The notes under the pieces were generated by a model. It was given only the letters and a program-made list of their open reading frames with translations. It was not told the origin of the DNA and did no database searches. Source: a virus (Duplodnaviria > Caudoviricetes). From it: DNA of 64,000 nucleotides. A program made the position numbers and the translations under genes. This document shows, in pieces, positions 1-64,000 of the stretch. Position 1 is the first letter of the stretch. The number at the start of each line of letters is the position of its first letter. The stretch spans positions 40,491 through 104,490 of the IMG/VR virus record IMGVR_UViG_2866816733_000004; one strand, given 5' to 3'.

Positions 1-2
1 AG

Positions 3-1847
3 TTCGATCAAACCGAGCTCGGCGGATACCTGAAGAGCGCTGAGGAGACGATCCGGCACATCGCGACGGTGTCACAGACCCCACCCCACAACCTCCTCGG
101 GCAGATGGCCAATTTGCCTCTGGCGCTCGACACGCCTGTTTTGTCACCCCACGGCCGTAGGGTGATGGGTGTGTTGAAGCCGGGTGATGAGGTATTTGCT
201 CCTGACGGAAGCGTGGTCAGAGTCAAGGCTGTGTCGCCGGTGTTCCACGACCACGAGTGCTATCGAATGCGGTTCGACGATGGTACTGAGGTGGTCGCTG
301 ACGCTCAGCACCGCTGGACGACGACGCACTTTGTGAACCCGGCCAATCCGTATGGCCCGGCAAGGCATCTCACGTGCCCGGAATGCGGTTGGGTTCCGCG
401 AGCCCGGAAGGCGCCAGCGCGTGGAGTCGCGCTCCACAGGTCCCGCTCGCACGGAATCTCCGCAGTGGCGGCGCCCAAGGGGGGTGCTCGCGAGACGTCG
501 GTTGTGACGACCGCCCAGATCGCTGCCAGCCTGCGCACGTCGATGGGGACGTACAACCACTTCATTCCGGTTGCCAAGCCATGGGACGGGCCTGAGCGGG
601 ACTACAGCATCGACCCGTATGCGCTGGGGGTCTTCCTTGGTGATGGCGACCATATCCACGGCGCGATCACCAGCCACAAAGATGACGCGGAGGAGATGGC
701 CGCTCACCTACGTGCCTGCGGCGAGTTCGTTGATGTCTGTCCCTATGCTGACGGCAGCGATAGGCGCTACATCCGGATCCGTAATGACCGGGAGCGTTGC
801 CCCTACGGTCACGAACGTCCCCGCGGAACGCGTTCGGACACTGCGCGGTGCCACGAGTGCCGACGCATACGTGACCGTGGCGACTCAGAGACTCGGATCA
901 GGGTCAACTCGACATTCAGATGGCGCTTCATGGCCCTGGACCTTCGACGGAACAAGCACATCCCGGAGGAGTACTTCCGTGGCTCCTTGAAGCAGCGCCT
1001 CGCCCTGCTCCAAGGGCTGATGGACACCGACGGGACTGTGAACCGCGGGCAAGGGTCGGTTGCAATCACCTTGCACGACGAGCGGCTGGCGCGCGACCTC
1101 TACCGGCTAGTCTGCTCTTTGGGGCACAAGGTAGTCCTCCGCGAACGCCCGTGGACGTCGAAGCAACTCGTTAAGTCGGGTATCTGCTGGCGTATGACAT
1201 GGGCAGCACCTGACATAGTCTTCCGCCTGGCGCGGAAGGTGGCGTTGCAGCGTACCGACTTCGGTGATGGTGACGGTGACGGGAAATCCAACAGCCCGTT
1301 CCGGCGCTACGTTGTCGCTTGCGACCTCATACCTTCGGTCCCAGTCCGCTGTATCACCGTGGACTCTGACGATCACCAGTTCTGTGTAACTGATTCCTTT
1401 GTCCCGACCTGCAACTCAGCTGAAGCTTTGAACGCCGCGCGTGACGGGTTGAACTCTAAGGTCGCCGAGCGGAAGAGCACGACGGGGGAGTCGCATGAGC
1501 AGACGCTTAGGCTCGCGTCGCTAGCTGCTGGGGACCAGGCGGGCTGGAGGGACACCGCAGCGCAGGTCGTGTGGCGCGACACTGAGTCCCGAAGCCTGGC
1601 GCAGACGGTTGATGCGCTCGGGAAGCTCGTGCAGATGCTGGGTGTACCTCCCGAGGTGCTCTGGGAGCGGATCCCGAACGTCACCCAGCAGGACGTGGAG
1701 CGGTGGAAGGCCGCGGCAGAGAAGGGTGACGCGATCGGCCAGCTCAACAAGATCGTCGCGAAGCAGACCGGTCGGGTCGCTGAGCTGACCGCAGCCGCGA
1801 CAAGCCCCGCGCCGGTGGCGGCGGCGAACGGTGCCGTCCCAGGCTGA
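3..1847 (+). CDS. Phage portal protein (5'-truncated by window) containing an intein
   Basis: Open frame from position 3 (FDQTELGGYLKSAEETIRHIATVSQTPPHNLLGQMANL); exteins rejoin as the actinophage portal motif ANL|SAEALNAA; WRDTESRSLAQTVDALGKL; lies upstream of head genes. Confidence 0.88.
   Translation, partial: FDQTELGGYLKSAEETIRHIATVSQTPPHNLLGQMANLPLALDTPVLSPHGRRVMGVLKPGDEVFAPDGSVVRVKAVSPVFHDHECYRMRFDDGTEVVADAQHRWTTTHFVNPANPYGPARHLTCPECGWVPRARKAPARGVALHRSRSHGISAVAAPKGGARETSVVTTAQIAASLRTSMGTYNHFIPVAKPWDGPERDYSIDPYALGVFLGDGDHIHGAITSHKDDAEEMAAHLRACGEFVDVCPYADGSDRRYIRIRNDRERCPYGHERPRGTRSDTARCHECRRIRDRGDSETRIRVNSTFRWRFMALDLRRNKHIPEEYFRGSLKQRLALLQGLMDTDGTVNRGQGSVAITLHDERLARDLYRLVCSLGHKVVLRERPWTSKQLVKSGICWRMTWAAPDIVFRLARKVALQRTDFGDGDGDGKSNSPFRRYVVACDLIPSVPVRCITVDSDDHQFCVTDSFVPTCNSAEALNAARDGLNSKVAERKSTTGESHEQTLRLASLAAGDQAGWRDTAAQVVWRDTESRSLAQTVDALGKLVQMLGVPPEVLWERIPNVTQQDVERWKAAAEKGDAIGQLNKIVAKQTGRVAELTAAATSPAPVAAANGAVPG
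117..1415 (+). mobile_element. Class 3 intein (433 aa) with LAGLIDADG homing endonuclease
   Basis: Block A PLALDTPV, block B ADAQHRW, LAGLIDADG motifs PYALGVFLGDG and LLQGLMDTDG, block F VRCITVD, block G VPTCN followed by Ser+1. Confidence 0.9.
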
Positions 1848-2880
1848 GCAGGCGGCGCTCACCGCCGCCTATGTCGCCGAGCAGAGGCTGCTGGCGGCGT
1901 CGCTGTCCCGTGACCTGGTGCTGCTTGTACGGCAGATCTTCAGCGTCGCTGATCCGGGGCAGTCGTGGCCGACGACGAAGCTGGCACTCGACACGCTTAT
2001 ACGGGAGCGGCGCCGCCAGTCAGCGAACCTGGCAGCGCGCTACTACGTCGACCTGCGGCAGCTGGCTGTCCCGCAGTCACCGCTGAGGCGCGAGGCGGCG
2101 ATCTACGAGGCGCGCAGGCGCCAGTTCCGACCAGAGGTGCGCGTGGATCCCGGAACGGGACTCGTACACACCCGGCTCGCGTCCGCCGCCGAAGTCTCGG
2201 AGGCGACTCGGACCATTGAGGCTCCTCTGCCTGAACAGCCTCGCCCAGAGGGTGCGCCTGCCGAACTGGACGGTTTCGCGGACATCAGCGAGGAAGACGC
2301 GTGGGCGGAACTGGAGAAAATCGCACCGATCACGCTTGAGGACATCGAAGAGCTCGACGAGGATCGGGTCGACGCGAACCTCAACGCCACGGGGGTCGCC
2401 TCCTACAAGAAGGCGATCCGGGCGGGGCAGCCCCCGGAGAGGGCCCGCGACACCATGGCGGTCAACCTGGCGGGGTCGGCGGCCACGCTGGCCCTTGAGG
2501 GCGGACGCGAAACCATCCGCAGCGCCGTCCTGGGCGACGACGAAGCCATCGGCTGGGCGCGTGTTACCGACGCCGACCCGTGTGCTTTCTGCGCGATGCT
2601 CGCTTCCCGCGGCGCCGTCTACCGGTCCAGGCAGACCGCGGGCGGGGCGAAGAACAAGCAGTTCGAGGGCGAAGGAATGTTCAAGTTCCACAATCATGAC
2701 GGCTGCTCCGCGGTCCCGGTCTTTGACGCCGATGATCCCGTCCTCGAGGAAGCCGAACGGCTGTACGACAAGTGGCTTGAGGTCACCCGCGCAGCTCCAG
2801 GCGAGAAGATGATCGACGCGTGGACGAAGTACTGGGATAACCGTGAAGACAAACCCAGACCCGAAACAGCCACCGGGTGA
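1831..2880 (+). CDS. MuF-like minor head protein / capsid maturation protein
   Basis: GWARVTDADPCAFCAMLASRGAVY and FHNHDGC motifs; follows portal. Confidence 0.75.
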   Translation: MPSQAEQAALTAAYVAEQRLLAASLSRDLVLLVRQIFSVADPGQSWPTTKLALDTLIRERRRQSANLAARYYVDLRQLAVPQSPLRREAAIYEARRRQFRPEVRVDPGTGLVHTRLASAAEVSEATRTIEAPLPEQPRPEGAPAELDGFADISEEDAWAELEKIAPITLEDIEELDEDRVDANLNATGVASYKKAIRAGQPPERARDTMAVNLAGSAATLALEGGRETIRSAVLGDDEAIGWARVTDADPCAFCAMLASRGAVYRSRQTAGGAKNKQFEGEGMFKFHNHDGCSAVPVFDADDPVLEEAERLYDKWLEVTRAAPGEKMIDAWTKYWDNREDKPRPETATG

Positions 2881-3298
2881 ACGGATCCTGGTGTGCGGGC
2901 CGCCCGCGGCCGGGAAATCGACCTGGGTGCGCAGCCAGGCGCGTCCCGGTGACCAGGTCATCGACTTCGACGCGTTGTGTCGTACCCTCGGGTCCCGGTC
3001 GCATCACGATCACCCGCCGCACGTCCGTGCGCTCGCCAAGTCAATGCGCCGCAGCCTCGAAGAGCAGGCCACAACGCATCCCGGCCGCACGTTCGTGATC
3101 CGATCCCTCGCAGACCCTTCCGACCGCGCCGCCGTCGCTGAACGGCTCGGCGCCCGTGTGGTCATGTTCGCTGTCCCCGCTGCGGAGGCGCTTGAGCGCG
3201 CCCGCGGCGACAACCGGCCTGAGTGGACCGATCAGGCGATCCGTTCCTGGTGGGACCGGTACCGGCCGTCTCCGGCCGACGAATCACCCGAGACCTGA
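2843..3298 (+). CDS. Small P-loop NTPase/kinase (AAA_33-like)
   Basis: ILVCGPPAAGKSTW Walker A, VIDFD. Confidence 0.7.
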   Translation: MKTNPDPKQPPGERILVCGPPAAGKSTWVRSQARPGDQVIDFDALCRTLGSRSHHDHPPHVRALAKSMRRSLEEQATTHPGRTFVIRSLADPSDRAAVAERLGARVVMFAVPAAEALERARGDNRPEWTDQAIRSWWDRYRPSPADESPET

Positions 3299-3320
3299 CG
3301 CGGCATCGCCTGCGTCTGGA

Positions 3321-3419
3321 GCCGTCCCGACGTGGGCGGTTTTTCATGCCCGGACGCCGACATGGCGCCGGGCCCGCAACACCACGCGGCCCCGGCATGG
3401 GGTCGGTCCCGACATGGGA
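3321..3419 (+). promoter_or_regulatory. Four tandem hairpins with G(A/G)C(A/G)T loops in the scaffold-gene leader
   Basis: Stems at 3321-3340, 3348-3373, 3387-3405, 3407-3419; the last sequesters the GGGAG RBS. Confidence 0.55.
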
Positions 3420-3425
3420 GACGCA

Positions 3426-4046
3426 TTGTCCGAGAACGCCCCCGAGCCTGTCGCGCCCGCTGAACCGGCGCAGCCGGCAGAGCCCGCCACCGAGCCCGCG
3501 CCAGCACAACCCGGCGAGGTCGAGCAGCCGTCCACCGACCCCGGCAAGGGCGAGGAGAAGGACTGGGAGGCCGAGGCCGCCAAGTGGAAGAGCATGGCCC
3601 GCAAGCACGAAACCGAGGCCAAGAAGAACGCCACCGCGGCGCAGAAATACGCCGAGTGGGAGGACACCCAGAAGTCCGAGCAGCAGCGGCTTGCCGACAG
3701 GGTCGCCGCCGCTGAGGCCGAACGGGACGACGCTCGCCGCAGCCACGCCCAGCTCATGGCCGCGGCAACGCACAACGTCCCTCCGTCGCTCATCGACCGG
3801 ATCGGCGGATCGACTGCCGACGAGATCAACGAGTCGGCGGAGGCGCTGGCCGCTGAGATCACCCGCCTGGTGCAGGAACGCGCGTCTGGGATCGCTCCAG
3901 CGCCTGCACCGGCGCCGGAGCCCAAGTCGGCTCCGGCCGCGACGCGGCCAGTGGAATCGCTAACACCCGGTGCGCGACCGGCAAACGAGGCACCTGCTGA
4001 CCCCAACGAGGCGTTCCGCAGCTTCTTGACGAGCCGCCGCACCTGA
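3426..4046 (+). CDS. Capsid scaffolding protein
   Basis: GGAG RBS before TTG 3426 (alternative ATG 3414); DWEAEAAKWKSMARKHE and KSEQQR motifs; immediately upstream of capsid. Confidence 0.8.
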   Translation: MSENAPEPVAPAEPAQPAEPATEPAPAQPGEVEQPSTDPGKGEEKDWEAEAAKWKSMARKHETEAKKNATAAQKYAEWEDTQKSEQQRLADRVAAAEAERDDARRSHAQLMAAATHNVPPSLIDRIGGSTADEINESAEALAAEITRLVQERASGIAPAPAPAPEPKSAPAATRPVESLTPGARPANEAPADPNEAFRSFLTSRRT

Positions 4047-4123
4047 TCACTGACCGCAGCTACCGGATCCTGCATGCCACGGGGCCCGGGGCCGCTGCAT
4101 ACCTGAAAGTGAGGTAACGCCCC

Positions 4124-5086
4124 GTGGCCTACAACGACATCATCAGCCGGGACGCGTCCAACGACCCGCTGATCCCGACCCCGGTCTCCGCGCAGATCCT
4201 GCAGGAGATGCCGACCGAGTCGTTCATCCTGCAGCGGGCCGGCCAGGTCCGCATGTCCACAAAGTCTCAGCGGCAGCCGGTCCTGGACGTGCTTCCTCGC
4301 GCCTACTGGGTGTCGGGCGACACCGGCCTGAAGCAGACCAGCGCGGTCGACTGGAAGAACGTGACCCTGGTCGCCGAAGAACTCGCGGTGATCGTCCCGA
4401 TCCCCGAGGCATATCTCGACGACGCGCAGGTCCCAATCTGGGATGAGGTCCGACCCCGGATCGTGGAAGCGCTCGGCAAGGCGATCGACTCGGCCTGCCT
4501 GTTCGGAGTCGACAAGCCCTCCTCATGGCCGGCCGACATCTACTCCTCCGTGGTCGCGGCCGGTAACACGGTCCGGATCGGCACGGGAGAGGACTTCGGC
4601 GTCGACGTCGCAAACCTCGGCGAGAAGATCGCCAAGGACGGCTTCGCCGTCAACGGGTTCGCATCACGGCCTGGCCTGAAGTGGAAGCTGGTGGGGCTCC
4701 GTTCCACGGACGGGATCCCAATCTACCAGCCGGACCTGCAGAACGGCGGCGGCGGAAACCTATACGGATACGGCCTGTCGGAAGTCATCAACGGATCCTG
4801 GGACTCCGACGAGGCCGAACTGATCGCTGGCGACTGGTCCAAGTGCGTGATCGGCATGCGGCAGGACATGAGCTGGAAGACCTTCACCGAGGGCGTCATC
4901 TCTGACGCCGACGGCAAGGTCATCCTGAACCTCATGCAGCAGGACTCGATGGCGCTGCGAGTCGTCATGCGGCTGGGATACGCGACGTCCAACCCTGTGA
5001 CGGCGCTGAACACCGACGCCAACACTCGCTTCCCGTTCGGCGCGGTCCAGGCGGCCACCGCCGACAACGTCGCCGGCTCGGCCTGA
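4124..5086 (+). CDS. Major capsid protein (HK97 fold)
   Basis: GAGGT RBS; AYWVSGDTGLKQT, AEELAVIVPIPE, NLMQQDSMALRVVMRLG. Confidence 0.92.
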   Translation: MAYNDIISRDASNDPLIPTPVSAQILQEMPTESFILQRAGQVRMSTKSQRQPVLDVLPRAYWVSGDTGLKQTSAVDWKNVTLVAEELAVIVPIPEAYLDDAQVPIWDEVRPRIVEALGKAIDSACLFGVDKPSSWPADIYSSVVAAGNTVRIGTGEDFGVDVANLGEKIAKDGFAVNGFASRPGLKWKLVGLRSTDGIPIYQPDLQNGGGGNLYGYGLSEVINGSWDSDEAELIAGDWSKCVIGMRQDMSWKTFTEGVISDADGKVILNLMQQDSMALRVVMRLGYATSNPVTALNTDANTRFPFGAVQAATADNVAGSA

Positions 5087-5166
5087 CCCGACCGTCTTAC
5101 GATGCCCGCTGGGCGGCATGATCCTTCGCGGCCTCTCGCCGCCCAGCTGGCAGCGGGGAGGACAAC

Positions 5167-6162
5167 ATGCGGGTCATGGCGATGATCCCCGACTACCCGC
5201 CCCGCGGGGTCGGGTCATGGGTCATGACACACAACCTGCTGAGGGCACTGGTGGAGCGCGGCCACCAGGCCGACGTGGTTCTGTCGGCGGCCGATGGCGA
5301 CCCCTACGAGCTCGACGGAGTGCGGGTCTGGCCGCTGGTGGACAAGTCGGACCCGTTCCGATTCATTGACGACGCCCATGTCATCGTCGCGCACGTTGAG
5401 AGCGCAAGCCGGGCGCTGATGCTAGGAGAGATCCGCGGTGTGCCGGTCGCGCAGATCGCGCACAACGCCAACGCGTTCACTGAGGCGGCGCTGCGGAAAC
5501 GCCCGGCCAGCCTCACGGTGTTCAACTCTGTGCAGGTGTCGGAGAAGCTGGCGGGGCTGTGCTGCCGATCCATCATTGTGCGGCCACCCGTCCGCGCCGA
5601 GGACTACGAAACCGTCCCCGGCGGTGCCGTCACACTGATCAATCTCAGTGAAGACAAGGGCGCCGAGACGTTCTACCAGCTCGCCGAACGCCTCCCTAAG
5701 ACGGCGTTCTTGGGTGTCCGGGGAGGCTACGGCGTTCAGGTGCTCCCGCGCGGACCTGAGGACCTCCCGAACGTGGAGATCCTCGGACACGTCCGGCCGG
5801 ACCAGATGCGGGACCGGGTGTACGCCCGCACCCGGGTCCTGCTGATGCCGTCGGCTCACGAATCGTGGGGCCGCACCGGTGTGGAAGCGATGACCAGCGG
5901 CATTCCCGTGCTCGCGCATCCAGCTCCGGGACTGCGCGAGTCGCTCGGCGCCGCTGGCACATTCGTCGACCGCGACGACCTTGACGGTTGGGAGCGGTCG
6001 TTGCGGCTTCTGCTGGACGGGCGCCGCTGGCGTGCGGCGTCCCGGCGGGCGAAGGCGCGGGCAGTGGAACTCGACCCCACGGCGGACCTGGACCGGTGGT
6101 GCACCGAGATCGAAGCCCTCGGCCGGAGGAGGCTGCGTGTCCGCTCTCGCGTCGCAGGCTGA
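5167..6162 (+). CDS. Glycosyltransferase family 4 (GT-B)
   Basis: GGAGG RBS; LVERGHQADV, LLMPSAHESWGRTGVEAMTSGIPVLA (E-x7-E motif). Confidence 0.88.
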   Translation: MRVMAMIPDYPPRGVGSWVMTHNLLRALVERGHQADVVLSAADGDPYELDGVRVWPLVDKSDPFRFIDDAHVIVAHVESASRALMLGEIRGVPVAQIAHNANAFTEAALRKRPASLTVFNSVQVSEKLAGLCCRSIIVRPPVRAEDYETVPGGAVTLINLSEDKGAETFYQLAERLPKTAFLGVRGGYGVQVLPRGPEDLPNVEILGHVRPDQMRDRVYARTRVLLMPSAHESWGRTGVEAMTSGIPVLAHPAPGLRESLGAAGTFVDRDDLDGWERSLRLLLDGRRWRAASRRAKARAVELDPTADLDRWCTEIEALGRRRLRVRSRVAG

Positions 6163-6754
6163 CATTGAACGGCGCCTCGGACGGGGACTCACCGCGCCCG
6201 AGGCCGCACGAGTTGCTGCGCTTCTGGACGACGCTTCGGCGCTGGTCCGCGCCTACACAGGGCAGGCGTTCGAACTGGTCGAGGACGATGAGGTGGTGCT
6301 GCGCGCGTCCGGCGGGGCCATCGTCCTGCCGCAGCGGCCCGTTTCGGCGGTCTCGTCTGTGGTCGCGGTCGGAGGGTCTGAAGCCCTTCCCGACTTCACC
6401 GTTGTGGACTGGATGTTCGACGAGATCGACACGATCCGGATTGGTGAGGGTGCCTGCGTCATCAACCTGCCCGAGGTGTGGTGGGACGACGACGGCTACC
6501 CCGGCACTTACCGGGTCACCTACTCCCACGGCTACGCGGCGGTGCCCGGCGATGTGCTGAGCGTCGTGTGCGGGGTCCTGATGCGGTCTTTCGGGAACCC
6601 GCAAGGGTTGCGGAGCGAGACGGTCGGGTCGTACTCCATCACCTACGCGGTCCCCGCCACCGGCGAAGCCCTCGGCCTCAACCTGACCCGCTACGAGCAG
6701 AGGGCCCTGGACCGGTACCGGCGGAAGGCCGCCACGATCAGGGTGACCCGCTGA
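6137..6754 (+). CDS. Head-to-tail adaptor
   Basis: LASQADIERRLGR...LLDDASALVRAY, YSHGY, NPQGLRSETVGSYS. Confidence 0.8.
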   Translation: MSALASQADIERRLGRGLTAPEAARVAALLDDASALVRAYTGQAFELVEDDEVVLRASGGAIVLPQRPVSAVSSVVAVGGSEALPDFTVVDWMFDEIDTIRIGEGACVINLPEVWWDDDGYPGTYRVTYSHGYAAVPGDVLSVVCGVLMRSFGNPQGLRSETVGSYSITYAVPATGEALGLNLTRYEQRALDRYRRKAATIRVTR

Positions 6755-7068
6755 TGCTCGGCCCGCACACCGTCACGGTTCGACGCCCGGCAGGCAGGGA
6801 CGGGTGGGGGAACACTGTCGCCGGCGCCGCCGAGACCCCTGTCCCCGGATGCTTCTGGCAGCCGGTGTCGACCGATGAGCAGCTCAACGCCGCGGACACC
6901 GTCACCGTCGTCGCCCGGGTGTTCATGCCACCCGCAGCGGACGTGAAGGCCACTGACCGCATCCGGTTCGAGGGCCGCGACTACGCCATCGAGGGACGCC
7001 CCGAACTGCACCACACCCCAGCAGGCCCGCACCACTACGAGGTCAACCTCAAAGAGATCGAGGGGTGA
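6754..7068 (+). CDS. Head-to-tail stopper
   Basis: TGATG coupling; DVKATDRIRFEGRDYAIEGRP; synteny. Confidence 0.75.
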   Translation: MLGPHTVTVRRPAGRDGWGNTVAGAAETPVPGCFWQPVSTDEQLNAADTVTVVARVFMPPAADVKATDRIRFEGRDYAIEGRPELHHTPAGPHHYEVNLKEIEG

Positions 7069-7072
7069 ACCG

Positions 7073-7387
7073 ATGGCCAGTGCCAAGATCCGCTACGAGA
7101 TGAACTTCGCGGGCCTCGGCAAGATCATGAGGGGGAAGCAGATGGAGGCGATGCTGCGCGGCGAAGCCCAGAAGGGCAAGCAGTACGCCGAACTCATCGC
7201 CCCCGTCGAGACCGGCGACTACAAGTCACGGTTCCGGGTGTCGTCGGCGCCACGCGGCGCCGGCCGGTGGGCAGACCGCGCCGCCGGCTACCTCCACAAC
7301 GACTCCGACCATGCCCTGCATGTGGAGTACACCGACGACTACCGGACCCTCGGTGTCGTCGCCAGCATCATCGAAACCGGCCTCTGA
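7073..7387 (+). CDS. HK97 gp10-like neck protein
   Basis: APVETGDYK, HALHVEY; synteny. Confidence 0.65.
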   Translation: MASAKIRYEMNFAGLGKIMRGKQMEAMLRGEAQKGKQYAELIAPVETGDYKSRFRVSSAPRGAGRWADRAAGYLHNDSDHALHVEYTDDYRTLGVVASIIETGL

Positions 7388-7388
7388 C

Positions 7389-7781
7389 GTGCCGGTCCTC
7401 GCCGCGTGGCCACCCGCCGCGCGGATCGTCGGAGCGGTCGTCGACGACGTCGGAACGGTGGTCGGGGAGACCGGAACCGACCTCCTCGTCCTGCTGCAGG
7501 GCGGGCAGCGTGTGATCCGCGTCAGGCGGATCGGCGGCACCGACGACCGCGTCACTGACATCGCCCGGATCGACGTCCGCGTGTACGCGGTCGACCTGTC
7601 GAACGCGGAGGTCGGCTCGGAGTCAGTGCGGCAGTGCCTGCTGTCCGGGCCGGTCGCGACGGCCCATGGTGTCCTCGACCGCGCCGAGACCGAGGTCGGC
7701 CCGCAAGAGGTGCCGAGCCCGGACCCGGAGAACTACCGCGTCGTGTCCGCCACCTACCGGGTCAGCGTGCGACGCCGCTGA
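7389..7781 (+). CDS. Tail terminator
   Basis: IRVRRIGGTDDRVTDIARIDVRVYA; lies before major tail. Confidence 0.7.
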   Translation: MPVLAAWPPAARIVGAVVDDVGTVVGETGTDLLVLLQGGQRVIRVRRIGGTDDRVTDIARIDVRVYAVDLSNAEVGSESVRQCLLSGPVATAHGVLDRAETEVGPQEVPSPDPENYRVVSATYRVSVRRR

Positions 7782-7862
7782 CCTTCTTCTCTCGACTAGG
7801 CCCGCCAGCCTGTCCAGCCCCGCAAGCGGGGCCATTCGTGTCCCGCAAAGAGAGGGATCCTC

Positions 7863-8534
7863 GTGGCTGGTTCTGCCTACGACGACATTCAGCAGCGGAA
7901 CGCCGCGCTGATCTTCAAGGCCCTGCAGGGGTCGGTGTTCACCGCGCCGTCCACCGCAGCGGCCATCACCAACCTCACCGACTCCGGTGACAAGCTCCTG
8001 AAGGCGCTGCCCACCGGATACGAGGATGTCGGCTGGACGTCCGATGACGGCGCCCAGTTCGGCCGCGACGTCGACACTTCCGACATCACCGGCTGGGGCA
8101 GCGTGGAGCCGCTGCGGTCCGACGTCAACTCCGATGTGACGACGTTGCAGATCGCGTGCCTGGAGACCAAGAAGGCCACAATCGGGCTGTACACGGGCGC
8201 GGACATGGCCGCTGCGACCCCGGATCCTGTGTCCGGTGAGCTCAGCATCGAGAAGCCGGCCCGTCCCTCGTTCCGCTACTACCGGGTCATCGCGATTGCG
8301 GTGGACCTCACCGACGACGGCGAATACTACGTCGCACGGTTCCTCCCGCGCGCCCGCGTCACCGACTTCGATGAGCAGGCGATGCAGTCCAGCGACGACA
8401 GCCCTCTGACCTGGGCCGTCACCCTCACCTCGTACCAGGACGCCACGCTCGGCTACAGCGAGCGGTACATCTTCGGTGGGCCGGGCTGGGCGACGCGCTT
8501 GGCCTCGATGGGCTTCGACGCCCTCGCCAGCTGA
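7863..8534 (+). CDS. Major tail (tube) protein
   Basis: GYEDVGWTSDDG, ITGWGSVEPLRSD, LETKK. Confidence 0.85.
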   Translation: MAGSAYDDIQQRNAALIFKALQGSVFTAPSTAAAITNLTDSGDKLLKALPTGYEDVGWTSDDGAQFGRDVDTSDITGWGSVEPLRSDVNSDVTTLQIACLETKKATIGLYTGADMAAATPDPVSGELSIEKPARPSFRYYRVIAIAVDLTDDGEYYVARFLPRARVTDFDEQAMQSSDDSPLTWAVTLTSYQDATLGYSERYIFGGPGWATRLASMGFDALAS

Positions 8535-8613
8535 TCGTCGCGGCGGCCGGGCAGAGCTGGCGGGCCCCCGGCCGCCGCGACATCCAGGCCCGCCGCCGAG
8601 CCAGGAGAAGCCG

Positions 8614-8787
8614 ATGGCGTCCACGCCTGCCTACCCGGTGTACCGCAGCCCCGACGGCAAGTCGGAACAGATCGCGTCTACGCCAGCGCGGGAGGTGCAG
8701 CTCAAGCATGCCGGGTGGCGCAAGGTCACCCAGCCCAGGAGGAAGACCGATGCCCGCCAGCATAAGCCCGCGCCCGCGGGCGAGTAG
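8614..8787 (+). CDS. Small hypothetical phage protein
   Basis: AGGAG RBS, 57-aa ORF between tail tube and chaperone. Confidence 0.5.
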   Translation: MASTPAYPVYRSPDGKSEQIASTPAREVQLKHAGWRKVTQPRRKTDARQHKPAPAGE

Positions 8788-8806
8788 ATCACGGAAGGCC
8801 CGCCGC

Positions 8807-9082
8807 ATGCCCAGCAAGAAGTACCAGCTCGACAAGTACCGCAACGAGGCTGTGAAGCCCGACTTCGAAATCGTGGTCGACGCGGAGACCAGCATCCTCA
8901 TCAGGATGCCGACGGTGGATGAGGTCATCGACCTCAACGACATCACCGACATCCGCGCGCAGCTGCAGATCCTGGCGAAGGACCAGTACGAACGGCTGAT
9001 GGAGGTCATCAGCGACGACCCGGGCGCGATGCTGCAGCCGCTGATGAACGACATGCTGAAGCACTTCGGCCTGGGGAAATAA
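8807..9082 (+). CDS. Tail assembly chaperone (G)
   Basis: Position before tape measure; ends in slippery GGGGAAA-TAA. Confidence 0.8.
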   Translation: MPSKKYQLDKYRNEAVKPDFEIVVDAETSILIRMPTVDEVIDLNDITDIRAQLQILAKDQYERLMEVISDDPGAMLQPLMNDMLKHFGLGK

Positions 9083-9531
9083 CGAAGGTCGCTGACCTGA
9101 TCGACAGGTACGGCGACGCGATCCGCTACGACCTGCGCCATGAACTCGGCGTCGACATGCTCGACTTCTTCCGCGGCTCCCTGTCCGCTGAGGCGATCCT
9201 CGACTTCCTCCAGCACCTGCCGTCTACGTCGGCGTACAGCGCCGCGCTGGCTGAGGACGAGGACCTGGCGAAGGAACTGCTGGACGAGCCCGACAGGGCG
9301 CCGAGCCCGCCGCGGCTCACCGAGTTCGGCCCCGAGGTCCAGGCCCTCGCAGAGGTCCGTGACCTGCTGGCCTCCGTCCTCGCGGTGCTGGTGAAGGCGA
9401 ACGGCGGGAAGCCGCAGAAGCCCAAGCCGTATCCCCGGCCGGTGACGGCGCTGCAGAAGTTGAAGCGGCGAATGCGGTACTCGCGGCACCTGGACGTGGT
9501 TCGTCGCGTCCTGCCGGGCCGTTCCTCCTGA
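9073..9531 (+). CDS. Tail assembly chaperone T segment, reached by programmed -1 frameshift
   Basis: -1 frame is open from GGGGAAA (9073-9079): GEITKVADLIDRYGDAIRYDLRHELGVDMLDFFRG...KPYPRP. Confidence 0.8.
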   Translation, partial: GEITKVADLIDRYGDAIRYDLRHELGVDMLDFFRGSLSAEAILDFLQHLPSTSAYSAALAEDEDLAKELLDEPDRAPSPPRLTEFGPEVQALAEVRDLLASVLAVLVKANGGKPQKPKPYPRPVTALQKLKRRMRYSRHLDVVRRVLPGRSS

Positions 9532-9597
9532 TCTTTGTGAGGCTTTCGGTCTCCTCCCTGAAGGGTGCCCTGGGTCGGGCAGGGAGGAGCGCCTGCC

Positions 9598-12500
9598 GTG
9601 GCTGTCGAAGTGGGCGGCGCGTTCATCTCCGTCCGCCCTGACCTCAAGGGCTTCCATACCAAGATCAAGACCGAGTTGCGGTCGATGGCGCCGTCGATGG
9701 TGTCGATCGGCCGTGAGTGGGGGACCGCGCTCCAGCGGGGGATCAAGGAGAAGCTCACCCCGATCGAGGTTCGCCTCGAAGCTGGCGCAACGGCCGCCCA
9801 ACTGGCCACGTTGAATCGGGCCGTCGACAAGCTCGACGGCCGGGTCATCAACATTCAGGTCAACGCTGATGTGTCCGCTGCGGCGGCGCGCCTGGTGTCA
9901 TTCGAGCAGACTCTGTCGCGACTGGACGGCCGCAAGGTCAACGTCCAGATCAACGTCGACATGGCTGGCGCGGTCAGCGAACTGCTCGCGTTGGAGCAGG
10001 TTCTGGCCAGAATCGATGGCCGCCGCGTCAGCGTGCAGGTCGACGTTCAGATCGCGGGCGCTCTCGCCCAACTCGCCGCAGTGCGAGGCGCGGTCACGAA
10101 CATCGACAACCGCCGCACGATCAACATCGATGTCGATATCGGGTCGGCGATGGCCGGCCTTGGTGCGCTGCGCGCAGCGCTGATCGGCCTCGCTGTGGTG
10201 GCATCGCCGGCCCTGGTGGGGATCGGTGCCGGTGTTGTGGGTCTAGCTGGCCCGCTTGCTGCGGCGGGCGCGGGTTTCGCGGGGTTCGGGGCGGTGGCGC
10301 TGCCGGCGATCAGCCACGTTTCCAAGGCACTGCAGCAGGAGAAGCAGGCCAGTCAGCAGTCTGCCGCCGCGTCGGGTCAGGCGGCGCAGCAGGCGTTCGC
10401 GGCTGCGTCGGCGCGGCAGCAGTTGGCGTCAGCGGTCCGCAACGCCGCGTACGCCCATCAGCAGGCCGTGGATCAGGTGCGGCAGGCCGAGCAGCAGTAT
10501 CAGCAGGCGCTTCAGGGTGAGGCGGAAGCGCAGCGGGCGGTGACGCAGGCGCGGCTCGCGGCGCGCCGCGCGATCGAGGATCTACACAACCAGGTCGCCA
10601 GCGCCCGGCTGGGGTTGGAGGAGGCGCGGCTCGGGGTCGAGCAGTCCCGGGCGGCGTGGGACCAGATGGCCGCGGCGGCGAAGGCCGCCGCCGACAAGGT
10701 CGCGTCCGCTCAGTCGGCGCTGGCAGCCGCGCAAGCCGCGCAGGCGACGGTGCTGGGGAACCCCGCTGCGACGGACGCGGCGAAGAAGCAGGCCCAAACC
10801 GGCGTCGACGCCGCCCAGCAAGCGCTGAAGAACGCCCAGGCCCAGAAGAAGGCCGCCGATTTGGCGGCGCGGCAGGCCGAGCTGAACTACCGGCAGTCGA
10901 TCCAGCGGGTGAAGGAGCAACAGCTTCAGCTGCGGCGGCTGGAGCAAGACGAGAGGTCCGCGTCCAAGGCCGGGGTTGAGGGGTCGGACCAGGTCAGGCA
11001 GGCACGGCAGCGTCTCGCGCAAGCCAACCAGCAGATCGCCAGCAGCGAACTTGCGTTGCGGCGGGCGCGGGAGAACGTCACCCGCACTGATCAGCAGTCT
11101 GCGGATCAAATCGCGTCGGCGCGGCGGGCGCTGGCGCAGGCGACGTCGCAGGCGGCGGCGTCGACGGGCGCGCTCGGGCAGCAGCTGGTGAAGCTGACGC
11201 CGCTGGAGCGCCAGCTCGCGAACGCATGGAAAGACCTGACCGCGGTGTTCGGGGCATGGTCGAAGAGCCTGCAGCCGGCTGTCATCCCGGCACTGATCAA
11301 GGGCATCGGGTTCCTCAAGGCACTGCTGCCCACCTTCACGCCGATCGTGAAGGGCGCCGCGGCGGGGATCGGGACGCTGTTCGACCGAGCGACGCAGGCG
11401 GCGAAGTCGCCATTCTGGGCACAGTTCTCGCAGTTCCTGGGGCAGTCCGCCGGTCCGGCGATCTTGGGGCTCGGGTCGCTGCTGGGGAACCTCCTCAAGA
11501 GCCTCGCCGGGCTGGCTCAGTCGTTCGCGCCGATCGGGTTCGCGTTCCTGCAAGTCCTCAACGCGATCGCGGCACGGTTCGCGGCGTTCACCACGGGGCT
11601 GGCGAACAACCCGGCCTTCCAAGCCTTCACCAAGCAGTTCATTGCGCTGGCGCCGCTGATGGCGCAGACGTTCATCAGCCTCGGCAGTCTTCTCGGTTCG
11701 CTGTTCGCAGCGCTCGCCCCGGCGCTACAGCCGATCCTCGGACTGATCAACACGCTGGCGTCGTCGCTGGCGGGTGTCCTGCGACAGGCCGGGCCAGCGA
11801 TCGCTTCGGTGTTCTCCGCGCTCGGCTCCGGACTGTCCGCAGTGATCGTTGCGCTCGCGCCGGTGGTGACGCAGCTGGTGCAGGCGCTCGCACCGCTCCT
11901 CGTCCAACTGATCAACGGGCTGAAGCCCATCCTGATCTCGCTCGTTCCCGTGCTCGGGCAGATCATTTCCGGTCTCGCCCCGGTCATCTCGGCTCTGCTG
12001 TCGGGGCTGCAGCCCGCGATCCAGTCGCTTGTGCCTGTGGTGTCGCTGCTGGTCGGCGCGATCGCGAAGATCCTGTTCGCGTTGGCGCCGGTGCTGCCTC
12101 TGGTCGGCCAGTTCATCGCACAGCTCGTCGCGGGCCTAATGCCGGTCCTGACGCCGATCGTGAACGCGATCGCGTTGATGGCGCAGCAGATCGCCGGAAC
12201 GCTCATTCAGGCGCTTCAACAGTCCGCGCCAGCCCTCCAGCAGATGCTGCTGGCGGTTGCGAGTCTGCTTCCCGAACTGCTGCCGCTGGTGCCGTTGTGG
12301 GCCGAGTGGTTCAAGGCGATCGCTCCGCTGCTGCCGGTCATCATCCAGCTGGCCGCGGTGATCGTGCAGGCACTCGTGCCCGTCCTTCGCATCGCCATCA
12401 AGATCGTCGTCTGGTACTGGACGACGATCGCGCACCTGCTGCTACCGGTGTTCCGGCTGCTCGTCACCGTGATCACGTGGGTCGCGGGGATCCTCACGCC

Positions 12501-14487
12501 GATCATCCAGGCGATCGGGTGGCTGATCCGCGGCATCGGTACCGCCGCGATGTTCGTGTGGAACATCATCAAGATCGCGTTCGCGGGGATCGTGTTCGCC
12601 GCGAAGATCCTCGCCGCCGTGATCTTCGTGGTGGTCGTCGCGCCGCTATTGATCGCTTTCAAGCTCCTGCAGATCGCCTTGATGGCGCTCTGGCAGCACG
12701 TGTTCGTGCCCGCCTGGCACGGCATCTCCTGGGCCGCGCAGCAGGCATGGAAGCTCCTGCAGCCGCTATTCGGGCTGATCCGGGCAGGAATGCGGCTCCT
12801 TGGCTCTGTCATGTCCTGGCTCTGGCGCAACATCGCCGTCCCCACCTGGAACGGCATCCGCGCCGCGATCAGCGTCGCATGGGGGGCCATCCGCGGAATC
12901 TTCAACGCCGTCGTGGGGTTCCTCCGCGTCACCCTCGGCCCGATCTTCACCTGGCTGCGCGACAAGGTCATCCGCCCGGTCTGGAACGCGGTCGGCTCTG
13001 TCATCAGGGCCGCGTGGACCGGAGCGATCCGCCCCACCTTCGACGCGGTCAAAAACGCGGTCGGGAAGGTCCGCGACGCGTTCAAGACCGCGGTCGACGG
13101 AATCGGCCGCATCTGGGACGGCCTGAAGAAGATCACCAAGGGACCCGTCCAGTTCGTTGTCAACACGGTCTACAACAAGGGCATCCGGGCGGCGTGGAAC
13201 ACCATCGCCGGCCTGGTGAAGCTCCCTGGCCTCCCGGAACTGAAGTTCGCGGCCGGCGGTGTCGTCCCGGGCGGCGCCTACGGAGTACTGCCCGGCTACG
13301 CGCCAGGCCGGGACACGATGCTCGCGGCGGTGTCGCCGGGCGAGGCATGGATCCGGCCCGACGCCACGCGTGCCCTCGGGTCGAACTTCATCTACGGCCT
13401 GAACGCCGCGGCGGCGTCCGGAGGGACTACCGCCGCAGCGCGGTTCCTGTCGCAGGCGGGCGGCCCGCAGTTCGCGTTCGGCGGCATCGTCGGGAAGATC
13501 AAGGACGCTGTCGGCGGCGCGAAGAACCTGGTCGTGAAGGGCGCCTCGGACCTGCTGTCCAAGGGCGCGTCTTTCGCCGCCCGCAAGATCCTCGACCCGA
13601 TCCTCGGGCAGCTCAACGAGGTCGCTGGCGACTCCAACTGGGTCAAGGCGATGACCCGGCTGCCGCGGCGGATGATCGACGGGTTCATCGGCTGGCTCAA
13701 GAAGGCCATCGACCCCAAGCTCGGCGGCGACGCCACCGGGGTCGTCGCGGCGGCGAAGAAGTACCTGGGTGTCGGTGACGACCGTGGCCGTGACAACGAC
13801 AACCCGTTCACCCGCCACTACGGGTGGCCGGCCGGTACGCCGTGGTGCGCGCTCTTCGCCTCGAAGGCGATCGAGGACGCGCACGCCACCAAGAAGTACT
13901 CGGGCGCACCCACCGCCGCGGTCGCCACGTTCAACGCGCAGATGCAACACGTTCCTGTCTCCGCAGGCCGCCCAGGTGACTTGGCGACCTACCGCGGGAA
14001 CGGGCACGTCAACATCATCGAGAAGAAGGCCGCTGGCGGCTACATGACCATCGGCGGCAACCAAGGGCCCAAGGTCAACCGGTACGTGCGTGGCGGGCAG
14101 ACCGCTGTGCTGCGTCCGAAGTTCGCGACCGGCGGGATCGTGCCGAGCATGGCGCGGCAGGTGTTCGGCAAGGAGTGGCTGCACGCCGACGACCCGGCCG
14201 ACCGGCGAGACCCGCTCGCCGCGATGTACAACCAGCTCGTCCGTCCGACCCTGTTCGACACCGGCGGTTGGCTCCCGCCCGGAGTCAGCACCGTCGCGAA
14301 CTTCACCGGACGTCCCGAGGCCGTACTCACCGACGGGCAACTCCGCCGCATCACCGCGGCGGAGGGCCGCGGCGACAGGCACGTGTCGGTCATGGACCAC
14401 GCAACCGTGGTCGTGCAGGACCCGGTCGACATCGACATGCTCGCGCAGCGGCAAGAGTTCGCCGCCCGCAGCGCCTCCTTCGGATGA
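9598..14487 (+). CDS. Tape measure protein with C-terminal CHAP-like peptidoglycan hydrolase
   Basis: GGGAGGAG RBS; ~1630 aa; Ala/Gln coiled coil, Trp-periodic repeats, FAAGG motifs, PWCALFAS...GHVNII...TIGGNQG. Confidence 0.92.
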   Translation: MAVEVGGAFISVRPDLKGFHTKIKTELRSMAPSMVSIGREWGTALQRGIKEKLTPIEVRLEAGATAAQLATLNRAVDKLDGRVINIQVNADVSAAAARLVSFEQTLSRLDGRKVNVQINVDMAGAVSELLALEQVLARIDGRRVSVQVDVQIAGALAQLAAVRGAVTNIDNRRTINIDVDIGSAMAGLGALRAALIGLAVVASPALVGIGAGVVGLAGPLAAAGAGFAGFGAVALPAISHVSKALQQEKQASQQSAAASGQAAQQAFAAASARQQLASAVRNAAYAHQQAVDQVRQAEQQYQQALQGEAEAQRAVTQARLAARRAIEDLHNQVASARLGLEEARLGVEQSRAAWDQMAAAAKAAADKVASAQSALAAAQAAQATVLGNPAATDAAKKQAQTGVDAAQQALKNAQAQKKAADLAARQAELNYRQSIQRVKEQQLQLRRLEQDERSASKAGVEGSDQVRQARQRLAQANQQIASSELALRRARENVTRTDQQSADQIASARRALAQATSQAAASTGALGQQLVKLTPLERQLANAWKDLTAVFGAWSKSLQPAVIPALIKGIGFLKALLPTFTPIVKGAAAGIGTLFDRATQAAKSPFWAQFSQFLGQSAGPAILGLGSLLGNLLKSLAGLAQSFAPIGFAFLQVLNAIAARFAAFTTGLANNPAFQAFTKQFIALAPLMAQTFISLGSLLGSLFAALAPALQPILGLINTLASSLAGVLRQAGPAIASVFSALGSGLSAVIVALAPVVTQLVQALAPLLVQLINGLKPILISLVPVLGQIISGLAPVISALLSGLQPAIQSLVPVVSLLVGAIAKILFALAPVLPLVGQFIAQLVAGLMPVLTPIVNAIALMAQQIAGTLIQALQQSAPALQQMLLAVASLLPELLPLVPLWAEWFKAIAPLLPVIIQLAAVIVQALVPVLRIAIKIVVWYWTTIAHLLLPVFRLLVTVITWVAGILTPIIQAIGWLIRGIGTAAMFVWNIIKIAFAGIVFAAKILAAVIFVVVVAPLLIAFKLLQIALMALWQHVFVPAWHGISWAAQQAWKLLQPLFGLIRAGMRLLGSVMSWLWRNIAVPTWNGIRAAISVAWGAIRGIFNAVVGFLRVTLGPIFTWLRDKVIRPVWNAVGSVIRAAWTGAIRPTFDAVKNAVGKVRDAFKTAVDGIGRIWDGLKKITKGPVQFVVNTVYNKGIRAAWNTIAGLVKLPGLPELKFAAGGVVPGGAYGVLPGYAPGRDTMLAAVSPGEAWIRPDATRALGSNFIYGLNAAAASGGTTAAARFLSQAGGPQFAFGGIVGKIKDAVGGAKNLVVKGASDLLSKGASFAARKILDPILGQLNEVAGDSNWVKAMTRLPRRMIDGFIGWLKKAIDPKLGGDATGVVAAAKKYLGVGDDRGRDNDNPFTRHYGWPAGTPWCALFASKAIEDAHATKKYSGAPTAAVATFNAQMQHVPVSAGRPGDLATYRGNGHVNIIEKKAAGGYMTIGGNQGPKVNRYVRGGQTAVLRPKFATGGIVPSMARQVFGKEWLHADDPADRRDPLAAMYNQLVRPTLFDTGGWLPPGVSTVANFTGRPEAVLTDGQLRRITAAEGRGDRHVSVMDHATVVVQDPVDIDMLAQRQEFAARSASFG

Positions 14488-14500
14488 GGGGAGCGGCGCT

Positions 14501-15364
14501 GTGAAGACCGCGGTGCGGCTTGTCGACGGCGCGCGGCAGCTGAACCTGCACCCCTCTCTCGATTACATCCCGCAAAAGCTCAGTGTGACCTCACCGCCGG
14601 TGCGTGAAGCCACCGAGCCCCGGACCGACGACGACGGGGAGCGCGACTCCACGACCCTGTTCGGCGGCCGCGCGGTGTCGCTTGAAGTCGTGGTCGTCGA
14701 CGAGCAGGTCGACTGCGAGGTTCTCCTCGACCAGCTCAAACAGTTCCTGCATCCCCGCAGCAGGCCGTACCTGTATGTCACCGATGACGGCTGGTCGCAG
14801 GAGCGGCGGATCCGGCTGCGCGTCGACCAGTGGGACGAACCCTACGAGGGATACAAGGCGTCACAGTCACGGCCGGTGCAACTGCAGTGGAAGGCGCCCG
14901 ACGGGATCTGGGAGGCCGTCGCCACGGTCGAGGAGACCGTGAACGCCGACCTCGCCGGCGACCCGGTCGGGTTCACCTTCCCGGTGACCTTCCCGGTGAC
15001 GGCGACGGCGACGATGTCGGCTGGCGCGTCCACGGTCGTCAACCTCGGTGGCGTCCCGTCGCACTTCAGCGCCCTGCTGTACGGCCCCTGCACAGGTCCG
15101 CGGCTGATCAACGAGACGACCGGTGAGCAGATCGCCTTCACCGAGTCGCTAGTGCTTGGCCCGGGGGAGTACGTGGAGATCGCCACGCGGGAGCGGACCG
15201 CGTGGCTGAACTCCGAAACCAGCCAGTCACGGCTGAACTTCATCGATTTCGACTCCACGTCCTGGTGGCGGATCGAGCCGGGCGACCAGCAGATCCGTTA
15301 CGCGCCGCTCGACACGGCGGGTGCAGCCGCTGCCGTCATTACCTACCGGCCCGCGTGGCTATGA
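14501..15364 (+). CDS. Distal tail protein
   Basis: Follows TMP; WKAPDG, GFTFPVTFP, YGPCTGPRL, YRPAWL. Confidence 0.78.
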   Translation: MKTAVRLVDGARQLNLHPSLDYIPQKLSVTSPPVREATEPRTDDDGERDSTTLFGGRAVSLEVVVVDEQVDCEVLLDQLKQFLHPRSRPYLYVTDDGWSQERRIRLRVDQWDEPYEGYKASQSRPVQLQWKAPDGIWEAVATVEETVNADLAGDPVGFTFPVTFPVTATATMSAGASTVVNLGGVPSHFSALLYGPCTGPRLINETTGEQIAFTESLVLGPGEYVEIATRERTAWLNSETSQSRLNFIDFDSTSWWRIEPGDQQIRYAPLDTAGAAAAVITYRPAWL

Positions 15365-15374
15365 GGAGGACGCC

Positions 15375-16454
15375 GTGACGCTGAAGCGGCCCCTGTACAT
15401 GCAGGCGGGCGGCGGCGATACACCCTTCTCCTACGACGCGGTCGACTTCCGTGCGATCCTCGCTTCGGTCTTCAACGTCGGGGGCGTCTGCAACACCAGC
15501 CCCGCCGACCTGAAGGTGACCCAGCGCAGCGCTGGCGCCAACTTCTCCGTGGACGTGGCGGCCGGGTATGCGGTCATCGCCGGAACCGACGTAGCCGGGC
15601 AGGGGTTCTACCTGGTCCAGAGCACCGCCACGGTGAACCTGGTGGTGCCGCCGCCGCCGGTGTCCGGGACGCGGGTTCACCGGGTGGTGGCGCAGGTCCG
15701 CGACAAGCTCCACAACGGGGCGTTGGCGGCGAACACCTACGACTTTGTGCTGAGCGTGCTGGAGGACACCGGGTCGGGGACGCCAGCGACGCCCGCGTCG
15801 GCGCTGAGCCTGGCGACGGTGAGCGTCGCGTCCACAGCACTCAATGTGAGCGACAGCAACATCACCGACACGCGGGTGAATGCGGTCTCCACGATAGGCA
15901 TCGGCCGGTGGGTCGGGTCTGATGCGCTTCGCCCTCCCGCTCCGGTGGACGGCGAGCTGATCTGGCGGACGGACAAGAGCTACTACGAGGTCGCGGTTTC
16001 CGGGTCGTGGCGGCCTATCGGCCTCGCCGCACCCGCCGCGCGCCTCGGCCGCGTCACCACCAACCAGTCGATCACCAACAACACGACGACGCCACTCCAA
16101 TGGAATTCGGAGTTCGAGGACACCCACGGCGGCCACGACAACTCCACCAACAACAGCCGTTACACCGCGCCGATCGACGGGCTGTACCAGGTGACGGCGA
16201 CCGTCGCGTGGGACTCCAACTCCAGCGGAATCCGGGAGATCTCGCTGCGCGTCAACGGATCCACGATCTTGGACGGTAACCGGATCGGTGCCGGTTTCAA
16301 CATCACCTTGACGCAGACCGTGAGCCACCTCGTGCGGCTCACCGCAGGCCAGTACGTCGAGGCGATCGTGTGGCAGAACACCGGCGGGTCGCTGGCCATC
16401 GACAGGACGTTCCACGCCGGCCCGCTGATGGACGTCGTCTGGATGCGCCCGTGA
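15375..16454 (+). CDS. Minor tail / receptor-binding protein with C1q-like C-terminus
   Basis: GAGGAGG RBS; NFSVDVAAG, SRYTAPIDGLYQV, VRLTAGQYVE. Confidence 0.65.
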   Translation: MTLKRPLYMQAGGGDTPFSYDAVDFRAILASVFNVGGVCNTSPADLKVTQRSAGANFSVDVAAGYAVIAGTDVAGQGFYLVQSTATVNLVVPPPPVSGTRVHRVVAQVRDKLHNGALAANTYDFVLSVLEDTGSGTPATPASALSLATVSVASTALNVSDSNITDTRVNAVSTIGIGRWVGSDALRPPAPVDGELIWRTDKSYYEVAVSGSWRPIGLAAPAARLGRVTTNQSITNNTTTPLQWNSEFEDTHGGHDNSTNNSRYTAPIDGLYQVTATVAWDSNSSGIREISLRVNGSTILDGNRIGAGFNITLTQTVSHLVRLTAGQYVEAIVWQNTGGSLAIDRTFHAGPLMDVVWMRP

Positions 16455-16473
16455 CCATGCGAAGGGGAGCCTG

Positions 16474-16821
16474 ATGTTCACCCCGGCCACCCGCGATGCC
16501 GTCATGGACGGCACGTCGATCGCCGCGCTGTGCACGCACGCGAGCCTGCACACGGCAGACCCGGGCGGGACCGGCGCGAGCGAGGTGGCGGGCGGCTCGT
16601 ACGCGCGCGTCGCGGTCACGTGGGCGGCGTCGTCCGGCGGCACGAAGACCCTCACGGCCGCCGTGACGCTGCAGATCCCGGCAGGGACGACGTTCACCCA
16701 CTTCGGCCTGTGGTCAGCCGTCAGCGGTGGGACGTTCCGAGGCGGCGAACTGCTCAGCGCGTTGCAGTCGTATCCGACCGGCGGCACCTTCGACCTGTCG
16801 ATTTCAATCCCGTCGACGTAG
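16474..16821 (+). CDS. Small tail/fibre protein
   Basis: SLHTADPGGTGASEVAGGSYARVAVTW, THFGLWSA. Confidence 0.65.
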   Translation: MFTPATRDAVMDGTSIAALCTHASLHTADPGGTGASEVAGGSYARVAVTWAASSGGTKTLTAAVTLQIPAGTTFTHFGLWSAVSGGTFRGGELLSALQSYPTGGTFDLSISIPST

Positions 16822-16936
16822 GAGCGCTCACAGTGACATTCACCGCCCAGGCGACGATGGCCGCCGCCGAGGCGTTCTGCGCAAGGGACATCAACGCCTC
16901 GCGGGACGACCTCGCCGAAGTAGGGATCAGCGCCTG

Positions 16937-17407
16937 ATGGCCAAGGCTGGATATGCCGTCGTCACCGGGGGCGCGGTTGCCCTGTCGGCGGCGACCGCCA
17001 AGAGCGTCCTGGGCGTGAAGGCGCCGTCCGGGAACGGCATCGACCTCAAGAAGTTTCGGGTCGCCTTCGACGGCGTGACCGCGACGAACGTCCCGGTGCT
17101 GGTCGAGCTGTGCGCGGCGACGTTCGCGACGAACTCGCCCGGCACCAACAGCACCAGCGTGACGCCTGTGCAGGTGTACGGCCGGGCCGTCACGGTTGGT
17201 GCGACGGCGGCCAGGACCTGGACCACGGAGCCAACGGTACTCACGGTGATCGGCGAGTTCCTGCTGTCGCCTGCCGGGGGCGTGGTCTTCTACGACTTCC
17301 CGCTCGGCGACACTCCGGACTCGGCGGTGTCCGAGGGGTTCGTGATCCGCTGCAACGCGCCCGCTGTTGTGAACGTCAGGGCCAGCCTCGAATTCGAGCG
17401 CTGCTAG
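16937..17407 (+). CDS. Hypothetical virion protein
   Basis: TGATG-coupled beta-rich ORF in tail operon. Confidence 0.6.
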   Translation: MAKAGYAVVTGGAVALSAATAKSVLGVKAPSGNGIDLKKFRVAFDGVTATNVPVLVELCAATFATNSPGTNSTSVTPVQVYGRAVTVGATAARTWTTEPTVLTVIGEFLLSPAGGVVFYDFPLGDTPDSAVSEGFVIRCNAPAVVNVRASLEFERC

Positions 17408-17841
17408 GGCCGCCACTCGTCCCGGTAGTCGCGATGGTCGGCGTACGGCAGAGTGAGCAGGCGCATGGTGGTGCACGGCCACTCTCCGATGATCTCTTCT
17501 CTAACATGGCACGTCGCGCAGTAGCGCCAGCGGAGCGGTTCTGACCCTCCCAGCACGGCACCGCCCTCCATCGGGTGCTCCGCGAAGATCCGCCGCTTGG
17601 CCTCGACGTCGGCCAGCACGTGGTCAGGGTCGTGGCGGGCGGCATGGTCGAGCACGTCCGCCTCGTTCTTGTCAGCGGTGGCGATGACGTGGCCGCTCTG
17701 CGGATCGTCGTAGCTGGCGTACAGATCGCCAAGGATGCCGTCTGTGCGCCAGGCCCCCGAGTGGGCTGCGGCCAGCGCGCGCTGGGCCAGGGCGGCATCC
17801 TCGTCCAGCCGCTCGTTCAGGAATCTCACCAGGTCGTCCAC
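17404..17841 (-). CDS. DUF6221-like protein
   Basis: DLVRFLNERLDED, RHDPDHVLADVEAKRRI, LLTLPYADHRDYRDEWRP; GGAG RBS. Confidence 0.75.
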   Translation of the reverse strand: MDDLVRFLNERLDEDAALAQRALAAAHSGAWRTDGILGDLYASYDDPQSGHVIATADKNEADVLDHAARHDPDHVLADVEAKRRIFAEHPMEGGAVLGGSEPLRWRYCATCHVREEIIGEWPCTTMRLLTLPYADHRDYRDEWRP

Positions 17842-17870
17842 GTCTCCAGCATCGCACCGACGGGAGGACC

Positions 17871-18566
17871 GTGGAGCTGAATAACGGCGCCGAAGGCGGG
17901 ACGAACACCACCACGGTCTCTGCCGCCAACAGCGGCGGCGCCAGCGGCAACCCGTTCGACTCCGTGGTCGGCACCCCGACGATCACGTTCGACAACACGC
18001 ACGCGCTCGGGAACTTGAGCTACAAGGTCGTCGCCGGGGCCAGCGCGCAGCAGATGGTGTGGTCGTCGGCCAGCCACGGCACGCAGTCCGAGACGTGGGG
18101 CCGCCTCTACCTGTACTCGTCCGGCGCGCCGTCCGCAGTGACCGGTATCGTCCGCTGGCTCGTCGGCGTCGGCCAGACCGCACGGCTCCGCTACGAGTCC
18201 ACCGGCGTCCTCACCCTGTCCGACGTGGGCAACAACCCAGAGTTCGCCACCGCCAACCCGATCCCGACTGGGCAGTGGGTGCGCCTCGAGTGGCACATCC
18301 TGTTCCAGGCCGGGACCGGAGTGTGCGACTTGCGGACCTACAACAACGCCGACAGCACGACGCCTACCGAGTCGCTGTCGTCGGCGACCCTGAACGCGGC
18401 GGCGGGCTGCGACACCGTGCAGTGGGGATCGTTCAACGCGGTCACGTGGACGGGCTGGCTCGATGGTCTGCAGGTGAACAACACCGGCTTCCCCGGGCCC
18501 ATCACCGCCCGCCCCGCCGTCACCGTCGCCAACCGCGCCGCCGTCGTGCGCGCGGCGGGGTGGTGA
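17871..18566 (+). CDS. Minor tail protein (lectin-like beta sandwich)
   Basis: GGAGG RBS; PTGQWVRLEW; Thr/Gly/Ser rich. Confidence 0.6.
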   Translation: MELNNGAEGGTNTTTVSAANSGGASGNPFDSVVGTPTITFDNTHALGNLSYKVVAGASAQQMVWSSASHGTQSETWGRLYLYSSGAPSAVTGIVRWLVGVGQTARLRYESTGVLTLSDVGNNPEFATANPIPTGQWVRLEWHILFQAGTGVCDLRTYNNADSTTPTESLSSATLNAAAGCDTVQWGSFNAVTWTGWLDGLQVNNTGFPGPITARPAVTVANRAAVVRAAGW

Positions 18567-18569
18567 CCA

Positions 18570-19973
18570 GTGGCACGACTCGGTCGCGGCCAGCCCAACC
18601 GGCCTGTCGTCACCCGTACCTCGGTCAAGGGCCCGCTCCCCGGCACCGGGACGATCCAGGTCAACTTCACGCTGACCGGCACCGGCACCAAGCACGCGTC
18701 CGGAACCGGGACCATCGCGCTCGGGCTCGCGCTCACGGGCACGGGCGTCAAGCACGCGCCCGGGGCGGGCGCCGTCGCCATCGCGTTCACCCTCACCGGC
18801 AGCGGCACGAAACAGACCGGTATCGGGTTGCCGCCGAGACCGCGGACCCGCTGGCAACTCATCCTTGGCCCCGCGTCGGGCGGCCATGAGCTCGCGTTGA
18901 CGGAGGCGACCGGCCGCCGCTACACGGCGCGGCTGACGGACGCGTCAGAGCTGGCGTTCTCTCTGGATGGACGGCACTCGCAGGCCGCGGCGGTCGAAGA
19001 GCTCGCTACCGATGTGCACGTGTTGTGGACCTCTGATGCGGGGGACAGTCGGCTGCTGGACCGGTGCCGGGTCGGTTCGACGCAGGACACCCTGGATGAC
19101 GCCAAGCACACGATGTCGGTTGGCTGCCTGGACTACAAGGCAGTGTTGAATCGGCGTCGGCTGTACTCCGACGCGACCCTCACCTACACCGCCAGCGATC
19201 AGGCCGAGATCGCTTGGGCCCTGATCAACTACACGCAGGGCCTAGCCGGTGGTGCCCTCGGCATCGCCAAAGGATGGGTTGGGACAACACCGACGGGCGT
19301 GGTCCGTGACCGGACGTACGAGGTCGGCGATTCCGTCGGCGAACGCGTCCAGGAGCTCAGCGAGGTCATCGACGGTTTCGACTGGGACGTCACGCCGGTC
19401 AGCGCGTCCGCTCTGCGGCTGGACGTGTGGTCACCGCAGCGGGGCTCTGATCGGGGCGTGGTTCTGGAGTTCGGCGGGATCGTCGCTGCGGCGACCAGGG
19501 ACACCAACCCTGCCGACTACGCCAACGCGCTCCGGTATACCGGCGCTGCCGGTGATGACGTGGCCCCGGGCCCGACGGCTCAGGAGAGACAGGCCGGCGA
19601 CATCGGCTCCGTCTTGCAGGGTCGCTGGGATGCGGTGTTCGGCGACGACGGCCTCACCACCCAGTCCGCGCTTGACGACCGCGCGGACTGGCAGCTGGCG
19701 CAGTCGCAGGTGGTCCGCCCGGTCTGGACGGTCACGCTGCGCGCCGGCGCGTGGGATGGGCCCGACCACATCTGGCTGGGTGACCCAGTCCGGTTGATTG
19801 TCAGATCCGGGCGGCTCGCCGTCGACACCACACTCCGGGTGTTCGAGGTCGAGATCGGGCTGGACGGCAACGGCGGCGAGTCAGTGCAGCTCGCGCTTGG
19901 CGGACCACGTCCAGACTACCGGAGGCGCCCGTCGCTGGTGGATCGGCGGCTGACGAACCTGGAGAGGCGGTAG
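18570..19973 (+). CDS. Minor tail / baseplate hub protein (Gp37-like)
   Basis: DGFDWDV, LGDPVRLIV, LTNLERR; position at end of tail module. Confidence 0.7.
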   Translation: MARLGRGQPNRPVVTRTSVKGPLPGTGTIQVNFTLTGTGTKHASGTGTIALGLALTGTGVKHAPGAGAVAIAFTLTGSGTKQTGIGLPPRPRTRWQLILGPASGGHELALTEATGRRYTARLTDASELAFSLDGRHSQAAAVEELATDVHVLWTSDAGDSRLLDRCRVGSTQDTLDDAKHTMSVGCLDYKAVLNRRRLYSDATLTYTASDQAEIAWALINYTQGLAGGALGIAKGWVGTTPTGVVRDRTYEVGDSVGERVQELSEVIDGFDWDVTPVSASALRLDVWSPQRGSDRGVVLEFGGIVAAATRDTNPADYANALRYTGAAGDDVAPGPTAQERQAGDIGSVLQGRWDAVFGDDGLTTQSALDDRADWQLAQSQVVRPVWTVTLRAGAWDGPDHIWLGDPVRLIVRSGRLAVDTTLRVFEVEIGLDGNGGESVQLALGGPRPDYRRRPSLVDRRLTNLERR

Positions 19974-19976
19974 GGA

Positions 19977-20267
19977 GTGACGGCTGCCTTGGCCCAGGTT
20001 CCGTGGCAGACGCTGCTGGCTAGCGGTCTGGTGGCGGGCCTGCTCGCCACGATCGTGCTGATCGTCCGGTCGATCATCCAAGGCGCGCTTGTTCCCCGCC
20101 AGCATCTGCTGGACGTGCAGGCCGAGCGCGACAAATGGGAGGCCGCATGGCGGGTACAGCAGGAGACGCTCGCCGAGATCGATGGCCGGCTGGACGCCAA
20201 CACCGAGGCGCTGAGGCTCATGCAGCAGCTGGTGGACGCGCTGGCGACGAAGGGGTCGGCGCGGTGA
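19977..20267 (+). CDS. Membrane protein, lysis region
   Basis: N-terminal TM helix, GALVPR, coiled-coil tail. Confidence 0.65.
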   Translation: MTAALAQVPWQTLLASGLVAGLLATIVLIVRSIIQGALVPRQHLLDVQAERDKWEAAWRVQQETLAEIDGRLDANTEALRLMQQLVDALATKGSAR

Positions 20268-20467
20268 GGCTGCCGTGGCGGCGACGCCGCGATGACGCCA
20301 TTCCCTCCGACGCCGACGAAGCGTTGGAGCTCAGCGAGCAGCGGCGGGAGCAGGCCGTCGAGCGACGTGCGGAGTTCGACCGGCTCGCCGAGCGGATGCG
20401 GCGTATGCGGACGACCAACCATTTGGCGGAGCGGTTCGCGCAGGCTTTGAGGGAGGGGCGTCGTTGA
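20264..20467 (+). CDS. Small lysis-region protein
   Basis: GTGA overlap; MRLPWRR...RTTNHLAERFAQAL. Confidence 0.6.
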   Translation: MRLPWRRRRDDAIPSDADEALELSEQRREQAVERRAEFDRLAERMRRMRTTNHLAERFAQALREGRR

Positions 20468-20787
20468 TCCAGTTGCTCGGCACCATCGGCCTGGTCGCGG
20501 GCGCCGTGGCGGCCACCGCGTTCGTGGGGCTGTACCACCTGTCGGCGCGCTGGTGGCGCAGCGAGGAGGGCATTCACCTGATGGCGTTCACCGGTGCGCT
20601 GGCGGTGGTGTTCGACTGGCAGTCGGTGCGGGCGCTCATCGTCGGCATGCGGCAGGTGTCGCTGGGTGTGGAGATCACGCGTGCCGCCATCTACTGCACG
20701 GTGGCGGCCCTGCTGGTGTGGCGGCTGTGGCTGCTGTACCGGCTGCAGATTCGGCCGGGGATGAAGCGTGAGAGGGGCAGGCAGTGA
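20464..20787 (+). CDS. Putative holin-like 3-TM protein
   Basis: Three hydrophobic segments; ARWWRSEEGIHLMAF. Confidence 0.6.
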   Translation: MIQLLGTIGLVAGAVAATAFVGLYHLSARWWRSEEGIHLMAFTGALAVVFDWQSVRALIVGMRQVSLGVEITRAAIYCTVAALLVWRLWLLYRLQIRPGMKRERGRQ

Positions 20788-20924
20788 GCGAGATCGAGCA
20801 CATGGGCGAGGTCGACCGGCATCCGGGCGTGCACCGGGCGACGGAGGCCGACGAGGAGCAGGTGCTGCGGGGGCTGTACGGCGAGCCCGACCAGTACGGC
20901 GTGTTCCAGGGGGTGGAGGGCTGA
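20784..20924 (+). CDS. Small acidic hypothetical protein
   Basis: 46-aa ORF coupled by GTGA and TGATG overlaps. Confidence 0.45.
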   Translation: MSEIEHMGEVDRHPGVHRATEADEEQVLRGLYGEPDQYGVFQGVEG

Positions 20925-21403
20925 TGACCCGGGGTCCTGATTTGAGGCAACGAAAGAAGCGCGCAGACAGCGGCCGGGTTTCCTGGCCGCTCTTCTTTTC
21001 CCATATTGCGCTTCCGGATGAAAACAACTGCATGGAGTGGGTGGGCCCGGCAGGTGAAGCGACCCTCGGCTTCAAGTACGGACGCCATGGAGCGCGCACC
21101 GCGCACCGGATGGCCTACGAGTACTGGCACGGCCCCATCCCCCACGGCCTGGTCATCGACCACGTGTACGCCTGGGGGTGCCGGAGCACCTTGTGCTGTG
21201 CACCTGACCATCTCGAAGCCGTCACGCAGGCCGAGAACGTCGCACGCGGCCATAAGGGTGCCCTGTTCACGCACTGCCAGAGCGGCCACGAGATGACTTC
21301 GGCGAACACCTATGTCCGGAAGGACGGACGCGGTCGACAGTGCCGTCGGTGCAAGGCCGACCGCGAACGCATCCGGCAGCGCGCCTTGAAGGAGGCGGGC
21401 TGA
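20924..21403 (+). CDS. HNH homing endonuclease
   Basis: AHRMAYE...GLVIDH...CCAPDHLEAVTQAENVARG; C-terminal THCQSGH...CRRC. Confidence 0.88.
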   Translation: MTRGPDLRQRKKRADSGRVSWPLFFSHIALPDENNCMEWVGPAGEATLGFKYGRHGARTAHRMAYEYWHGPIPHGLVIDHVYAWGCRSTLCCAPDHLEAVTQAENVARGHKGALFTHCQSGHEMTSANTYVRKDGRGRQCRRCKADRERIRQRALKEAG

Positions 21404-22173
21404 TGACCGTAAGCAGCATGCTGGCCGAGGCGCGACGATGGCTCGGTACTAATGGCCGGCCGAACGCTCTGACGATGGCGTATGCCTCTCGGCACGGTGC
21501 CGACTATCGCAGCACGGCATGGTGTGACATCGCCGTGACTGAGTGGGCCCGCCGCTCCGGCAACACCGCCGCCGTCCTGCCAGGCGGGGATCGGGCCTAC
21601 ACGGTGTGGCACGCGGAGGACTTCCAGAAGGCCGGACGCTGGCACACCGGCACCACGGCCGAGGTGAACGCGGCCAAGCCGGGCGACATCGTGTTCTTCG
21701 ACTGGGGCGCGACCAACTCGATGGACGCCATCGACCACGTGGGCGTCATCGAGAGGGTGCTCGGTGACGGGCGGGTTCAGACGATCGAGGGCAACACCTC
21801 CGACCAGTGCCTGCGGCGCGTGCGCTCGGCCGACGTCATCGCCGGGTACGGCCGCCCGGCCTACAGCAACGAGGAGGACGACATGCCGCTCAGCGACGCC
21901 GACCTGAACAAGATCCGCGACATCGTGTGGAACACCGACACCGCCCCGGCTCCGACCGGCTCGGCGACCAAGGACAACCCGACGTGGCGGCACGTCAACC
22001 TGATGCGCGACACCTACAGCGCGGTCCGCGAGGTGCAGGCGCTGGTGGCCGCGCTGGCCGGCCAGGTGCCCGACGTGGACGAGGCCGCGATCGCCCAGCA
22101 CGTCGTGAACGCGCTCCCCGAGACGCTCGCCCAGCAGGTGCTCGACGGGCTGAAGACCCGGCTGGAGAGCTGA
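21403..22173 (+). CDS. Endolysin (CHAP domain)
   Basis: AWCDIAV, PGDIVFFDW, DHVGVIE, TIEGNT. Confidence 0.88.
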   Translation: MTVSSMLAEARRWLGTNGRPNALTMAYASRHGADYRSTAWCDIAVTEWARRSGNTAAVLPGGDRAYTVWHAEDFQKAGRWHTGTTAEVNAAKPGDIVFFDWGATNSMDAIDHVGVIERVLGDGRVQTIEGNTSDQCLRRVRSADVIAGYGRPAYSNEEDDMPLSDADLNKIRDIVWNTDTAPAPTGSATKDNPTWRHVNLMRDTYSAVREVQALVAALAGQVPDVDEAAIAQHVVNALPETLAQQVLDGLKTRLES

Positions 22174-22244
22174 CCAGTCTTTATGCCGGATCCGGCAAGA
22201 ACGTGGCGGCATCCGTCGCCCGGTGACCCGAGGAGGTCGCACCC

Positions 22245-22589
22245 ATGAAGGTCTTCGGATATGAACCGGCCGTCATCGCCTACGCGGTGAACGCCGCCGT
22301 GGCGCTGCTGGTCGCCTACGGGCTGGACCTGTCGCAGGGCCAGGTGGAGGCCGTCGCCGTCATCACCACGGGCGTCCTGGCGGCGGTCGCGGCCGTGATG
22401 ACCCGCCCGGTCGTGGTGTCCACCATCACCGGCGCTGCGGCCACCATCCTGACCGCGTTGGCCGCCTTCAAGATCGAGCTGACCGCCGACCAGATCGGCG
22501 CGACCGTCACGGGGCTGTCCATCGTGCTTGCGCTGCTGCTGCGGCAAAACGTGTCCCCGGCGCCGGGCGTGACGGCGAGGCGCCCTTGA
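22245..22589 (+). CDS. Holin
   Basis: GGAGG RBS; FGYEPA, 4 hydrophobic segments, RQNVSP; follows endolysin. Confidence 0.78.
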   Translation: MKVFGYEPAVIAYAVNAAVALLVAYGLDLSQGQVEAVAVITTGVLAAVAAVMTRPVVVSTITGAAATILTALAAFKIELTADQIGATVTGLSIVLALLLRQNVSPAPGVTARRP

Positions 22590-22679
22590 GCCCGGCGTTC
22601 GTCGGCCGGATCCGGACCGGCGCGGGCACCCCTGACCCATAGACTGATTCTGCCCGGTATCCGGGCGTGGGGACAGCGC

Positions 22680-22721
22680 ACGAACGCCCGCCTTCCTTCG
22701 GGAGGGCAGGCGTTTCGTCGT
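22680..22721. terminator. Intrinsic terminator hairpin 1
   Basis: CGCCCGCCTTCC-TTCG-GGAGGGCAGGCG-TTTCGTCGT after lysis cassette. Confidence 0.6.
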
Positions 22722-22779
22722 TCTCTTGAGACGGTTTCAAGTGCGGGCTCGCCGATCAAGGTCCTTCAGGTTCCCGCGC

Positions 22780-22830
22780 AACGACGCCTCGTCCTCTGCT
22801 TCGGCGGAGGGCGGGGCGTTTCGTCGTGTG
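22780..22830. terminator. Intrinsic terminator hairpin 2
   Basis: CGCCTCGTCCTCTGC-TTCG-GCGGAGGGCGGGGCG-TTTCGTCGT between convergent genes. Confidence 0.6.
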
Positions 22831-22835
22831 CGAGG

Positions 22836-23057
22836 TCAGGTGGGCTCCTCGTAGAAGCCGTCCAGATGTTGATCCAGCTCAGCCAGATCCGGGTGCGCTG
22901 CGATCTCGCGCCGATCCGCTTCTCGCATTGCCGCCTCGGCTACCAGGGTCGTAGCCGCCGCCTCCAGCATCTCCGCGTCCCCGCGTAGGAGGGCGGCCCT
23001 GAGGCGCATCATGGCAGCACGGAACTCGGGATCATCCGGGGATGTCGTGGCGCTCAC
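22836..23057 (-). CDS. Hypothetical protein
   Basis: GTGA-coupled to upstream gene. Confidence 0.5.
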   Translation of the reverse strand: MSATTSPDDPEFRAAMMRLRAALLRGDAEMLEAAATTLVAEAAMREADRREIAAHPDLAELDQHLDGFYEEPT

Positions 23058-23419
23058 TGTTCCGGGCCTTCTGGGCGCGGTGCCCCGGCCAGGGCCTTCC
23101 GCATCGAGGCGGCCATCTCCGTGACCGCTGCGCTGAGCCGCTCGAACTGGGGAGCGAGTTCCGCGAACTTCTTGGCCGACCGGGCCAGCGCGACCGACTG
23201 CAGGCGCTTCAGGGTGGTGGGCCGGGACGCGATCCCGGCGGCGTGCACGCGGCGGGCGATCTCGTTGACGGACACGCCTGAGCGGTGGATCACGAACAGG
23301 TACTGCCAGAACGCCTGATCGACTTCGTCCTTTCGGGCGTCGAGTTCGAGCTTCGTGGCGATGATGGCGTCCACGTCGTCGGTGGTGAGCTGGCGGGCGG
23401 GTTCGATGTGGGTGTCCAT
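23054..23419 (-). CDS. Putative HTH DNA-binding protein
   Basis: AGGAGG RBS; GVSVNEIARRV...SRPTTLKRL. Confidence 0.6.
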   Translation of the reverse strand: MDTHIEPARQLTTDDVDAIIATKLELDARKDEVDQAFWQYLFVIHRSGVSVNEIARRVHAAGIASRPTTLKRLQSVALARSAKKFAELAPQFERLSAAVTEMAASMRKALAGAPRPEGPEQ

Positions 23420-23433
23420 GCGGGCCTCCTGAT

Positions 23434-23494
23434 GGTCAAAGGACTTGACCTCTACTATGCAGTCAAATCCTTTGACCGGTCAAGATATTTGACC
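23434..23494. promoter_or_regulatory. Three palindromic operators (G/A)GTCAA-N5-TTGACC
   Basis: Copies at 23434-23450, 23461-23477, 23478-23494. Confidence 0.7.
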
Positions 23495-23549
23495 GAAGAA
23501 TCTGAGGTGTGTCCATGACCTGCACGAACACATGCCCTACCCTGACCGC

Positions 23550-23778
23550 ATGGCCACACGAACCTGCCCAAACGGCCACGCGCTTCGCCCCGGCCACGTC
23601 CTCGTCGGCTGGTCACCCTGCACCTGCACCTCCGCGTGGGGCGAGCACAAGGGCCACCGCACCGTGCGAGGCGTGCCGTGCGGTCGGGGAGACGATGGTG
23701 CGATACCAGCCCGAGCACATCGGCGGCGGCCACCCCAACCGGCGCACCCGACCGGCGGGACCGCAGGAACCTGACTAG
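23550..23778 (+). pseudogene. Frameshifted small zinc-ribbon protein
   Basis: CPNGH...GWSPCTC...GHRT in one frame continues as CEAC...RYQPEH in another. Confidence 0.45.
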
Positions 23779-24113
23779 GGAGGGCCCCGGCCGGACCGCT
23801 GACCTTGGCACGGTCACAGCGGTGCCGGCCGGAGCAGCACGGCCTGGAGGCATGGGGATGCCCCCAAGCGAGTGGATGCGGGCCGGGAAGCCGGGAAAGA
23901 TCTCCGGCCCGCACCCCACCCCCCAAGTGGACGGCGCCCCGTGCGGGGTGCAGGGCGCCGACCCACACCTAGAGATCCACTTGGTAGAACAAGCACGTTT
24001 CGGTCAGCTTCTGAAGCATGGCCTAGGCCAAGGCGCGTTCGCGCAGTACCTAGGATCCTAGGTACTCAGGACCCGAGGTAGAGAGGAACCTTGCCGCCTT
24101 TACGGTCCCCAGC

Positions 24114-24530
24114 ATGCAACGGCGCATCGACCGCACCTCCGACCGGGCTTGGTTCCGGCAACTCGCGGACATCATCCGGGATCGAATCGACTCGGGGGAG
24201 TGGCAGCCAGGCCGCAACCTGCCAAGCGAAGCCCACCTGGGACAAGAGCACGAGGTCAGTCAGCTCACCGTCCGTCGCGCCTTTGTAATCCTCCGCGCCG
24301 AGGGATGGGTGGAGTCCGTGCGGGGGATGCCCTGGAGGGTCCGTGAGCGAGAGGGACCAACCACGGTGGAGCTCAAACCCGGTGACCAGGTCACCGCGCG
24401 GGTCGCGACTCGGGCTGATCAAGAGCGGCACGACATCCCCGAGGGCACCCTGCTGCTCGTCGTGTCCAGGGAAGGGCAGCCGGACCGGGTGTACCGTGCA
24501 GACGAAGCCGTGGGTGAGGTCCCTGACTAG
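24114..24530 (+). CDS. GntR-family winged-helix regulator
   Basis: RQLADIIRDRIDSGEWQPGRNLPSE...TVRRAF...EGWV. Confidence 0.85.
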   Translation: MQRRIDRTSDRAWFRQLADIIRDRIDSGEWQPGRNLPSEAHLGQEHEVSQLTVRRAFVILRAEGWVESVRGMPWRVREREGPTTVELKPGDQVTARVATRADQERHDIPEGTLLLVVSREGQPDRVYRADEAVGEVPD

Positions 24531-24721
24531 CGCCGGTTACCGCTGTGCCGGTCGTGAGCCTGGGTATCCACTGTTGAGTTAGCGAAGCGGTACCGTTCCT
24601 GCCTGAAGATACGTTCGTCGAGCAGGTGCCCTCAGACTCACACTTCGATCCCCAGTTTTGCAAGGTGCAGAAATAGTTGCTTTTCTCCACGTCAGAACCC
24701 ACCTTCGAAAACTGAGCCCTG

Positions 24722-25612
24722 ATGATCGAGCCCACCGACCTCACCGCCGCGCGGTGGAGCCCCGCCGTGCGGCGGCAACGCCTCGCCGGCGTCCTCGCCG
24801 ACCTCCGCGACCGTGACGGACGCACCGCCGAGCAAATCGCCAGCGAACTCGGTGTCGCCAAGACCACCGTCATCCGCCTGGAGAACCCCAGGCATCTCAC
24901 CTTGCCCAAGCGAGAACTCATCGAGCGGCTCCTGGACGTCTACCGGGCAGGCACCGCCACCCGGAAGCGCGTACGCGACCTTGTCGACGAAGCCCGGCAA
25001 CGGGACTGGTGGCACCCCTACAAGCCCTACCTCCGACCCGCCCACACCACCTACCTTGGCCTCGAAGCGGAGACCGCTGTCCAGCGGATCTACCAGCCCA
25101 CCCTGCTCCCCGGACTTCTGCAGACGGCCGCCTACAGCGCAATCACCGTCAAGGAACAACACCCGGCCCTGCCCGAGCGCGAGGCTGAGGCGTTCACCGC
25201 CGAGCGCCGGGCCAGGCACGAGCGCATGTTGACCGGCCCAGACCCGATCCGCCTCTGGGCCGTCCTGGGCGAAGCCGCGCTACTGCAGGCCGTTGGCGGC
25301 CCCCGCGTGATGGCCGAACAGCTCGACTACCTGCACCGCATGGCGCAACTCCCGCACGTCACCATCACCATCGTCCCCTTCTCCGCAGGCGCACACGAAG
25401 GTCTCGCCCCGTTCGTGATCCTCACGTTTCCGCAGCCCACCGACCCGGAACTGGCCTACATTCCCGACCCGGTCGGGCACTGGGTCCGGACCCGCGAAGA
25501 CGTGGACCACCTCGTCGGAGTCTTCGAGCGGCTGATGCTGCTGCTACCCGACCGCGACGCGAACCTGCAGATGATCGCCGCCGCGGCTCAGCGGTTCCGA
25601 GCCGAGACCTAA
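24722..25612 (+). CDS. XRE-family regulator with DUF5753 domain (WhiJ/Scr1-like)
   Basis: N-terminal HTH; YLGLEAE, PGLLQTAAY, LGEAAL...GGPRVMAEQL. Confidence 0.85.
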   Translation: MIEPTDLTAARWSPAVRRQRLAGVLADLRDRDGRTAEQIASELGVAKTTVIRLENPRHLTLPKRELIERLLDVYRAGTATRKRVRDLVDEARQRDWWHPYKPYLRPAHTTYLGLEAETAVQRIYQPTLLPGLLQTAAYSAITVKEQHPALPEREAEAFTAERRARHERMLTGPDPIRLWAVLGEAALLQAVGGPRVMAEQLDYLHRMAQLPHVTITIVPFSAGAHEGLAPFVILTFPQPTDPELAYIPDPVGHWVRTREDVDHLVGVFERLMLLLPDRDANLQMIAAAAQRFRAET

Positions 25613-26397
25613 GGTTTGCGGGCGACGCCGCCCAGCAGCAGATGCGGCCCCAACTCCATTGGTGCCACCGGCCGCCACTCCCGCACCTCTACCAGCCCGG
25701 GGTCCTCCAGGGGCCACCCGCAGAACATGCCCGCGATCTCGTCCCGGGAACGGATCGCTACACCACCCGCCGGCGCGTACACCGCCTCCAGGTCCGCGAG
25801 CAGCTCAGCCGGAGCACCATCGGACGCCATGTGTGAAACGGCCAGGAAACTCCCGGCCGGGACGGCATCGGCGTACCGGGTCACGACACCCGCAGCGTCG
25901 CCCACGACATAGTGCAGCACCGCAAGCATCAAGATCCCGACGGGCTCATCGAAATCGATCAGCCGACGCGTCTCCGCCGCGGCGAGCACCTGGTCGACGT
26001 CCCGCACGTCGGCCTCCACATAGCCGGTCCGCTGCCCGGATCCCCACATCGCGCGAGCATGGCTGTGCGCCGTCGGGTCCTTCTCCACATACACCACCCG
26101 CGCGTCACCCGCATGCGAGCCGAGGATCTCGTGGACGTTGCCCCCGGCCACCGGCTTCGGCTTCCCCGCCCCGAGATCGAGGATCTGCCGGATACCGCGC
26201 TCGGCGAGGAAGCCGACGACACGTTCCAGGAACTGTGCGTTCGCGACAGCGTTGGAAGCGAGGCCCGGCCACTTCGCCTCGTAGGCGTGCACGATCTCCC
26301 GGTCGGTGAGGGTGTTGTCGTCTCCGCCGGTGGTGTAGTTGTAGGCGCCCGCCAGGCTGATGTGAGTGGGGTCAACGTCCCGTTGAGGATCGTCCAT
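25609..26397 (-). CDS. SAM-dependent methyltransferase (actinomycete Methyltransf_19 type)
   Basis: GIRQILDLGAGKP, RVVYVEKDP, LIDFDEPVG, AVLHYV, GSFLAVSH. Confidence 0.85.
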   Translation of the reverse strand: MDDPQRDVDPTHISLAGAYNYTTGGDDNTLTDREIVHAYEAKWPGLASNAVANAQFLERVVGFLAERGIRQILDLGAGKPKPVAGGNVHEILGSHAGDARVVYVEKDPTAHSHARAMWGSGQRTGYVEADVRDVDQVLAAAETRRLIDFDEPVGILMLAVLHYVVGDAAGVVTRYADAVPAGSFLAVSHMASDGAPAELLADLEAVYAPAGGVAIRSRDEIAGMFCGWPLEDPGLVEVREWRPVAPMELGPHLLLGGVARKP

Positions 26398-26472
26398 AAC
26401 CTGTGTCTACACCCCCGACCTGGAGCGAGGCCAGCCCGATAAGTAGAGCACCTACCCGGCTGGCCTGCAGAA

Positions 26473-28137
26473 TCATCGGCGGATGTAGCCGTTCACCACC
26501 ATCGGCAGTGACGCGTCCACGCCCGCCATGTTCAGCACGCCCTCGTCCCGCGGGTCACCGATTGAGTGTCCGTTCGCTGCCATCGCAGCGATCACCACCC
26601 GAGCGTCCCCGTTGACCGCGCGCCGGTACGAGGTGAGCGCCTGCGACGGATGCTGTCGGCCCGCCCACGTCTCGTTGTCAGTGAGTACCAAGATGCCGTC
26701 GACGTGGAGCTTCTCGCGCTGCGCCCACTGGAACGGCAGAGACAGGTCAGTCCCACCACCCGACGGAGACCACCGGCCAACCTCACGCAGGTTCGTGTGT
26801 GCCGTCACCCGGGAGGAATGGACGCTGGTGTCGACGTCGATGACGTGAACGTTGCCGCCCTCGATCCGGTTGAGGATCACCGCCATCGCGTTCGCGACCT
26901 CGTAGCAGGACCCGAGCGGCACGCCACCCGAGCGCACACCGGCCCATGACATCGACCCGGACGAGTCCACGGCGATGAGCAGCCGATGGCCGGACGGCTC
27001 GATGTGGCCGAATGACAGCTCGTACGCCTCTTCCAGCGCGTCCACGATCGCGGGAACCGGCGACCAGGTCTGGAAGTCGGCGCGCGGGTTCGGCTGCGAC
27101 CGCCCGGCCTGGTAGACACGCACCGCCAGGAACAGGTCCATCGGGTGGATCCGCGCCTTGGAGAGCGCGTCGGCGTTGGTGAGCCGCGCCGCAGCGAGGC
27201 GGGTCGCGTCACTCATCGGCTTGAGCGTGCCGAGCCTGGTCATCCTGGCCAGGTTCCGGATGAGCGCGGTTATCCCGATCGTGTCGACGAGCTCATCCCA
27301 CACACCCGCGTCGGTGAGCACGGCGTCGGGCAGGAACTCCCACGGCACGCCGCGGTCCTGGACCACGTCGATCGCGTCGACCGGGTTGGTGACGGCCTGC
27401 GCAGCGAGGAACGCGTCAACGGCCGGCACCTGCGTGCGAACGTCAGCGTCGGCGACGTTCCCCGCGATCCACCCGAACAGCGCACGCCGCTCCGGAGTAT
27501 CAGCCTTCGGGTGCGCGATCCGCAGCGCGTCCCGTAGCGCGAACGCCTCACCCGAAGACGTTTTACGCTGACGCGCCTTGCACACCCGCCACGCCACCTG
27601 GTCGACTTCACCGTTCAGGAACCACGACCCGAGGGCGGTCCGCATCGCGCGGCCGATGACCGGGGCGGTACCGCCGCTGGTGGCCTTGCCGGCGAGGTTT
27701 TTCCAGTACCCGAAGTACGTTGCGAAGTGGTCGGTGGTCCGGGCGACCTGCGCAAGAGACACCTTGACGGCCTGCTTAGTGTCGGCGTCCCCGCGGGCTG
27801 CAGCCGCGGCGAGCGCGAACAGCGCGGGACGGTTCTTCGGCGCCCGCGGTGGACGCGCCGTCGAGATTTCCGTTGCCGTCTTTACGACACGGACACCGTC
27901 GGCCTGAACGGCATCGAACACGACCCCGGCATTGTCGGCAGTGAGCTGGTCCTCGCCGACGTAGTAGGTACCGCCCGTTGTGCCGAGGATCAAGAAGTCC
28001 TCGAGCTTGGTCCACAGGTCCTTGGCGAATCCGTACCCGCCGGCGTTGTTGCGGACCTGCTCGGCCTCACGGCCAGGAATCGGCTGGTTCTGCGGCGTCT
28101 GGATGGTGGACACGGACGCGAGAGGATCACGGGCCAT
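26473..28137 (-). CDS. rsr: Ro60/TROVE-domain RNA-binding protein with vWA domain
   Basis: NNAGGYGF, FLILGTTGGTYY, LRIAHPK, ALIRNLARMT, ARIHP, AVDSSGSM (MIDAS), GGTDLSLP, LTDNETWAG; GGAGG RBS. Confidence 0.93.
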   Translation of the reverse strand: MARDPLASVSTIQTPQNQPIPGREAEQVRNNAGGYGFAKDLWTKLEDFLILGTTGGTYYVGEDQLTADNAGVVFDAVQADGVRVVKTATEISTARPPRAPKNRPALFALAAAAARGDADTKQAVKVSLAQVARTTDHFATYFGYWKNLAGKATSGGTAPVIGRAMRTALGSWFLNGEVDQVAWRVCKARQRKTSSGEAFALRDALRIAHPKADTPERRALFGWIAGNVADADVRTQVPAVDAFLAAQAVTNPVDAIDVVQDRGVPWEFLPDAVLTDAGVWDELVDTIGITALIRNLARMTRLGTLKPMSDATRLAAARLTNADALSKARIHPMDLFLAVRVYQAGRSQPNPRADFQTWSPVPAIVDALEEAYELSFGHIEPSGHRLLIAVDSSGSMSWAGVRSGGVPLGSCYEVANAMAVILNRIEGGNVHVIDVDTSVHSSRVTAHTNLREVGRWSPSGGGTDLSLPFQWAQREKLHVDGILVLTDNETWAGRQHPSQALTSYRRAVNGDARVVIAAMAANGHSIGDPRDEGVLNMAGVDASLPMVVNGYIRR

Positions 28138-28150
28138 CATTGGCCTCCGA

Positions 28151-28184
28151 GGTGTTCGACCCGCCACGAAGGCGGATGTGGGGG
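28151..28184 (-). promoter_or_regulatory. Permuted Ro-binding-like hairpin in rsr leader
   Basis: Minus strand CACATCCGCC-TTCGT-GGCGGGTCGAAC directly before the GGAGG RBS. Confidence 0.55.
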
Positions 28185-28202
28185 ACTGGCGCTGGCCCGC
28201 GC

Positions 28203-28348
28203 GGGGAGGGCGGATGTGGTGGCGCCTGCCGGGTTTTTAGACCAATGCGCTACCTGGCTGCGCTACCGGCCGACCAGGTCGGCCGAGCAGGATTTGAACC
28301 TGCGACCTTTGGTTCCCGATAACCGACGGGCTTCGACCCGCCCTCCCC
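28203..28348 (-). ncRNA. yrlA: YrlA-type Y RNA with tRNA-like domain
   Basis: Terminal stem GGGGAGGGCGG-GTCGAAG / CACAT-CCGCCCTCCCC; T arm GCAGG-TTCAAAT-CCTGC, closed acceptor-like stem, D arm GCGC-AGCCAGGTA-GCGC; adjacent to Ro60. Confidence 0.85.
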
Positions 28349-28376
28349 ATGACGTCCAGCTTGGCCCGTAGGGCCG

Positions 28377-28457
28377 GGTGTCTGCACGGATGTGGGAACG
28401 ACCGCCGGAGGGCTCTATGCGAAAGATAACCGACGGTCTTCGACCCGTGCAGGCACC
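28377..28457 (-). ncRNA. Second Y RNA (short, no tRNA domain)
   Basis: Terminal stem GGTGCCTGCACGG-GTCGAAG / CACAT-CCGTGCAGACACC; shares CCGTCGGTTATC with YrlA. Confidence 0.75.
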
Positions 28458-28460
28458 GAG

Positions 28461-28510
28461 CCTGACGCGCTGATCCGAAGGTAACGCGCCGGATCACAGT
28501 TCGCATCTTG
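28461..28510 (-). ncRNA. Possible third, degenerate Y-like hairpin
   Basis: GATGCGAAC...TGATCCGG-CGCGTTACCT-TCGGATCA-GCGCGTC; loop GTTACC resembles GTTATC of the other two. Confidence 0.35.
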
Positions 28511-28525
28511 ATATTGGTCGGGGGA

Positions 28526-28801
28526 CTACCTCTGGGCCGCCGCCCGCAATTCCTTCTTCGCGTCCAGCACGTCATCGACCGTCGCCCACCACCGGTGGCG
28601 CTGCAGCCGTTCTGTGAGGTCCCAGCGTTCCGCGCGGGCGCGCTTCAGCTCGGTGTGCTGCTCGTCGGTGACTGTGGCCGTGCCCGCTATGACGTCGAGG
28701 GCCGGCGGGTGCGACGCCGTGATCTCCTGGCAGCGGGCGTCCGCGGCGTACCAGTCGCGCTGGAGTTGGAGCAGGTCAGGCGGGAAGTCGTAGGTGGCCA
28801 C
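28526..28801 (-). CDS. Hypothetical protein
   Basis: YDFPPDLLQLQRDW...HRWWATV...KKELRAAA. Confidence 0.55.
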   Translation of the reverse strand: MATYDFPPDLLQLQRDWYAADARCQEITASHPPALDVIAGTATVTDEQHTELKRARAERWDLTERLQRHRWWATVDDVLDAKKELRAAAQR

Positions 28802-28876
28802 GCGACGATCATGCCACCAGAGCACCAAGACAGGTCAGCGGGGGAGTGGTGGCGCGCTAGACAACCGTAGAGACCG

Positions 28877-29926
28877 CTAGAACTCGATGTCGTTCATCGG
28901 GTTGTTCCTCCACTGATCTACGGCTCGGATGTAGACGAGGAGCACGGGGGAGTTGGGGTTCCAGCGACCATGCTTAGCGATCTCAGAGATAGGGACGCCT
29001 GCTGCGTAAGCGGTCGAGGCTGAGCCTGCCCGGAGCCCGTGGGAGGTGTACTTCGCGGGAAGGTTGGCGAGGACGCCACGGCGGTGGACGATATCGCAGG
29101 CGGACTTGCCTGTGAGGCGTACGGCGACTTTGCCGGCACTGTTGGGCTCGCCTCCAATTCGCCCGTGGCGGTCGACGGGGCGGAACAGAGGACCGTCCAC
29201 CAGGCCCCGCTCGGCGAGGCACTCCTTCCATCCGTTGACGGCTTCGACCGGGCACATGTCGGCGCGCTTGCTGCGGGGGATGGCGACCCTGATGCCGCTG
29301 GCTTCCTGGTCGGTCTTCGACCGCTTTACATAGACGCTGAGCCCCTCGGGGGTTTCGATGGCGTCGTCCTGGTCGAGGCCGACGAGTTCGGAGCGGCGCG
29401 CCATCATGTTGAAGCCGAGGAGTAGGAGTGCCCGATCGCGTACGCCCTGCAGGGTCCTCAGGTCGCAGGTCGCGATCATGGCACGCAGCGCGTCGGGCAT
29501 GATCGGTGTCGCCTGCTTCTCTCGGTTGCCGTCCTCGGCCCACTGCCTCCGGTAGGTCTTGAGGGCTTTGAGAGGTTTCTCGCTATCAGGTTCGTCCTGG
29601 CAGCCAGCGTCTGTGTGCTTGGAGCGGATCGTGGAGATTGCCTGAGCAATGGTGTTGGGGGCGCTCTTGCCCCTGCACATGTGGTTGACGTACTCGGTGA
29701 GTGTCTGCGCGGTGGCAGGGAGGTAGACGCGTCCTTCGTGCTCACACCACTCGCGGAAGTCCTTCCACGCCCGGTCGTATGCGATGCGGGTGTTCTCGGC
29801 GGTGGAGTTGATGAGACGCTCAGCGGTGTCGGCGCTGATGGTGAAGTCGATGTCGCTGTACGCGACGGGCGGCGGCTCGGTAGGGCGAACGACGATGGGG
29901 GAGGAGGTGACCTCTAGGTCGGACAC
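28877..29926 (-). CDS. Tyrosine recombinase (Cre-like)
   Basis: NTRIAYDRAW SAM-like domain, RDRALLLLG...RRSEL, RSKTDQ, HGLRAG, HGRW, catalytic Tyr in LVYIR. Confidence 0.9.
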   Translation of the reverse strand: MSDLEVTSSPIVVRPTEPPPVAYSDIDFTISADTAERLINSTAENTRIAYDRAWKDFREWCEHEGRVYLPATAQTLTEYVNHMCRGKSAPNTIAQAISTIRSKHTDAGCQDEPDSEKPLKALKTYRRQWAEDGNREKQATPIMPDALRAMIATCDLRTLQGVRDRALLLLGFNMMARRSELVGLDQDDAIETPEGLSVYVKRSKTDQEASGIRVAIPRSKRADMCPVEAVNGWKECLAERGLVDGPLFRPVDRHGRIGGEPNSAGKVAVRLTGKSACDIVHRRGVLANLPAKYTSHGLRAGSASTAYAAGVPISEIAKHGRWNPNSPVLLVYIRAVDQWRNNPMNDIEF

Positions 29927-29929
29927 GCC

Positions 29930-30115
29930 TTACTGCCTAGCCAGGCTGCGGATCTTGCGTGCCGCGTTGCGGTAGGTCTGGGCCGCGATGGAGCGCTGGT
30001 CTTCGTTGAAGATGTCAGCCCCGCCGCCAGCCTCCAACTCTTCGGCTTCGGCGTCAAGAAGCCGAGCAGCCTCGCCAAGCGCATCACGTGGGGCTGTTTC
30101 TGCGGTGATCTTCAA
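29930..30115 (-). CDS. Small protein coupled to recombinase
   Basis: TTG start with GGGGGA RBS; ends 3 nt before recombinase. Confidence 0.5.
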   Translation of the reverse strand: MKITAETAPRDALGEAARLLDAEAEELEAGGGADIFNEDQRSIAAQTYRNAARKIRSLARQ

Positions 30116-30237
30116 GGGGGTCCCCCATCGAATTCTGAATTCCTATAATGCATCTTAACGGAACCCAGGCGTCTGTGACCTCACTCAAACGGAACGATTC
30201 TAGATCGATGTCCGCTTCTGCCTTACGGACGGTAGCC

Positions 30238-31104
30238 TCACCGCAGGTACAGCTCTTTACCGATGTCCTCAAAGGTCCTGGGCAGCCGCGGATGTGACTT
30301 CGTGATCGAGCAACCCACGCCCCCATCCTCCCCAAGGAGTTGAAGTGTGGTTGTCTCCTCACCTTCCTGGAAGGTAGGGATGAAGACCGGGTGTCGCTCA
30401 AGAGCCAAGGTGATCTTCAGTGATGGTATGCCGAAGTCCTGATCGCCGGCATAGTTCACCCTGATCTCGGTGAATGGTGCGCGTACGCCCCTGGCGTCCT
30501 CCGTTCCGGAGCCAGCGCGCGCAAGCTCCAACCAGTCGATCACCGTGATGTGACCGAACCACTCGAAGAGCGCTTCCCCCTCCGGCCCGATCATTGCGAT
30601 ATGCCCGTCCACCGTCGAGGGGGCCGACAGGGGCGCATCCCGCAGATCAGTCTCGCCCGCGATGAAGAAGCCATGATCAGCAAGCACGAAAATCGGGCGA
30701 ACGCTATCGTTTCGAAGCAAGCCGCGGTACCTCATCCCCAGGTAGTGGAGCCGGTGAGTGCCAATCGGATCCAGTCTCCGTGGCGGGGGGCTGACCTCGG
30801 CATCCTCACCCCAACTGTTGGCCAGCACCGCAGGTCCGTGTTGGGAAGAGTCGATGACGACTGTCACCGAGGGACTCGCGCTCATTGCTGCGTGACGTGC
30901 CTGGCGTAAGGCGGTCGCTTGATTGACTTCTGTAGCCCGCTGGGCCTCGACAACGGCGCGGGCGGCTTCCTGGCCTTGCCGCTCAGTCGCCTGCGCGCTC
31001 CGCCGCGCGTATCGCAGCGCACCCAAGGAGCCTGCCAAGGCGACGACCGATACCACGTTGGTGAGGGCGACTTCGGAGTTCACGATAGCCGATCCTAGAA
31101 ACAC
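30238..31104 (-). CDS. Membrane-anchored hypothetical protein
   Basis: N-terminal TM plus AARRSAQA-like helix; start uncertain. Confidence 0.55.
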   Translation of the reverse strand: MFLGSAIVNSEVALTNVVSVVALAGSLGALRYARRSAQATERQGQEAARAVVEAQRATEVNQATALRQARHAAMSASPSVTVVIDSSQHGPAVLANSWGEDAEVSPPPRRLDPIGTHRLHYLGMRYRGLLRNDSVRPIFVLADHGFFIAGETDLRDAPLSAPSTVDGHIAMIGPEGEALFEWFGHITVIDWLELARAGSGTEDARGVRAPFTEIRVNYAGDQDFGIPSLKITLALERHPVFIPTFQEGEETTTLQLLGEDGGVGCSITKSHPRLPRTFEDIGKELYLR

Positions 31105-31164
31105 CGGTGGGGAGTCGTCTGCCCGTTGGCCGCTGTCGGTCCCGTCTTGTTACGAGGATGAAGC

Positions 31165-32166
31165 TTATGATGAGCTAGGCGTCCTCTTAATACCTGACAT
31201 ACGCCACTGAGGGGGTGTGATACATGCCTGGACCTCTGCGAGACGCAGCGCCACGGCGATGACGAAGTCTCTGCAGTAGTCGAACTCTTCCTGAGTTGGT
31301 GAGTAGCCCTCGGGAGGGTGCACCTCGCGTGTGCCAGCCATCGAGTGGAAGACGAACGGCGTGAGGAGTGTGAATCTGTGGTATCGATGATAGTCGATTC
31401 CGACCGCAACCATGCGCATTGCGTCCTGTAGATAGTACGTCACCTCCGAGCACTTGGTGATCTGTTCGGCTAGGGTGCCGGCCCCCCGCACGGGCACACC
31501 CAGGCGGTTATGTTGATCTACCCGCTGCAGTGCTGCGGTGACATCCTGCTCGCGCATGAGGCCGCGAATTTCTGGACCAAAACTGAAGACAGACTCCCTA
31601 CGGTCATCGCCTCGAACATGGCTGGTGAACAGGTCGGAATAAGCGTCCACGAGCCAGCTCATTGCCTGAATAGTCTCCCCAGTCTTCCATCGTTCCGAAG
31701 CCCGCTTCACGAGGGACTGAGCACTCTTCTGAGGCATGAGATTTGCCATGTCGAGAGTATTGTAATCCAAGTCGAACACCAGAGTGGCGTTTTCCTGGAA
31801 GAACGAATGAACGTCCCTGCGGGCAAGGTCGATGTCTTCGGGGCTTGGAGGGGCTCCTGCGTGCTTGAAGTCCTTGCGGCATCGATTGAGGCGATCCATG
31901 CCCACTTTGCCCGCGAGTGTGACTTCGACCTTCTTCATCTCAACCCAGTACTTCATGAACTCAGTCGGCTGGTTGGCCTTGCATACCTCACACGCCAAGA
32001 TCAGGAACTGCTCGACAGCGTCGTGGAAGGCTAGGATGCTGATCCTGTTCATCGGGCTCGGCCGGTTGGACTGTTCGACAGCCTCGTGATGGATGAGCTT
32101 GATGAAAGCGAGGCGCTCCATGATGTGCGGGGTAACTGGAGTGGGTGGGGTCATGGTGTCCATCAT
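31165..32166 (-). CDS. Hypothetical protein, HEPN-like N-terminus
   Basis: AFHDAVEQFL...LNRCRKDFKHAG (R-x4-H). Confidence 0.6.
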   Translation of the reverse strand: MMDTMTPPTPVTPHIMERLAFIKLIHHEAVEQSNRPSPMNRISILAFHDAVEQFLILACEVCKANQPTEFMKYWVEMKKVEVTLAGKVGMDRLNRCRKDFKHAGAPPSPEDIDLARRDVHSFFQENATLVFDLDYNTLDMANLMPQKSAQSLVKRASERWKTGETIQAMSWLVDAYSDLFTSHVRGDDRRESVFSFGPEIRGLMREQDVTAALQRVDQHNRLGVPVRGAGTLAEQITKCSEVTYYLQDAMRMVAVGIDYHRYHRFTLLTPFVFHSMAGTREVHPPEGYSPTQEEFDYCRDFVIAVALRLAEVQACITPPQWRMSGIKRTPSSS

Positions 32167-32204
32167 CCTCCGGATCGCATGGGGATGCCGCGATTTCCCA
32201 ATCC

Positions 32205-32744
32205 CTACACATCGTCGATGCGGATCACCAGGCGTCGAGCGTGAGGTCCAGTATCGATCGGGCGGGTGCGGATCGACTCGACGTGCCCGTCGCCCTCCAA
32301 GACCACGCCGTCCGACATCTCCAGTCGGAGTCGCCGCTTCCCTTCTCCGGGGGCGGGCGAGTCAGGTGTCGTCCAGCCAGTGACGATCCTCTGGCCGTCG
32401 ATGATGGAGTAGTCGGGATCGATTGTGTCCAGCTCGGTGATGAGCTGCGTCCTACGCGAAGTGGAGATCAGTCGGCCTGTGAGTTCCATGGTGGGTTCCT
32501 TGGCGTCCGAGGCGTATCGCTGGGTGAGGGCGGTGGCTGCTTCGGAAAGGACCTCGAGAGGGTTGTCGCCGACGAGGTTGATGACGACCTCGGCGTCGCT
32601 GTTGCAGATCGTGACGTCGGCTCGGTGCCACGTGGGAGTGGGTGCGTCGACGTCCCCGTCGAGGGTCTCTCCGCCGGTGGACAGGGTGACGGTGTGACCG
32701 GTGTCGAGCAGGTGAGAGAGCCGTGCGTCGAGGCTCTGGTCCAT
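32205..32744 (-). CDS. Hypothetical protein
   Basis: GGAAGGA RBS; open frame. Confidence 0.5.
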   Translation of the reverse strand: MDQSLDARLSHLLDTGHTVTLSTGGETLDGDVDAPTPTWHRADVTICNSDAEVVINLVGDNPLEVLSEAATALTQRYASDAKEPTMELTGRLISTSRRTQLITELDTIDPDYSIIDGQRIVTGWTTPDSPAPGEGKRRLRLEMSDGVVLEGDGHVESIRTRPIDTGPHARRLVIRIDDV

Positions 32745-32779
32745 AGTGTCCTTCCCGGAATGTGCATTCTGTGAGCCCA

Positions 32780-33196
32780 TCAGGTCGTGCTGTCATCGCC
32801 CAGTCGTTTGCAGCCGTCCTCGCCGCAGAGCCACACCCCCGTCACGGGCGGTGGCGGAGGAAGATAGAAGAAGTTGATCGGAAAGCCTGTGAGGCAGACG
32901 AGCGCCTGCAGTTGCTCCTCGGTCGGGACGCGTTCGCCGGCCTCCCACTCGTCCACCATGGGCTCCTGGCCGCCGAGCGCCTCGTCGACCTCGGGCCCGT
33001 ACAGGCCGCAAATGTCAAGTGCCACTGTGATGCGTTCGGGTGTGGGTAGGCCGTTGCGTCTTTCGGCCTGGCGAACGCGGTCCATGACCTTGGTGATCTG
33101 AGACTGCCGCCGGATTCCAGGCCCGAAGGCACCGACCGGTGAGGTGGAGCGGCGTCGCTCTCGAAGTTGGCGGGCGCGTTCGAGGTCGTCAGCCAT
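32780..33196 (-). CDS. Hypothetical protein with XRE-like HTH
   Basis: VDEWEAGERVPTEEQLQALVCLTGFPINFF. Confidence 0.6.
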   Translation of the reverse strand: MADDLERARQLRERRRSTSPVGAFGPGIRRQSQITKVMDRVRQAERRNGLPTPERITVALDICGLYGPEVDEALGGQEPMVDEWEAGERVPTEEQLQALVCLTGFPINFFYLPPPPPVTGVWLCGEDGCKRLGDDSTT

Positions 33197-33472
33197 GCCC
33201 TATTCTCCCATGCCCGCAGGTCAGATGCCGGTTTGTGTAGCCGAGAGTTCCCAATCCCTACGTCACTCGTCGGTCTCGCTCCTGGGTTCTCTCAGGTGGG
33301 GCCGCAGGAGGGTCGCGATGCGAGTGATCTCGGCGGGGCTGAGGGGCCGATCGTGGCGGCCGTCTTCCTGGCCGGCGCGGAACGCCTCGTCGGGTGTGCG
33401 GCAGATGCGGCGCTTCGGCTGGTTACCCATATGGGCTCTCCCTCTTCGCAGGTCAAATGCGGGCAGTCGAGA

Positions 33473-33721
33473 CTATCCACGGGTGCCTTCCGGGTCCTGG
33501 TGAATTAGGAACCGGTGCAGATCGTCGTCTGGTGTGTGCTTCAGGTAGAGCTCCCCGCCCGTCCGCTGCAGCGCCATGAGGAACGCGTACGCCTGGACGG
33601 CGCGGTTGACGGTGTCGGTCTTGGAGATGCCGAGCGCTTGAGTGGTGTTGTCGAGGGCGAGGACGGCTTCGCCGAGGAGCTGGACGGTGATCTGGGCTGC
33701 GGCCCTGGGTGGATCTGCCAT
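33473..33721 (-). CDS. Ribbon-helix-helix-like protein
   Basis: AGGAG RBS; GISKTDTVNRAVQAYAFL. Confidence 0.6.
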   Translation of the reverse strand: MADPPRAAAQITVQLLGEAVLALDNTTQALGISKTDTVNRAVQAYAFLMALQRTGGELYLKHTPDDDLHRFLIHQDPEGTRG

Positions 33722-33751
33722 AGCTGCTCCTGCGTGTCTGGGTGCTGTCGT

Positions 33752-33982
33752 CTAGCGTGCCTGCTGCCGGGCGTGCTCGTTGCGGACGGCCTGGACGATG
33801 AACTCGGCGACGTCCTTCGGGTACTCGGCGTGTACCTCGATCCACACATCTGTCTCGTCGTACTCCCCGGCCAGGATCACCCAGCAGCGGGTGCGTGTAC
33901 CGCCGGGGTTGTCGGGGGCGGGTTGTGCGCGCCAGGTGTCGATGTCGACTCCCCCGATATGCGGGTCTTCGTTGGTGAGCAT
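33752..33982 (-). CDS. Hypothetical protein
   Basis: GAAGGA RBS. Confidence 0.45.
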   Translation of the reverse strand: MLTNEDPHIGGVDIDTWRAQPAPDNPGGTRTRCWVILAGEYDETDVWIEVHAEYPKDVAEFIVQAVRNEHARQQAR

Positions 33983-34109
33983 GGGGTTGGTTCGTCCTTC
34001 CACTAGTTGGGGCTGCAGCGGGTGCTGTCGCCGGTTCACTCCGCCGCATGTTGACAGTCGGTGGAGCAGTACGCGTCGTCCGTCTCGATCTCAATGAAGA
34101 CGGCCATGG

Positions 34110-34280
34110 TCAGGACTTCCAGCGGCCGACAACGACCGGCTGCGCCCAAGAGACCGTCTTGCGGCGGTCGATGATGATGTTCCCGTCGGGATCGAGGATG
34201 ATCTCGTCTTCTCGGATGTTGTCGTCCGCGAAGGATGCGATGACTTGCTGCTTGATGGCGGTTTCATCCGTCGCGGTCAT
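34110..34280 (-). CDS. Hypothetical protein (56 aa)
   Basis: MTATDETAIKQQVIASFADD; below ORF-track cutoff. Confidence 0.45.
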   Translation of the reverse strand: MTATDETAIKQQVIASFADDNIREDEIILDPDGNIIIDRRKTVSWAQPVVVGRWKS

Positions 34281-34340
34281 GACCAAACCAACCCTCAGTC
34301 GTCAGGCTTTCCTGGTGGTCCTCTTTGCAGTTGATGTCGC

Positions 34341-34577
34341 TCACCGGCGGGGGCTCCCGTCCGGCCAGTGGCTCTCCAACAGGGCCCGTTCGTGGTCTGC
34401 GCAGTACCCGAACGGCGCTCCACGCTTGGACGGCTTGTGGCACATGGTGTCGCGCTGGCCCCAGTGGGAGTCGCCGATGTCCCAGCAGCACTGGTTGGCG
34501 TTGAACGCGGCCTTCTCTTCTCGGGTGAACCTGTCGGGGTCCGTGCTCGGGGTAACGATGCGGTTCCGGTCGGCCAT
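34341..34577 (-). CDS. Cys/His-rich hypothetical protein
   Basis: CCWD...MCHKP...YCADH. Confidence 0.45.
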   Translation of the reverse strand: MADRNRIVTPSTDPDRFTREEKAAFNANQCCWDIGDSHWGQRDTMCHKPSKRGAPFGYCADHERALLESHWPDGSPRR

Positions 34578-34669
34578 GCTTTCTCTCGGTTCGAGGTGGA
34601 TGATCTGTGTTCCGTGAGGCGCTCCCCCACGGGGTAGCGGAGCGCCAGGACGCAGCACCAGCGCCGGGG

Positions 34670-34804
34670 CTACTTCTTCTTCGGGTCCTCGCTGTCGGCC
34701 TTCTTGCCGTCGACGACCGTCACCTTGGCGTTCTTGCCTACGGCGCAGTTCTCGACCTTGACTTCGCCGCCCATGTTGACGATCCCGGTGATCTTTTCGG
34801 CCAT
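34670..34804 (-). CDS. Small hypothetical protein (44 aa)
   Basis: GAGGAAG RBS; MAEKITGIVNMGGEVKVENCAVG. Confidence 0.5.
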   Translation of the reverse strand: MAEKITGIVNMGGEVKVENCAVGKNAKVTVVDGKKADSEDPKKK

Positions 34805-34855
34805 GTTGTTCTTCCTCTCGTATGGTGGCCGGGTGCCCGGCCTGTTGGTGCGGGG

Positions 34856-35329
34856 TCAGATGATGCGGAGTTCGCGGAGGAACTCTCGCCAGATCGGCTC
34901 CAGGTTGCGGAGGTCCGCGAGTTCACGTGGGGTTCGCCAGGTGAGGTCGTGGAGTTCGCCGTTGGAGCGGACCTTCGGCGGCTGCGGGCCGGTGAAGAGC
35001 GTGGTGAACACCAGCCAGTGGTGCCAGTTCTCGCCGTCGATGGACCCGGCTTTGCGGTGGCAGCGGTCGCCTCCGAGCCGGTTCAGGACGAGACTCAGGT
35101 CGCGGTCCCGGACGCGTAGACCGGTCTCCTCTTCCAACTCGCGGACGCCGGCGGCGCGGAACGCGGGCTCCTCTTCATGGGCCCCGGTCGGGATGCGGGT
35201 GGCGAGTTCGTCGACGTGCCCGGCGCACGGCGCGACCGCCACCGGGGTTTTCGCGCGCAGGCCGGTGAGGTAGCGGCCTTCCCAGACGGCGAGGACGCCG
35301 ACTACAGCGTGGTTGCAGGGATCTCCCAT
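34856..35329 (-). CDS. Nudix-fold hydrolase (divergent)
   Basis: AGHVDE...AAGVRELEEETGL. Confidence 0.7.
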   Translation of the reverse strand: MGDPCNHAVVGVLAVWEGRYLTGLRAKTPVAVAPCAGHVDELATRIPTGAHEEEPAFRAAGVRELEEETGLRVRDRDLSLVLNRLGGDRCHRKAGSIDGENWHHWLVFTTLFTGPQPPKVRSNGELHDLTWRTPRELADLRNLEPIWREFLRELRII

Positions 35330-35544
35330 CACGACACCCGGTGGATCTTGATGCGGCCGATGCGGAACATCCACTCGTTGGTAGGGCCGTCCTTCTTGAC
35401 GCGGGACGGTATGTAGACGACGTCGTCGGCCCTATCCGGGTTGGTGGTGTCGGCTTCGAGTTGCTCGACGTCTCTTGGGGGTAGGTCGGCGTACAGGGTC
35501 TGGGCGGGCCCGTTGGCGGGCCGGAACTCAATCTCGATCTTCAA
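35329..35544 (-). CDS. Hypothetical protein
   Basis: GAGGAG RBS with TTG start; coupled to Nudix gene. Confidence 0.55.
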   Translation of the reverse strand: MKIEIEFRPANGPAQTLYADLPPRDVEQLEADTTNPDRADDVVYIPSRVKKDGPTNEWMFRIGRIKIHRVS

Positions 35545-35562
35545 GGGGCTCCTCTGGAGGGG

Positions 35563-35838
35563 TTAGGCCGCGGCCTGCTGGCCGGGACGAGCGGTGTCGG
35601 CGAGCGCGAACAGGCGCTTCCAACCGGCGACGGTGAGCTGGTAGCGGACTCCGCCGTCGACCGACTGGACGATGAGGCCCCCGCGGGCCTGGACGTCGAT
35701 TTGCGTCTTGACGGTGTCCGGGGTTAGCCCCGCCACCGTTGCGATCTCGCGGCACGTTGACGGGCGCTGTGCGGCGCGGAGGATGGCGTGCTCAACGTCG
35801 TCCCAGATGCTCGACGAGAAGCGGTTGGTCGTGATCAT
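35563..35838 (-). CDS. Winged-helix DNA-binding protein
   Basis: TCREIATVAGLTPDTV...GLI...YQLTVAG. Confidence 0.6.
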   Translation of the reverse strand: MITTNRFSSSIWDDVEHAILRAAQRPSTCREIATVAGLTPDTVKTQIDVQARGGLIVQSVDGGVRYQLTVAGWKRLFALADTARPGQQAAA

Positions 35839-35856
35839 TGGAGAGGCCCTCTCGGG

Positions 35857-37929
35857 TTAGGCGGCGCACCTATAGCGGCCGGTTCGGGGTCGGGTGAGAT
35901 AGCCGGCCTCGACGAGTTCCTTCAGGAGGTCGGCGACCTGGCGGTGCTTGAGGCCAGTGGCGGCTTCGATCTCCACGGGGCGGGTAGCGCCTGCGTGGAC
36001 GGCGTTGACGATCGCGAGTCGTGAGCCAGCGAGCTCGGGAAGGCCGCGGCGTGGCGAGGCTGGTGCGATGTTCTCTAGATCTGCGGGGATGAGTGCGCGG
36101 GGGAATTCGATGACCTCGCCCATCTCTCCCTGTGCGGTCGTGTCCGGAGCGGGCTGCGGGGTTCGCATGTCATCGGGCAGGATGCCGCTGCGGAGCTGCT
36201 CAATCCGCGCGGCTGATGCCACACGACCTGCGGTTGAGGACTCGTGCCGGTCTCGGTAGGCGGTGCCTGCCGCGAGCGTCGCTGTCGCGGCGAGCGTGTC
36301 CAAGGCAACACTCGGCTGCGTAGCGAGCCAGCCCCGGGCGACCTCCGAGCTCTCCCCCGGGGTGGTGTTGCGGTTCCGGAACGGCGCGGTCCGGGTCCCC
36401 GTTTGCGGGGTGCCCTGTATGTACCCGTATCCGGGGATGTCCGGGAGGTGGCGTGGATCCACATCCAACCCGGGCATCAGTGAACCAGCCGTCTTGGAGG
36501 ACACGTGCAAGGCGATGGCGTTGCCGGCCATGATGTTCATCCGCAGGGCCTCGGAGTTCCCGAAGGTTTCCAGGCCGGGGTACTGCGACAGGCAGATGAA
36601 CGCGATGCCGACTTTGCGTCCTTCGCGGGCGATCTTTGCCCACCACGGTTTCCACGCCTTCACGCTGAATGGGTTGTGACACTCCTCCACGACGAACAGC
36701 AGCCCGGGCCGCTGGGGGGACGGGGTGAACCCGGTCAGGCCCTCGTAGGAGTTCTCCTCCCCGCGCGCTTTGAGGATCTCCACCGCGGCGAACAGCATGT
36801 CCTCGGCGTTGACCATGGTGCCGAACCAGTCGGCGTGCTCGGCCAACGCCGGCGACGATCCGCCGCCCTGAGGGTCGAGGTACCAGAACACGGTGTCGCC
36901 ACCCGACAGCGCGGAGATGACCTTGTTCTCCGCGACGCGGGATTTTCCGCTGCCGGTGTCGCCGATGATGGCCATCGACCACATCGAGCCACTGGTGTAC
37001 AGCCGAGACTTGGCTTCACCGGACCCGTCCGCCCAGGGGCCGAGGCCGATCAGTCCGTTCTCGCGGCGAGGGCCGTCGAAATTGACGGCGCCGGTGATGG
37101 GCGAGTGCTCAATGACCTGCAACCGGAACCGGGACGGGTACTTCTTCCCGGTGACCGGGTCCGGCGGCGCGGACTCGGCGATGAGGTGTTCGAATTCCTC
37201 CTCCAGACCCGTGGCGATCTTCGGGAGGGCGGCGACAACGTTCTCCAATGTCTGCTTGCCGCGGTCAAGCTGCCCGAGGAACTCATGCCCGTACTGGGTC
37301 GGCTTGGGAAGTGTGAGCTTGGAGTTGGCGAGTGGCCCGCCCGGGCACCCGATGAACGCGTCCCAGTCGTCAATGATCCGGGTTGCCCGGTTGATCGGTT
37401 CCTCCTGGTGCACTGCTTCTGGTGCCTCCTCGGGCGGTGGATAGCCGAGGCGGATGTGCTGCCACCAGCGGGCGGCGAGCCCGTACTCGACTGCGGCGAG
37501 GGCGGCGATGTCACTGGTCGCCACGCCGTAGGGCGCGACGGTCAGCCAGCCCGCACCGAACAGGCCACCTAGGAGGACGCGGCGGCCGAGGCGCCGACGG
37601 TGGCGCCTGGCCCGCTTCGACGTCAGTAGGGCTAGGGGGACTGAGATCCCGGCGAGGATGCCTGACATCCCTGCGGGGCTGACGGCGCCGACCGCCGAGA
37701 TCGCCTCTGCGGCCACACCAGCGCCCAGCACGGAGCCCGCAAGCAGGTGAGGTAGCAGCGGGCGCCGGCACCGCCACACCGTGGCGTACAGACTGCGTTG
37801 GACTCGCACGCCGACGCTTTCAGGGCGCCACTCATCCTCGCCGGACTCTTCCCGCAAGTCGGCAGAGCCGGTTTGCTCCTCTTCGCGGAGATCTCCGACG
37901 TCAGGTGTGACCTTGACGAACGTGGGCAT
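35857..37929 (-). CDS. TraB-like FtsK/SpoIIIE DNA translocase
   Basis: GAGGAG RBS; N-terminal TMs, Walker A GDTGSGKS, LDPQGG, Walker B FVVEECH, REGRKVGI...SQ, PDIPGYGY, C-terminal wHTH. Confidence 0.85.
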   Translation of the reverse strand: MPTFVKVTPDVGDLREEEQTGSADLREESGEDEWRPESVGVRVQRSLYATVWRCRRPLLPHLLAGSVLGAGVAAEAISAVGAVSPAGMSGILAGISVPLALLTSKRARRHRRRLGRRVLLGGLFGAGWLTVAPYGVATSDIAALAAVEYGLAARWWQHIRLGYPPPEEAPEAVHQEEPINRATRIIDDWDAFIGCPGGPLANSKLTLPKPTQYGHEFLGQLDRGKQTLENVVAALPKIATGLEEEFEHLIAESAPPDPVTGKKYPSRFRLQVIEHSPITGAVNFDGPRRENGLIGLGPWADGSGEAKSRLYTSGSMWSMAIIGDTGSGKSRVAENKVISALSGGDTVFWYLDPQGGGSSPALAEHADWFGTMVNAEDMLFAAVEILKARGEENSYEGLTGFTPSPQRPGLLFVVEECHNPFSVKAWKPWWAKIAREGRKVGIAFICLSQYPGLETFGNSEALRMNIMAGNAIALHVSSKTAGSLMPGLDVDPRHLPDIPGYGYIQGTPQTGTRTAPFRNRNTTPGESSEVARGWLATQPSVALDTLAATATLAAGTAYRDRHESSTAGRVASAARIEQLRSGILPDDMRTPQPAPDTTAQGEMGEVIEFPRALIPADLENIAPASPRRGLPELAGSRLAIVNAVHAGATRPVEIEAATGLKHRQVADLLKELVEAGYLTRPRTGRYRCAA

Positions 37930-38009
37930 CGCCTGCTCCTCGCGCGTGAACCGGGGGACGTGGCGTCGGGTGAGGCGCCCGACCTCTGTTCGGGCGCCCG
38001 GACTCAACG

Positions 38010-39017
38010 TCAGTCCTGGGTGACGAACTCCTTGTCGCCGGCGCCCTGACGGGCCTGGTAGGCGTCCTTGACGACCATGTCGGCTTCGAGTTCGGCGTGT
38101 GCGTCGTCGAACGCGGCGGTCAGATGGCTGGCCAGATCCTGGGCGAGGGCGAGCTTGTCGATGACCGCTCCACTGACCCCGGCGTTCCGCATCGTCGAGA
38201 TCGATATCTCGGTCGATGCCACTGCGGCCCCCGACTGGGTGGCCATCTCCTGGGTCCACCGCAGTGCGGCGATCAGGTTGGTGGTTTCTCCGGACACGAT
38301 GTCCTCCTTGGTGATTGGTGGGGTGGAGCCTTTGCTGCGCCACCGGCTCAGGTCGGTGACGGTCCCTCCGGAGGCCTTGCCGCTGGCGGTGACTTCCTTG
38401 TCCTCCTGCTCGGGGACCACGGGCGGCGCGGCGGCTTGACGGGCTGCGGTGTCCGCCTTCTGCCGGGCGGTCTCCGTCTCCCAGCAGCTGCGGCACGCGA
38501 GGACGGTGCCCTCCGGGGCATGTGAAAGGTGGAGTGGTCGGAGGTTGGCCAGCCGGAACTCGTGGTTGCACAGGTAGCAGCGGGCATCTGGCGCTTGAGG
38601 CGCTTCGGCCGTGGGATCAGCGGACGGCCCCGCCGAAGGCCTTGCAGAAGCCTTAGCGGAGGGTGCGGGGGCCTGGTCGTCGACGGAGGGGTCCATGCGC
38701 TCGTTGATCTCGTAGGCATGATCCTCGGCGTCGGCGAGATCCTTCTTCGCCCATTTGCTGCGGCGACGCGCGGCGGCTCTCTTCGCCATCCGGGCTCGCC
38801 GCTCATCGGCGGACGCGCAGGCATCCGACCAGGCGTTGGCGAAGAACCGTCGGCCCGGGCCCCCACCCGAACTGCCCTTACTTCGCTTCCAACGCTCTTG
38901 CTCGCGCCGGAAACTCGGCGGGTCTTCCCCGCGGGCCTTCCACGACAGGTCCTGGACGGTGTTGCGGGTCAGGTAGTAGGCGATCCACAACGCCAGCAGC
39001 AGGTCGAAACCCATCAC
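38010..39017 (-). CDS. Transfer-associated protein (TM, Zn finger, helical C-terminal domain)
   Basis: Directly upstream of TraB; CYLC...CRSC; internal RBS at 38303-38309. Confidence 0.6.
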   Translation of the reverse strand: MMGFDLLLALWIAYYLTRNTVQDLSWKARGEDPPSFRREQERWKRSKGSSGGGPGRRFFANAWSDACASADERRARMAKRAAARRRSKWAKKDLADAEDHAYEINERMDPSVDDQAPAPSAKASARPSAGPSADPTAEAPQAPDARCYLCNHEFRLANLRPLHLSHAPEGTVLACRSCWETETARQKADTAARQAAAPPVVPEQEDKEVTASGKASGGTVTDLSRWRSKGSTPPITKEDIVSGETTNLIAALRWTQEMATQSGAAVASTEISISTMRNAGVSGAVIDKLALAQDLASHLTAAFDDAHAELEADMVVKDAYQARQGAGDKEFVTQD

Positions 39018-39457
39018 GACTCCCCAAGATCGGAGACGAACGCGGCGACCTTGGTGTTGACCGTTTCCACTGCGTCCCCGCCGGTCTTCCCGAGGGACCC
39101 GCCGATCACTAGGGCCAGCAGTGTTGGCATCACGACCGCGGCGAACTGGGCGCCCTTGTCGGCCTGCTTGTCGAAGGAGATGTCGGCGACGGCGATCCCG
39201 ACCATGATGATCGTCACCGCGACCGACACCGCGAGCACCAAGTCCGGCTCGTCGGCGAGGTCAGCCGCGCCCTTCCCCACAAACGACACCGAGCCAGCGA
39301 CCCCCTTGCCGACAACGGTGTGGGCCAGACCACACCCGGCAGTCGCGGCCAGCAGCATCGTGATGACAGCTACGGCCTTGGCGTTGCGCTGCGAGTTCAC
39401 TCGCTTGTTGAACACGTACAGCGTCGCCAGACCGGCGAGCAGCACAACCCATCCCAT
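39014..39457 (-). CDS. Spd-like multi-pass membrane protein
   Basis: AGGAGG RBS; 4 hydrophobic helices. Confidence 0.6.
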   Translation of the reverse strand: MGWVVLLAGLATLYVFNKRVNSQRNAKAVAVITMLLAATAGCGLAHTVVGKGVAGSVSFVGKGAADLADEPDLVLAVSVAVTIIMVGIAVADISFDKQADKGAQFAAVVMPTLLALVIGGSLGKTGGDAVETVNTKVAAFVSDLGES

Positions 39458-39475
39458 GATGGTTCCTCCTTTGCT

Positions 39476-39955
39476 TTAGATGAGCCACGACAGTGGCGGG
39501 GCGTGGGACAGCAGCCACAGCAGCAGCAGCGCCGCGGCGAGCCGGGAAGGTCGCTCGGCGATCCACTCGATGACGGCGCATATCGCGATGGCGGGGAGCG
39601 CGACGGTGAGGGCGTACACCTGGCCGACCTTGCGGGCGGCGCCGTCCTCGGTGGTCCACTCGCCGCGGGTCGTGTACGCCCACACCTTCGCGAGGCCTGC
39701 GCGGTCCTTCGACCACACGTCCGGTGGGGTGAAGGTGACGCGGACCCACGCGGTGACCTCCGCCAGATAGTCACGCGCTGTGATCGTCGAGGTTTCCGCA
39801 CTGTCGGGTTGTGACTGTGCGGCTTCGGGGTTACTCTCGCGCGCACCTGCGCGCGTTGCGCGTTGGGTTTCTCCCTCGGGCAGAAAGTCACTGTGCGGAC
39901 CGCACTGTGCGGACTGTGCGGTCCCCCGCTCAGGCTCACTGTGTGTCGCCGTCAC
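39476..39955 (-). CDS. Spd-like membrane protein
   Basis: AGGAGG RBS; PPDVWSKDR, WIAERPSRL, C-terminal TM. Confidence 0.6.
   Translation of the reverse strand: MTATHSEPERGTAQSAQCGPHSDFLPEGETQRATRAGARESNPEAAQSQPDSAETSTITARDYLAEVTAWVRVTFTPPDVWSKDRAGLAKVWAYTTRGEWTTEDGAARKVGQVYALTVALPAIAICAVIEWIAERPSRLAAALLLLWLLSHAPPLSWLI
39814..39921. repeat. Four direct copies of ACTGTGCGG
   Basis: 39814, 39890, 39904, 39913, plus partial copies near 39800 and 39938. Confidence 0.65.
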
Positions 39956-40166
39956 CGGCTCCTCCTTCCGTCTTGCGGTACAGCCGGTTCCCGGCGTCCA
40001 CGAGCATTTGCACGAGCCGTTCAGCGCCTTGCGGGTCCGGGTGGGCCGCGAGCCCGGCCCGGTAGTGATCGGCTGCGATCATGACCCTCGCCCGCGGATC
40101 TGTGGTCGCGGCGAGCGCCTCGTTCAGGCGTTGCAGGCGGCGGGGGAACCGGGCCGTTCGGCGCAT
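39936..40166 (-). CDS. Hypothetical protein
   Basis: In transfer operon; start uncertain. Confidence 0.45.
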   Translation of the reverse strand: MRRTARFPRRLQRLNEALAATTDPRARVMIAADHYRAGLAAHPDPQGAERLVQMLVDAGNRLYRKTEGGAGDGDTQ

Positions 40167-40188
40167 CGGCTTGCCCTTCGCGCGGCGG

Positions 40189-40404
40189 CTACCGGCCACC
40201 GGTGCCACCGCCCGCCAACTGCAACACGGCGATGACCGCGACCAGGACCAGCAGCACGGCTCCGGCCATGAGCAGCGGACGGACCAGAGCGGCGCTCGGC
40301 ACCGCTAGGGCGACGATCAAGAACCAGGTGAACGTCGCACCAGCCGCGGACCACACCGCGGCGATCTTGAACCCCGCCTTCGAAGGGAATCGCTGGACGA
40401 TCAC
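40189..40404 (-). CDS. Small 2-TM protein
   Basis: GTGA overlap; hydrophobic. Confidence 0.55.
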   Translation of the reverse strand: MIVQRFPSKAGFKIAAVWSAAGATFTWFLIVALAVPSAALVRPLLMAGAVLLVLVAVIAVLQLAGGGTGGR

Positions 40405-41783
40405 TGGTTCACCGCCTCCTGGTTCGCGTCCTGGTTCACGAGTTCGCGTGCCTCGGTGAGCCGGTTGTAGGCGGTGGTTTTGGTGAACCCGAGGCGTTCG
40501 CGAACCACCCCGAGGGTCACCGCATCCCTGCCGAATTCACGGATGAGGTTCACGACTAGTTGAACCTCGGCGGTCTTCTTCGCCGCACGGTCAGGGAGGT
40601 TCGCGGTGCTATGAACCTGGTGGGCCTGCTTGGTTCGCGGTTCGGCAGGGGGTTCTTGAACCTGTGGTTCAAGAACCTCGGTTCGCGTTCCCTGCTTCGC
40701 CGTGGGCGGTTCAAGTTCGCGAGGCTGGTGAACCTGAACCTTCGCTGGGCGAGGTTCGTGAACCTGCTCCGCGACTGGTTCGTGAACCTCCACCTGAACC
40801 GGCCTTTGTACCTCGGCGCGAACCTCGACCCGCGTCGGCGTGAACTCCACGGGCGTGAACTGCCGTCCCTGAACCATGAACCCGGTTCGCTGAACCAGTG
40901 ACGTAAACCCCGCCCATGGCGCCTCCGGGGTCAGGTTCGCGAGCGCGTCCGCGTTGTACATCGACCCGAGTTGGGCGATGAGCGCTTGCTGCCGGGCCGG
41001 GTCTGCGGCGAGGCCAGCGTGCGCGACCGCAGACAGCATCGCCCGGTCGAGGCGGTGCTTGGCGAGGTCGATCCGCCAGTCCCGTGCGTCATCCCGGCGG
41101 AGTCCACGGACCTTAGCGGCGGCCTTGGCGACGCGGGTGAGGCGCCGGTGCGCGTCGACCTCGGAGGCGGTCCGGCCAGACGGCTCCGCGATGCGAAGCC
41201 ACACTAGGACCCGCTCCGGGGTGAGCCGCAGGTGGATCGTGGAGCCGCCGCGGGCCCGGCGACGTTCGATCGACATGCCCCGTTCCCACAGCCACGCTGC
41301 CAGCAGAGGCATCGCGAGCCGGAACGCCGCCTCGGGCCACTCGTCGGCGTCGGTTGCGGAGAACGCGCCGGACAGGGCGGTGACGACCCACACGGCTATC
41401 CCGTCGATGCCGGCCTTGGCGTCCTCGGGGATCTCGGCCTCGCGGATGTTGCGGCGGGCCCGCATCGCGCACGTGAACGTCACCAACTCGAGGACAGCGA
41501 ACGCGACGATGCGGAGCTCGACAGGGAAGTCGAGGATGTCGCGGAAGAACCGCCACATGCCCTGCGCGGCAATACCGGCGGCGATCACGGCGACGACGAA
41601 CGTGAGCCGGTTCTCCAGACTCGCCTTCGCCTCAGGCGCCCCATCGGTCTTGCGCTTGGCGGGCCGCCAAGCCAGGAACGCTTTCCAGGTGAGGACGCCG
41701 ACGAGGACAGCCCCACCGGACACCAGGTACGGCCACGCGTCGGCGGCGACCGCCTCAAGTTCGGTGAGGGACGGGGCGTTCAT
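40401..41783 (-). CDS. SpdB/DUF2637-like membrane protein with C-terminal HTH
   Basis: Several TMs (AQGMWRFF, PLLAAWLWE), Pro/Glu/Val linker, LGFTKTTAYNRL. Confidence 0.65.
   Translation of the reverse strand: MNAPSLTELEAVAADAWPYLVSGGAVLVGVLTWKAFLAWRPAKRKTDGAPEAKASLENRLTFVVAVIAAGIAAQGMWRFFRDILDFPVELRIVAFAVLELVTFTCAMRARRNIREAEIPEDAKAGIDGIAVWVVTALSGAFSATDADEWPEAAFRLAMPLLAAWLWERGMSIERRRARGGSTIHLRLTPERVLVWLRIAEPSGRTASEVDAHRRLTRVAKAAAKVRGLRRDDARDWRIDLAKHRLDRAMLSAVAHAGLAADPARQQALIAQLGSMYNADALANLTPEAPWAGFTSLVQRTGFMVQGRQFTPVEFTPTRVEVRAEVQRPVQVEVHEPVAEQVHEPRPAKVQVHQPRELEPPTAKQGTRTEVLEPQVQEPPAEPRTKQAHQVHSTANLPDRAAKKTAEVQLVVNLIREFGRDAVTLGVVRERLGFTKTTAYNRLTEARELVNQDANQEAVNQ
40406..40896. repeat. Dense GGTTC/GAACC motif cluster
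   Basis: About 29 exact copies counted by eye in ~490 bp, often as GGTTC-N2-GAACC palindromes. Confidence 0.8.
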
Positions 41784-42103
41784 GCCGCCTCCCGCACAGA
41801 CACGGTGAGGCGGCTACGCTTCATCTTCCGGCGCTCCCGCTCCGACAGCCCGCCCCACACACCGAACCGTTCGTCGTGGGCGAGGGCGTACTCCAGGCAC
41901 TCGGTCCGCACCTCGCAGACGAAACAGGTTCGCTTCGCGGCCCGGGTGGATTCGCCCTTCTCCGGGAAGAACGCGTCCGGGTCGGTCTCGGCGCACAGGG
42001 CGCGCTCGGTCCAAGCGGGCACGTCAACGACCGGCAGGGCGGGCGGTGCGGGCGACTCCCACGGCAGTTGGACACGGACGTTGCGGGGTCGAGGCGCAGG
42101 CAT
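41780..42103 (-). CDS. whiB: WhiB-family transcription factor
   Basis: ALCAETDPDAFFPEKG...CFVCEVRTECLEYAL...FGVWGGLSERERR. Confidence 0.92.
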   Translation of the reverse strand: MPAPRPRNVRVQLPWESPAPPALPVVDVPAWTERALCAETDPDAFFPEKGESTRAAKRTCFVCEVRTECLEYALAHDERFGVWGGLSERERRKMKRSRLTVSVREAA

Positions 42104-42206
42104 CGTAGTGCTCCTCAGTAGGGAAGAGGCTGGCCGGACGGGGTCCGGGTGTCGGGCTGCGAGGTGGGTCGCCGCGGCGGCCGCGGCTTCTGCTGGGTCT
42201 GGCGTG

Positions 42207-42584
42207 TCACGGCGCACCGCCCACAGCGGGTGAGGTGTCGAGGCGCCAGCCGCGGATCGTGTTCGGGCTGCGGCGCAGGATCCGGTCGGCGACGAGGCCG
42301 GGGACGGTGCCGCCGAGGTAGTCGACGCGACCGCAGATCGACAGGGTCGGCTGCCGGTCGGCGCCGTTGTCGGTGTACGGGGCCAGGAGCACGGCGAGGT
42401 CGGGATGGTCGCGGGGGTAGATAGCGACGCGTACGGCGTCACCGCGGTCCATGAGGTAGCCGCTGTGCCAGACCCAGTCGGGGCCGGTGTGCTTCTGCGG
42501 GCCGTTGAAGATCCCGGTGACCGTGATCTCGGCACCGACGCAGTGGGCGCCGGAGACCACAGCCTGGATGCTGGAGGTGGTCAT
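42207..42584 (-). CDS. Hypothetical protein (OB-fold-like)
   Basis: AGGAGG RBS, ATGA overlap. Confidence 0.5.
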   Translation of the reverse strand: MTTSSIQAVVSGAHCVGAEITVTGIFNGPQKHTGPDWVWHSGYLMDRGDAVRVAIYPRDHPDLAVLLAPYTDNGADRQPTLSICGRVDYLGGTVPGLVADRILRRSPNTIRGWRLDTSPAVGGAP

Positions 42585-42889
42585 TCCGCCTCCTTGGGGT
42601 AGTACTGCGCGCATGCCTCGGCGGTGTCGACTGCGTCCTGCCCGCGGCGCGGAGGCCACGTCGCGTCCTCGAGTTCGGCGAGCAGCTCCTCGTCCTCGTC
42701 GGGCAGTTCGACAGTCATCGACTCCGGGTGAGAGGACGGGGGCTCGTTGATCGCCTTCACGGTGGACCCACACGCAGAACAGAAGAACCAGGGGCCGTAC
42801 CTGCGGCCGCTACCGGAGGTCTCGGCGGGCTGGAACTGCCAGATGTGTTCGCCGGAGAGGCGGTGCCACAGGCGTCGCAGAGCGTTCAC
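42581..42889 (-). CDS. Hypothetical protein
   Basis: Coupled; HPESMTVELP motif, CSAC. Confidence 0.55.
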   Translation of the reverse strand: MNALRRLWHRLSGEHIWQFQPAETSGSGRRYGPWFFCSACGSTVKAINEPPSSHPESMTVELPDEDEELLAELEDATWPPRRGQDAVDTAEACAQYYPKEAE

Positions 42890-43326
42890 CGCGGCTCACC
42901 CCGGTCCCGCAGGTTCGCGGCGGCCTGGTCCACGGCGGCGAGGGCCCGGATCGCGAACAGCTCACCCTGGATGAACTCGGCCTCGCCGCTGTCCACCGCG
43001 TTGGTCAGCTCGCGGATGTAGGAGACGCGGCGTTCAGCGTTCATCCCGGGCGGCGGGTCCGCGAGCTTCACGATCCCGCCGGCGAAGTGGAACCCGTACG
43101 GGGTGCCGTCCCCAGCCGTGTCCTCGACCGTGTACTGGAACAGTGCCGTCAGCTTGAACCGGTGCCCGGGCTTGCTGGTGGTGCACTCGCAGACCAGCTT
43201 GGGTGCGCCCGTGTCGCCGCGCAGTTCGTGGGTGCCTTCCAGCCCGTAGCGGCGCAGGCCCATGAAGACCGCGGCCTCGCCGGCTTCGTAGGTGCGGCGC
43301 CCGAAGGTGATGGTGCCGTTGCTCAC
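42886..43326 (-). CDS. Hypothetical protein
   Basis: GTGA coupling on both sides. Confidence 0.55.
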   Translation of the reverse strand: MSNGTITFGRRTYEAGEAAVFMGLRRYGLEGTHELRGDTGAPKLVCECTTSKPGHRFKLTALFQYTVEDTAGDGTPYGFHFAGGIVKLADPPPGMNAERRVSYIRELTNAVDSGEAEFIQGELFAIRALAAVDQAAANLRDRGEPR

Positions 43327-43517
43327 AGGGTCACCTCGCGGTTGAGGTCCGCGGCGTGCACGGCATGCCCGTGGGGGCAGCGGTAATGGATCGGACCCTC
43401 GTCCAGCGCGACGCCCTCATGGGCGGGGCAGTGCGCTGGCGGACGGGTCGACGGGGCGGTCAGGACCCGGGCAGCGGTCATGTTTCGCTCGACCAGGTCA
43501 GAGGCGGTGCGGATCAT
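43323..43517 (-). CDS. Small zinc-binding protein
   Basis: CPAH...LDEGPIHYRCPHGH. Confidence 0.5.
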   Translation of the reverse strand: MIRTASDLVERNMTAARVLTAPSTRPPAHCPAHEGVALDEGPIHYRCPHGHAVHAADLNREVTL

Positions 43518-43798
43518 GACGCGGCCTCCTGCGGTGGGTGGTAGCCGGCGACGGCTCCGAGCCATGTGGCGTGGTCGGCGACGGCGGGGGTGGTGGCGAC
43601 GTGAGCACCGGATGCCTGGAGCAGCAGGGCGAGGAGCGCGTCGGCGGACACGCCGGGCGCTGGACGGGTGTCGATGCCGAGGGCGTCGAGCATCTCGCTG
43701 AACGCGACCCTCGCTGCGGCCAATGGCAGCGCATCGACGGGAGATGCGGGGGCGGGGACGACCGTGAGAGCCGGCCGCTCGATAGCGGGGGCGGTCAC
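43514..43798 (-). CDS. Hypothetical protein
   Basis: Coupled start/stop. Confidence 0.4.
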   Translation of the reverse strand: MTAPAIERPALTVVPAPASPVDALPLAAARVAFSEMLDALGIDTRPAPGVSADALLALLLQASGAHVATTPAVADHATWLGAVAGYHPPQEAAS

Positions 43799-44046
43799 TT
43801 CTGCCTTCCATGCTGCTGCCGGTCGTAGGCGTCCCGGACCTTCTTCGGCTCGCCGCCCGGGTAGGTGATGGTCTGCTCGTCGGTTACGCTGGTGAGCATC
43901 GGACCTGCCTTCTTCGCAGTGGGTGAGCGTCCTACTGGCCCCGCCCTGGTGTTCCAGCACCGGGCGGGGCTTCGTGCTGTACGGGGAGCTCTCCGCCGCC
44001 CCGCGCGGGGTCTCTGCCACAGAAGTGCCAAGAGCCTGGACGGGCC

Positions 44047-44274
44047 TCAGTTCTTGTCCGCGAGGACGTGGCGCGCCATGTCTGTGGTGATGTCGCTCCG
44101 GCGCTGGCCGTAGCGGATCTCGGCGTACACCTCCTCGGGCGTGAACCTCGGATGCTTCGCGGCGACTTCGAGGATGAATCGGGTTTTGGCGTCGTCGAGG
44201 TCGGCAGGCGCTGGCGAGGTACTGCGCTGGAGGGGGCGACGGACGGACCGCTCTCGCTTGTCGGAATAGGTCAT
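44047..44274 (-). CDS. Hypothetical protein
   Basis: AGGAAG RBS. Confidence 0.5.
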   Translation of the reverse strand: MTYSDKRERSVRRPLQRSTSPAPADLDDAKTRFILEVAAKHPRFTPEEVYAEIRYGQRRSDITTDMARHVLADKN

Positions 44275-44376
44275 CGGTCGTTCTTCCTACTGGTGGATGT
44301 GGGGTGGAGCCCTCCGCCGCCCCGCCCATCAGGGGACCTGACACGAGGGCGTCAGCAGACGAGACGGCGGAGGAGA

Positions 44377-44667
44377 TCATGACGACGCCTTCAGCACAGT
44401 GACTTCGTCATCGGGGGCCAGGCAGAACGACATGCTTGGGTCGTCGGAGAGCGTCAGGTACACGGTGGGCGCACCACCCTCGCCGTGCTCCCGGTAGGTG
44501 GCCTTCACGACCGTCGGCCACCGTCCGCCGGCCTTCGTGATCTGCTGGTTGTCGCGGACAGGGCGCCGCCGCCAGCGGGACTTGTAGCGGCACACAACCT
44601 TGGTCACGCTCTGGTCTTCGCGGACCTCGCGGGCCTGGATCGTTTGTGTCTGCTGCTTGCCGCTCAT
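44377..44667 (-). CDS. Hypothetical protein
   Basis: GGAGG RBS, ATGA overlap. Confidence 0.5.
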   Translation of the reverse strand: MSGKQQTQTIQAREVREDQSVTKVVCRYKSRWRRRPVRDNQQITKAGGRWPTVVKATYREHGEGGAPTVYLTLSDDPSMSFCLAPDDEVTVLKASS

Positions 44668-45086
44668 CGGGGCGTCCTCCGGCGCAGCCGCTGGAGGAAC
44701 ACCTGGACCGGCACCAGCGGCGGTAGGTCGCCGCACGCTGGGCAGTCGTCATGCTGGTGCGAGACGTCGCTGCACTCGGGGTCGAACACCTCGGTGACCT
44801 GACCGACGACCAGGACGTACACCGCGAGGACGAACCCGGTCCCGAGCAGCAGCTTCGAGTCCTGGATGAAGCCAGTGGCCCCGAGCAGGATCATCGAGAT
44901 CATGGCCGGGGAGGGGAGCGCCCGGACGACCCGGCGTGCCTTAGCAGTGCCGTGCGGCGTCGTTCGCTCGGGCTCAGCGTGCGCGACTGTGTGGTGGATG
45001 GACAGCGGATGGGGGCCCCGCGAGATTCCACGCAGCGTGCGCGGAGTTTCCTCGGGCGTCGGCTCGCCTCTGCCAGACGTGATCAT
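44664..45086 (-). CDS. 2-TM membrane protein
   Basis: GAGGA RBS; two hydrophobic helices. Confidence 0.5.
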   Translation of the reverse strand: MITSGRGEPTPEETPRTLRGISRGPHPLSIHHTVAHAEPERTTPHGTAKARRVVRALPSPAMISMILLGATGFIQDSKLLLGTGFVLAVYVLVVGQVTEVFDPECSDVSHQHDDCPACGDLPPLVPVQVFLQRLRRRTPR

Positions 45087-45326
45087 GAGTGGTCCTCTCT
45101 CGGTGGGAAGACGGTGCGCCAGGCGTCGACCAGGGCACGGCCCCTGTACGAGCCGAGCCGCTCGAGGTACTCCTCGGCAGCTGAGCGCGGAGTGTCGGCG
45201 TTGACCTGCGTCTTGGTGGCTGGCTCGACCTGAGCCGCGGTGTCTTCACGTGTCACTGGAGACCTCCGAGCGACACGCCGCGCCGCCATCCCGGAAACGG
45301 GATGGGCGGCGGCAGAGACTTGAGGT

Positions 45327-45743
45327 ATGGGCAGAACCCGTACCCCTCGATGGGCTCGGCGCTTCCGACAGCGCCGTGCCGCCACCCGCATCCCGTCCGG
45401 CTATCAGCCCGGACACGTCCACGGCTTCACCGGAGAAGCCGCAACCATCCCGGTCAGCCGCACGTACTACCGCAGTGACACCTGGGACGCGCCCGAACTG
45501 AGGCTCCATCTGACCGCAACCGTCAACTACCTCGGAAGGATCGCCAAACGCTCCTACGCGCAGGCTTCCAAGCGAGGAGACGTTGACGCGCTCGCCATGC
45601 TTGACGCCGAACACCGGCCCCTGGCGGACACGGTGCTGATCGCCCCGCACCGCGTCCGGAGTGCCATGGACGCCCGCGGCTACGACGACATCGACCACCG
45701 GCCTGACCTTGAGGACCCTCATAGCTGGTCCTCCGCGGCGTAG
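45327..45743 (+). CDS. Hypothetical protein, opposite to surrounding operon
   Basis: GAGGT RBS before ATG; more protein-like than the antisense ORF 45246-45722. Confidence 0.45.
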   Translation: MGRTRTPRWARRFRQRRAATRIPSGYQPGHVHGFTGEAATIPVSRTYYRSDTWDAPELRLHLTATVNYLGRIAKRSYAQASKRGDVDALAMLDAEHRPLADTVLIAPHRVRSAMDARGYDDIDHRPDLEDPHSWSSAA

Positions 45744-46162
45744 TTCGCGGCCTCCGCGAGGTCGAGTCCGGTTACGCGGCCGGACGCGAGACAGCCACGG
45801 AGGCTGACGGGGATGCCCGCCGCCATCGACGCTGCGAGCCGCAGCGCTCGCGTGGCACGAACAGGTCCTTCAATCTCGCCGGCGTCTAGGGCGGTGACTG
45901 CGTCCTCCCAGAGCACGTGGGCGTGCCGGACACCGCTCGCCCGGTCCCGCTTCTTCGCCACGCGCACGAACCGGGCGACGAAGTCGGGCCGGGCGAGCCA
46001 GTACGGAACGAGCCCCTCCACGGTCGTTTCGATCAGTGCCTGAATAGCGATGTGTTCGCTGTCGGCGACGGCATGGGGGCAGTGCTTCGCGTACGTCGTG
46101 AGCCCGTCGCACAGGTCTGCGAGCCCGATCGGCTTGGTCTTGCGACTCAGAACATTCAGCAC
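45719..46162 (-). CDS. Hypothetical protein
   Basis: GAGGAG RBS; WEDAVTALDAGE...LRLAASMAAGIPVSL. Confidence 0.55.
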   Translation of the reverse strand: MLNVLSRKTKPIGLADLCDGLTTYAKHCPHAVADSEHIAIQALIETTVEGLVPYWLARPDFVARFVRVAKKRDRASGVRHAHVLWEDAVTALDAGEIEGPVRATRALRLAASMAAGIPVSLRGCLASGRVTGLDLAEAANYAAEDQL

Positions 46163-46295
46163 GCCTACTCCTCGCCGCTGCCGGGGGTGTAGAGGCATCC
46201 CGGCCGGTCCGTGTCGAACACGGCCATCGCGAGGGGCGCCTCGTCCTGTTCTGGGCCCGGGTGCACGGGGTCCGTGGACGTCATGTCGGTGGAGT

Positions 46296-46598
46296 TCATG
46301 CCGCTCCCTTGTTCGCCTTGGCGAGCCACTGGGCGGCGAACACGTCGAAGTCCGGGTGCCGGCCTGCTCGTACCTCCGCGATGACGTCGTCGACGAACTC
46401 GCGGAGGATTAGGTGTTGGCCGCCGCACCGGCCACTCGGCCATGCGCCTGCCTGAACGCGACGGCGTACCGTCATGGTGGAGATGCCGAGGATCTGAGCG
46501 ACTTCGGAGATCGTAAGGAAGAGGGGCGACTCGTCGGATGGCGAGTCCGGCTCAACGGCGTCGACGCTCACAAGCGCGTCCTTCCCGGGGGGCGTCAT
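46296..46598 (-). CDS. Excisionase-like HTH protein
   Basis: FLTISEVAQILGISTMTVRRRVQAG. Confidence 0.75.
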   Translation of the reverse strand: MTPPGKDALVSVDAVEPDSPSDESPLFLTISEVAQILGISTMTVRRRVQAGAWPSGRCGGQHLILREFVDDVIAEVRAGRHPDFDVFAAQWLAKANKGAA

Positions 46599-46903
46599 GC
46601 CGCGGCCTCGACCGGCTGGGCCACTCCCTCTTGGGCCTGGGCGATCCAGTTGGCGGCGTAGTCCTCGAAGCGGGCGCCGGACGGCGCGCTGATGAATCCG
46701 AAGACGAAGTCGCTTCGCATCCGGTAGCTGTCGCCGAACTGGACGCCGGGGAAGCGTCCTTCACGGAGCCCGCCGTAGAGGTAGGACTTGCTGACCTTGA
46801 GGACCGTCGCTGCCTCCGAGACGAGCAGGAAGGGTCCCGTGCTGCACGCGCACGGCGTGCGCTCGATGTCCTTCGCGCCCTGGAGACGCTCGGTGCTCTG
46901 CAT
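46595..46903 (-). CDS. Excisionase-like HTH protein
   Basis: FLLVSEAATVLKVSKSYLY...GRFPGVQFGDSYR. Confidence 0.75.
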   Translation of the reverse strand: MQSTERLQGAKDIERTPCACSTGPFLLVSEAATVLKVSKSYLYGGLREGRFPGVQFGDSYRMRSDFVFGFISAPSGARFEDYAANWIAQAQEGVAQPVEAAA

Positions 46904-46906
46904 GGA

Positions 46907-46926
46907 CTAAACGTTATGACGTTTAG
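46907..46926. promoter_or_regulatory. Palindromic operator CTAAACGT-N4-ACGTTTAG
   Basis: Perfect 8-bp inverted repeat 3 nt upstream of the leftward operon's first ATG, in divergent region with GntR. Confidence 0.6.
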
Positions 46927-47039
46927 CCAATGATTGCAAGGGGCTCCGTGCTGTTCCTCTTTCGAGGTGCTGCCCTACCTGGGAAGCTGCTTGTAGGCGT
47001 TGCTATAAGGTTTCGGACAAGCGAGGAGGTGGAGGTCGG

Positions 47040-47819
47040 ATGCAGGGAAAGCAGGGGCGTCCTGCGTACAGGCAGATCGCGGAGGATCTCCGTGCGCAGA
47101 TCGAGGATGGTTCCCTGCCGGAAGGCGCCCGCATCCCGTCCGAATCCGAGCTCGGTGCGGACTACGGGGTCTCAAGGATCGTCGTCCGAAACGCGATGGG
47201 ACTCTTGGCGAGCCAGGGCCTGATCAGCAAGGAACGTGGCCGTGGATCATTCGTTCGGCACCGGGGCCCGAAAGAGACACGCATCGTCGGTGACTTCTAC
47301 GGCAAGCGCCACACGGGTTCACCGTTCGCGGCAGCCGTGAAGGCGGCTGGGCATCGACCTGAGTGGGACTACCAGACCAGAGAGACGACCGCGTCGCCCG
47401 CGGTTGCTGAGCGGCTCGGCATCGAGGGCGGCGACCCCGTCATGCGCACGACGTACACGTTTTTCAGCGATAACCAGCCCGTCATGCTGTCGACGTCGTA
47501 TGAGCCGCTGGCGATCACGCGCGGGACGCCCGTCGAACATCCTGAGGCCGGGCCGATCACCGGAGTTGTCGCGCGCATGGACAGCATCGGGAAGGTCATA
47601 ACGCACGTCACCGAAGAGACTGTGGCTCGGGCGGCCAGGAACATAGAGAGGGAAGCCCTCGACGTCGCCGAGGGGACCCCGGTGTTCGCCATCACCCGGA
47701 CGTACTTCGCCGGCAACCAGGCCGTAGAGACTGCGGACATCGTCGTGTCCGCGGACCGCTACAAGCTCAAGTATCGGGTGCCTCTACCTCCGCCAGGTGA
47801 GCAGCGGGACTCGGAGTGA
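47040..47819 (+). CDS. GntR-UTRA repressor (KorSA-like)
   Basis: GGAGG RBS; YRQIAEDLRAQI...IPSE...RGRGSFV; UTRA domain. Confidence 0.88.
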   Translation: MQGKQGRPAYRQIAEDLRAQIEDGSLPEGARIPSESELGADYGVSRIVVRNAMGLLASQGLISKERGRGSFVRHRGPKETRIVGDFYGKRHTGSPFAAAVKAAGHRPEWDYQTRETTASPAVAERLGIEGGDPVMRTTYTFFSDNQPVMLSTSYEPLAITRGTPVEHPEAGPITGVVARMDSIGKVITHVTEETVARAARNIEREALDVAEGTPVFAITRTYFAGNQAVETADIVVSADRYKLKYRVPLPPPGEQRDSE

Positions 47820-48069
47820 TCTGTCCCGATGGTCCGTCCACTAGCCCCACCGGCCCGTAGAGCGCGAGGACGTCGGCCACCGACGAGCCGCTTCCTCGCC
47901 GACCCCAACGCAGAGGTCCCGCAAATGTGGTGCTCGAGGTGTCTGAAGCGAGATCCCGGCGATCCATGCCCCAACGATCGCCCGTACAGGCTGCGTCACG
48001 CCATGTACGAACCCTGCAACTCCAGTGCATCATCGGCAAGTAGAGCCATTAGCTAACGCAGGAGGGGTG

Positions 48070-48717
48070 ATGATGGGCCCGACGCGATCGTGGACGGGAC
48101 GAGACGCGACCACCCTGCGGAAGGCGCTGCGCATGACCACCGACGGCTTCGCTGCACGGCTGCAGGTCGCGCCGCGGACCGTCGCGAACTGGGCCGCTCA
48201 CCCGGAGATGGTGCCGCGGCTCGGAGCGCAGGACGAGCTCGACCGTCTGCTTGCCGCTGCGCCCGCTGAGGTCCAGGCGCACCTCGACGATGCCAGTGCT
48301 TCGACCGGAGTTGAGGCGGCCCAGGTGTTGCGCGTAGCGATCGCGGTCCTTGCGCACGACGGCCAGGTGCTCCTGGTCCGTCGGCGTGACGACGGCGCCG
48401 GGATCTCGTGGCAGTTCCCTGCGGGGATTATCAAGCCTGGTGAGCGTGGCGAGGACGTCGCCGTCCGTGAGACGCTCGCGGAGACCGGCGTGCACTGCTC
48501 GGTGAAGGAACACCTTGGTAGCCGCTGCCACCCGGTGACCGGCGTCCAATGCGACTACTACCGGTGCGATTACCTGGCAGGGGACGCCTACAACCGCGAC
48601 TCTGTTGAGAACACTGGCGTGACGTGGGCGCCACAAACACAGTTGACCAAGTTCCTTTCGAGAGAGACCGTCTACCCGCCGGTACTGCGGATGCTGGAGG
48701 ACACCCATGCAGCCTGA
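48070..48717 (+). CDS. HTH-Nudix fusion protein
   Basis: LRKALRMTTDGFAARLQVAPRTVANW; WQFPAGIIKPGE...AVRETLAETG. Confidence 0.82.
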   Translation: MMGPTRSWTGRDATTLRKALRMTTDGFAARLQVAPRTVANWAAHPEMVPRLGAQDELDRLLAAAPAEVQAHLDDASASTGVEAAQVLRVAIAVLAHDGQVLLVRRRDDGAGISWQFPAGIIKPGERGEDVAVRETLAETGVHCSVKEHLGSRCHPVTGVQCDYYRCDYLAGDAYNRDSVENTGVTWAPQTQLTKFLSRETVYPPVLRMLEDTHAA

Positions 48718-49114
48718 GATCGACACTCGCCCGACGATCGCGGCGGCCGTCATCGTGCAAGGTGGCCGATTCCTCCTGGTGCAGCGGGCTGTGTCCGAGG
48801 GGTCGCTGTCGTGGCAGTTCCCGGCTGGCGAGGTCGAGATCGGCGAGACGCCGGAAGACGCCGCGGTGCGGGAGACCGCCGAAGAGGCCGGCGTCACAGT
48901 GGTCGCGAAGTCGCGGCTGGGGGAGCGGATCCACCCGGCGACAGGCCGCACGATGATCTATGTCGCCTGCGAGATCGTTGAGGGTGAAGCGCATGCGGCC
49001 GACGTCGACGAGATCGCGGCTGTCCACTGGTGCCACCTCGACGAGATCGGCGACTTCGTCCCGTACGGGTTCTACGAGCCGGTGCAGTTGCACCTCGAAG
49101 CGCAGCTCGCCTGA
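48707..49114 (+). CDS. Nudix hydrolase (Pif/MutT-like)
   Basis: Full Nudix box GEVEIGETPEDAAVRETAEEAG. Confidence 0.88.
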   Translation: MQPEIDTRPTIAAAVIVQGGRFLLVQRAVSEGSLSWQFPAGEVEIGETPEDAAVRETAEEAGVTVVAKSRLGERIHPATGRTMIYVACEIVEGEAHAADVDEIAAVHWCHLDEIGDFVPYGFYEPVQLHLEAQLA

Positions 49115-49180
49115 TGCAGGCGCTATCGGGAGACGGGGCAGGCTAGCCAGTCGTCGTAGCTGTCGCCGTTCCCGCGGTGC

Positions 49181-49375
49181 GTGAGGTACCTCTTGGCCTC
49201 CAGCCATTGGAAGGCGTCCATCAGCGTCATCGACGTGAACGCGTCGTACCGCGATGACTGGCATCACCAGCTCGAGCGGCAACGGATCAGGGAACTCGGC
49301 TGGAGTGACTCTCTTGGAGCCCGCCGCGAGGCTGAATACGTCTGCGGTCGCCTCGAACGAGGGGCCTGCGGCTAG
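49181..49375 (+). CDS. Hypothetical protein
   Basis: 64-aa ORF. Confidence 0.35.
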   Translation: MRYLLASSHWKASISVIDVNASYRDDWHHQLERQRIRELGWSDSLGARREAEYVCGRLERGACG

Positions 49376-49477
49376 GTCGCGCACCCTGGGCCAGCCTTAT
49401 GGGGTGGTCTGACGACATGTCGTGTATCCCCCTACTCGGTCGGTTGTCAAGCATCGCAGGTCAGTCCGGCGTTCTGA

Positions 49478-49564
49478 TGTGCCACTTCTGGCACAAGATC
49501 GCGATTCGGTGCCACTTTTGGCCCAGCTGCCCGCATCGAGCTGTGCCATTTTTGGCACAAGATC
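49478..49564. repeat. Three iteron-like palindromes GTGCCA-N4-TGGC(A/C)CA
   Basis: 49478-49495, 49509-49525, 49542-49559; copies 1 and 3 both followed by AGATC. Confidence 0.75.
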
Positions 49565-50054
49565 ATTGCGGCCTCCTGCGGTAGTAGGTCCGGCGAGAGA
49601 TCCCGAGTTTGGTCGCCGCGGTCTTCGCGTCGGACTCCCAGATGCGCATCCCGATCGCCAGCCGAAGCTCGCCGCCTGCCGTGGTCCCGTCGATCAACCC
49701 TTCAAGCCATCCCTTGAGTTCTTCGAGTTCCTCACGGGCTGACCGCTCCGCTGGGCTCTCAGCCGCTCGCGCGCCTGGGCTCCAGGAGACACAGCGCAGC
49801 GAGATACCGCGAGCGGTCATCGCGCGCTTCACGTCAGCGGGAGCGCAGCCTCGATGGCACATCCAGACGATGCGCTGCGAGCCGCCAGCCGTGAGGCTCA
49901 GCGTCCGCTTGCTCTCCTCTGGGCGAGCGCACACCGGGCAGCGTGCGGACCACTGTCGTTTGCCTTCAGCGGTCCTACGCGCGCCGTCCAAGTTGGCGCA
50001 GACGTGGTCTGTCAAACAGTCTTCGGCGTCGAGTTCACAGCGGTGCACGACCAC
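49563..50054 (-). CDS. Primase-type zinc-binding domain plus C-terminal HTH
   Basis: WSARCPVC...TLSL...WMCHRGC; AATKLGISRRTYYRR. Confidence 0.6.
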   Translation of the reverse strand: MVVHRCELDAEDCLTDHVCANLDGARRTAEGKRQWSARCPVCARPEESKRTLSLTAGGSQRIVWMCHRGCAPADVKRAMTARGISLRCVSWSPGARAAESPAERSAREELEELKGWLEGLIDGTTAGGELRLAIGMRIWESDAKTAATKLGISRRTYYRRRPQ

Positions 50055-50176
50055 CGCCGGAGTCGAGCGTCGCTGATGGGGCCGAGATGCATCGTGGGCT
50101 ATTCTGGCTGTGCTGGTTGCTGTGGAGGCGACCGAAGCGTTTGCGGCTCTCAGGCTTTGCCTGGGGGCCGCTTCTT

Positions 50177-50413
50177 CTACCTGGCGGTGGCATGTTCACC
50201 TCCCTCCTGCGGAGAGAGCAGGAGGGAGGCCAGCCGCTCGAGGTCGTCCTGCGCGAGAGCGGGGGCGTCGGCGCGCAGCTTGGCGATGAAGTCGCGGGCG
50301 TGTTTGACCTTCAGTTCGTAGCGGAGGTCCGCCACGAGATCGGGACGGTCAGGGTGATGCCGCTTCAGTGCGGCGAGTCGGGCGCGGGTGCTGCGCCAGT
50401 CGGGTTCGGGCAC
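50177..50413 (-). CDS. Small prophage protein
   Basis: RARLAALKRHHPDRPD...APALAQDDLERLASLL. Confidence 0.5.
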   Translation of the reverse strand: MPEPDWRSTRARLAALKRHHPDRPDLVADLRYELKVKHARDFIAKLRADAPALAQDDLERLASLLLSPQEGGEHATAR

Positions 50414-50641
50414 CGGGTAGCCCTTCGAGCTTTCGCCCTGCTGATCCCGCAGGTCGACACCACAGCGGTGGAGGGAATCCTGCCCGCGGTCGGCTTCCCT
50501 TCCCCAAGAGGGCCGTGCCGCGGGTGGCACTGGATAACCGCTGTCGCCTCCCGTAGGAGACCGCCTCCCGTTTAGGAGGACTCCGGTTGCTCACTGCTAG
50601 TGATTTTAGCAGGAAAGGCAGTGGTCCAAGCCGGACCGTTT

Positions 50642-51328
50642 CTACGCGGCGTCTCCGTCGATCTGCGGCGGCGGGTCGTCGTCGGCGAGATCAAGCCCAA
50701 TCTGAGTGAAGCCTCGGGCGGCGAGTCCGCGGGCGCTGTGGGTGAGCTGGTATGCGAGGACGCCGGCGGCGCTGCGATGGAGTTCCCAGTGGGTGCCTGT
50801 CCACCAGAACATGGGCTCGTACGTCCGCCGGGGGGCGCCGGACACTTTGAGGACACCGGCCGCCCGTAGTCGGCGCGTGAGTTCGGGGACGGCATAGTTC
50901 ATCCCGTACCGCTGCCTGAGCTCGGCGGCGACTTCTTCCCAGGTGTAGGTGACGGGTTCGAACGCCATGACCGGCTTGAGGGCGTAGGTGCCGGCACGGC
51001 GGATGGTCGGGAGAACGTCGCGGTACACCCAGTCCTGGAACCGAGTGACTTGGTCGCGGACCGTTGAGTCTTTGATCCGCGACACTTGCCGTTGTCCGAG
51101 CACGCGGTAGAAGCCAGGCTCGGTGACGTGCCATATCCGCTGGTCACCACCAGGGGTACACGCTGTCGTGTACCCCTTCTCTTCGTCTGGGATGGACTCT
51201 ACGAGCCGGTGAGCGTCACGGAAGGCCAGGGCCCGCGCGAGTCCGGGCGCTTCTACCTTGAAGGAGTCACCGATCGGTGTGATGCGCAGGTGGAACTCTT
51301 CGTTGTGGAACAGCCGCAAGCCGTTCAT
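50642..51328 (-). CDS. BRO-family antirepressor
   Basis: GGAGG RBS; TPGGDQ, VTEPGFYR, FQDWVYRDVLPTIRRAGTY. Confidence 0.88.
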   Translation of the reverse strand: MNGLRLFHNEEFHLRITPIGDSFKVEAPGLARALAFRDAHRLVESIPDEEKGYTTACTPGGDQRIWHVTEPGFYRVLGQRQVSRIKDSTVRDQVTRFQDWVYRDVLPTIRRAGTYALKPVMAFEPVTYTWEEVAAELRQRYGMNYAVPELTRRLRAAGVLKVSGAPRRTYEPMFWWTGTHWELHRSAAGVLAYQLTHSARGLAARGFTQIGLDLADDDPPPQIDGDAA

Positions 51329-51442
51329 GCCGCCTCCAGCGGTGGGGTTGCTGAGGTGCTGTGCATGATGACACAGTATGATTCCAGTCATGTTGAGTCA
51401 ACTTGAGCGATCTGAGCAAACGCCGCGCGGAAGGGTGGGGAG

Positions 51443-51925
51443 TTGACGTTTCTGGAGGACGCTGACGAGGCGGCATGGACACGACTAGGGCGATTGCTTG
51501 CTGCCCGGCGCGCCGAACTCTCCCCGAAGTTTCGCTCCAGGCGTCTCTTCGCGGAGTTTGCGGGGATCAACCACCGGGTCTTGTACGACATCGAGAGTGC
51601 CCGACGCCGAAACTTCAGCCCCAACACCCTGACGGCCATTGAACACGCGTGCTCCTGGAAGCCAGGTTCGATCGCGCGGATCCTCGAGGGCGGGGACCCA
51701 GTTGAGAACACTGTCATCCTTGGTCCCGTCCGGGCCATCGACGACGACCCCGTCAGCCCCGTAGAGATTCCCGCAGAAGTTGACCTTTTTGCCATCCCGC
51801 GGTGGGAACGCCACCTCTGGCTTGCTCCTGACCTCTCGCGGAAGGAGCGCCGACTCTTGATCAATTTGATCAGAGCCGAGCGTCTCAGTGCTGAGCAAGA
51901 TGATCCGCCGACTGGCAGCGGGTGA
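51443..51925 (+). CDS. XRE-like repressor
   Basis: WTRLGRLLAARRAEL...LYDIESARR...WKPGS; divergent from antirepressor. Confidence 0.7.
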   Translation: MTFLEDADEAAWTRLGRLLAARRAELSPKFRSRRLFAEFAGINHRVLYDIESARRRNFSPNTLTAIEHACSWKPGSIARILEGGDPVENTVILGPVRAIDDDPVSPVEIPAEVDLFAIPRWERHLWLAPDLSRKERRLLINLIRAERLSAEQDDPPTGSG

Positions 51926-52158
51926 CGGTCCCGAGAGCGCTCGCTTGCTGAGCGATCTGCTGGTGGCGGTCAAGCCAGGTGCTGCTGTCCCCCGTAGAGG
52001 GTGACTGCGCTGACGCGTCCAGGCGGTGGATGGTTCACCCACTGGTCGCCTCGGCCCACTCTGGTCATCGCGCGCCACGTTGCTGGACCTCGGGAATGGA
52101 TCAGGACGCTGGCTCTAGGTTGGGGCGGCGAAGAGGGTGACCGTGAAGGGAGACGCCA

Positions 52159-52470
52159 GTGGCTGTCGAGTACACGCGTCCGGTGGTGCCAGCCGAGGAT
52201 GAGCAAGTGATTGCGCAGGCCATGGCGGTGTGGGACGCGTTGACGCCGGGTGAGCAGCGGGAGGTGTTCCGGTCGTTGGCGCAGGTGGTGACCCGATATG
52301 GGCGGACGAAGGATGTTGACGCTCTGACGCGGTTTGCGGAGAGTGTTGACGGGATGGTTCGTCTGGAGTCAACCACTGACCTACGGCGAGCTATACGGGA
52401 GACCCGCGGGGCGCCGGGTAAGCCGGCGGAGGTGAGCTTCGCGGACATGGCCAGGCAACTCGAGGAGTAG
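52159..52470 (+). CDS. Putative antitoxin (DUF6247-like)
   Basis: Helical 103 aa resembling 57473-57760; 2 nt before partner gene. Confidence 0.5.
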   Translation: MAVEYTRPVVPAEDEQVIAQAMAVWDALTPGEQREVFRSLAQVVTRYGRTKDVDALTRFAESVDGMVRLESTTDLRRAIRETRGAPGKPAEVSFADMARQLEE

Positions 52471-52472
52471 CC

Positions 52473-52766
52473 ATGCGGCGGCTGCGGCCCACCACCGAGA
52501 CTCAGCGGGTCGTGGCCGAGTGGTCGGCCTCCGCGTCACCGGACCACCGGCAGCGCCTTGCGGAGCTGTTGAGGACGTTGGATGACGGGTGCTGGGAGAC
52601 GCGGTGGTGGAACGAGCAGTGCAGCAGTGAGCCCGAGGTATACGAGTTGAGGTTCGACACGGCAGCTCACGTGTTCATGCGGATCTTCGTTGATGAGGTT
52701 GATGGGGTGGAGTACGCGGACTTCATCTCGATCGAGCACAGTGGCGCATCTACTCGGGAGCGGTGA
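52473..52766 (+). CDS. Putative RelE-fold toxin
   Basis: GAGGAG RBS; 97 aa, strand-helix-helix then YELRF beta meander. Confidence 0.45.
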   Translation: MRRLRPTTETQRVVAEWSASASPDHRQRLAELLRTLDDGCWETRWWNEQCSSEPEVYELRFDTAAHVFMRIFVDEVDGVEYADFISIEHSGASTRER

Positions 52767-52938
52767 CTAGCCGATCGGCCAGTTGCGGCAGGCTAGGAGG
52801 TTGTACGTCCGCGGAGGATTGACCGGCGCCCGCGGGCAGCAGGTCAGCGCTGGCTTCGTCGGTTGAGTCTCGTCGACCGGACCGGGTCGGCGGGTTGCTG
52901 GCTACTCTTGGATGGCCAGGGTCAGGTTATGAGGAGAC

Positions 52939-53514
52939 GTGGTGACTGAGGCGTCCGGATCACAGCAGTCCGCGTTGACCGCTGGGGAATCCTCGCTGAG
53001 CGTAGACGACCGTCAGCGCCTGCGGGCAGAGCTCTATCAGCTACTTCTGGATCTTGAAGCCACGGACTCAAATGTGCCTCGCGATCCGCCGAAGGTGCCA
53101 ACTAGCGGTCGCGCTCCGGACGTGGTCTATTACTCGCAGCGGGCTGGCCAGCTCTCGCCGACGGCGCTACGGCTCGGGCTGGTGCACTGGGCCGAGCGCT
53201 CTTCAAAGCCGAGTTCGGATTCGCTTCACGAGCTGCTCTTCCTTCTGGAAACAAGGGAGCGGGCATCACGTAAACACGGCCGGGGCGGGCATCCTGCCCG
53301 CATGCGGAATGTCCCCGTGGCTGACGGTCTAGCGGCTGAAGTTGAGGAGAAGGCCGGCGGCGAGCCCTTGGGCGGACTCGTGGAGCGGCTGCTGCGTGAC
53401 TGGCTGGCCCAGCGGCGACTCGAGGACTACCTTCATGCCTCCGATGAAGAAGACGCCCCCTTGACTGAGGATGAGGTTGAGGAGGGAAGGCGGGCGTGGC
53501 GCGGCGAGGAGTAG
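52939..53514 (+). CDS. Putative antitoxin (RHH-like C-terminus)
   Basis: GAGGAG RBS; LVERLLRDWLAQRRLEDYL...PLTEDEVEEGRRAW; overlaps PIN gene. Confidence 0.6.
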   Translation: MVTEASGSQQSALTAGESSLSVDDRQRLRAELYQLLLDLEATDSNVPRDPPKVPTSGRAPDVVYYSQRAGQLSPTALRLGLVHWAERSSKPSSDSLHELLFLLETRERASRKHGRGGHPARMRNVPVADGLAAEVEEKAGGEPLGGLVERLLRDWLAQRRLEDYLHASDEEDAPLTEDEVEEGRRAWRGEE

Positions 53515-53945
53515 ACGACCGGCCGCCGCTGCTGCCGTCCCGTTCGTTCGTTCTGGACGCGCAAGGACTCGGCCTGTACGTGGCGCGTGACCGGAGGATG
53601 CGCGCGATCATTGCAGCGGCGCTGGAAGACGGGTTCGTTCCGGTGATCAGCGTGTTGACGTTGGCGGAGCAGCGGTACTCGATGAACGGCCCGGCGTTTG
53701 ATCATGCCCTGTCGTCGGTGACGGTGGTTGATGCGAACCGTGCGATCGCAGAACGGGCCGCGCGGCTGCTGGCGGAGGCGGCGTTGGACGGGCACGAGAA
53801 CCTGATCGACGCCTTTGTGGTCGCTACAGGGTCGTTCGCTGAGGTCGGTGCGCGAGTGGCGAGTTCGGATGCCTCGCACATGCCGCCGTTGTGCAAGGCC
53901 GCGAGGGTTGTCACGGGTCGGACGATCGGGCTGGTTCGGATCTAG
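53496..53945 (+). CDS. vapC: PIN-domain (VapC-like) toxin
   Basis: FVLDAQGL, SVLTLAE, IDAFVVA, SSD. Confidence 0.8.
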   Translation: MARRGVDDRPPLLPSRSFVLDAQGLGLYVARDRRMRAIIAAALEDGFVPVISVLTLAEQRYSMNGPAFDHALSSVTVVDANRAIAERAARLLAEAALDGHENLIDAFVVATGSFAEVGARVASSDASHMPPLCKAARVVTGRTIGLVRI

Positions 53946-54086
53946 CCTCGGCCGGTTGCGGCAAGCCAGGTGCTGCTGTCTTCAGGGAGAGTTGACCACG
54001 GCCTGCCGCGCGGCTGCGGGCGGCCCGGGTCAGCGGACATTGCGGGTCTACTTAGCGTCTCGCGGAGACTTGCGTACTCTTGCTAT

Positions 54087-54299
54087 ATGGCAGGAGACGA
54101 GATCCAGGTCGCGCTGCCCGCAGCGACCGTTGAGGCTGCCAGGGCCATCGCCGAGGCCGTCGGCACGTCTGTGGGTGAGCTCGCGGCGCGTGGGCTCCGC
54201 AACGAGGTCCTCCGTCGGCAGTTGGCCGCTGATCCTCTTGCCGAAGATGATGAATGGCTGGATTTCGCCGAGGAGGCCGAGGAAGACTTGCGCCGGTGA
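54087..54299 (+). CDS. Antitoxin (MazE role, RHH-like)
   Basis: 70 aa, acidic C-terminus, GTGA overlap with toxin. Confidence 0.65.
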   Translation: MAGDEIQVALPAATVEAARAIAEAVGTSVGELAARGLRNEVLRRQLAADPLAEDDEWLDFAEEAEEDLRR

Positions 54300-54604
54300 G
54301 GCGCGGAGAAGTCTGGATCGTCGGCAGCCGGGTGTCGGGCCGTGATCAGTATGTCCTGATTGTCGGCAATGACCTCCTGGTCGAGTCTCTCGGCTCGGTG
54401 ATCACGGTCGGTGTGGAAGCCGGGGAGGCGTTCGCCGGTGCAAGCATGGTGACTGTTCAGCTGACGCAGCCGTTCGAGGGTACGGTGCGGGCCCACTGGG
54501 TCACGACTGTCCGCAAGGACCGGTTCGAGCGGATGGTGGGGATGGTCGATCGGCACACCATGGACGTGGTGGACGCGGCGTTGAGGGCCGCGCTGGATCT
54601 GTAA
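54296..54604 (+). CDS. mazF: MazF/PemK-family toxin
   Basis: MRRGEVW, VLIVGND, TVRKDRF, MDVVDAALRAALDL. Confidence 0.85.
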   Translation: MRRGEVWIVGSRVSGRDQYVLIVGNDLLVESLGSVITVGVEAGEAFAGASMVTVQLTQPFEGTVRAHWVTTVRKDRFERMVGMVDRHTMDVVDAALRAALDL

Positions 54605-54613
54605 GCGCCTGAT

Positions 54614-54793
54614 TCATCTGCAGTTGGGGCCTGGGCCGTCCGGGTGGGCTTCGAGGTAGGCGGCTTCGATGGCGGGTGTGGCTTGCCCGGAGAACGCCCG
54701 GTTGCCTTGCTCGACCCACCAGGCGCGGATGCGGGCGTGGTAGGCAGGGTCGGGTCCACGGCGAGGGGCGTCGCTGGGGTGCTTGGCGGCCAT
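54614..54793 (-). CDS. Lsr2 DNA-binding-domain-like peptide
   Basis: AAAGGA RBS; RIRAWWVEQG...PAIEAAYLEAH. Confidence 0.55.
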   Translation of the reverse strand: MAAKHPSDAPRRGPDPAYHARIRAWWVEQGNRAFSGQATPAIEAAYLEAHPDGPGPNCR

Positions 54794-55596
54794 AGTGGGT
54801 CCTTTCCGCAGGTCAGGCGGCGATTCCGGTGATCGTAGTCTGCCGTACGGGTCGGACAGTGCCGGGACGGGACTGCGGCGGGGCGCTGTCGAGGCCGGTG
54901 CCGGCGCGCGGCATAGCGGGCCGCAGGGGGATTGCCCGGCTGATGGCGTTAGTTGTGTAACTGTCTGTGTGCTCTGGGGTGGCTGCTCGCCTACCGGCGC
55001 CCGGCAGCTACGGCCCATACGTCTCCGTGGAAAGATTCTTACGGGTATTCATCTCCCAGTGTGGTGGGCAAACGGCTGGCAAATTGCCGTATCTTGCGGG
55101 CATATGTCGCGATACCCGAAAGTACTTTCGGATTCAACTCCGATGACTTGAGGGGCTAATCTGTCGTTCACGGGGCGCACACGGGCCGTTGGCGTCAAGA
55201 TTGCCATGGGAACTTCAGCGTTACTGTTGGCCAGTTCATTACCTGAGCGGCCCACGGTCTTGATCGGAAAGGATCGGCCACACCTAGATCCGACGTGCCA
55301 CCTGACGCCCCCCGGCTGTCGGTGACCTTGCGGCCCGGCTCGGGCCGGCTGGAAGGCGAAGGATCTTAGGGGAACTGCTCGAGCACCCCCCTAGTGCTCT
55401 CATGGAACGAGGGTCGCCCCCCGCTGCGAAGCTGCCAGCCACCGGCTGGGGGCGACCCTCCCAAACACGACCCCGGGAGGGGCCTGATGTGCATGGAAGA
55501 CTACGCGAGATGCGCCCAGGATGTGGTGGACATCCCAGGCGCGGTTGATCGTCTCACCGATTGCGTCACCGCTGCGGCGGACGTCAGGAGCCTGGC

Positions 55597-56439
55597 ATGA
55601 CCGCCCAGCCTCCTGACGCGTTTGGTGACTACCGAGTCACCAAGCTTCTCGGGAGGGGAATGGAAGGGGAGACCTTTCTCGCGGTGGATCCGTCCGGCCG
55701 CGAGGTCGCGATCAAGACCATCCACCTGGAGGAGGTGAGCAGCCGTAAGGCCGGGCGTGCTCTGGACCGTGAGGTGGTCGCGCTGCGGTCGATCAACTGG
55801 GCTTACGCCCCGAAGTTCATCGGGTACCACCCGAAGGCCGACCGGCCCTACTACGCGATGGAGTACATCGAGGGCATCACCGTCGATGATGCGATCGCGC
55901 TCACCGGGGGGCTGGGAGACGTGGAGGCCCAGCGTCTCGCTGTGCGGCTCGCGGCGATCCTCGCCGCGCTGCACACGGCCGGGGTCGCGCACGGGGACTT
56001 CCGTGGTCAGAACCTCATCATCAGCAAGGACGGCGGGATCTACGTCGTGGACTTCGGGCGTGCCACGTTGCGGTGCGACTCTCGGCAGCGGTTCAGGCAG
56101 CGCCGCGACAGTGATCTGCGGCAGTTCGGAGAGCTGATCGTGTTCGCGCGGAACGGGCGGTCGGCGTTCGGGAAGGACAGCTCGCTGGCGATCGAGCGGT
56201 ACAACGAGGGACGCCCGGACCTGGGGGCGCTGTCGTCGCGGGCGCGGACGGTCGCGGCGGAGCTGTTGCGCAAGCCGGGCCGTGGGCGTCGGCGTCCGTC
56301 GGCCAGGCGGGTGCACCGCGTTCTGGTGCATGGGCGGCGGGGCCGGTGGCGGTTCGGGTCTGGGATCTTCACGGTCCTGGTCTGTGTCGTGGATGCCAGC
56401 GCGATCGGTCATGTCCTTCGAGCGTCGGGGGTCGGCTGA
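55597..56439 (+). CDS. Ser/Thr protein kinase
   Basis: AGGAG RBS; LGRGMEG, VAIK, MEYIEG, HGDFRGQN, VDFG. Confidence 0.85.
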   Translation: MTAQPPDAFGDYRVTKLLGRGMEGETFLAVDPSGREVAIKTIHLEEVSSRKAGRALDREVVALRSINWAYAPKFIGYHPKADRPYYAMEYIEGITVDDAIALTGGLGDVEAQRLAVRLAAILAALHTAGVAHGDFRGQNLIISKDGGIYVVDFGRATLRCDSRQRFRQRRDSDLRQFGELIVFARNGRSAFGKDSSLAIERYNEGRPDLGALSSRARTVAAELLRKPGRGRRRPSARRVHRVLVHGRRGRWRFGSGIFTVLVCVVDASAIGHVLRASGVG

Positions 56440-56642
56440 AGACTAGCTCTGTGGGGGTCGGGGTGGTCATTGGTGACGGGACGCCGATGACCACCCTTGG
56501 TGGGACCGTGATGGGCCGGTGCGCTGACGCGTTGATGCTCAGGTGGTTGGCGGGCTGTCCGGGTATGGCCGTACTTCCGCTGAGGAACCCGTTCGAGCAC
56601 GCTGCGCTACAGACTGGTGCCCCCTCAAACGGAAGGCGCCTC

Positions 56643-56939
56643 ATGGCCCAACCGCCGCTTCCTCGTGATCCGAACCAGCCGCCGTACCAGCAGCCATACA
56701 CGGGGCCGATGCCACCGCCGCCAACGCAGCCTCAAGTCGTGTACGTGCAGGCGCCTCCGCCGCCCGTCCCGGGCCGCCGCGGCATGAGCCTTGTCGGCCA
56801 CGGCTTCAACTGGACGCTGACGTTTTTCACGTGCGGGTTGTGGCTGGTGGTGTACGGGTTCTGGTGGGCGACGGTCCGGTCCCTCCAGGTGTGGAGGAAC
56901 TGGCGTAACCGCAAGAAGTACAACAAGGTCTACGGGTGA
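56643..56939 (+). CDS. Pro-rich membrane protein
   Basis: GGAAGG RBS; H...LTFFTCGLWLVV. Confidence 0.6.
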   Translation: MAQPPLPRDPNQPPYQQPYTGPMPPPPTQPQVVYVQAPPPPVPGRRGMSLVGHGFNWTLTFFTCGLWLVVYGFWWATVRSLQVWRNWRNRKKYNKVYG

Positions 56940-57173
56940 TCAGCGCGGCGGCTGGCAGCCATTCGCACAGGATACTGATCCGGGGATGAAAAGGTCCGGC
57001 CCATCGAGATCCACCATGGTCACCGGTTCCACGTCGACAGGGTCCCCGCATCCAGGACACGGTGGACTGTTCTTAGTCGTGAACTCTCCCCAGGTGTAGC
57101 CGCTCGCTCCGTGAACGCCGTCCCGCTCGCCCTCATCGAACTGGAAGTCGCTGTCGATCGTCCATGCGCTCAT
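56940..57173 (-). CDS. Small zinc-binding protein
   Basis: CPGC...CANGC. Confidence 0.45.
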   Translation of the reverse strand: MSAWTIDSDFQFDEGERDGVHGASGYTWGEFTTKNSPPCPGCGDPVDVEPVTMVDLDGPDLFIPGSVSCANGCQPPR

Positions 57174-57218
57174 GCCACCATGCTGCCTGAGAAGGCCACA
57201 GCGAGAGGCGGATTGCGG

Positions 57219-57476
57219 TCAGCCGATCCAGGTGATGCTCTGCACGATGACGATGCGGTCCTGCTCGTTGATCCAGACGTGAACGACGCCGTCGCCGTGG
57301 TCGAAGGTAGCGAACCGGAACGCCTCATCGCCCATCACCGCGTCGCGGTGGGTGCGCTGCCACGGGTCGCGGCTGACCTCCACGAGGGTGTCGTACAGCG
57401 CGACGGACGGCCGTTTCGGCAGGCCCCGCACCTCCAGGTCAGCCTCGTCGGTGAAGACCGTCCGGTAGGGGTTCAC
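57219..57476 (-). CDS. Putative RelE-fold toxin
   Basis: YRTVFTDEA...LVEVSRDPW...IVIVQSITWIG; GTGA overlap. Confidence 0.6.
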   Translation of the reverse strand: MNPYRTVFTDEADLEVRGLPKRPSVALYDTLVEVSRDPWQRTHRDAVMGDEAFRFATFDHGDGVVHVWINEQDRIVIVQSITWIG

Positions 57477-57760
57477 GCGTCGTGGCGGGAGAAGACCTCA
57501 TCCATGGAGACATACTCTCCGACACCGTCGCGTACGTCTTCGTAACGCTGATGAAAGTCCGGCTTGGCGTAGGCGAAGGCGAGGGCGCTCCACGTCTTCA
57601 GCAGCTGCCGAAGGCCCCGATAGCCGGCGAGGTCGTGGGAGGCGTCGACGGCGGCGTGGTACTCGGTGAGGAACTTGGGCCGCGCCTGCTCGGGGAGCCG
57701 GTCGTAGATGACCTGCGGGTCCCGCGGGTCCGGCTCCGCGTGCACGGGCTGGGCGCTCAT
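57473..57760 (-). CDS. DUF6247-like putative antitoxin
   Basis: MSAQPVH...IYDRLPEQARPKFLTEY...LLKTW. Confidence 0.65.
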   Translation of the reverse strand: MSAQPVHAEPDPRDPQVIYDRLPEQARPKFLTEYHAAVDASHDLAGYRGLRQLLKTWSALAFAYAKPDFHQRYEDVRDGVGEYVSMDEVFSRHDA

Positions 57761-57846
57761 GGGTCCGAGTGTAGTGGCACAGTAAGGTTATGGGCGATGT
57801 TCGCAAGCCGCTTGCGCACCTCGACGAATGTTCTAGGCCGGTCAGG

Positions 57847-58854
57847 TCACTCGATGTCGAGGCCAGTCGGTACGTCCTCAGGTGCTAGATCGGTTCTGAG
57901 GCGGACGTAGCGGGCGGCGTGTCTCCAGCGGCCGTGTTCCGCGGCGGCGTCCACCGCGATCTCCACGACGACGGTCGGCTCCACACGGGTGTATTGGATG
58001 GGTTCTTCGGCGCCTGAAAGCCCACCAGCCCACCCTGCGGGTAGCATTTCAGGCCACGGATGACCGCCGCCAGCGGGGGACAGAACCCCAGCGAAGCCAG
58101 CGCGGATCTGACGGCGGAGGGCGACAGAGCGGGCGACGAGACGCAACCGACCGCTGGAGGAGTACCGGCCGAGCAGCAGCGTCCGCGGCGCGTCGATGCC
58201 GTCGGTGACACCGCCGATGATCGCCTCGGTGGTCCACCGGTGACGAACCTTCCACCAGCCCCTCTTCCCCTCCCGGTACGGGTCGTCAGCGGCTTTGACG
58301 ACGAGCCCTTCGATGCCTTGGACGGTGAGGAGCTCGAACCAGAGGGTGGCTTCCCCGCGGTCGGTCAGTTGCGGGCAGGGCACCACGAGGGACGTGCCGG
58401 GGACAGCGGCGAGGAGCTGCTCCAGTACCCGCCGCCGATCCGAGAGCGGCAGCGACCGGAGGTCCTCCCCACCGGCCTCCAAGACGTCGAACACGACGTA
58501 GTGGCAGGGCTCCCGTAGCGCCAGTACAGCGCGCTGCCCGCCGGCGACCTGACGGCGCTGCAGCGCGCCGAAGTCCAGGCGCCCATCCCGGGACCAGCGG
58601 ACGATCTCCCCATCGACGACCGTCGCCGGTGGAAGGACGTCGAACACCGCGAGGGCGATCTCGGGGAAGGTCTCGTTGAACCGGGTCAGCCGGCGCGATG
58701 ACAAGCTAACGCCGCCGTGCTCGTTGACGATCGCGGTAGCCCGGAACCCATCGAACTTGGGTTCGTAACGGCACCCGCCGGAACACTCCCACTCCTCGGG
58801 GATGTGGTCGATCGCTGTAGTGCCCATGGGGACTGGTGGCCTGTTGATGTGCAC
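57847..58854 (-). CDS. ATP-dependent DNA ligase (LigC-like)
   Basis: EPKFDGFR, VDGEIV, VFDVL, EGLVVK, WWKVR, RWRH...RLRTD; start approximate. Confidence 0.88.
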   Translation of the reverse strand: MHINRPPVPMGTTAIDHIPEEWECSGGCRYEPKFDGFRATAIVNEHGGVSLSSRRLTRFNETFPEIALAVFDVLPPATVVDGEIVRWSRDGRLDFGALQRRQVAGGQRAVLALREPCHYVVFDVLEAGGEDLRSLPLSDRRRVLEQLLAAVPGTSLVVPCPQLTDRGEATLWFELLTVQGIEGLVVKAADDPYREGKRGWWKVRHRWTTEAIIGGVTDGIDAPRTLLLGRYSSSGRLRLVARSVALRRQIRAGFAGVLSPAGGGHPWPEMLPAGWAGGLSGAEEPIQYTRVEPTVVVEIAVDAAAEHGRWRHAARYVRLRTDLAPEDVPTGLDIE

Positions 58855-59007
58855 CCCCGGTCGCCCCCAACACCCCGTGGTTCTGCCGCGTGGTGTACGG
58901 CTACCCGCCACGCGGCGCGGAGCCTACGGGCCGGGAGATGCTTGACGGCGCGATGGGCGATTCGTGACCTCTGGATCAACAGAGCTGCGCCGATGCACAC
59001 TGGCCAG

Positions 59008-59250
59008 ATGGCGGGGGACAGGTACCTGGTGGGCCCGGACGGTGTCCGGGTCGAAGCCGTCGAGCTCGCCGACGAGGACGTCGCTTACGCCCGCCGCCGG
59101 CACCGGGACGCCCAGGCCGGGGAGGCGTTCTTCGTCGTGACCCGCCGCGGGCGCCTGGTCGGCTACTGCCGCGACATTGAAGAGGTCGCCGAACTGGTTG
59201 ACCTTCAGAGCCTGCGAGGACCGGACAGTGCCGCTGAAGACGCCGGGTAG
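59008..59250 (+). CDS. Hypothetical protein
   Basis: GVRVEAVEL...GRLVGYCRDIEEVAELVDL. Confidence 0.55.
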   Translation: MAGDRYLVGPDGVRVEAVELADEDVAYARRRHRDAQAGEAFFVVTRRGRLVGYCRDIEEVAELVDLQSLRGPDSAAEDAG

Positions 59251-59423
59251 CTCATTCGACCGGGACCGTTGAGCCGAACCTCGACCACGAGCTCCGCCTT
59301 GCCGGTCGCGTCGTCCAGCGACGCCTTACCGAGGTCCTCGTGGGACAACTCGACCGAGCCGCCCTGCGCGATGAGAACCGCGATCAGCACGTTGCGAGTG
59401 TGGCGTCGGGACGGATGACGGTT

Positions 59424-59615
59424 TCAGCCATGGTCGCCACTCTCCTCGTCGGTGCCGGGGTTCTCTGGGCGGTCGGTGTCGTGGGCGGCCTGCTGAGCGT
59501 TCAGAATCACTCGGGCTTCGTCTTCGGACAGGACACCGCCCGTGGCCGCAGCGAGCTCGAACAGGCCGATCAGGTTGGCGAGCTTGCGCGCTGCTGCCGG
59601 TGAAAGGTCAGCCAC
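59424..59615 (-). CDS. Hypothetical phage protein
   Basis: GAGGAG RBS. Confidence 0.5.
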   Translation of the reverse strand: MADLSPAAARKLANLIGLFELAAATGGVLSEDEARVILNAQQAAHDTDRPENPGTDEESGDHG

Positions 59616-59618
59616 CGC

Positions 59619-59888
59619 TCACTCCTCGGTGTCCGGCTTGGCGAGGAACTTCATGTCGTGGAGGGTCGCCAAGGCGGACAGGTGCGCGATCAGGTCCGCG
59701 ACGTCACGGGCGAGGTTCTTCGCCGAGCCGAGCGCGATGCTGGTGCTGCTCTTGTCCAAGATCTCCAAGTCGCGCGTCAGAGACTCGACATTGCGCTTCA
59801 CGTTGGCGAACTCGCCGCGGGCGCCAGCCTGGTGACGGCTGACCTGGCCCTCGAAGACACGGGCTGCGACCGGGTCAGGCTGAGCCAT
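59619..59888 (-). CDS. Hypothetical phage protein
   Basis: Helical, in tight operon. Confidence 0.5.
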   Translation of the reverse strand: MAQPDPVAARVFEGQVSRHQAGARGEFANVKRNVESLTRDLEILDKSSTSIALGSAKNLARDVADLIAHLSALATLHDMKFLAKPDTEE

Positions 59889-60180
59889 GACTACTCACTC
59901 CTTCGAGGTGGTTCACGTGGTCGGGACGCGTCTGGACCTGGGCGCTCGCTTCCAGGAGTACGCGGGCTTCGACGAGCAGCACTTCCGCCTCGTCCAGCTT
60001 GGGCGGGCCGAGCAGCGGGTGGTTGCCGATCCTGTCCACGCAAGAGGCCGTGACGTAGGCGTCGGTGGGGCGGGGCCGGACCCGCTCGCCCGGCAGGACC
60101 TCTCGGCCCTGTGCGATCAGGGCGACGAGCCGGTCGACGGCCTGGGCGCGGTCGGGCCCAGCGTGCCGCGGGCCGCTCAT
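59875..60180 (-). CDS. Hypothetical phage protein
   Basis: ATGA coupling. Confidence 0.45.
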   Translation of the reverse strand: MSGPRHAGPDRAQAVDRLVALIAQGREVLPGERVRPRPTDAYVTASCVDRIGNHPLLGPPKLDEAEVLLVEARVLLEASAQVQTRPDHVNHLEGVSSHGSA

Positions 60181-60431
60181 GCCGTCACGGCGACGAGGAA
60201 GACCTGGCCGCGCTCGATCAAGGCGAGAAGGAACTCGCCGAGCGACGTGCGCGCATGCACCCTGGTCGTCCCCGCAAGGCGAGGCGGGGGGAGTAGGTGC
60301 CGCCAGGCCGCAGGGTCGTGCGGTAGCAGGAGGACAACCCCGGCCCCGCGCCCTTCGCTCCAGCTGGCCGAAGGCACGGGCGGACGCCCGCAGGTCCAGG
60401 CGGTGACGTACCGGCCCGACGGCAAGTTCAT
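60177..60431 (-). CDS. Hypothetical phage protein
   Basis: ATGA coupling. Confidence 0.45.
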   Translation of the reverse strand: MNLPSGRYVTAWTCGRPPVPSASWSEGRGAGVVLLLPHDPAAWRHLLPPPRLAGTTRVHARTSLGEFLLALIERGQVFLVAVTA

Positions 60432-60799
60432 CCATCGTCGGGGTCGTCGGCGAGCACGTCCGCTCTCACGATCACGCTGACCCCGCGCCCCCGCCAGTCG
60501 GGGGACGCAGCATGCAGATGCGTGCAGCCCGGGCTGGTCCGCTCCGGCCAGCGGCGCAGTCCGAGCAGATCCGTCCACGCGTCGAACGCGACCCGCCGGT
60601 CCGCGTACTCGGCCTGCATGCAGTCGCCGACCAGGCCGTGCTCGGTGACCTGCCACCAGACCACCGGCAGTTCCGCGTCTTCCGGCAGTTCCTTGTCTTC
60701 GCCGAACTCGAGCAGCTCGGCGAGGAGGCGTTGATTGCGGCGCTGCCACCGGCGGCGATCAGCATTAGTCACCGGGCCGTGGATGTTCGAGGACGTCAC
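60428..60799 (-). CDS. Hypothetical phage protein
   Basis: GTGA coupling. Confidence 0.55.
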   Translation of the reverse strand: MTSSNIHGPVTNADRRRWQRRNQRLLAELLEFGEDKELPEDAELPVVWWQVTEHGLVGDCMQAEYADRRVAFDAWTDLLGLRRWPERTSPGCTHLHAASPDWRGRGVSVIVRADVLADDPDDG

Positions 60800-61089
60800 G
60801 GCTGTGCCACCTTCTTCCGCTGTGCGGCACGCAGCCGCGCCGTGCGCTCAGCCCTGGCGAGTCCGGCCCGCGCCGTCTTGACCGCCTCGTCCATCCGGTC
60901 GACGTGGTTCCGAACCTCTTCCACAAGCCCGACAACATGATCGGTCTGCGCCCATGGGCTCCACCTGTCACCTTCCGCGATGTTGTGGAACGCGATGTCG
61001 GACAGCACACGCATGAACTCGGCGCCCGCCTCGACGAGGGTGTCCCAATCCTCGGGCCGGTAGTCTTCGTTGGTGATCTCTACGGTCAT
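60796..61089 (-). CDS. Hypothetical phage protein
   Basis: AGGAG RBS, ATGA coupling. Confidence 0.55.
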   Translation of the reverse strand: MTVEITNEDYRPEDWDTLVEAGAEFMRVLSDIAFHNIAEGDRWSPWAQTDHVVGLVEEVRNHVDRMDEAVKTARAGLARAERTARLRAAQRKKVAQP

Positions 61090-61337
61090 GCGTGCTCCTG
61101 GGGGAGGGGGAAGAGAGGGGTGTGCTGTACGGCGTCGTCGAGCTCGTACACGTCGCCGCGTTGGTCCCATTCGGCGACGAGGGCGCGGGTGTTGACGATG
61201 GCCTGCTCGAGGCCGACCCCGTGGTTACGCCCCATGCAGGCTTTGCAAACGCATTCGGGTTGGGTGGCGTCGTAGCAGACCGCGTCGCACTGGCCGACGA
61301 TGTCGGCTCCGCGACGGATGATCAGCAGCGACGCCAT
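61086..61337 (-). CDS. Cys-rich phage protein
   Basis: CDAVCYDATQPECVCKACMGRNHG. Confidence 0.6.
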   Translation of the reverse strand: MASLLIIRRGADIVGQCDAVCYDATQPECVCKACMGRNHGVGLEQAIVNTRALVAEWDQRGDVYELDDAVQHTPLFPLPQEHA

Positions 61338-61343
61338 AGTCAG

Positions 61344-61529
61344 TCAGTCCAGGCTGCGCTCAAGCTGTGTCTGCGTGGCGTTAAGGTGCCGGCGGACCTC
61401 CTCAATGGCGTCGAGCGCTTCACCGGATCGTCCTTGGGCGAGGAGCGCGACCACGTCCTGCGCAGCGTCGGCGGCGCGGCCAGCCGCGCGCTCCGCCATC
61501 AGGACACTCATCTCCGTCACGAGGCTCAC
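61344..61529 (-). CDS. Hypothetical phage protein
   Basis: AGGGGG RBS. Confidence 0.45.
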   Translation of the reverse strand: MSLVTEMSVLMAERAAGRAADAAQDVVALLAQGRSGEALDAIEEVRRHLNATQTQLERSLD

Positions 61530-61614
61530 AGCGTCCCCCTGTAGGCGGCGAGGGGGAGCAGCAGCGACCAGGCGCCGGCGGCCATCGCGACGGCTTGGAG
61601 ACGGGCCCGGGCGG

Positions 61615-61890
61615 TCACGACGCGGCGTCCTGGACGAGCCGGTAGCCGCTGTTCGTCGGTTTGAACCTCGACAAGGAGATCCTTGTGGCCTTCCCGCGCA
61701 TGTCCCGCGCCCATGGACATGAGCGCCCGCGGTACTCGTCGATCTGCTGCTGAGCCACGTCGGTGTTGGTCAGGACCGTGCAGATGGCCTTGTCGCCGTC
61801 GATGCTTTCGACTCGAAAGGTTCGGCCCTCCGCGCGCTTGTCGTTGTCCGCCCAGGTCTGGCCCGGCTTGACGGTGGAGTCGGCGGCCAC
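61615..61890 (-). CDS. Small SH3-like phage protein
   Basis: VKPGQTWADNDKRAEGRTFRV...GYRLV. Confidence 0.6.
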   Translation of the reverse strand: MAADSTVKPGQTWADNDKRAEGRTFRVESIDGDKAICTVLTNTDVAQQQIDEYRGRSCPWARDMRGKATRISLSRFKPTNSGYRLVQDAAS

Positions 61891-62135
61891 TAGAACGGAC
61901 CCTCTTCGCTGAGTGGGTCATCGGTCCGGCGGACGTCCGCGCAGAACCCCGACCCGACCCCGAACGGCGCGCACGTGCACGGCCCGCCGTCGTGCTCAGC
62001 CCCGCGGTGCCGTTCCTCCGCCTGCTCCTCCAGCCAGTCGGTCGGGTCCGGGGCGTCGGCATGCGGGTTACGGTCGGCGTCGAGAGCGTCCTCGATGGCG
62101 TCCTGCTCGGCCTGCAAAGCGTCGTACGGGGTCAT
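61890..62135 (-). CDS. Hypothetical phage protein
   Basis: AGGAGG RBS; H...GPCTC. Confidence 0.5.
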   Translation of the reverse strand: MTPYDALQAEQDAIEDALDADRNPHADAPDPTDWLEEQAEERHRGAEHDGGPCTCAPFGVGSGFCADVRRTDDPLSEEGPF

Positions 62136-62824
62136 AGGGTCGCCTCCTTGGCGGTCGGTAGCTTGGCGAGCGGGGAGTGGGACCCGGCCGGGGTGGCGCG
62201 CACCGCAGCCCAGTCGATGTCGTCGAGGGCGGACAAGGCGTCAAGGTCACCGGCCCGGTACAGCGGCACGGTAGGCCGGGCCCGGCGCGACTGGAACGGC
62301 CCGAGGCGGCGTTCCCGCGGCGTCACTAGGCCCGCGCGGACGAGGTGCGCGAAGTCGCAGTCGCGGATCGTGAGGTGCCGAGCCGCCTCGACGCGGGTCA
62401 GCAGCCGGCCCCGCACCGCGGCATCCTCGAGCGCGGCACGGTCGGCGAAGGCTTCGAGGGTGCGCCCGCAGTACAGGGTGTGGCCCTTGTAGTCGCCGAC
62501 GACCGGCAGCAGCCCCATCGTCGCGAGCTCGGCAGCAGTACCGCCTGGGACCGGCATGCAGAACCGCTCAGCGAGGTAGTCCTCGGCGCGGTTCGCTCCC
62601 ACATTGGGCACCGACCCGACCGCCGTCCTGATCGCGTCGGCGCGCTCGGCGACCTCGTCGACTGCCGCGGCGGGCCACCGCCCTGCTCCGCTCGGTGCTG
62701 GGATGAGTCCGTCAGTCCGGGCGCGGGCGACCTGCCATTGGGTCAGGCCGAGCCGATTCGCTAACTGGATCGGTCCGTAGGAGGTGAGTGCTTGGCCGGG
62801 TTTGAAGGTGGTGTCGGTGGTCAT
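62132..62824 (-). CDS. Multi-HTH hypothetical protein
   Basis: AGGAGG RBS; QLANRLGLTQWQV, VPLYRAGDLDAL, IDWAAVRATPAG. Confidence 0.6.
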   Translation of the reverse strand: MTTDTTFKPGQALTSYGPIQLANRLGLTQWQVARARTDGLIPAPSGAGRWPAAAVDEVAERADAIRTAVGSVPNVGANRAEDYLAERFCMPVPGGTAAELATMGLLPVVGDYKGHTLYCGRTLEAFADRAALEDAAVRGRLLTRVEAARHLTIRDCDFAHLVRAGLVTPRERRLGPFQSRRARPTVPLYRAGDLDALSALDDIDWAAVRATPAGSHSPLAKLPTAKEATL

Positions 62825-63306
62825 GCAGTTGCCTCCTCGGCGATCTTCGGGGATTCGTCCTGTAGCCAGGGCCACGCGGCCCAGGTCAGTGATGATGTGT
62901 TGGTGCCAGTTTGCGGCCGTGCAACGCGATCACGGTCTGGCGGAGGAGTGCTGCAGGTGGCTCTGAGCGGGTAGTCCTTCACCAGCCACCACCGCATGGT
63001 CCAGTAGGTGGCGTTAAGCCGGTTCGGGTCACCGAGCGGGGACCCTGGCCAATGAAGTTTGAAGGGGGCCCGAGGGGAGCCCGGGAGGACAGGACCCACC
63101 CGTCCGGAGGTGGTTTGCCTGGCATGAACTGGCACGTGGCCACCCCGTGAGCGGCCGAAACAGCCCGGCGGGTCATCGAGTATCCCCATCCGGTACGTTC
63201 TCGGTGGTACTACTAATTGACCGAATGGCCGGACGCTCGGCGCCCGTCCGGAATGCCGTGGTCGGTGCGGCGCCGTGGTTGCGACAGCAGGTCAGGGGGT
63301 CAGCGG

Positions 63307-64000
63307 GTGCGGGTCTACTCCATCCCGATGCGGACGCGGTTCCGCGGTGTCACGCGGCGGGAGGGCGTCCTGATCCAGGGCCCCGCCGGCTGGGGGGAGT
63401 TCTCGCCGTTCGCCGAGTACGGCCCGGCCGAGTGCGCCCGGTGGCTGGCGGCCGCGCGTGAGGCGGCCCGGGAGGGCTGGCCCGCGCCGGTGCGTGACCG
63501 GGTCCCGGTGAACGTGACGATCCCCGCGGTCGGCCCGGAGCGGGCGTTCGAGATGACGAAGGTGTCGGGCTGCCGCACCGCGAAGGTGAAGGTGGCCGAG
63601 CGCGGGCAGTCCGACGCCGACGACCTGGCGCGGGTGGAGGCCGTCCGCGACGCCATCGGCCCGGACGGCCGGATCCGGGTGGACGCCAACGGCGGCTGGG
63701 ACGTCGAGCACGCCGCGCGGATGATCCGGGCGCTGGACCGGTGGGAGCTGGAGTACGCCGAGCAGCCGTGCGCGACGCTGGAGGAGCTGGGGCGGGTGCG
63801 GCGGCGCGTGGACGTGCCGATCGCGGCGGACGAGTCGATCCGCCGGGCGGAGGACCCGCTGAAGGTCCGCGCCGCCGGCGCCGCGGACGTGGCGGTGCTG
63901 AAGGCGCAGCCGCTGGGCGGGGTCCGGGAGGCGCTGCGGGTCGCCGAGGCGTGCGGGCTGCCGGTGGTGGTGTCGAGCGCGGTGGAGACGTCGGTGGGGC
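63307..64000 (+). CDS. menC: o-succinylbenzoate synthase (host gene, 3'-truncated by window)
   Basis: YSIPMRTRFRGVTRREG...WGEFSPF, PVNVTIPAV, TAKVKVAE, RVDANGGW, EQP, ADESIR, LKAQPLGG, VVSSAVET. Confidence 0.93.
   Translation, partial: MRVYSIPMRTRFRGVTRREGVLIQGPAGWGEFSPFAEYGPAECARWLAAAREAAREGWPAPVRDRVPVNVTIPAVGPERAFEMTKVSGCRTAKVKVAERGQSDADDLARVEAVRDAIGPDGRIRVDANGGWDVEHAARMIRALDRWELEYAEQPCATLEELGRVRRRVDVPIAADESIRRAEDPLKVRAAGAADVAVLKAQPLGGVREALRVAEACGLPVVVSSAVETSVG

Follow-up and report, generated by a model that had tools for sequence, protein, structure and literature searches.

What does a phage-like element do with a Ro60 gene and the Y RNAs which precede it, and how might the amount of the protein be matched to that of its RNAs? 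Both questions are raised by the window analysed here, i.e. the whole stretch of 64,000 nucleotides. That Y RNAs are found upstream of Ro60 is known from earlier work on both bacteria and phages (PMC4201824, PMC12135203), the catalogue of 2014 comprising 254 bacteria and 22 phages (Chen 2014, PMC4201824); finding it on a phage-like element leaves existing knowledge unchanged, one phage system having since been studied biochemically. The part of the locus which is worth testing is a small hairpin in the leader of the Ro60 gene (rsr), in which the Ro-binding helix of the Y RNAs is imitated. The features are collected in Table 1.

Table 1. Features of the rsr locus and of its surroundings, in window positions
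Feature	Position	Strand	Evidence
Siphovirus-type structural and lysis module	1831..22173	+	PHROG matches
Whole rsr cassette (promoter, two Y RNAs, leader hairpin, Ro60 gene)	26473..28506	-	blastn
Ro60/Rsr gene, 554 aa	26473..28137	-	Pfam, PDB matches, orthologues
Shine-Dalgarno sequence GGAGG	28144..28148	-	sequence; GGAG aligned in 58 leaders
Leader hairpin, 27 nt, Ro-helix mimic in permuted order	28154..28180	-	sequence and orthologous leaders
YrlA-type Y RNA, 146 nt	28203..28348	-	Rfam YrlA, fold z, covariation
Short Y RNA, YrlB-like by size and position	28372..28462	-	fold z, covariation
Promoter region of the operon	28466..28506	-	alignment with orthologous promoter regions
100-aa ORF without family, after the recombinase	28526-28828		
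Tyrosine recombinase, upstream of the cassette	28877..29926	-	Pfam Phage_integrase 1.1e-7; PHROG integrase 1.8e-16

A Ro60 gene on a phage-like island

The carrier is a strain-specific, phage-like island of at least 104 kb in an Actinomadura genome, and its structural and lysis module includes genes for a protease, a major head protein, a tape measure protein, tail proteins and an endolysin (PHROG). Positions 63287-64000 are the only part of the window common to 12 congeners; the right junction of the island lies near 63287 and its left end is off the contig. A comparison of the recombinase side with the upstream contig, made in search of att repeats, gave none of more than 13 nt, no overlap was found between the contig ends, and the contig is not circular. 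An active phage, a defective prophage and a hybrid with a conjugative element are all candidates for the nature of this carrier.

The open reading frame at 26473-28167(-) matches the Pfam family TROVE (PF05731, E 1.8e-21, above the cut-off) and, in its C-terminal part, vWA_Ro60 (PF25045, E 2.1e-39); the MIDAS motif (DxSxS) of the vWA domain can be read off the sequence as D-S-S-G-S. The closest solved Ro structure, D. radiodurans Rsr (2NVO), aligns with it end to end (residues 11-531, E 4e-70), the PDB entries 9NEN and 1YVP are also full-length matches, and the orthologues are 59-86% identical. Pfam and the end-to-end alignment thus bear out the full Ro60/TROVE-vWA gene announced in a preliminary description of this DNA. 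The start is placed at the second ATG (28137), which lines up with the M-A-R-D of the orthologues. The predicted protein is a full Ro60 of an already-known kind, which would bind Y RNAs on the outer surface of its ring. A search of the host's own genome with the family (above the cut-off) shows that the island copy is the single Ro of this genome, in which a PNPase gene is present. The Rsr-Yrn1-PNPase (RYPER) machine of D. radiodurans, in which Ro is tethered to PNPase by a Y RNA, was reportedly described by Chen et al. in 2013; such tethering is a feature of D. radiodurans, and for the cassette of the window it is a prediction drawn by analogy. As the preliminary description stated, rtcB is absent from the window, the sole RtcB of the genome being on a different contig.

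Two Y RNAs with a common Ro-binding helix

The RNA nearest to rsr ends 66 nt upstream of the start of the gene, on the same strand, and its fold has z = -5.3. Its terminal stem (GGGGAGGGC/GCCCUCCCC) is formed by the 5' and 3' ends, and inside this stem, near the 5' end, lies the motif GNCGAAN0-1G, the likely Ro-contact motif (PMC4201824); the Ro helix is composed of GUCGAAG (28331-28337) and CACAUCC (28212-28218). The comparison with the Rfam YrlA model (RF02553) had a divided outcome: the whole model is matched (positions 1-114) with E 6.9e-7, but the score of 39.1 bits is below the gathering threshold of 69 bits, and the scan of the whole window at gathering thresholds gave zero matches. Since an RNA of the Gordonia phage Cashline is likewise below this threshold (42 bits), actinobacterial members seem to be under-represented in the model. 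The distal part of the RNA is a tRNA-like module made of a T-arm (28287-28303), a 7-bp acceptor-like stem and a D-arm (28247-28263). Over 22 orthologues, 21 of the 35 pairs of the RNA display compensatory change and 91% of the cells are paired, a covariation score which none of 500 shuffles reached. The helix pairs CGGGU/AUCCG are invariant; in the module the T-arm is 96% paired, and compensatory change is seen in 6 of 6 acceptor-like pairs and in 3 of 4 D-stem pairs. ARAGORN, run on the window and on the 40 kb of contig upstream of it, found zero tRNAs or tmRNAs. A specific mimic of tRNA-Pro was considered and rejected, as the host's own tRNAs give generic T-arm and D-arm matches only. We also note that the sole phage DNA match is one of 43 nt to a tRNA-Pro.

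The second RNA folds with z = -5.3 when taken as 28377-28457(-) and with z = -6.5 once its stem is extended to 28372-28462. It has a long terminal stem and a second helix, and no tRNA-like module. Its Ro helix consists of GGGUCGAAG (28438-28446) and CACAUCC. Ten orthologues give compensatory change in 13 of 26 pairs, with 92% of the cells paired, and again the covariation score is reached by none of 500 shuffles; the terminal helix has 15 pairs, eight of them compensatory, and its invariant core is the same as that of the YrlA-type RNA. The 23-nt motif CGGGTCGAAGNCCGTCGGTTATC, common to both RNAs, occurs exactly twice in the window for 0 expected occurrences, CACATCCG closes both of them, and the Ro helix which stays invariant in these two covarying RNAs reads CGGGUCGAA / CAYAUCCG. 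The two clear RNAs proposed at the outset, together with their internal motif, are therefore upheld by folds, covariation and motif count, the short one being redrawn, and the covariation expected of their stems in orthologous loci is strong. We concluded that both predicted RNAs are conserved Y RNAs, with one common Ro-binding helix and different other modules.

A weaker third RNA (28461-28510) had also been proposed. It is devoid of the Ro motif (GNCGAA), folds no better than shuffles (z = -1.4), is homologous to promoter regions and overlaps a conserved promoter; we rejected it as a Y RNA, and the supposed array of three has two members. The -10 hexamer of this promoter is TACCTT (28478-28483), followed by a conserved CAGCGCG start region, and a TAnnnT element with a CAGYKC-like box is found in 42 of 77 orthologous loci. 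A scan with the E. coli-type promoter consensus gave zero matches, as expected since the host is an actinomycete. Hence, what stands of the modular Ro RNP originally put forward is one Ro60 with two distinct Y RNAs, on grounds of homology, covariation and precedent, and not with three.

A permuted copy of the Ro helix in the rsr leader

A third copy of the Ro helix, overlooked in the preliminary description, is present in the leader of rsr. It is a hairpin made of CACAUCCGCC (28171-28180), a loop UUCGU (28166-28170) and GGCGGGUCGAAC (28154-28165), that is to say, of both strands of the Ro helix of the Y RNAs with their order swapped. Between the last base of the hairpin and GGAGG there are 5 nt (8 nt if one counts from the last paired base), and a further 6 nt separate GGAGG from the start codon; over 17 loci, the distance from the end of the hairpin to the start codon ranges from 13 to 21 nt. 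An alternative fold seen in the window, in which the loop of the leader pairs with the Shine-Dalgarno sequence, was set aside because the loops differ among orthologues.

The hairpin was found in 17 of 29 loci and, in a larger set of 80 related loci, in at least 58. Over 58 distinct leaders its arms are invariant, while the loops (3-10 nt) and the flanks vary. When the pattern was looked for in 401 genomes, every one of the 14 matches able to form a hairpin was located directly 5' of rsr; the remaining 13 matches are consistent with a chance background of about 24. A second actinobacterial family, whose Ro is 40% identical, uses its own helix, GGGCCGR / CRYGCCC, for a leader of the same architecture. 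About one quarter of the related loci have no hairpin (e.g. Herbidospora), nor do most other actinobacterial Ro loci. Taken alone, the folding energy of the hairpin is no better than that of shuffles (z about -1). The stem contains one compensatory pair and shuffles score equally well; the stem being nearly invariant, covariation speaks neither for nor against the structure.

In ribosomal protein operons and in the thrS operator, autogenous control works by mimicry: a structure in the leader copies the primary RNA ligand of the protein. In the same way, the rsr leader copies the RNA ligand of Ro beside the ribosome binding site; unlike in those systems, control by mimicry is for Ro60 a prediction, and our search of the full-text literature found no report of Ro60 autoregulation. 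Judging from the sequences, Ro60 is likely to bind the leader hairpin. That the effect of this binding would be repression is a more tentative proposal, to which we give slightly less than an even chance. The operon would be expressed from its one promoter as a precursor comprising the short Y RNA, the YrlA-type Y RNA, the leader hairpin and the Ro60 mRNA. If published systems are a guide, the Y RNAs would be excised from this precursor and dock on the outside of the Ro ring by their common helix, and each would link Ro to its own partners or substrates through a distal module which differs between the two; the partner of Ro and Y RNA known elsewhere is the host PNPase, which may play this part here too. 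Ro60 free of Y RNA would bind the leader hairpin and hinder the binding of ribosomes, and Ro synthesis would thereby be matched to the supply of Y RNA, as that of ribosomal proteins is with rRNA mimics.

The hairpin might instead be a processing or stability element (a boundary for the RNases which free the Y RNAs, or a structure stabilising the rsr mRNA at its 5' end) or a conserved relic of junctions in Y-RNA arrays. It does stand where the last Y RNA gives way to the mRNA, within a precursor which needs processing (PMC4201824), its structure has no backing from covariation, and many Ro loci function without it. A relic, however, is expected to decay, whereas the arms are invariant in the 58 distinct leaders in which loop and flanks are variable. 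The Ro paralogue of Nonomuraea mangrovi, whose upstream region has no Y RNAs, keeps the hairpin. The hairpin of the second family follows the Ro helix of its own lineage, the spacing to the Shine-Dalgarno sequence and to the start codon is constrained, and a hairpin serving stability only would have no need of the bulged-C/GAA geometry found in the Ro site. For these reasons we regard processing, stability or relic as unlikely explanations. A more far-reaching reading, tentative and perhaps not quite an even bet, is that the synthesis of Ro60 is under the control of Ro60 itself, the operator being a circularly permuted copy of the Ro helix next to the ribosome site of rsr; this operator would be conserved in most Streptosporangiaceae-type cassettes, would have arisen or been kept in a second family with a sequence of its own, and would be mobile with the 2-kb cassette. 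If true, it would be the first known case of feedback between Ro60 and the supply of Y RNA. The leader hairpin thus provides a simple hypothesis for the matching of Ro60 protein to Y RNA levels, a question unaddressed in the literature searched.

The cassette as probable cargo

The 2.03 kb of the cassette behave as a unit. In blastn, a single block from 28506 to 26480 of the window has 83% nucleotide identity to the chromosome of Actinomadura sp. K4S16; the blocks obtained with three other Actinomadura genomes have identical limits, and their flanks are unrelated. Several unrelated contexts harbor the cassette, both within Actinomadura genomes and on large plasmids. The recombinase lies outside the conserved cassette, and neither this gene nor the 100-aa ORF, the methyltransferase or the HTH regulator of the neighborhood is conserved beside Ro in any related locus. 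When the locus and the left 25 kb were compared with phage genomes by megablast, there were zero matches. What we have here is probably an rsr operon which is small and complete in itself (Y RNAs, leader hairpin and Ro60), carried by the island as host-derived cargo, and most simply an RNA quality-control or stress RNP for the lysogen. It offers a clean natural case of a host RNA-surveillance RNP which has moved as one 2-kb unit into a mobile element.

It may be asked whether the cassette does anything for the element. It could be a passive passenger, recently recombined into an accessory region and having at most an ordinary host stress function. Its several unrelated Actinomadura contexts and large plasmids, the chromosomal-type promoter which it retains and its position amid other cargo (a Methyltransf_19 gene and an HTH-DUF5753 regulator) are in favor of this view, which we nevertheless find somewhat doubtful: in temperate Gordonia phages the same place in the genome, beside the integrase, is occupied by an independently derived Ro with two Y RNAs, and this suggests recurrent selection in phages. 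The passenger view overlaps with the reading as host-derived cargo, where the cassette is cargo already.

A more specific role, of which the preliminary description gave the outline, is that Ro60 with a tRNA-like Y RNA is a decoy for tRNA-cleaving defence nucleases or redirects host RNA decay in favor of the phage. The YrlA-type RNA does have a tRNA-like module, with T-arm, D-arm and 7-bp acceptor-like stem. The Ro60 and Y RNAs of phage phiLo bind and dampen the host PNPase, for which counter-defence was proposed (PMC12135203). A Ro gene is moreover retained in 357 phage records, so that the earlier mention of a few phages was an understatement. However, the same cassette, tRNA-like module included, is found at 83% nucleotide identity in ordinary chromosomal contexts, with nothing specific to the element; this near-identity in the chromosomal loci of relatives means that we are not looking at a phage-specific adaptation. 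The matches of the module to host tRNAs are generic ones of the T-arm and D-arm only, Ro60 has no match in PADLOC, and neither Pfam nor PADLOC identified a tRNA nuclease or a defence system nearby. The several RNase toxins predicted earlier obtained no backing either, as the ORFs tested for RNase toxin or HEPN neighbors (30238-31104, 31165-32166 and 32205-32780) have no Pfam or PADLOC family. A decoy or anti-defence role is thus unsupported, and we hold it to be very improbable.

Comparison with known Ro60 loci

Among the systems described, the locus of M. smegmatis, which we know by its published description, is similar: YrlA and YrlB lie upstream of rsr and both derive from a single precursor (PMC4201824). 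As in the window, two Y RNAs with GNCGAAN0-1G precede an actinobacterial Ro60 on the same strand, YrlA has a tRNA-like module with a 7-bp acceptor-like stem, and there is no linkage to rtcB or RtcR. The locus of the window differs in being on a phage-like island, in its first RNA having no T-arm, and in the permuted Ro-helix hairpin of its leader, of which PMC4201824 makes no mention. In D. radiodurans Ro is tethered to PNPase by a Y RNA which is encoded upstream of rsr (as cited in PMC4201824); this Y RNA is of a separate lineage, with another arrangement of the T and D arms (PMC4201824).

The Thermus phage phiLo has a phage-borne Ro60 with two Y RNA-like genes, Yrl1 and Yrl2, directly upstream, hence also one Ro for alternative RNAs, and its link to the host PNPase was shown in vitro (PMC12135203). 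It is a lytic, thermophilic phage of a distant lineage, unlike the cassette of the window, which nearly copies chromosomal cassettes of the host genus, and a leader mimic like that of the window is not reported for it (PMC12135203).

Finally, the best phage match to the Ro60 of the window is gp37 of Cashline, annotated "Ro-like RNA binding protein" (MW534378), with 38% protein identity. Like the window, this temperate actinophage has its Ro in a central accessory region beside a tyrosine integrase. The integrase of Cashline is divergent, while the recombinase of the window is co-directional, and no leader mimic was seen in Cashline. In the unannotated gap of 645 nt upstream of gp37 we found two tandem YrlA-like RNAs (Rfam YrlA, E 2.6e-7 and 0.38), which differ from those of the window in that both are tRNA-like and that their helix is of the GGGCCGGAG type.

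The Ro60 gene and its two Y RNAs

The preliminary description had proposed a full Ro60/TROVE-vWA gene preceded by two clear RNAs with a common motif, and both proposals hold. The open reading frame carries the two domains (see the table) and aligns from end to end with the Ro proteins of Deinococcus (2NVO, E 4e-70), human and Xenopus, whose structures have been solved; the MIDAS motif D-S-S-G-S can be read from its sequence, and alignments of orthologous leaders (n=17, later n=58) place the start of rsr at the second ATG, 28137. A genome-wide search returned no Ro gene other than that of the cassette. The genome also encodes PNPase, as well as RtcB, which lies elsewhere; the preliminary description had seen no rtcB in the window.

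Both RNAs, as originally drawn, fold far better than shuffled sequences (z = -5.3 each). The terminal stem of the shorter one, 28377-28457, extends outward, and its ends were therefore redrawn. The two RNAs share a 23-nt motif, CGGGTCGAAGNCCGTCGGTTATC, present twice in the window while no copy is expected; no further copy with this signature was found elsewhere in the 10.2-Mb genome. The longer RNA matches the Rfam YrlA model from end to end (E 6.9e-7), with a score of 39 bits which stays below the curated 69 bits.

Ro orthologues were gathered from two sets, 29 genomes of the same family and 80 named genomes, and the RNAs that precede them were aligned. For the YrlA type (22 sequences), compensatory changes occur in 21 of 35 pairs and 91% of the cells are paired, values as high being reached by 0 of 500 shuffles, while sliding the partner columns lowers the pairing to less than 50%; in the acceptor-like stem, both sides have changed at all six pairs. 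The short type (10 sequences) has compensatory changes at 13/26 pairs, with the same outcome in the controls. This means that the stems do covary in homologous loci. The core CGGGU/AUCCG and the subsequent CGAA are invariant in both types and correspond to GNCGAAN0-1G, the Ro contact proposed by Chen et al. (PMC4201824).

Features of the Ro60 cassette and of the surrounding island
Feature	Position	Strand	Basis or remark
HTH_31-DUF5753 regulator	within 24722-26397	+	Pfam; convergent with methyltransferase, adjoins cassette
Methyltransf_19 SAM methyltransferase	within 24722-26397	-	Pfam; convergent with regulator
Ro60 ORF, 564 aa	26473-28167	-	Pfam TROVE 1.8e-21, Ro60 vWA domain 2.1e-39
Shine-Dalgarno GGAGG	28144-28148	-	Sequence and orthologous leader alignment
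Leader hairpin, CACAUCCGCC-UUCGU-GGCGGGUCGAAC	28180-28154	-	Between YrlA and Shine-Dalgarno
YrlA-type Y RNA	28203-28348	-	Fold z = -5.3 against shuffles; Rfam YrlA E 6.9e-7
Short Y RNA, redrawn ends	28372-28462	-	Fold z = -6.5
Promoter hexamer TACCTT, then CAGCGCG	28478-28483 (hexamer)	-	Counterpart of TAnnnT and CAGYKC-like box
GntR/UTRA regulator, non-phage	47040-47819		Strain-specific region
Kinase-like gene, non-phage	55561-56439		Strain-specific region
Ligase-like gene, non-phage	57847-58911		Strain-specific region

A Ro-type hairpin in the rsr leader

The leader hairpin has both strands of the Y RNA helix as its arms, with their order swapped and a loop replacing the free ends of the Y RNAs. 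It was found in 17 of 29 loci of the family and in at least 58 of the 80 named loci. When these 58 leaders are aligned, neither arm shows any change. The loop (3-10 nt) varies freely, as do the flanks, and the distances to the GGAG and start codon that come next are constrained. The stem is nearly invariant, hence its covariation is uninformative either way, and its folding energy taken alone is not significant. Scanning 401 genomes with the hairpin pattern gave 27 matches against about 24 in a reversed control; the 14 matches able to form a hairpin all lie directly 5' of a Ro gene, hairpin formation being impossible for the other 13.

Nonomuraea mangrovi has a second Ro locus which keeps promoter, hairpin and gene without Y RNA genes, a complete four-Y-RNA locus lying elsewhere in the same genome; thus the hairpin is no by-product of a Y RNA array. 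A second actinobacterial family, whose Ro is 40% identical, shows an equivalent layout in 3/4 loci of one genus, and its mimics use that lineage's own helix, for example CGCAUGCCCGG-AUA-CCGGGCCGAGG with AAGGGG directly after. The case for the hairpin as a Ro-type site is built on three observations: it is conserved, its position is constrained, and from lineage to lineage it changes together with the Y RNA helix. It could also be a processing or stability element; the geometry of a Ro site, the survival without adjacent Y RNAs and the lineage-specific versions count against this, and argue for a hairpin bound by Ro, whatever the direction of any effect. In the best reading the locus encodes a standard Ro-Y RNA particle in which alternative Y RNAs dock through one common helix, to which the leader mimic would likely add a feedback on Ro60. 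In the literature searched, the main review being outside its coverage, neither a Ro site in an rsr leader nor Ro autoregulation was reported.

The promoter region

The preliminary description had placed a weaker third RNA at 28461-28510. This segment has no Ro motif, folds at chance level (z = -1.4) and aligns with the sequence that precedes the first Y RNA of related loci, where 42/77 loci have a TAnnnT hexamer and, 4-9 nt further on, a CAGYKC-like box. The DNA homology to the closest chromosomal loci starts inside it, at 28506. Judged by these alignments, 28461-28510 is the promoter of the operon and not an RNA.

Many rsr promoters of the family have a conserved palindrome, TGTGACGCGTCACG, in the -35 region, some 15-35 nt 5' of the -10 hexamer (L074, L080, L097, L102, L107 and other loci). 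The window has a degenerate copy at 28484-28500, and its version, like that of Actinomadura, differs (TGTGATCCGGCGCG). The palindrome is a candidate operator for some regulator.

The cassette as a mobile unit

Ro is patchy in the window's GTDB genus, probably that of Actinomadura sp. K4S16 (0/12 genomes in one sample, 6/41 in another). The closest Ro proteins, from this strain (86%) and A. verrucosospora (82%), are both chromosomal. In DNA, a single block of 83% identity, 28506-26480, spans everything from promoter to stop codon; three further Actinomadura genomes have identical block limits with unrelated large genes as flanks, and related cassettes occur on two large actinomycete plasmids. 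Hence promoter, Y RNAs, leader and rsr behave together as a unit of 2 kb. The array of other genera in the family comprises four Y RNAs whose order is fixed; the Actinomadura form retains its two end members.

The neighbours of the cassette in the window are, on one side, cargo genes, namely the HTH-DUF5753 regulator and the Methyltransf_19 enzyme, and on the other a tyrosine recombinase followed by a 100-aa ORF without family; the cassette is downstream of a siphovirus module with head, tail and endolysin genes. Of the window, 12 congeners share only the final 0.7 kb (63287-64000, 81-92% nt). The contig's initial 20 kb are not shared either, so that the island measures at least 104 kb (1-103776 of the contig is strain-specific); it extends past the contig end on the left, and a search for an att repeat found none. 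The strain-specific region mixes phage structural genes with non-phage ones. In Actinomadura roseirufa, a 36%-identical methyltransferase lies ~1.9 kb upstream of the Ro cassette, probably by coincidence.

The preliminary description had suggested that the system might, for example, act as a decoy for tRNA-cleaving defence nucleases or redirect host RNA decay. This decoy or anti-defence reading is unlikely, with nothing specific in its favour: the tRNA-like module is shared with the chromosomal copies and resembles host tRNAs only generically, and neither Pfam nor PADLOC found a defence-related family in the ORFs tested around the cassette.

Related Ro loci

According to Chen et al. (2014; PMC4201824), YrlA-like RNAs lie beside Ro in 254 bacteria, including Streptosporangium roseum, and 22 phages; the same authors showed that in M. 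smegmatis YrlA and YrlB, upstream of rsr, are released from a single precursor. Ro60 of the Thermus phage phiLo binds host PNPase and two upstream Y RNA-like molecules (PMC12135203). Ro homologues occur in 357 phage records, each below 40% identity to the window's Ro60. The best match, the temperate Gordonia phage Cashline, has like the window a Ro near an integrase and two upstream Y-type RNAs: two tandem YrlA-like RNAs (4689-4964) lie between integrase gp38 and Ro gp37, in a 645-nt gap without annotation in the GenBank record. Given these precedents, the window's locus belongs to an already described type. Just upstream of the Cashline RNAs, 4491-4505 resembles a tmRNA 3' end and is a probable attP core.

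A distinct class of upstream RNA is found in the class-wide loci L146-L167, probably from Streptomyces and others: a terminal helix CCCGGUGCG ... GGUUACUUC ... GAUCUCGGG takes the place of GGGUCGAA/CAYAUCC, and no leader mimic was seen in these loci. Many loci of Nonomuraea, Streptosporangium and Sphaerisporangium (L061, L066, L069, L071, L081, L102 and L111 among them) have four tandem Y RNAs at -620 to -50 relative to rsr, a short one followed by three that contain tRNA-like modules. D-arms vary among the units, for example GUAGCUCAG..GCAGAGC and GUCGUCUAGCGGCCCAGGAC, as if distinct tRNAs were mimicked. Finally, directly 5' of the Y RNA array, L020, L023, L032 and L088 have tRNA-like T-arm repeats spaced by ~76 nt, which are probably genuine tRNA genes.

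What the first reader, a model, noticed from the sequence alone, without database searches (positions are those of the whole stretch)
28238..28319. The YrlA tRNA domain is a nearly complete circularly permuted tRNA-Pro(CGG)
Seen on the minus strand: the 3' half CGG-GA-ACCAA-AGGTC-GCAGGTTCAAATCCTGC-TCGGCCG-A-CC precedes the 5' half CGGCCGG-TA-GCGC-AGCCAGGTA-GCGC-A-TTGGT-CT. Rejoining gives a 5-bp anticodon stem with loop CT-CGG-GA, a C1:G72 pair and A73, which are bacterial tRNA-Pro features. The end reads ACCT, not ACCA. Inference: recent derivation from tRNA-Pro, or a specific mimic of an anticodon-cleaved tRNA-Pro.
Basis: partly seen in the sequence, partly recalled or inferred. Interest (0 to 1): 0.7.

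Follow-up and report, generated by a model that had tools for sequence, protein, structure and literature searches.

The report
YrlA Y RNA mimicking whole tRNA
Just upstream of this actinomycete's Ro60 gene lies a known kind of small RNA (YrlA) whose core is a complete tRNA written back to front; here it spells a proline tRNA, but relatives spell a dozen other tRNAs, so the proline identity looks incidental, while the complete anticodon-arm mimicry across the family is the more interesting point.

Summary
On the minus strand, 28318-28277 (tRNA positions 34-75) precedes 28272-28239 (positions 1-33). Joined in silico, they give a flawless 76-nt cloverleaf that ARAGORN calls tRNA-Pro(CGG).

The element is a YrlA-class Y RNA (28348-28203) next to rsr/Ro60, of the actinobacterial type studied in M. 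smegmatis. That YrlA resembles a circularly permuted tRNA is already in print (Chen 2014; Wang 2018).

The proline reading is only weakly supported:
- Without the anticodon arm, the body is 74-79% identical to the three host tRNA-Pro. It is 70-75% identical to Val, Ile, Arg, Ala and fMet. The tRNA-Pro are 88-91% identical to each other.
- Close relatives read CGG, CCG, UCG or CGU at that place.
- "A73" covaries with base -1, as an eighth acceptor pair.
- In 76 Actinomadura YrlA modules, 75 permute into ARAGORN-valid tRNAs of 13 "isotypes". The body does not follow the triplet (3/76 matches; chance about 5).

What I did not find in the papers I could read: many relatives, including actinophage copies, carry a closed 7-nt anticodon-like loop (C32 U33 NNN R37 A38). 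The window's clade has that loop opened between positions 33 and 34.

The scan has noted YrlA-like permuted tRNA mimics on other DNA before, but not this point.

The parts
28203..28348 (-). Whole YrlA-class Y RNA, about 146 nt. Its 5' and 3' ends pair to form the Ro60-binding stem.
   Evidence: Rfam YrlA 39.1 bits, E 6e-7. My own model R1 scores 166.7 bits. Structure covariation. Coordinates.
28338..28348 (-). Basal stem, 5' strand. It pairs with 28203-28213.
   Evidence: Helix 1: all 10 pairs show compensatory changes.
28332..28337 (-). GUCGAA, which with G28331 forms the GNCGAAN0-1G Ro60-binding motif of bacterial Y RNAs.
   Evidence: Invariant in 11 relatives. The motif is defined in Chen 2014, PMC4201824.
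28323..28331 (-). Lower helix, 5' strand. It pairs with 28224-28232, with one C.A mismatch.
   Evidence: Helix 2: 7 of 8 pairs show compensatory changes.
28319..28322 (-). UUAU, part of the conserved GGUUAYC junction motif. It links the Y stem to the tRNA body.
28314..28318 (-). CGGGA, the equivalent of tRNA positions 34-38: the 'anticodon' CGG, then G37 and A38. It is the 5' side of the open loop.
   Evidence: Its C is also the last base of GGUUAYC.
28309..28313 (-). Anticodon-stem strand 39-43. It pairs with 28241-28245.
   Evidence: Helix 3: 5 of 5 pairs show compensatory changes.
28304..28308 (-). Variable loop 44-48 (AGGUC). C48 pairs with G15.
28287..28303 (-). T arm, positions 49-65.
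   Evidence: Helix 4. Together with the V loop it is identical to the Actinomadura initiator tRNA.
28280..28286 (-). Acceptor stem, 3' strand (66-72).
   Evidence: Helix 5: 7 of 7 pairs show compensatory changes.
28273..28279 (-). A73, C74, C75, then UGGU, capping the acceptor stem. A73:U-1 and C74:G-2 extend the stem to 9 bp, closed by a 3-nt loop.
   Evidence: In the window's clade, 73:-1 covaries as A:U, G:C, C:G and G.U.
28266..28272 (-). Acceptor stem, 5' strand (1-7). By analogy with M. smegmatis YrlA, RNase P would be expected to cut just 5' of C28272.
   Evidence: The cut site is inference only.
28246..28265 (-). U8, A9, the D arm (stem GCGC/GCGC, loop with G18 G19) and A26.
   Evidence: Helix 6. 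A GCGC D stem occurs only in the host's Pro and Ala tRNAs and one stray Arg tRNA.
28241..28245 (-). Anticodon-stem strand 27-31.
28239..28240 (-). CU, the equivalent of C32 U33. It is the 3' side of the open loop.
28233..28238 (-). A-rich linker (AAAAAC) back to the lower helix.
28224..28232 (-). Lower helix, 3' strand.
28203..28213 (-). Basal stem, 3' strand.
28380..28455 (-). A second, shorter Y RNA (YrlB-like). It has the same Ro60-binding stem and GGUUAUC motif but no tRNA body.
   Evidence: R1 match of 53.7 bits with the tRNA part deleted (L039:1677-1752). Sequence.
26473..28167 (-). rsr, the Ro60 ortholog (TROVE plus Ro60 vWA domains).
   Evidence: Pfam PF05731 at 1.8e-21 and PF25045 at 2.1e-39.

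Best explanation
This is an ordinary member of the actinobacterial and actinophage branch of the known YrlA Y RNAs.

Shown:
- The RNA's two ends pair to make the Ro60 (Rsr) binding stem.
- Its interior is a full tRNA body in permuted order: positions 34-75, a cap, then positions 1-33.
- In effect the Y stem is inserted into the anticodon loop between positions 33 and 34.
- Relatives have the same body, with the Y stem entering either there ('open loop') or between positions 28 and 29. The second arrangement leaves a closed 7-nt anticodon-like loop.
- The triplet in that loop differs from copy to copy. In this copy and two close relatives it reads CGG on a somewhat tRNA-Pro-like body.

Inferred:
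- The RNA is co-transcribed with a second Y RNA and rsr, and is bound by Rsr.
- Its tRNA-shaped end serves as a handle or decoy for a tRNA-binding partner.
- It may be cut by RNase P and given a CCA end, as M. smegmatis YrlA is.
- The proline look is a lineage-specific accident of drift in a GC-rich loop. It is neither a recent copy of tRNA-Pro nor the conserved function.
For: Identity as YrlA:
- rsr is adjacent on the same strand.
- Rfam YrlA gives E 6e-7.
- The GNCGAAG motif and all six helices are supported by covariation.
- Tertiary-pair positions are kept: U8:A14 in 75/76, and 15:48 covaries.

Family-wide property, not special to this copy:
- 75 of 76 parsed Actinomadura modules permute into full-length ARAGORN tRNAs carrying 13 different triplet isotypes.
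- The nearest body isotype equals the triplet isotype in 3/76, against a shuffle mean of 5.0.

Closed loops:
- Of 38 closed loops, 28 have C32, 34 have U33, 34 have R37 and 33 have A38, while positions 34-36 are free.
- Unconstrained folding gives a 7-nt loop in 30/38.
- The two bases after N26 pair with 42-43 in 37-38 of 38 (CC/GG in 12, CU/AG in 24, UU/AA in 1).
- The same design occurs in Mycobacterium phage LinStu and Gordonia phage Cashline and in other actinobacterial genera.

Weak proline signal:
- Body identity is 0.79, 0.75 and 0.74 to the host tRNA-Pro, 0.70-0.75 to five other isotypes, and 0.88-0.91 among the tRNA-Pro themselves.
- C1:G72 occurs in 32 of about 88 family members, whatever their triplet.
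- 73:-1 covaries.

Against: - The window copy combines every classical tRNA-Pro identity mark.
- Its body does rank first against tRNA-Pro.
- Two relatives keep both features (A. sp. WMMA1423, L040, and A. roseirufa, L044; body 0.77-0.82 to Pro).
- NGG triplets are the commonest class in the genus, 15/76.
- G37 follows G36 almost without exception (24, 3, 3, 44). Some selection on a GG-containing loop is therefore possible.
- No expression, end-mapping or binding data exist for this organism.
Confidence: 0.75

Rival explanations
1. Specific tRNA-Pro mimic. In this clade the open loop (CU / CGG-GA) together with C1:G72 and A73 is selected to engage a proline-specific or G36-G37-specific partner. 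Candidates are ProRS, TrmD, or an anticodon nuclease or toxin aimed at tRNA-Pro. The RNA would imitate a tRNA-Pro nicked after U33, acting as a decoy or as a tether to Ro60.
For: - All E. coli-type tRNA-Pro identity elements are present (the list of elements is from established knowledge).
- The nearest body isotype is Pro.
- CGGGA is kept in L040, L044 and L049 while the anticodon stem covaries.
- NGG is over-represented and G36 is linked to G37.
- Hughes 2020 (PMC7790460) proposed that the YrlA tRNA-like domain may competitively inhibit an anticodon nuclease.
Against: - The nearest relatives read CCG, UCG or CGU at the same place.
- The C is part of the conserved GGUUAYC motif.
- The spacer length varies, so the register shifts.
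- A73 is G or C in relatives that keep CGG (L044, L049), and it pairs with base -1.
- Closed-loop CGG copies elsewhere in the genus sit on bodies that are not Pro-like and have G1:C72.
Confidence: 0.15
2. Recent derivation. The tRNA module was copied or gene-converted from a host (or element-borne) tRNA-Pro(CGG) not long ago.
For: The top three global alignment scores are the three host tRNA-Pro. The D arm of relative L044 is identical to that of host tRNA-Pro(UGG).
Against: - Body identity is only 74-79%, against 88-91% among the tRNA-Pro.
- The acceptor stem differs at 3-4 of 7 positions per strand.
- The V loop and T arm match the initiator tRNA exactly, not Pro.
- The whole RNA aligns end to end with relatives that are not Pro-like.
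Confidence: 0.05
3. A working permuted tRNA gene. As in some algae and one archaeon, the transcript would be circularised (for example by RtcB) and reopened at the acceptor stem to give a real tRNA-Pro.
For: The halves are in the right order. The acceptor stem has 7 bp and ACC is encoded. RtcB exists in the genome.
Against: - RtcB is on another contig, not at this locus.
- The flanks form a conserved Ro60-binding stem, not a splice motif.
- The host already has three normal tRNA-Pro, including CGG.
- Relatives spell 13 isotypes without matching bodies.
Confidence: 0.03

Closest known systems
Mycobacterium smegmatis YrlA (Chen et al. 2014, PMC4201824)
   Same: - About 147 nt, encoded just upstream of rsr together with a second Y RNA (YrlB).
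- Ro60-binding stem carrying the GNCGAAN0-1G motif.
- tRNA-like module in the order T arm, 7-bp capped acceptor stem, D arm.
- C74 is encoded. In M. smegmatis the RNA is cut by RNase P and completed to CCA.
   Different: - Processing of the window RNA is untested.
- Here ACC, not just C, is encoded, and 73/74 pair with -1/-2.
- The paper interprets the extra hairpin seen in many YrlAs as a variable arm ('V'). In the actinobacterial copies I examined it has the position and the 7-nt loop signature of an anticodon arm. In the window's clade it is opened.
Salmonella Typhimurium YrlA, crystal structure 6CU1 (Wang et al. 2018, doi 10.1101/312249); Rfam RF02553
   Same: An L-shaped tRNA mimic with all tRNA tertiary pairs. 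It is described in that paper as resembling a circularly permuted tRNA with a closed acceptor stem, and its anticodon stem is made by the RNA's 5' and 3' portions.
   Different: - The Salmonella RNA has a 6-bp acceptor stem and is stated to lack the anticodon loop. Its anticodon stem runs on into a further 7-bp helix.
- The window RNA scores only 39 bits against the family's cut-off of 69.
- None of 151 sampled genomes of the class passes that cut-off.
Canonical bacterial tRNA-Pro(CGG), host copy on contig C286 of the same genome
   Same: C1:G72, A73, U8-A9, a GCGC D stem, the AGGUC variable loop, the UUCAAAU T loop, and the loop residues U33, CGG, G37 and A38.
   Different: - The order of the halves is permuted, the acceptor end is capped and the loop is open.
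- Body identity is 43/57.
- The acceptor, anticodon and T stems differ.
Circularly permuted tRNA genes of Cyanidioschyzon merolae and Thermofilum (cited in Wang 2018), and two-piece tmRNA from permuted genes (from my own knowledge)
   Same: The 3' half is encoded before the 5' half, and the acceptor end starts out as a closed loop.
   Different: Those transcripts are processed into working RNAs by dedicated enzymes. Here the flanks are a conserved protein-binding stem, and nothing indicates re-joining.

Membership tests
YrlA / bacterial Y RNA | Encoded next to an rsr (Ro60, TROVE) gene | tested here: met
   rsr at 26473-28167 on the same strand, 35 nt downstream of the RNA's 3' end.
YrlA / bacterial Y RNA | The 5' and 3' ends pair into a stem carrying GNCGAAN0-1G on the 5' strand | tested here: met
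   GUCGAAG at 28337-28331. Helices 1 and 2 covary.
YrlA / bacterial Y RNA | Internal tRNA-like module in the order T arm, capped acceptor stem, D arm, with tRNA tertiary positions | tested here: met
YrlA / bacterial Y RNA | Reaches the Rfam RF02553 gathering score (69 bits) | tested here: not met
   39.1 bits, E 6.2e-7. No genome of 151 sampled in the class reaches it, so the model appears not to cover this branch.
YrlA / bacterial Y RNA | Expressed and bound by Rsr | not testable with these tools
   No sequencing run was listed.
tRNA-Pro gene | Contiguous cloverleaf with free acceptor ends and a closed anticodon loop | tested here: not met
   ARAGORN finds no tRNA in the native window. It calls one only after in-silico permutation.
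tRNA-Pro gene | Identity elements C1:G72, A73, G35, G36, G37 and G15:C48 | tested here: met
   All are present in the sequence. The element list comes from established E. coli ProRS/TrmD work, not from a test here.
tRNA-Pro gene | Isoacceptor-level similarity to the host's tRNA-Pro (0.88-0.91 among themselves) | tested here: not met
   0.74-0.79.
tRNA-Pro gene | Proline features conserved in orthologs | tested here: not met
   The triplet, N73 and the D stem all vary among the nearest relatives.
Processed permuted tRNA gene | Termini form a splice or ligation motif, and a contiguous mature tRNA is made | not testable with these tools
   The termini form the conserved Ro60-binding stem. No RNA data are available.

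The most novel reading that the evidence does not exclude
YrlA RNAs of actinobacteria and their phages mimic the whole tRNA, anticodon arm included. Most carry a closed 7-nt loop with C32, U33, R37 and A38 and a freely varying triplet. The Y stem enters the anticodon stem at 28/29.

Several lineages, the window's among them, have instead an opened loop with the Y stem at 33/34. Such an RNA looks like a tRNA nicked after U33.

If this is functional, these RNAs present a lineage-specific anticodon to a partner that reads anticodon loops. Such a partner could be an anticodon nuclease or toxin (with the RNA as decoy or inhibitor), a modification enzyme or a synthetase. That would bring Ro60 and its exonuclease to the partner. 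The published view is that YrlA lacks an anticodon loop and that the extra hairpin is a variable arm.
Probability: 0.3. Interest if true: 0.7.

Novelty: new variant of a known kind. Interest (0 to 1): 0.45.

Why it matters
The partner of the tRNA-like end of YrlA is still unknown.

If the actinobacterial and phage copies really display a full anticodon arm with variable triplets, the search narrows to proteins that read anticodon loops. The published idea that YrlA blocks an anticodon nuclease then becomes directly testable with natural variants (closed against open loop, CGG against other triplets).

For the narrow claim, a tRNA-Pro copy, the result is mostly deflating. The claim should not be used to infer proline-specific biology.

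Tried and rejected
- **Native-orientation scans.** ARAGORN, and Rfam at gathering score, find nothing. Only the E-value mode shows YrlA.
- **Single-sequence MFE folding**. It does not recover the D arm or the anticodon stem and pairs CGGG with an upstream CCCG. I set it aside in favour of the comparative structure.
- **My first idea, that CGGG (28318-28315) pairs with the downstream CCCG (28233-28230).** Rejected. The CCGG there pairs with the 5' strand of the lower helix, which covaries strongly. A transient alternative pairing cannot be excluded.
- **Body-versus-triplet association across 76 modules.** None found.
- **Class-wide Rfam search**. Several hits were tandem tRNA genes (Asn, Gly), the false positive that Chen 2014 warned of, and I discarded them.
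- **Expression.** No RNA or DNA run was listed for this stretch.
- **Literature.** The Sim and Wolin 2018 review (PMC6047535) and the supplements of Chen 2014 are not held. I therefore could not see how M. smegmatis or phage YrlA hairpins were drawn.
- **Promoter scan.** No sigma-70-like site was found. The one terminator-like hit lies on the plus strand and is the complement of the A-rich linker.
- **One parser error.** L040 was mis-typed as 'closed'. Read by eye, it is open, CU + CGGGA, with one C.A mismatch in the stem.

Full report
**What is there.**
- Read on the minus strand, 28348-28203 is a 146-nt RNA gene whose ends pair.
- Directly downstream on the same strand is a 564-aa gene with TROVE and Ro60-vWA domains, that is, rsr.
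- Rfam's YrlA model matches 28329-28219 at 39.1 bits, E 6e-7, below its cut-off of 69. Nothing passes at gathering score, and ARAGORN sees no tRNA in the window.
- Rejoined, they make a 76-nt sequence that ARAGORN draws as a perfect cloverleaf and names tRNA-Pro(cgg). It takes that name from the triplet alone.

**Organism and relatives.**
- The window lies in a 10.2-Mb, 805-contig genome.
- The closest Rsr loci are all Actinomadura or Spirillospora, at 74-85% protein identity.
- I built a covariance model from 11 relatives. It finds YrlA-type RNAs in 68 of 104 genomes of the genus (this tally includes one unpublished genome, G116, which I did not read).
- I fetched about 70 loci and aligned 118 matches.
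- On 106 distinct rows the six helices are 96.6% paired, against 36-49% when partners are slid. Of 39 pairs, 35 show compensatory changes.
- The anticodon-stem analogue covaries in all five pairs.
- The helix below it uses the conserved CCGG at 28232-28229. The 'anticodon' CGGG is therefore not locked in a helix. It sits in a 9-by-8-nt internal loop together with the conserved GGUUAYC motif.

**Is it tRNA-Pro?**
- I ran ARAGORN on the whole genome and parsed 67 tRNAs position by position.
- Leaving out the anticodon arm, the window module is 45/57, 43/57 and 42/57 identical to the three chromosomal tRNA-Pro.
- It is 42.5/57 identical to one tRNA-Val, and 40/57 to Val, Ile, Arg and Ala. By my hand count it is about 42/57 to the genus's initiator tRNA.
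- For scale, different isotypes in this genome average 0.535, with a 99th percentile of 0.74. The three tRNA-Pro are 0.88-0.91 to one another.
- So Pro ranks first, but by a few positions only: the GCGC D stem, C1:G72 and the UUCAAAU T loop. This is far from a recent copy.
- The variable loop plus T arm (22 nt) are identical to the initiator tRNA of Actinomadura, which is why a BLAST of the RNA lit up tRNA-Met genes across the class.

**Is CGG conserved?**
- Only partly. Among the 14 open-loop members of the window's own sub-family (the GGGUCGAAG...GGUUAYC type), positions 34-36 read CGG in 4, CCG in 4, UCG in 2, CGU in 1 and CCC/UCC in 3.
- The spacer between GGUUAYC and the stem varies by one or more bases, so the register slides.
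- The first C is the last base of the conserved motif.
- A73 is A, G, C or U in these relatives and always pairs with base -1 (A:U, G:C, C:G, G.U). C74 likewise pairs with base -2.
- In the capped RNA, 'A73-C74' is therefore helix, and the ACC-U ending is half explained by that.
- C1:G72 is common in the whole family, 32 against 48 with G1:C72. It occurs with GAU, CAU, GAA and CUU triplets.

**The family-wide picture.**
- I parsed 76 distinct Actinomadura modules into tRNA positions and permuted each.
- ARAGORN accepts 75 as full-length tRNAs, with 13 triplet 'isotypes': Pro 15, Arg 12, Met 7, Lys 6, Ile 6 and others.
- The isotype nearest to the body equals the triplet's isotype in 3 of 76. 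Shuffling gives 5.0.

**Closed and open loops.**
- About half of the modules (38) are not open at the loop. Just 5' of the variable loop they carry a 3-5-bp hairpin with a 7-nt loop.
- In these 38, C32 is present in 28, U33 in 34, a purine at 37 in 34 and A38 in 33, while 34-36 take all four bases.
- Unconstrained folding of that segment gives a 7-nt loop in 30 of 38.
- The two bases that follow the D stem and N26 pair with the two bases after the hairpin in 37-38 of 38: CC/GG in 12, CU/AG in 24, UU/AA in 1. GC/GC, CG/CG and CA/UG occur in other copies.
- This makes a 5-bp anticodon stem split 2+3, with the Y stem entering between positions 28 and 29.
- A 4-5-nt variable loop with a covarying 15:48 pair still follows. 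The hairpin therefore sits where an anticodon arm sits, not where a class II variable arm would.
- The same closed design is in Mycobacterium phage LinStu and twice in Gordonia phage Cashline, and in other actinobacterial genera.
- The 36 open-loop copies keep C32 (27), R37 (34) and A38 (29) but less often U33 (17).
- G37 goes with G36, and a base other than G at 37 (mostly A) with other bases at 36 (24, 3, 3, 44), as in real tRNAs. Related copies are not independent, and runs of G would produce the same pattern.
- The open copies L043 and L046 read UCGGA, exactly the 3' part of the closed loop CUUCGGA of relative L048. This suggests that open forms arose from closed ones. That is inference.

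**What is already known.**
- Chen et al. 2014 described YrlA as a tRNA mimic. They showed that M. smegmatis YrlA, with a 7-bp acceptor stem, is cut by RNase P and gains CA to complete a CCA end. They also noted a less conserved hairpin upstream of the T arm, which they called V and equated with the variable arm.
- Wang et al. 2018 solved the Salmonella module. They wrote that most YrlAs 'resemble circularly permuted tRNAs', that YrlA 'lacks the anticodon loop', and that YrlA may derive from dimeric tRNA transcripts.
- Hughes et al. 2020 suggested that the tRNA-like domain might competitively inhibit an anticodon nuclease.
- In the papers I could read, I found no statement that YrlA carries an anticodon arm or loop. 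The 2018 review and the 2014 supplements were not available.

**How it most likely works.**
- Shown: the fold, the neighbourhood, and the family-wide permuted-tRNA design.
- Inferred from the M. smegmatis and D. radiodurans work: transcription with the upstream YrlB-like RNA (28380-28455) and rsr; binding of Rsr to the terminal stem; use of the tRNA-shaped end to recruit or distract a tRNA-binding partner.
- RNase P cutting before C28272 and completion of the encoded ACC to ACCA are possible. They are uncertain because 73/74 are paired with -1/-2 here.
- RtcB is in the genome but on another contig.

**Verdict.**
- The YrlA and permuted-tRNA reading is right but already published.
- The tRNA-Pro reading holds at sequence level for this copy and two relatives. 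It is not conserved and is not evidence of recent derivation.
- The by-product, complete anticodon-arm mimicry with closed and open forms in actinobacterial and phage YrlAs, is a modestly new variant of a known kind and gives a concrete handle on the unknown partner.
- No claim here rests on the unpublished genomes G037, G048 or G116. They enter only the tallies.

Noticed in passing
L047:1501-1641, L048:1501-1640, L050:1501-1641, L062, L065, L068, L078-L081 (Actinomadura); L141:1186-1338 (Mycobacterium phage LinStu); L140:1186-1324 and 1334-1467 (Gordonia phage Cashline): These YrlA copies carry a closed 7-nt anticodon-like loop (C32 U33 NNN R37 A38) on a stem split 2+3 by the entry of the Y stem at positions 28/29. 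The triplets include GCA, UCG, AUU, GAU, CAU, GAA, CUU, UGC and UUG. Published work calls this hairpin a variable arm, or says YrlA lacks an anticodon loop.
   Followed up: partly
L063, L064, L075, L092, L094, L100, L056, L077, L082, L066, L059, L087, L057, L061, L088 (two matches each, about 300 nt apart): In the second Actinomadura sub-family (CCCGGUGCGCAGG...AUACUUC type), loci carry two tandem tRNA-bodied Y RNAs, one closed-loop and one open-loop, with different triplets. In five species the closed copy keeps UUCGGG(A/U/G), that is, CGG plus G37, on a body that is not Pro-like.
   Followed up: partly
window 28380-28455 (-): A second, shorter Y RNA has the same Ro60-binding stem and GGUUAUC motif but no tRNA body (YrlB-like). 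My model matches it with the tRNA part deleted.
   Followed up: partly
window 28319-28337 (-): The 5' strand GGUCGAAG...GGUUAUC closely recalls the 5' strand of vertebrate Y RNAs (GGUCCGAAG...GAGUUAUC). The vertebrate sequence is from my memory only and was not checked with a tool.
   Followed up: no
G000 contigs C493:1073-1537, C188:28611-28895, C263:9376-9639, C431:4566-4811: Tight clusters of atypical tRNA genes, for example Val(tac), Gln(ctg), Gly(tcc) and an odd Pro(cgg) within 470 bp on C493. Their sequences are unlike the chromosomal isoacceptors. They look like mobile-element or phage tRNA arrays, or contamination (the assembly is rated 6% contaminated). The C493 tRNA-Val is the nearest tRNA to 14 YrlA bodies.
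   Followed up: no
L140 (Gordonia phage Cashline 28382-32962); window 28877-29926: In this temperate phage a tyrosine integrase gene sits next to two YrlA genes and the Ro-like gene. This is the same neighbourhood as in the window, where a phage-integrase-family gene lies upstream of the Y RNAs, though in Cashline the integrase is on the opposite strand. It fits the window's rsr/Y RNA set being element-borne. By tblastn, 357 actinophage records encode a Ro-like protein, all below 40% identity to the window's.
   Followed up: partly
G000 whole genome: The usual Actinomadura initiator tRNA, whose T arm is identical to the YrlA T arm, was not found in this assembly by a 20-nt probe with up to 2 mismatches. 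ARAGORN reported one initiator-like tRNA-Met with an extra base in the T stem.
   Followed up: no
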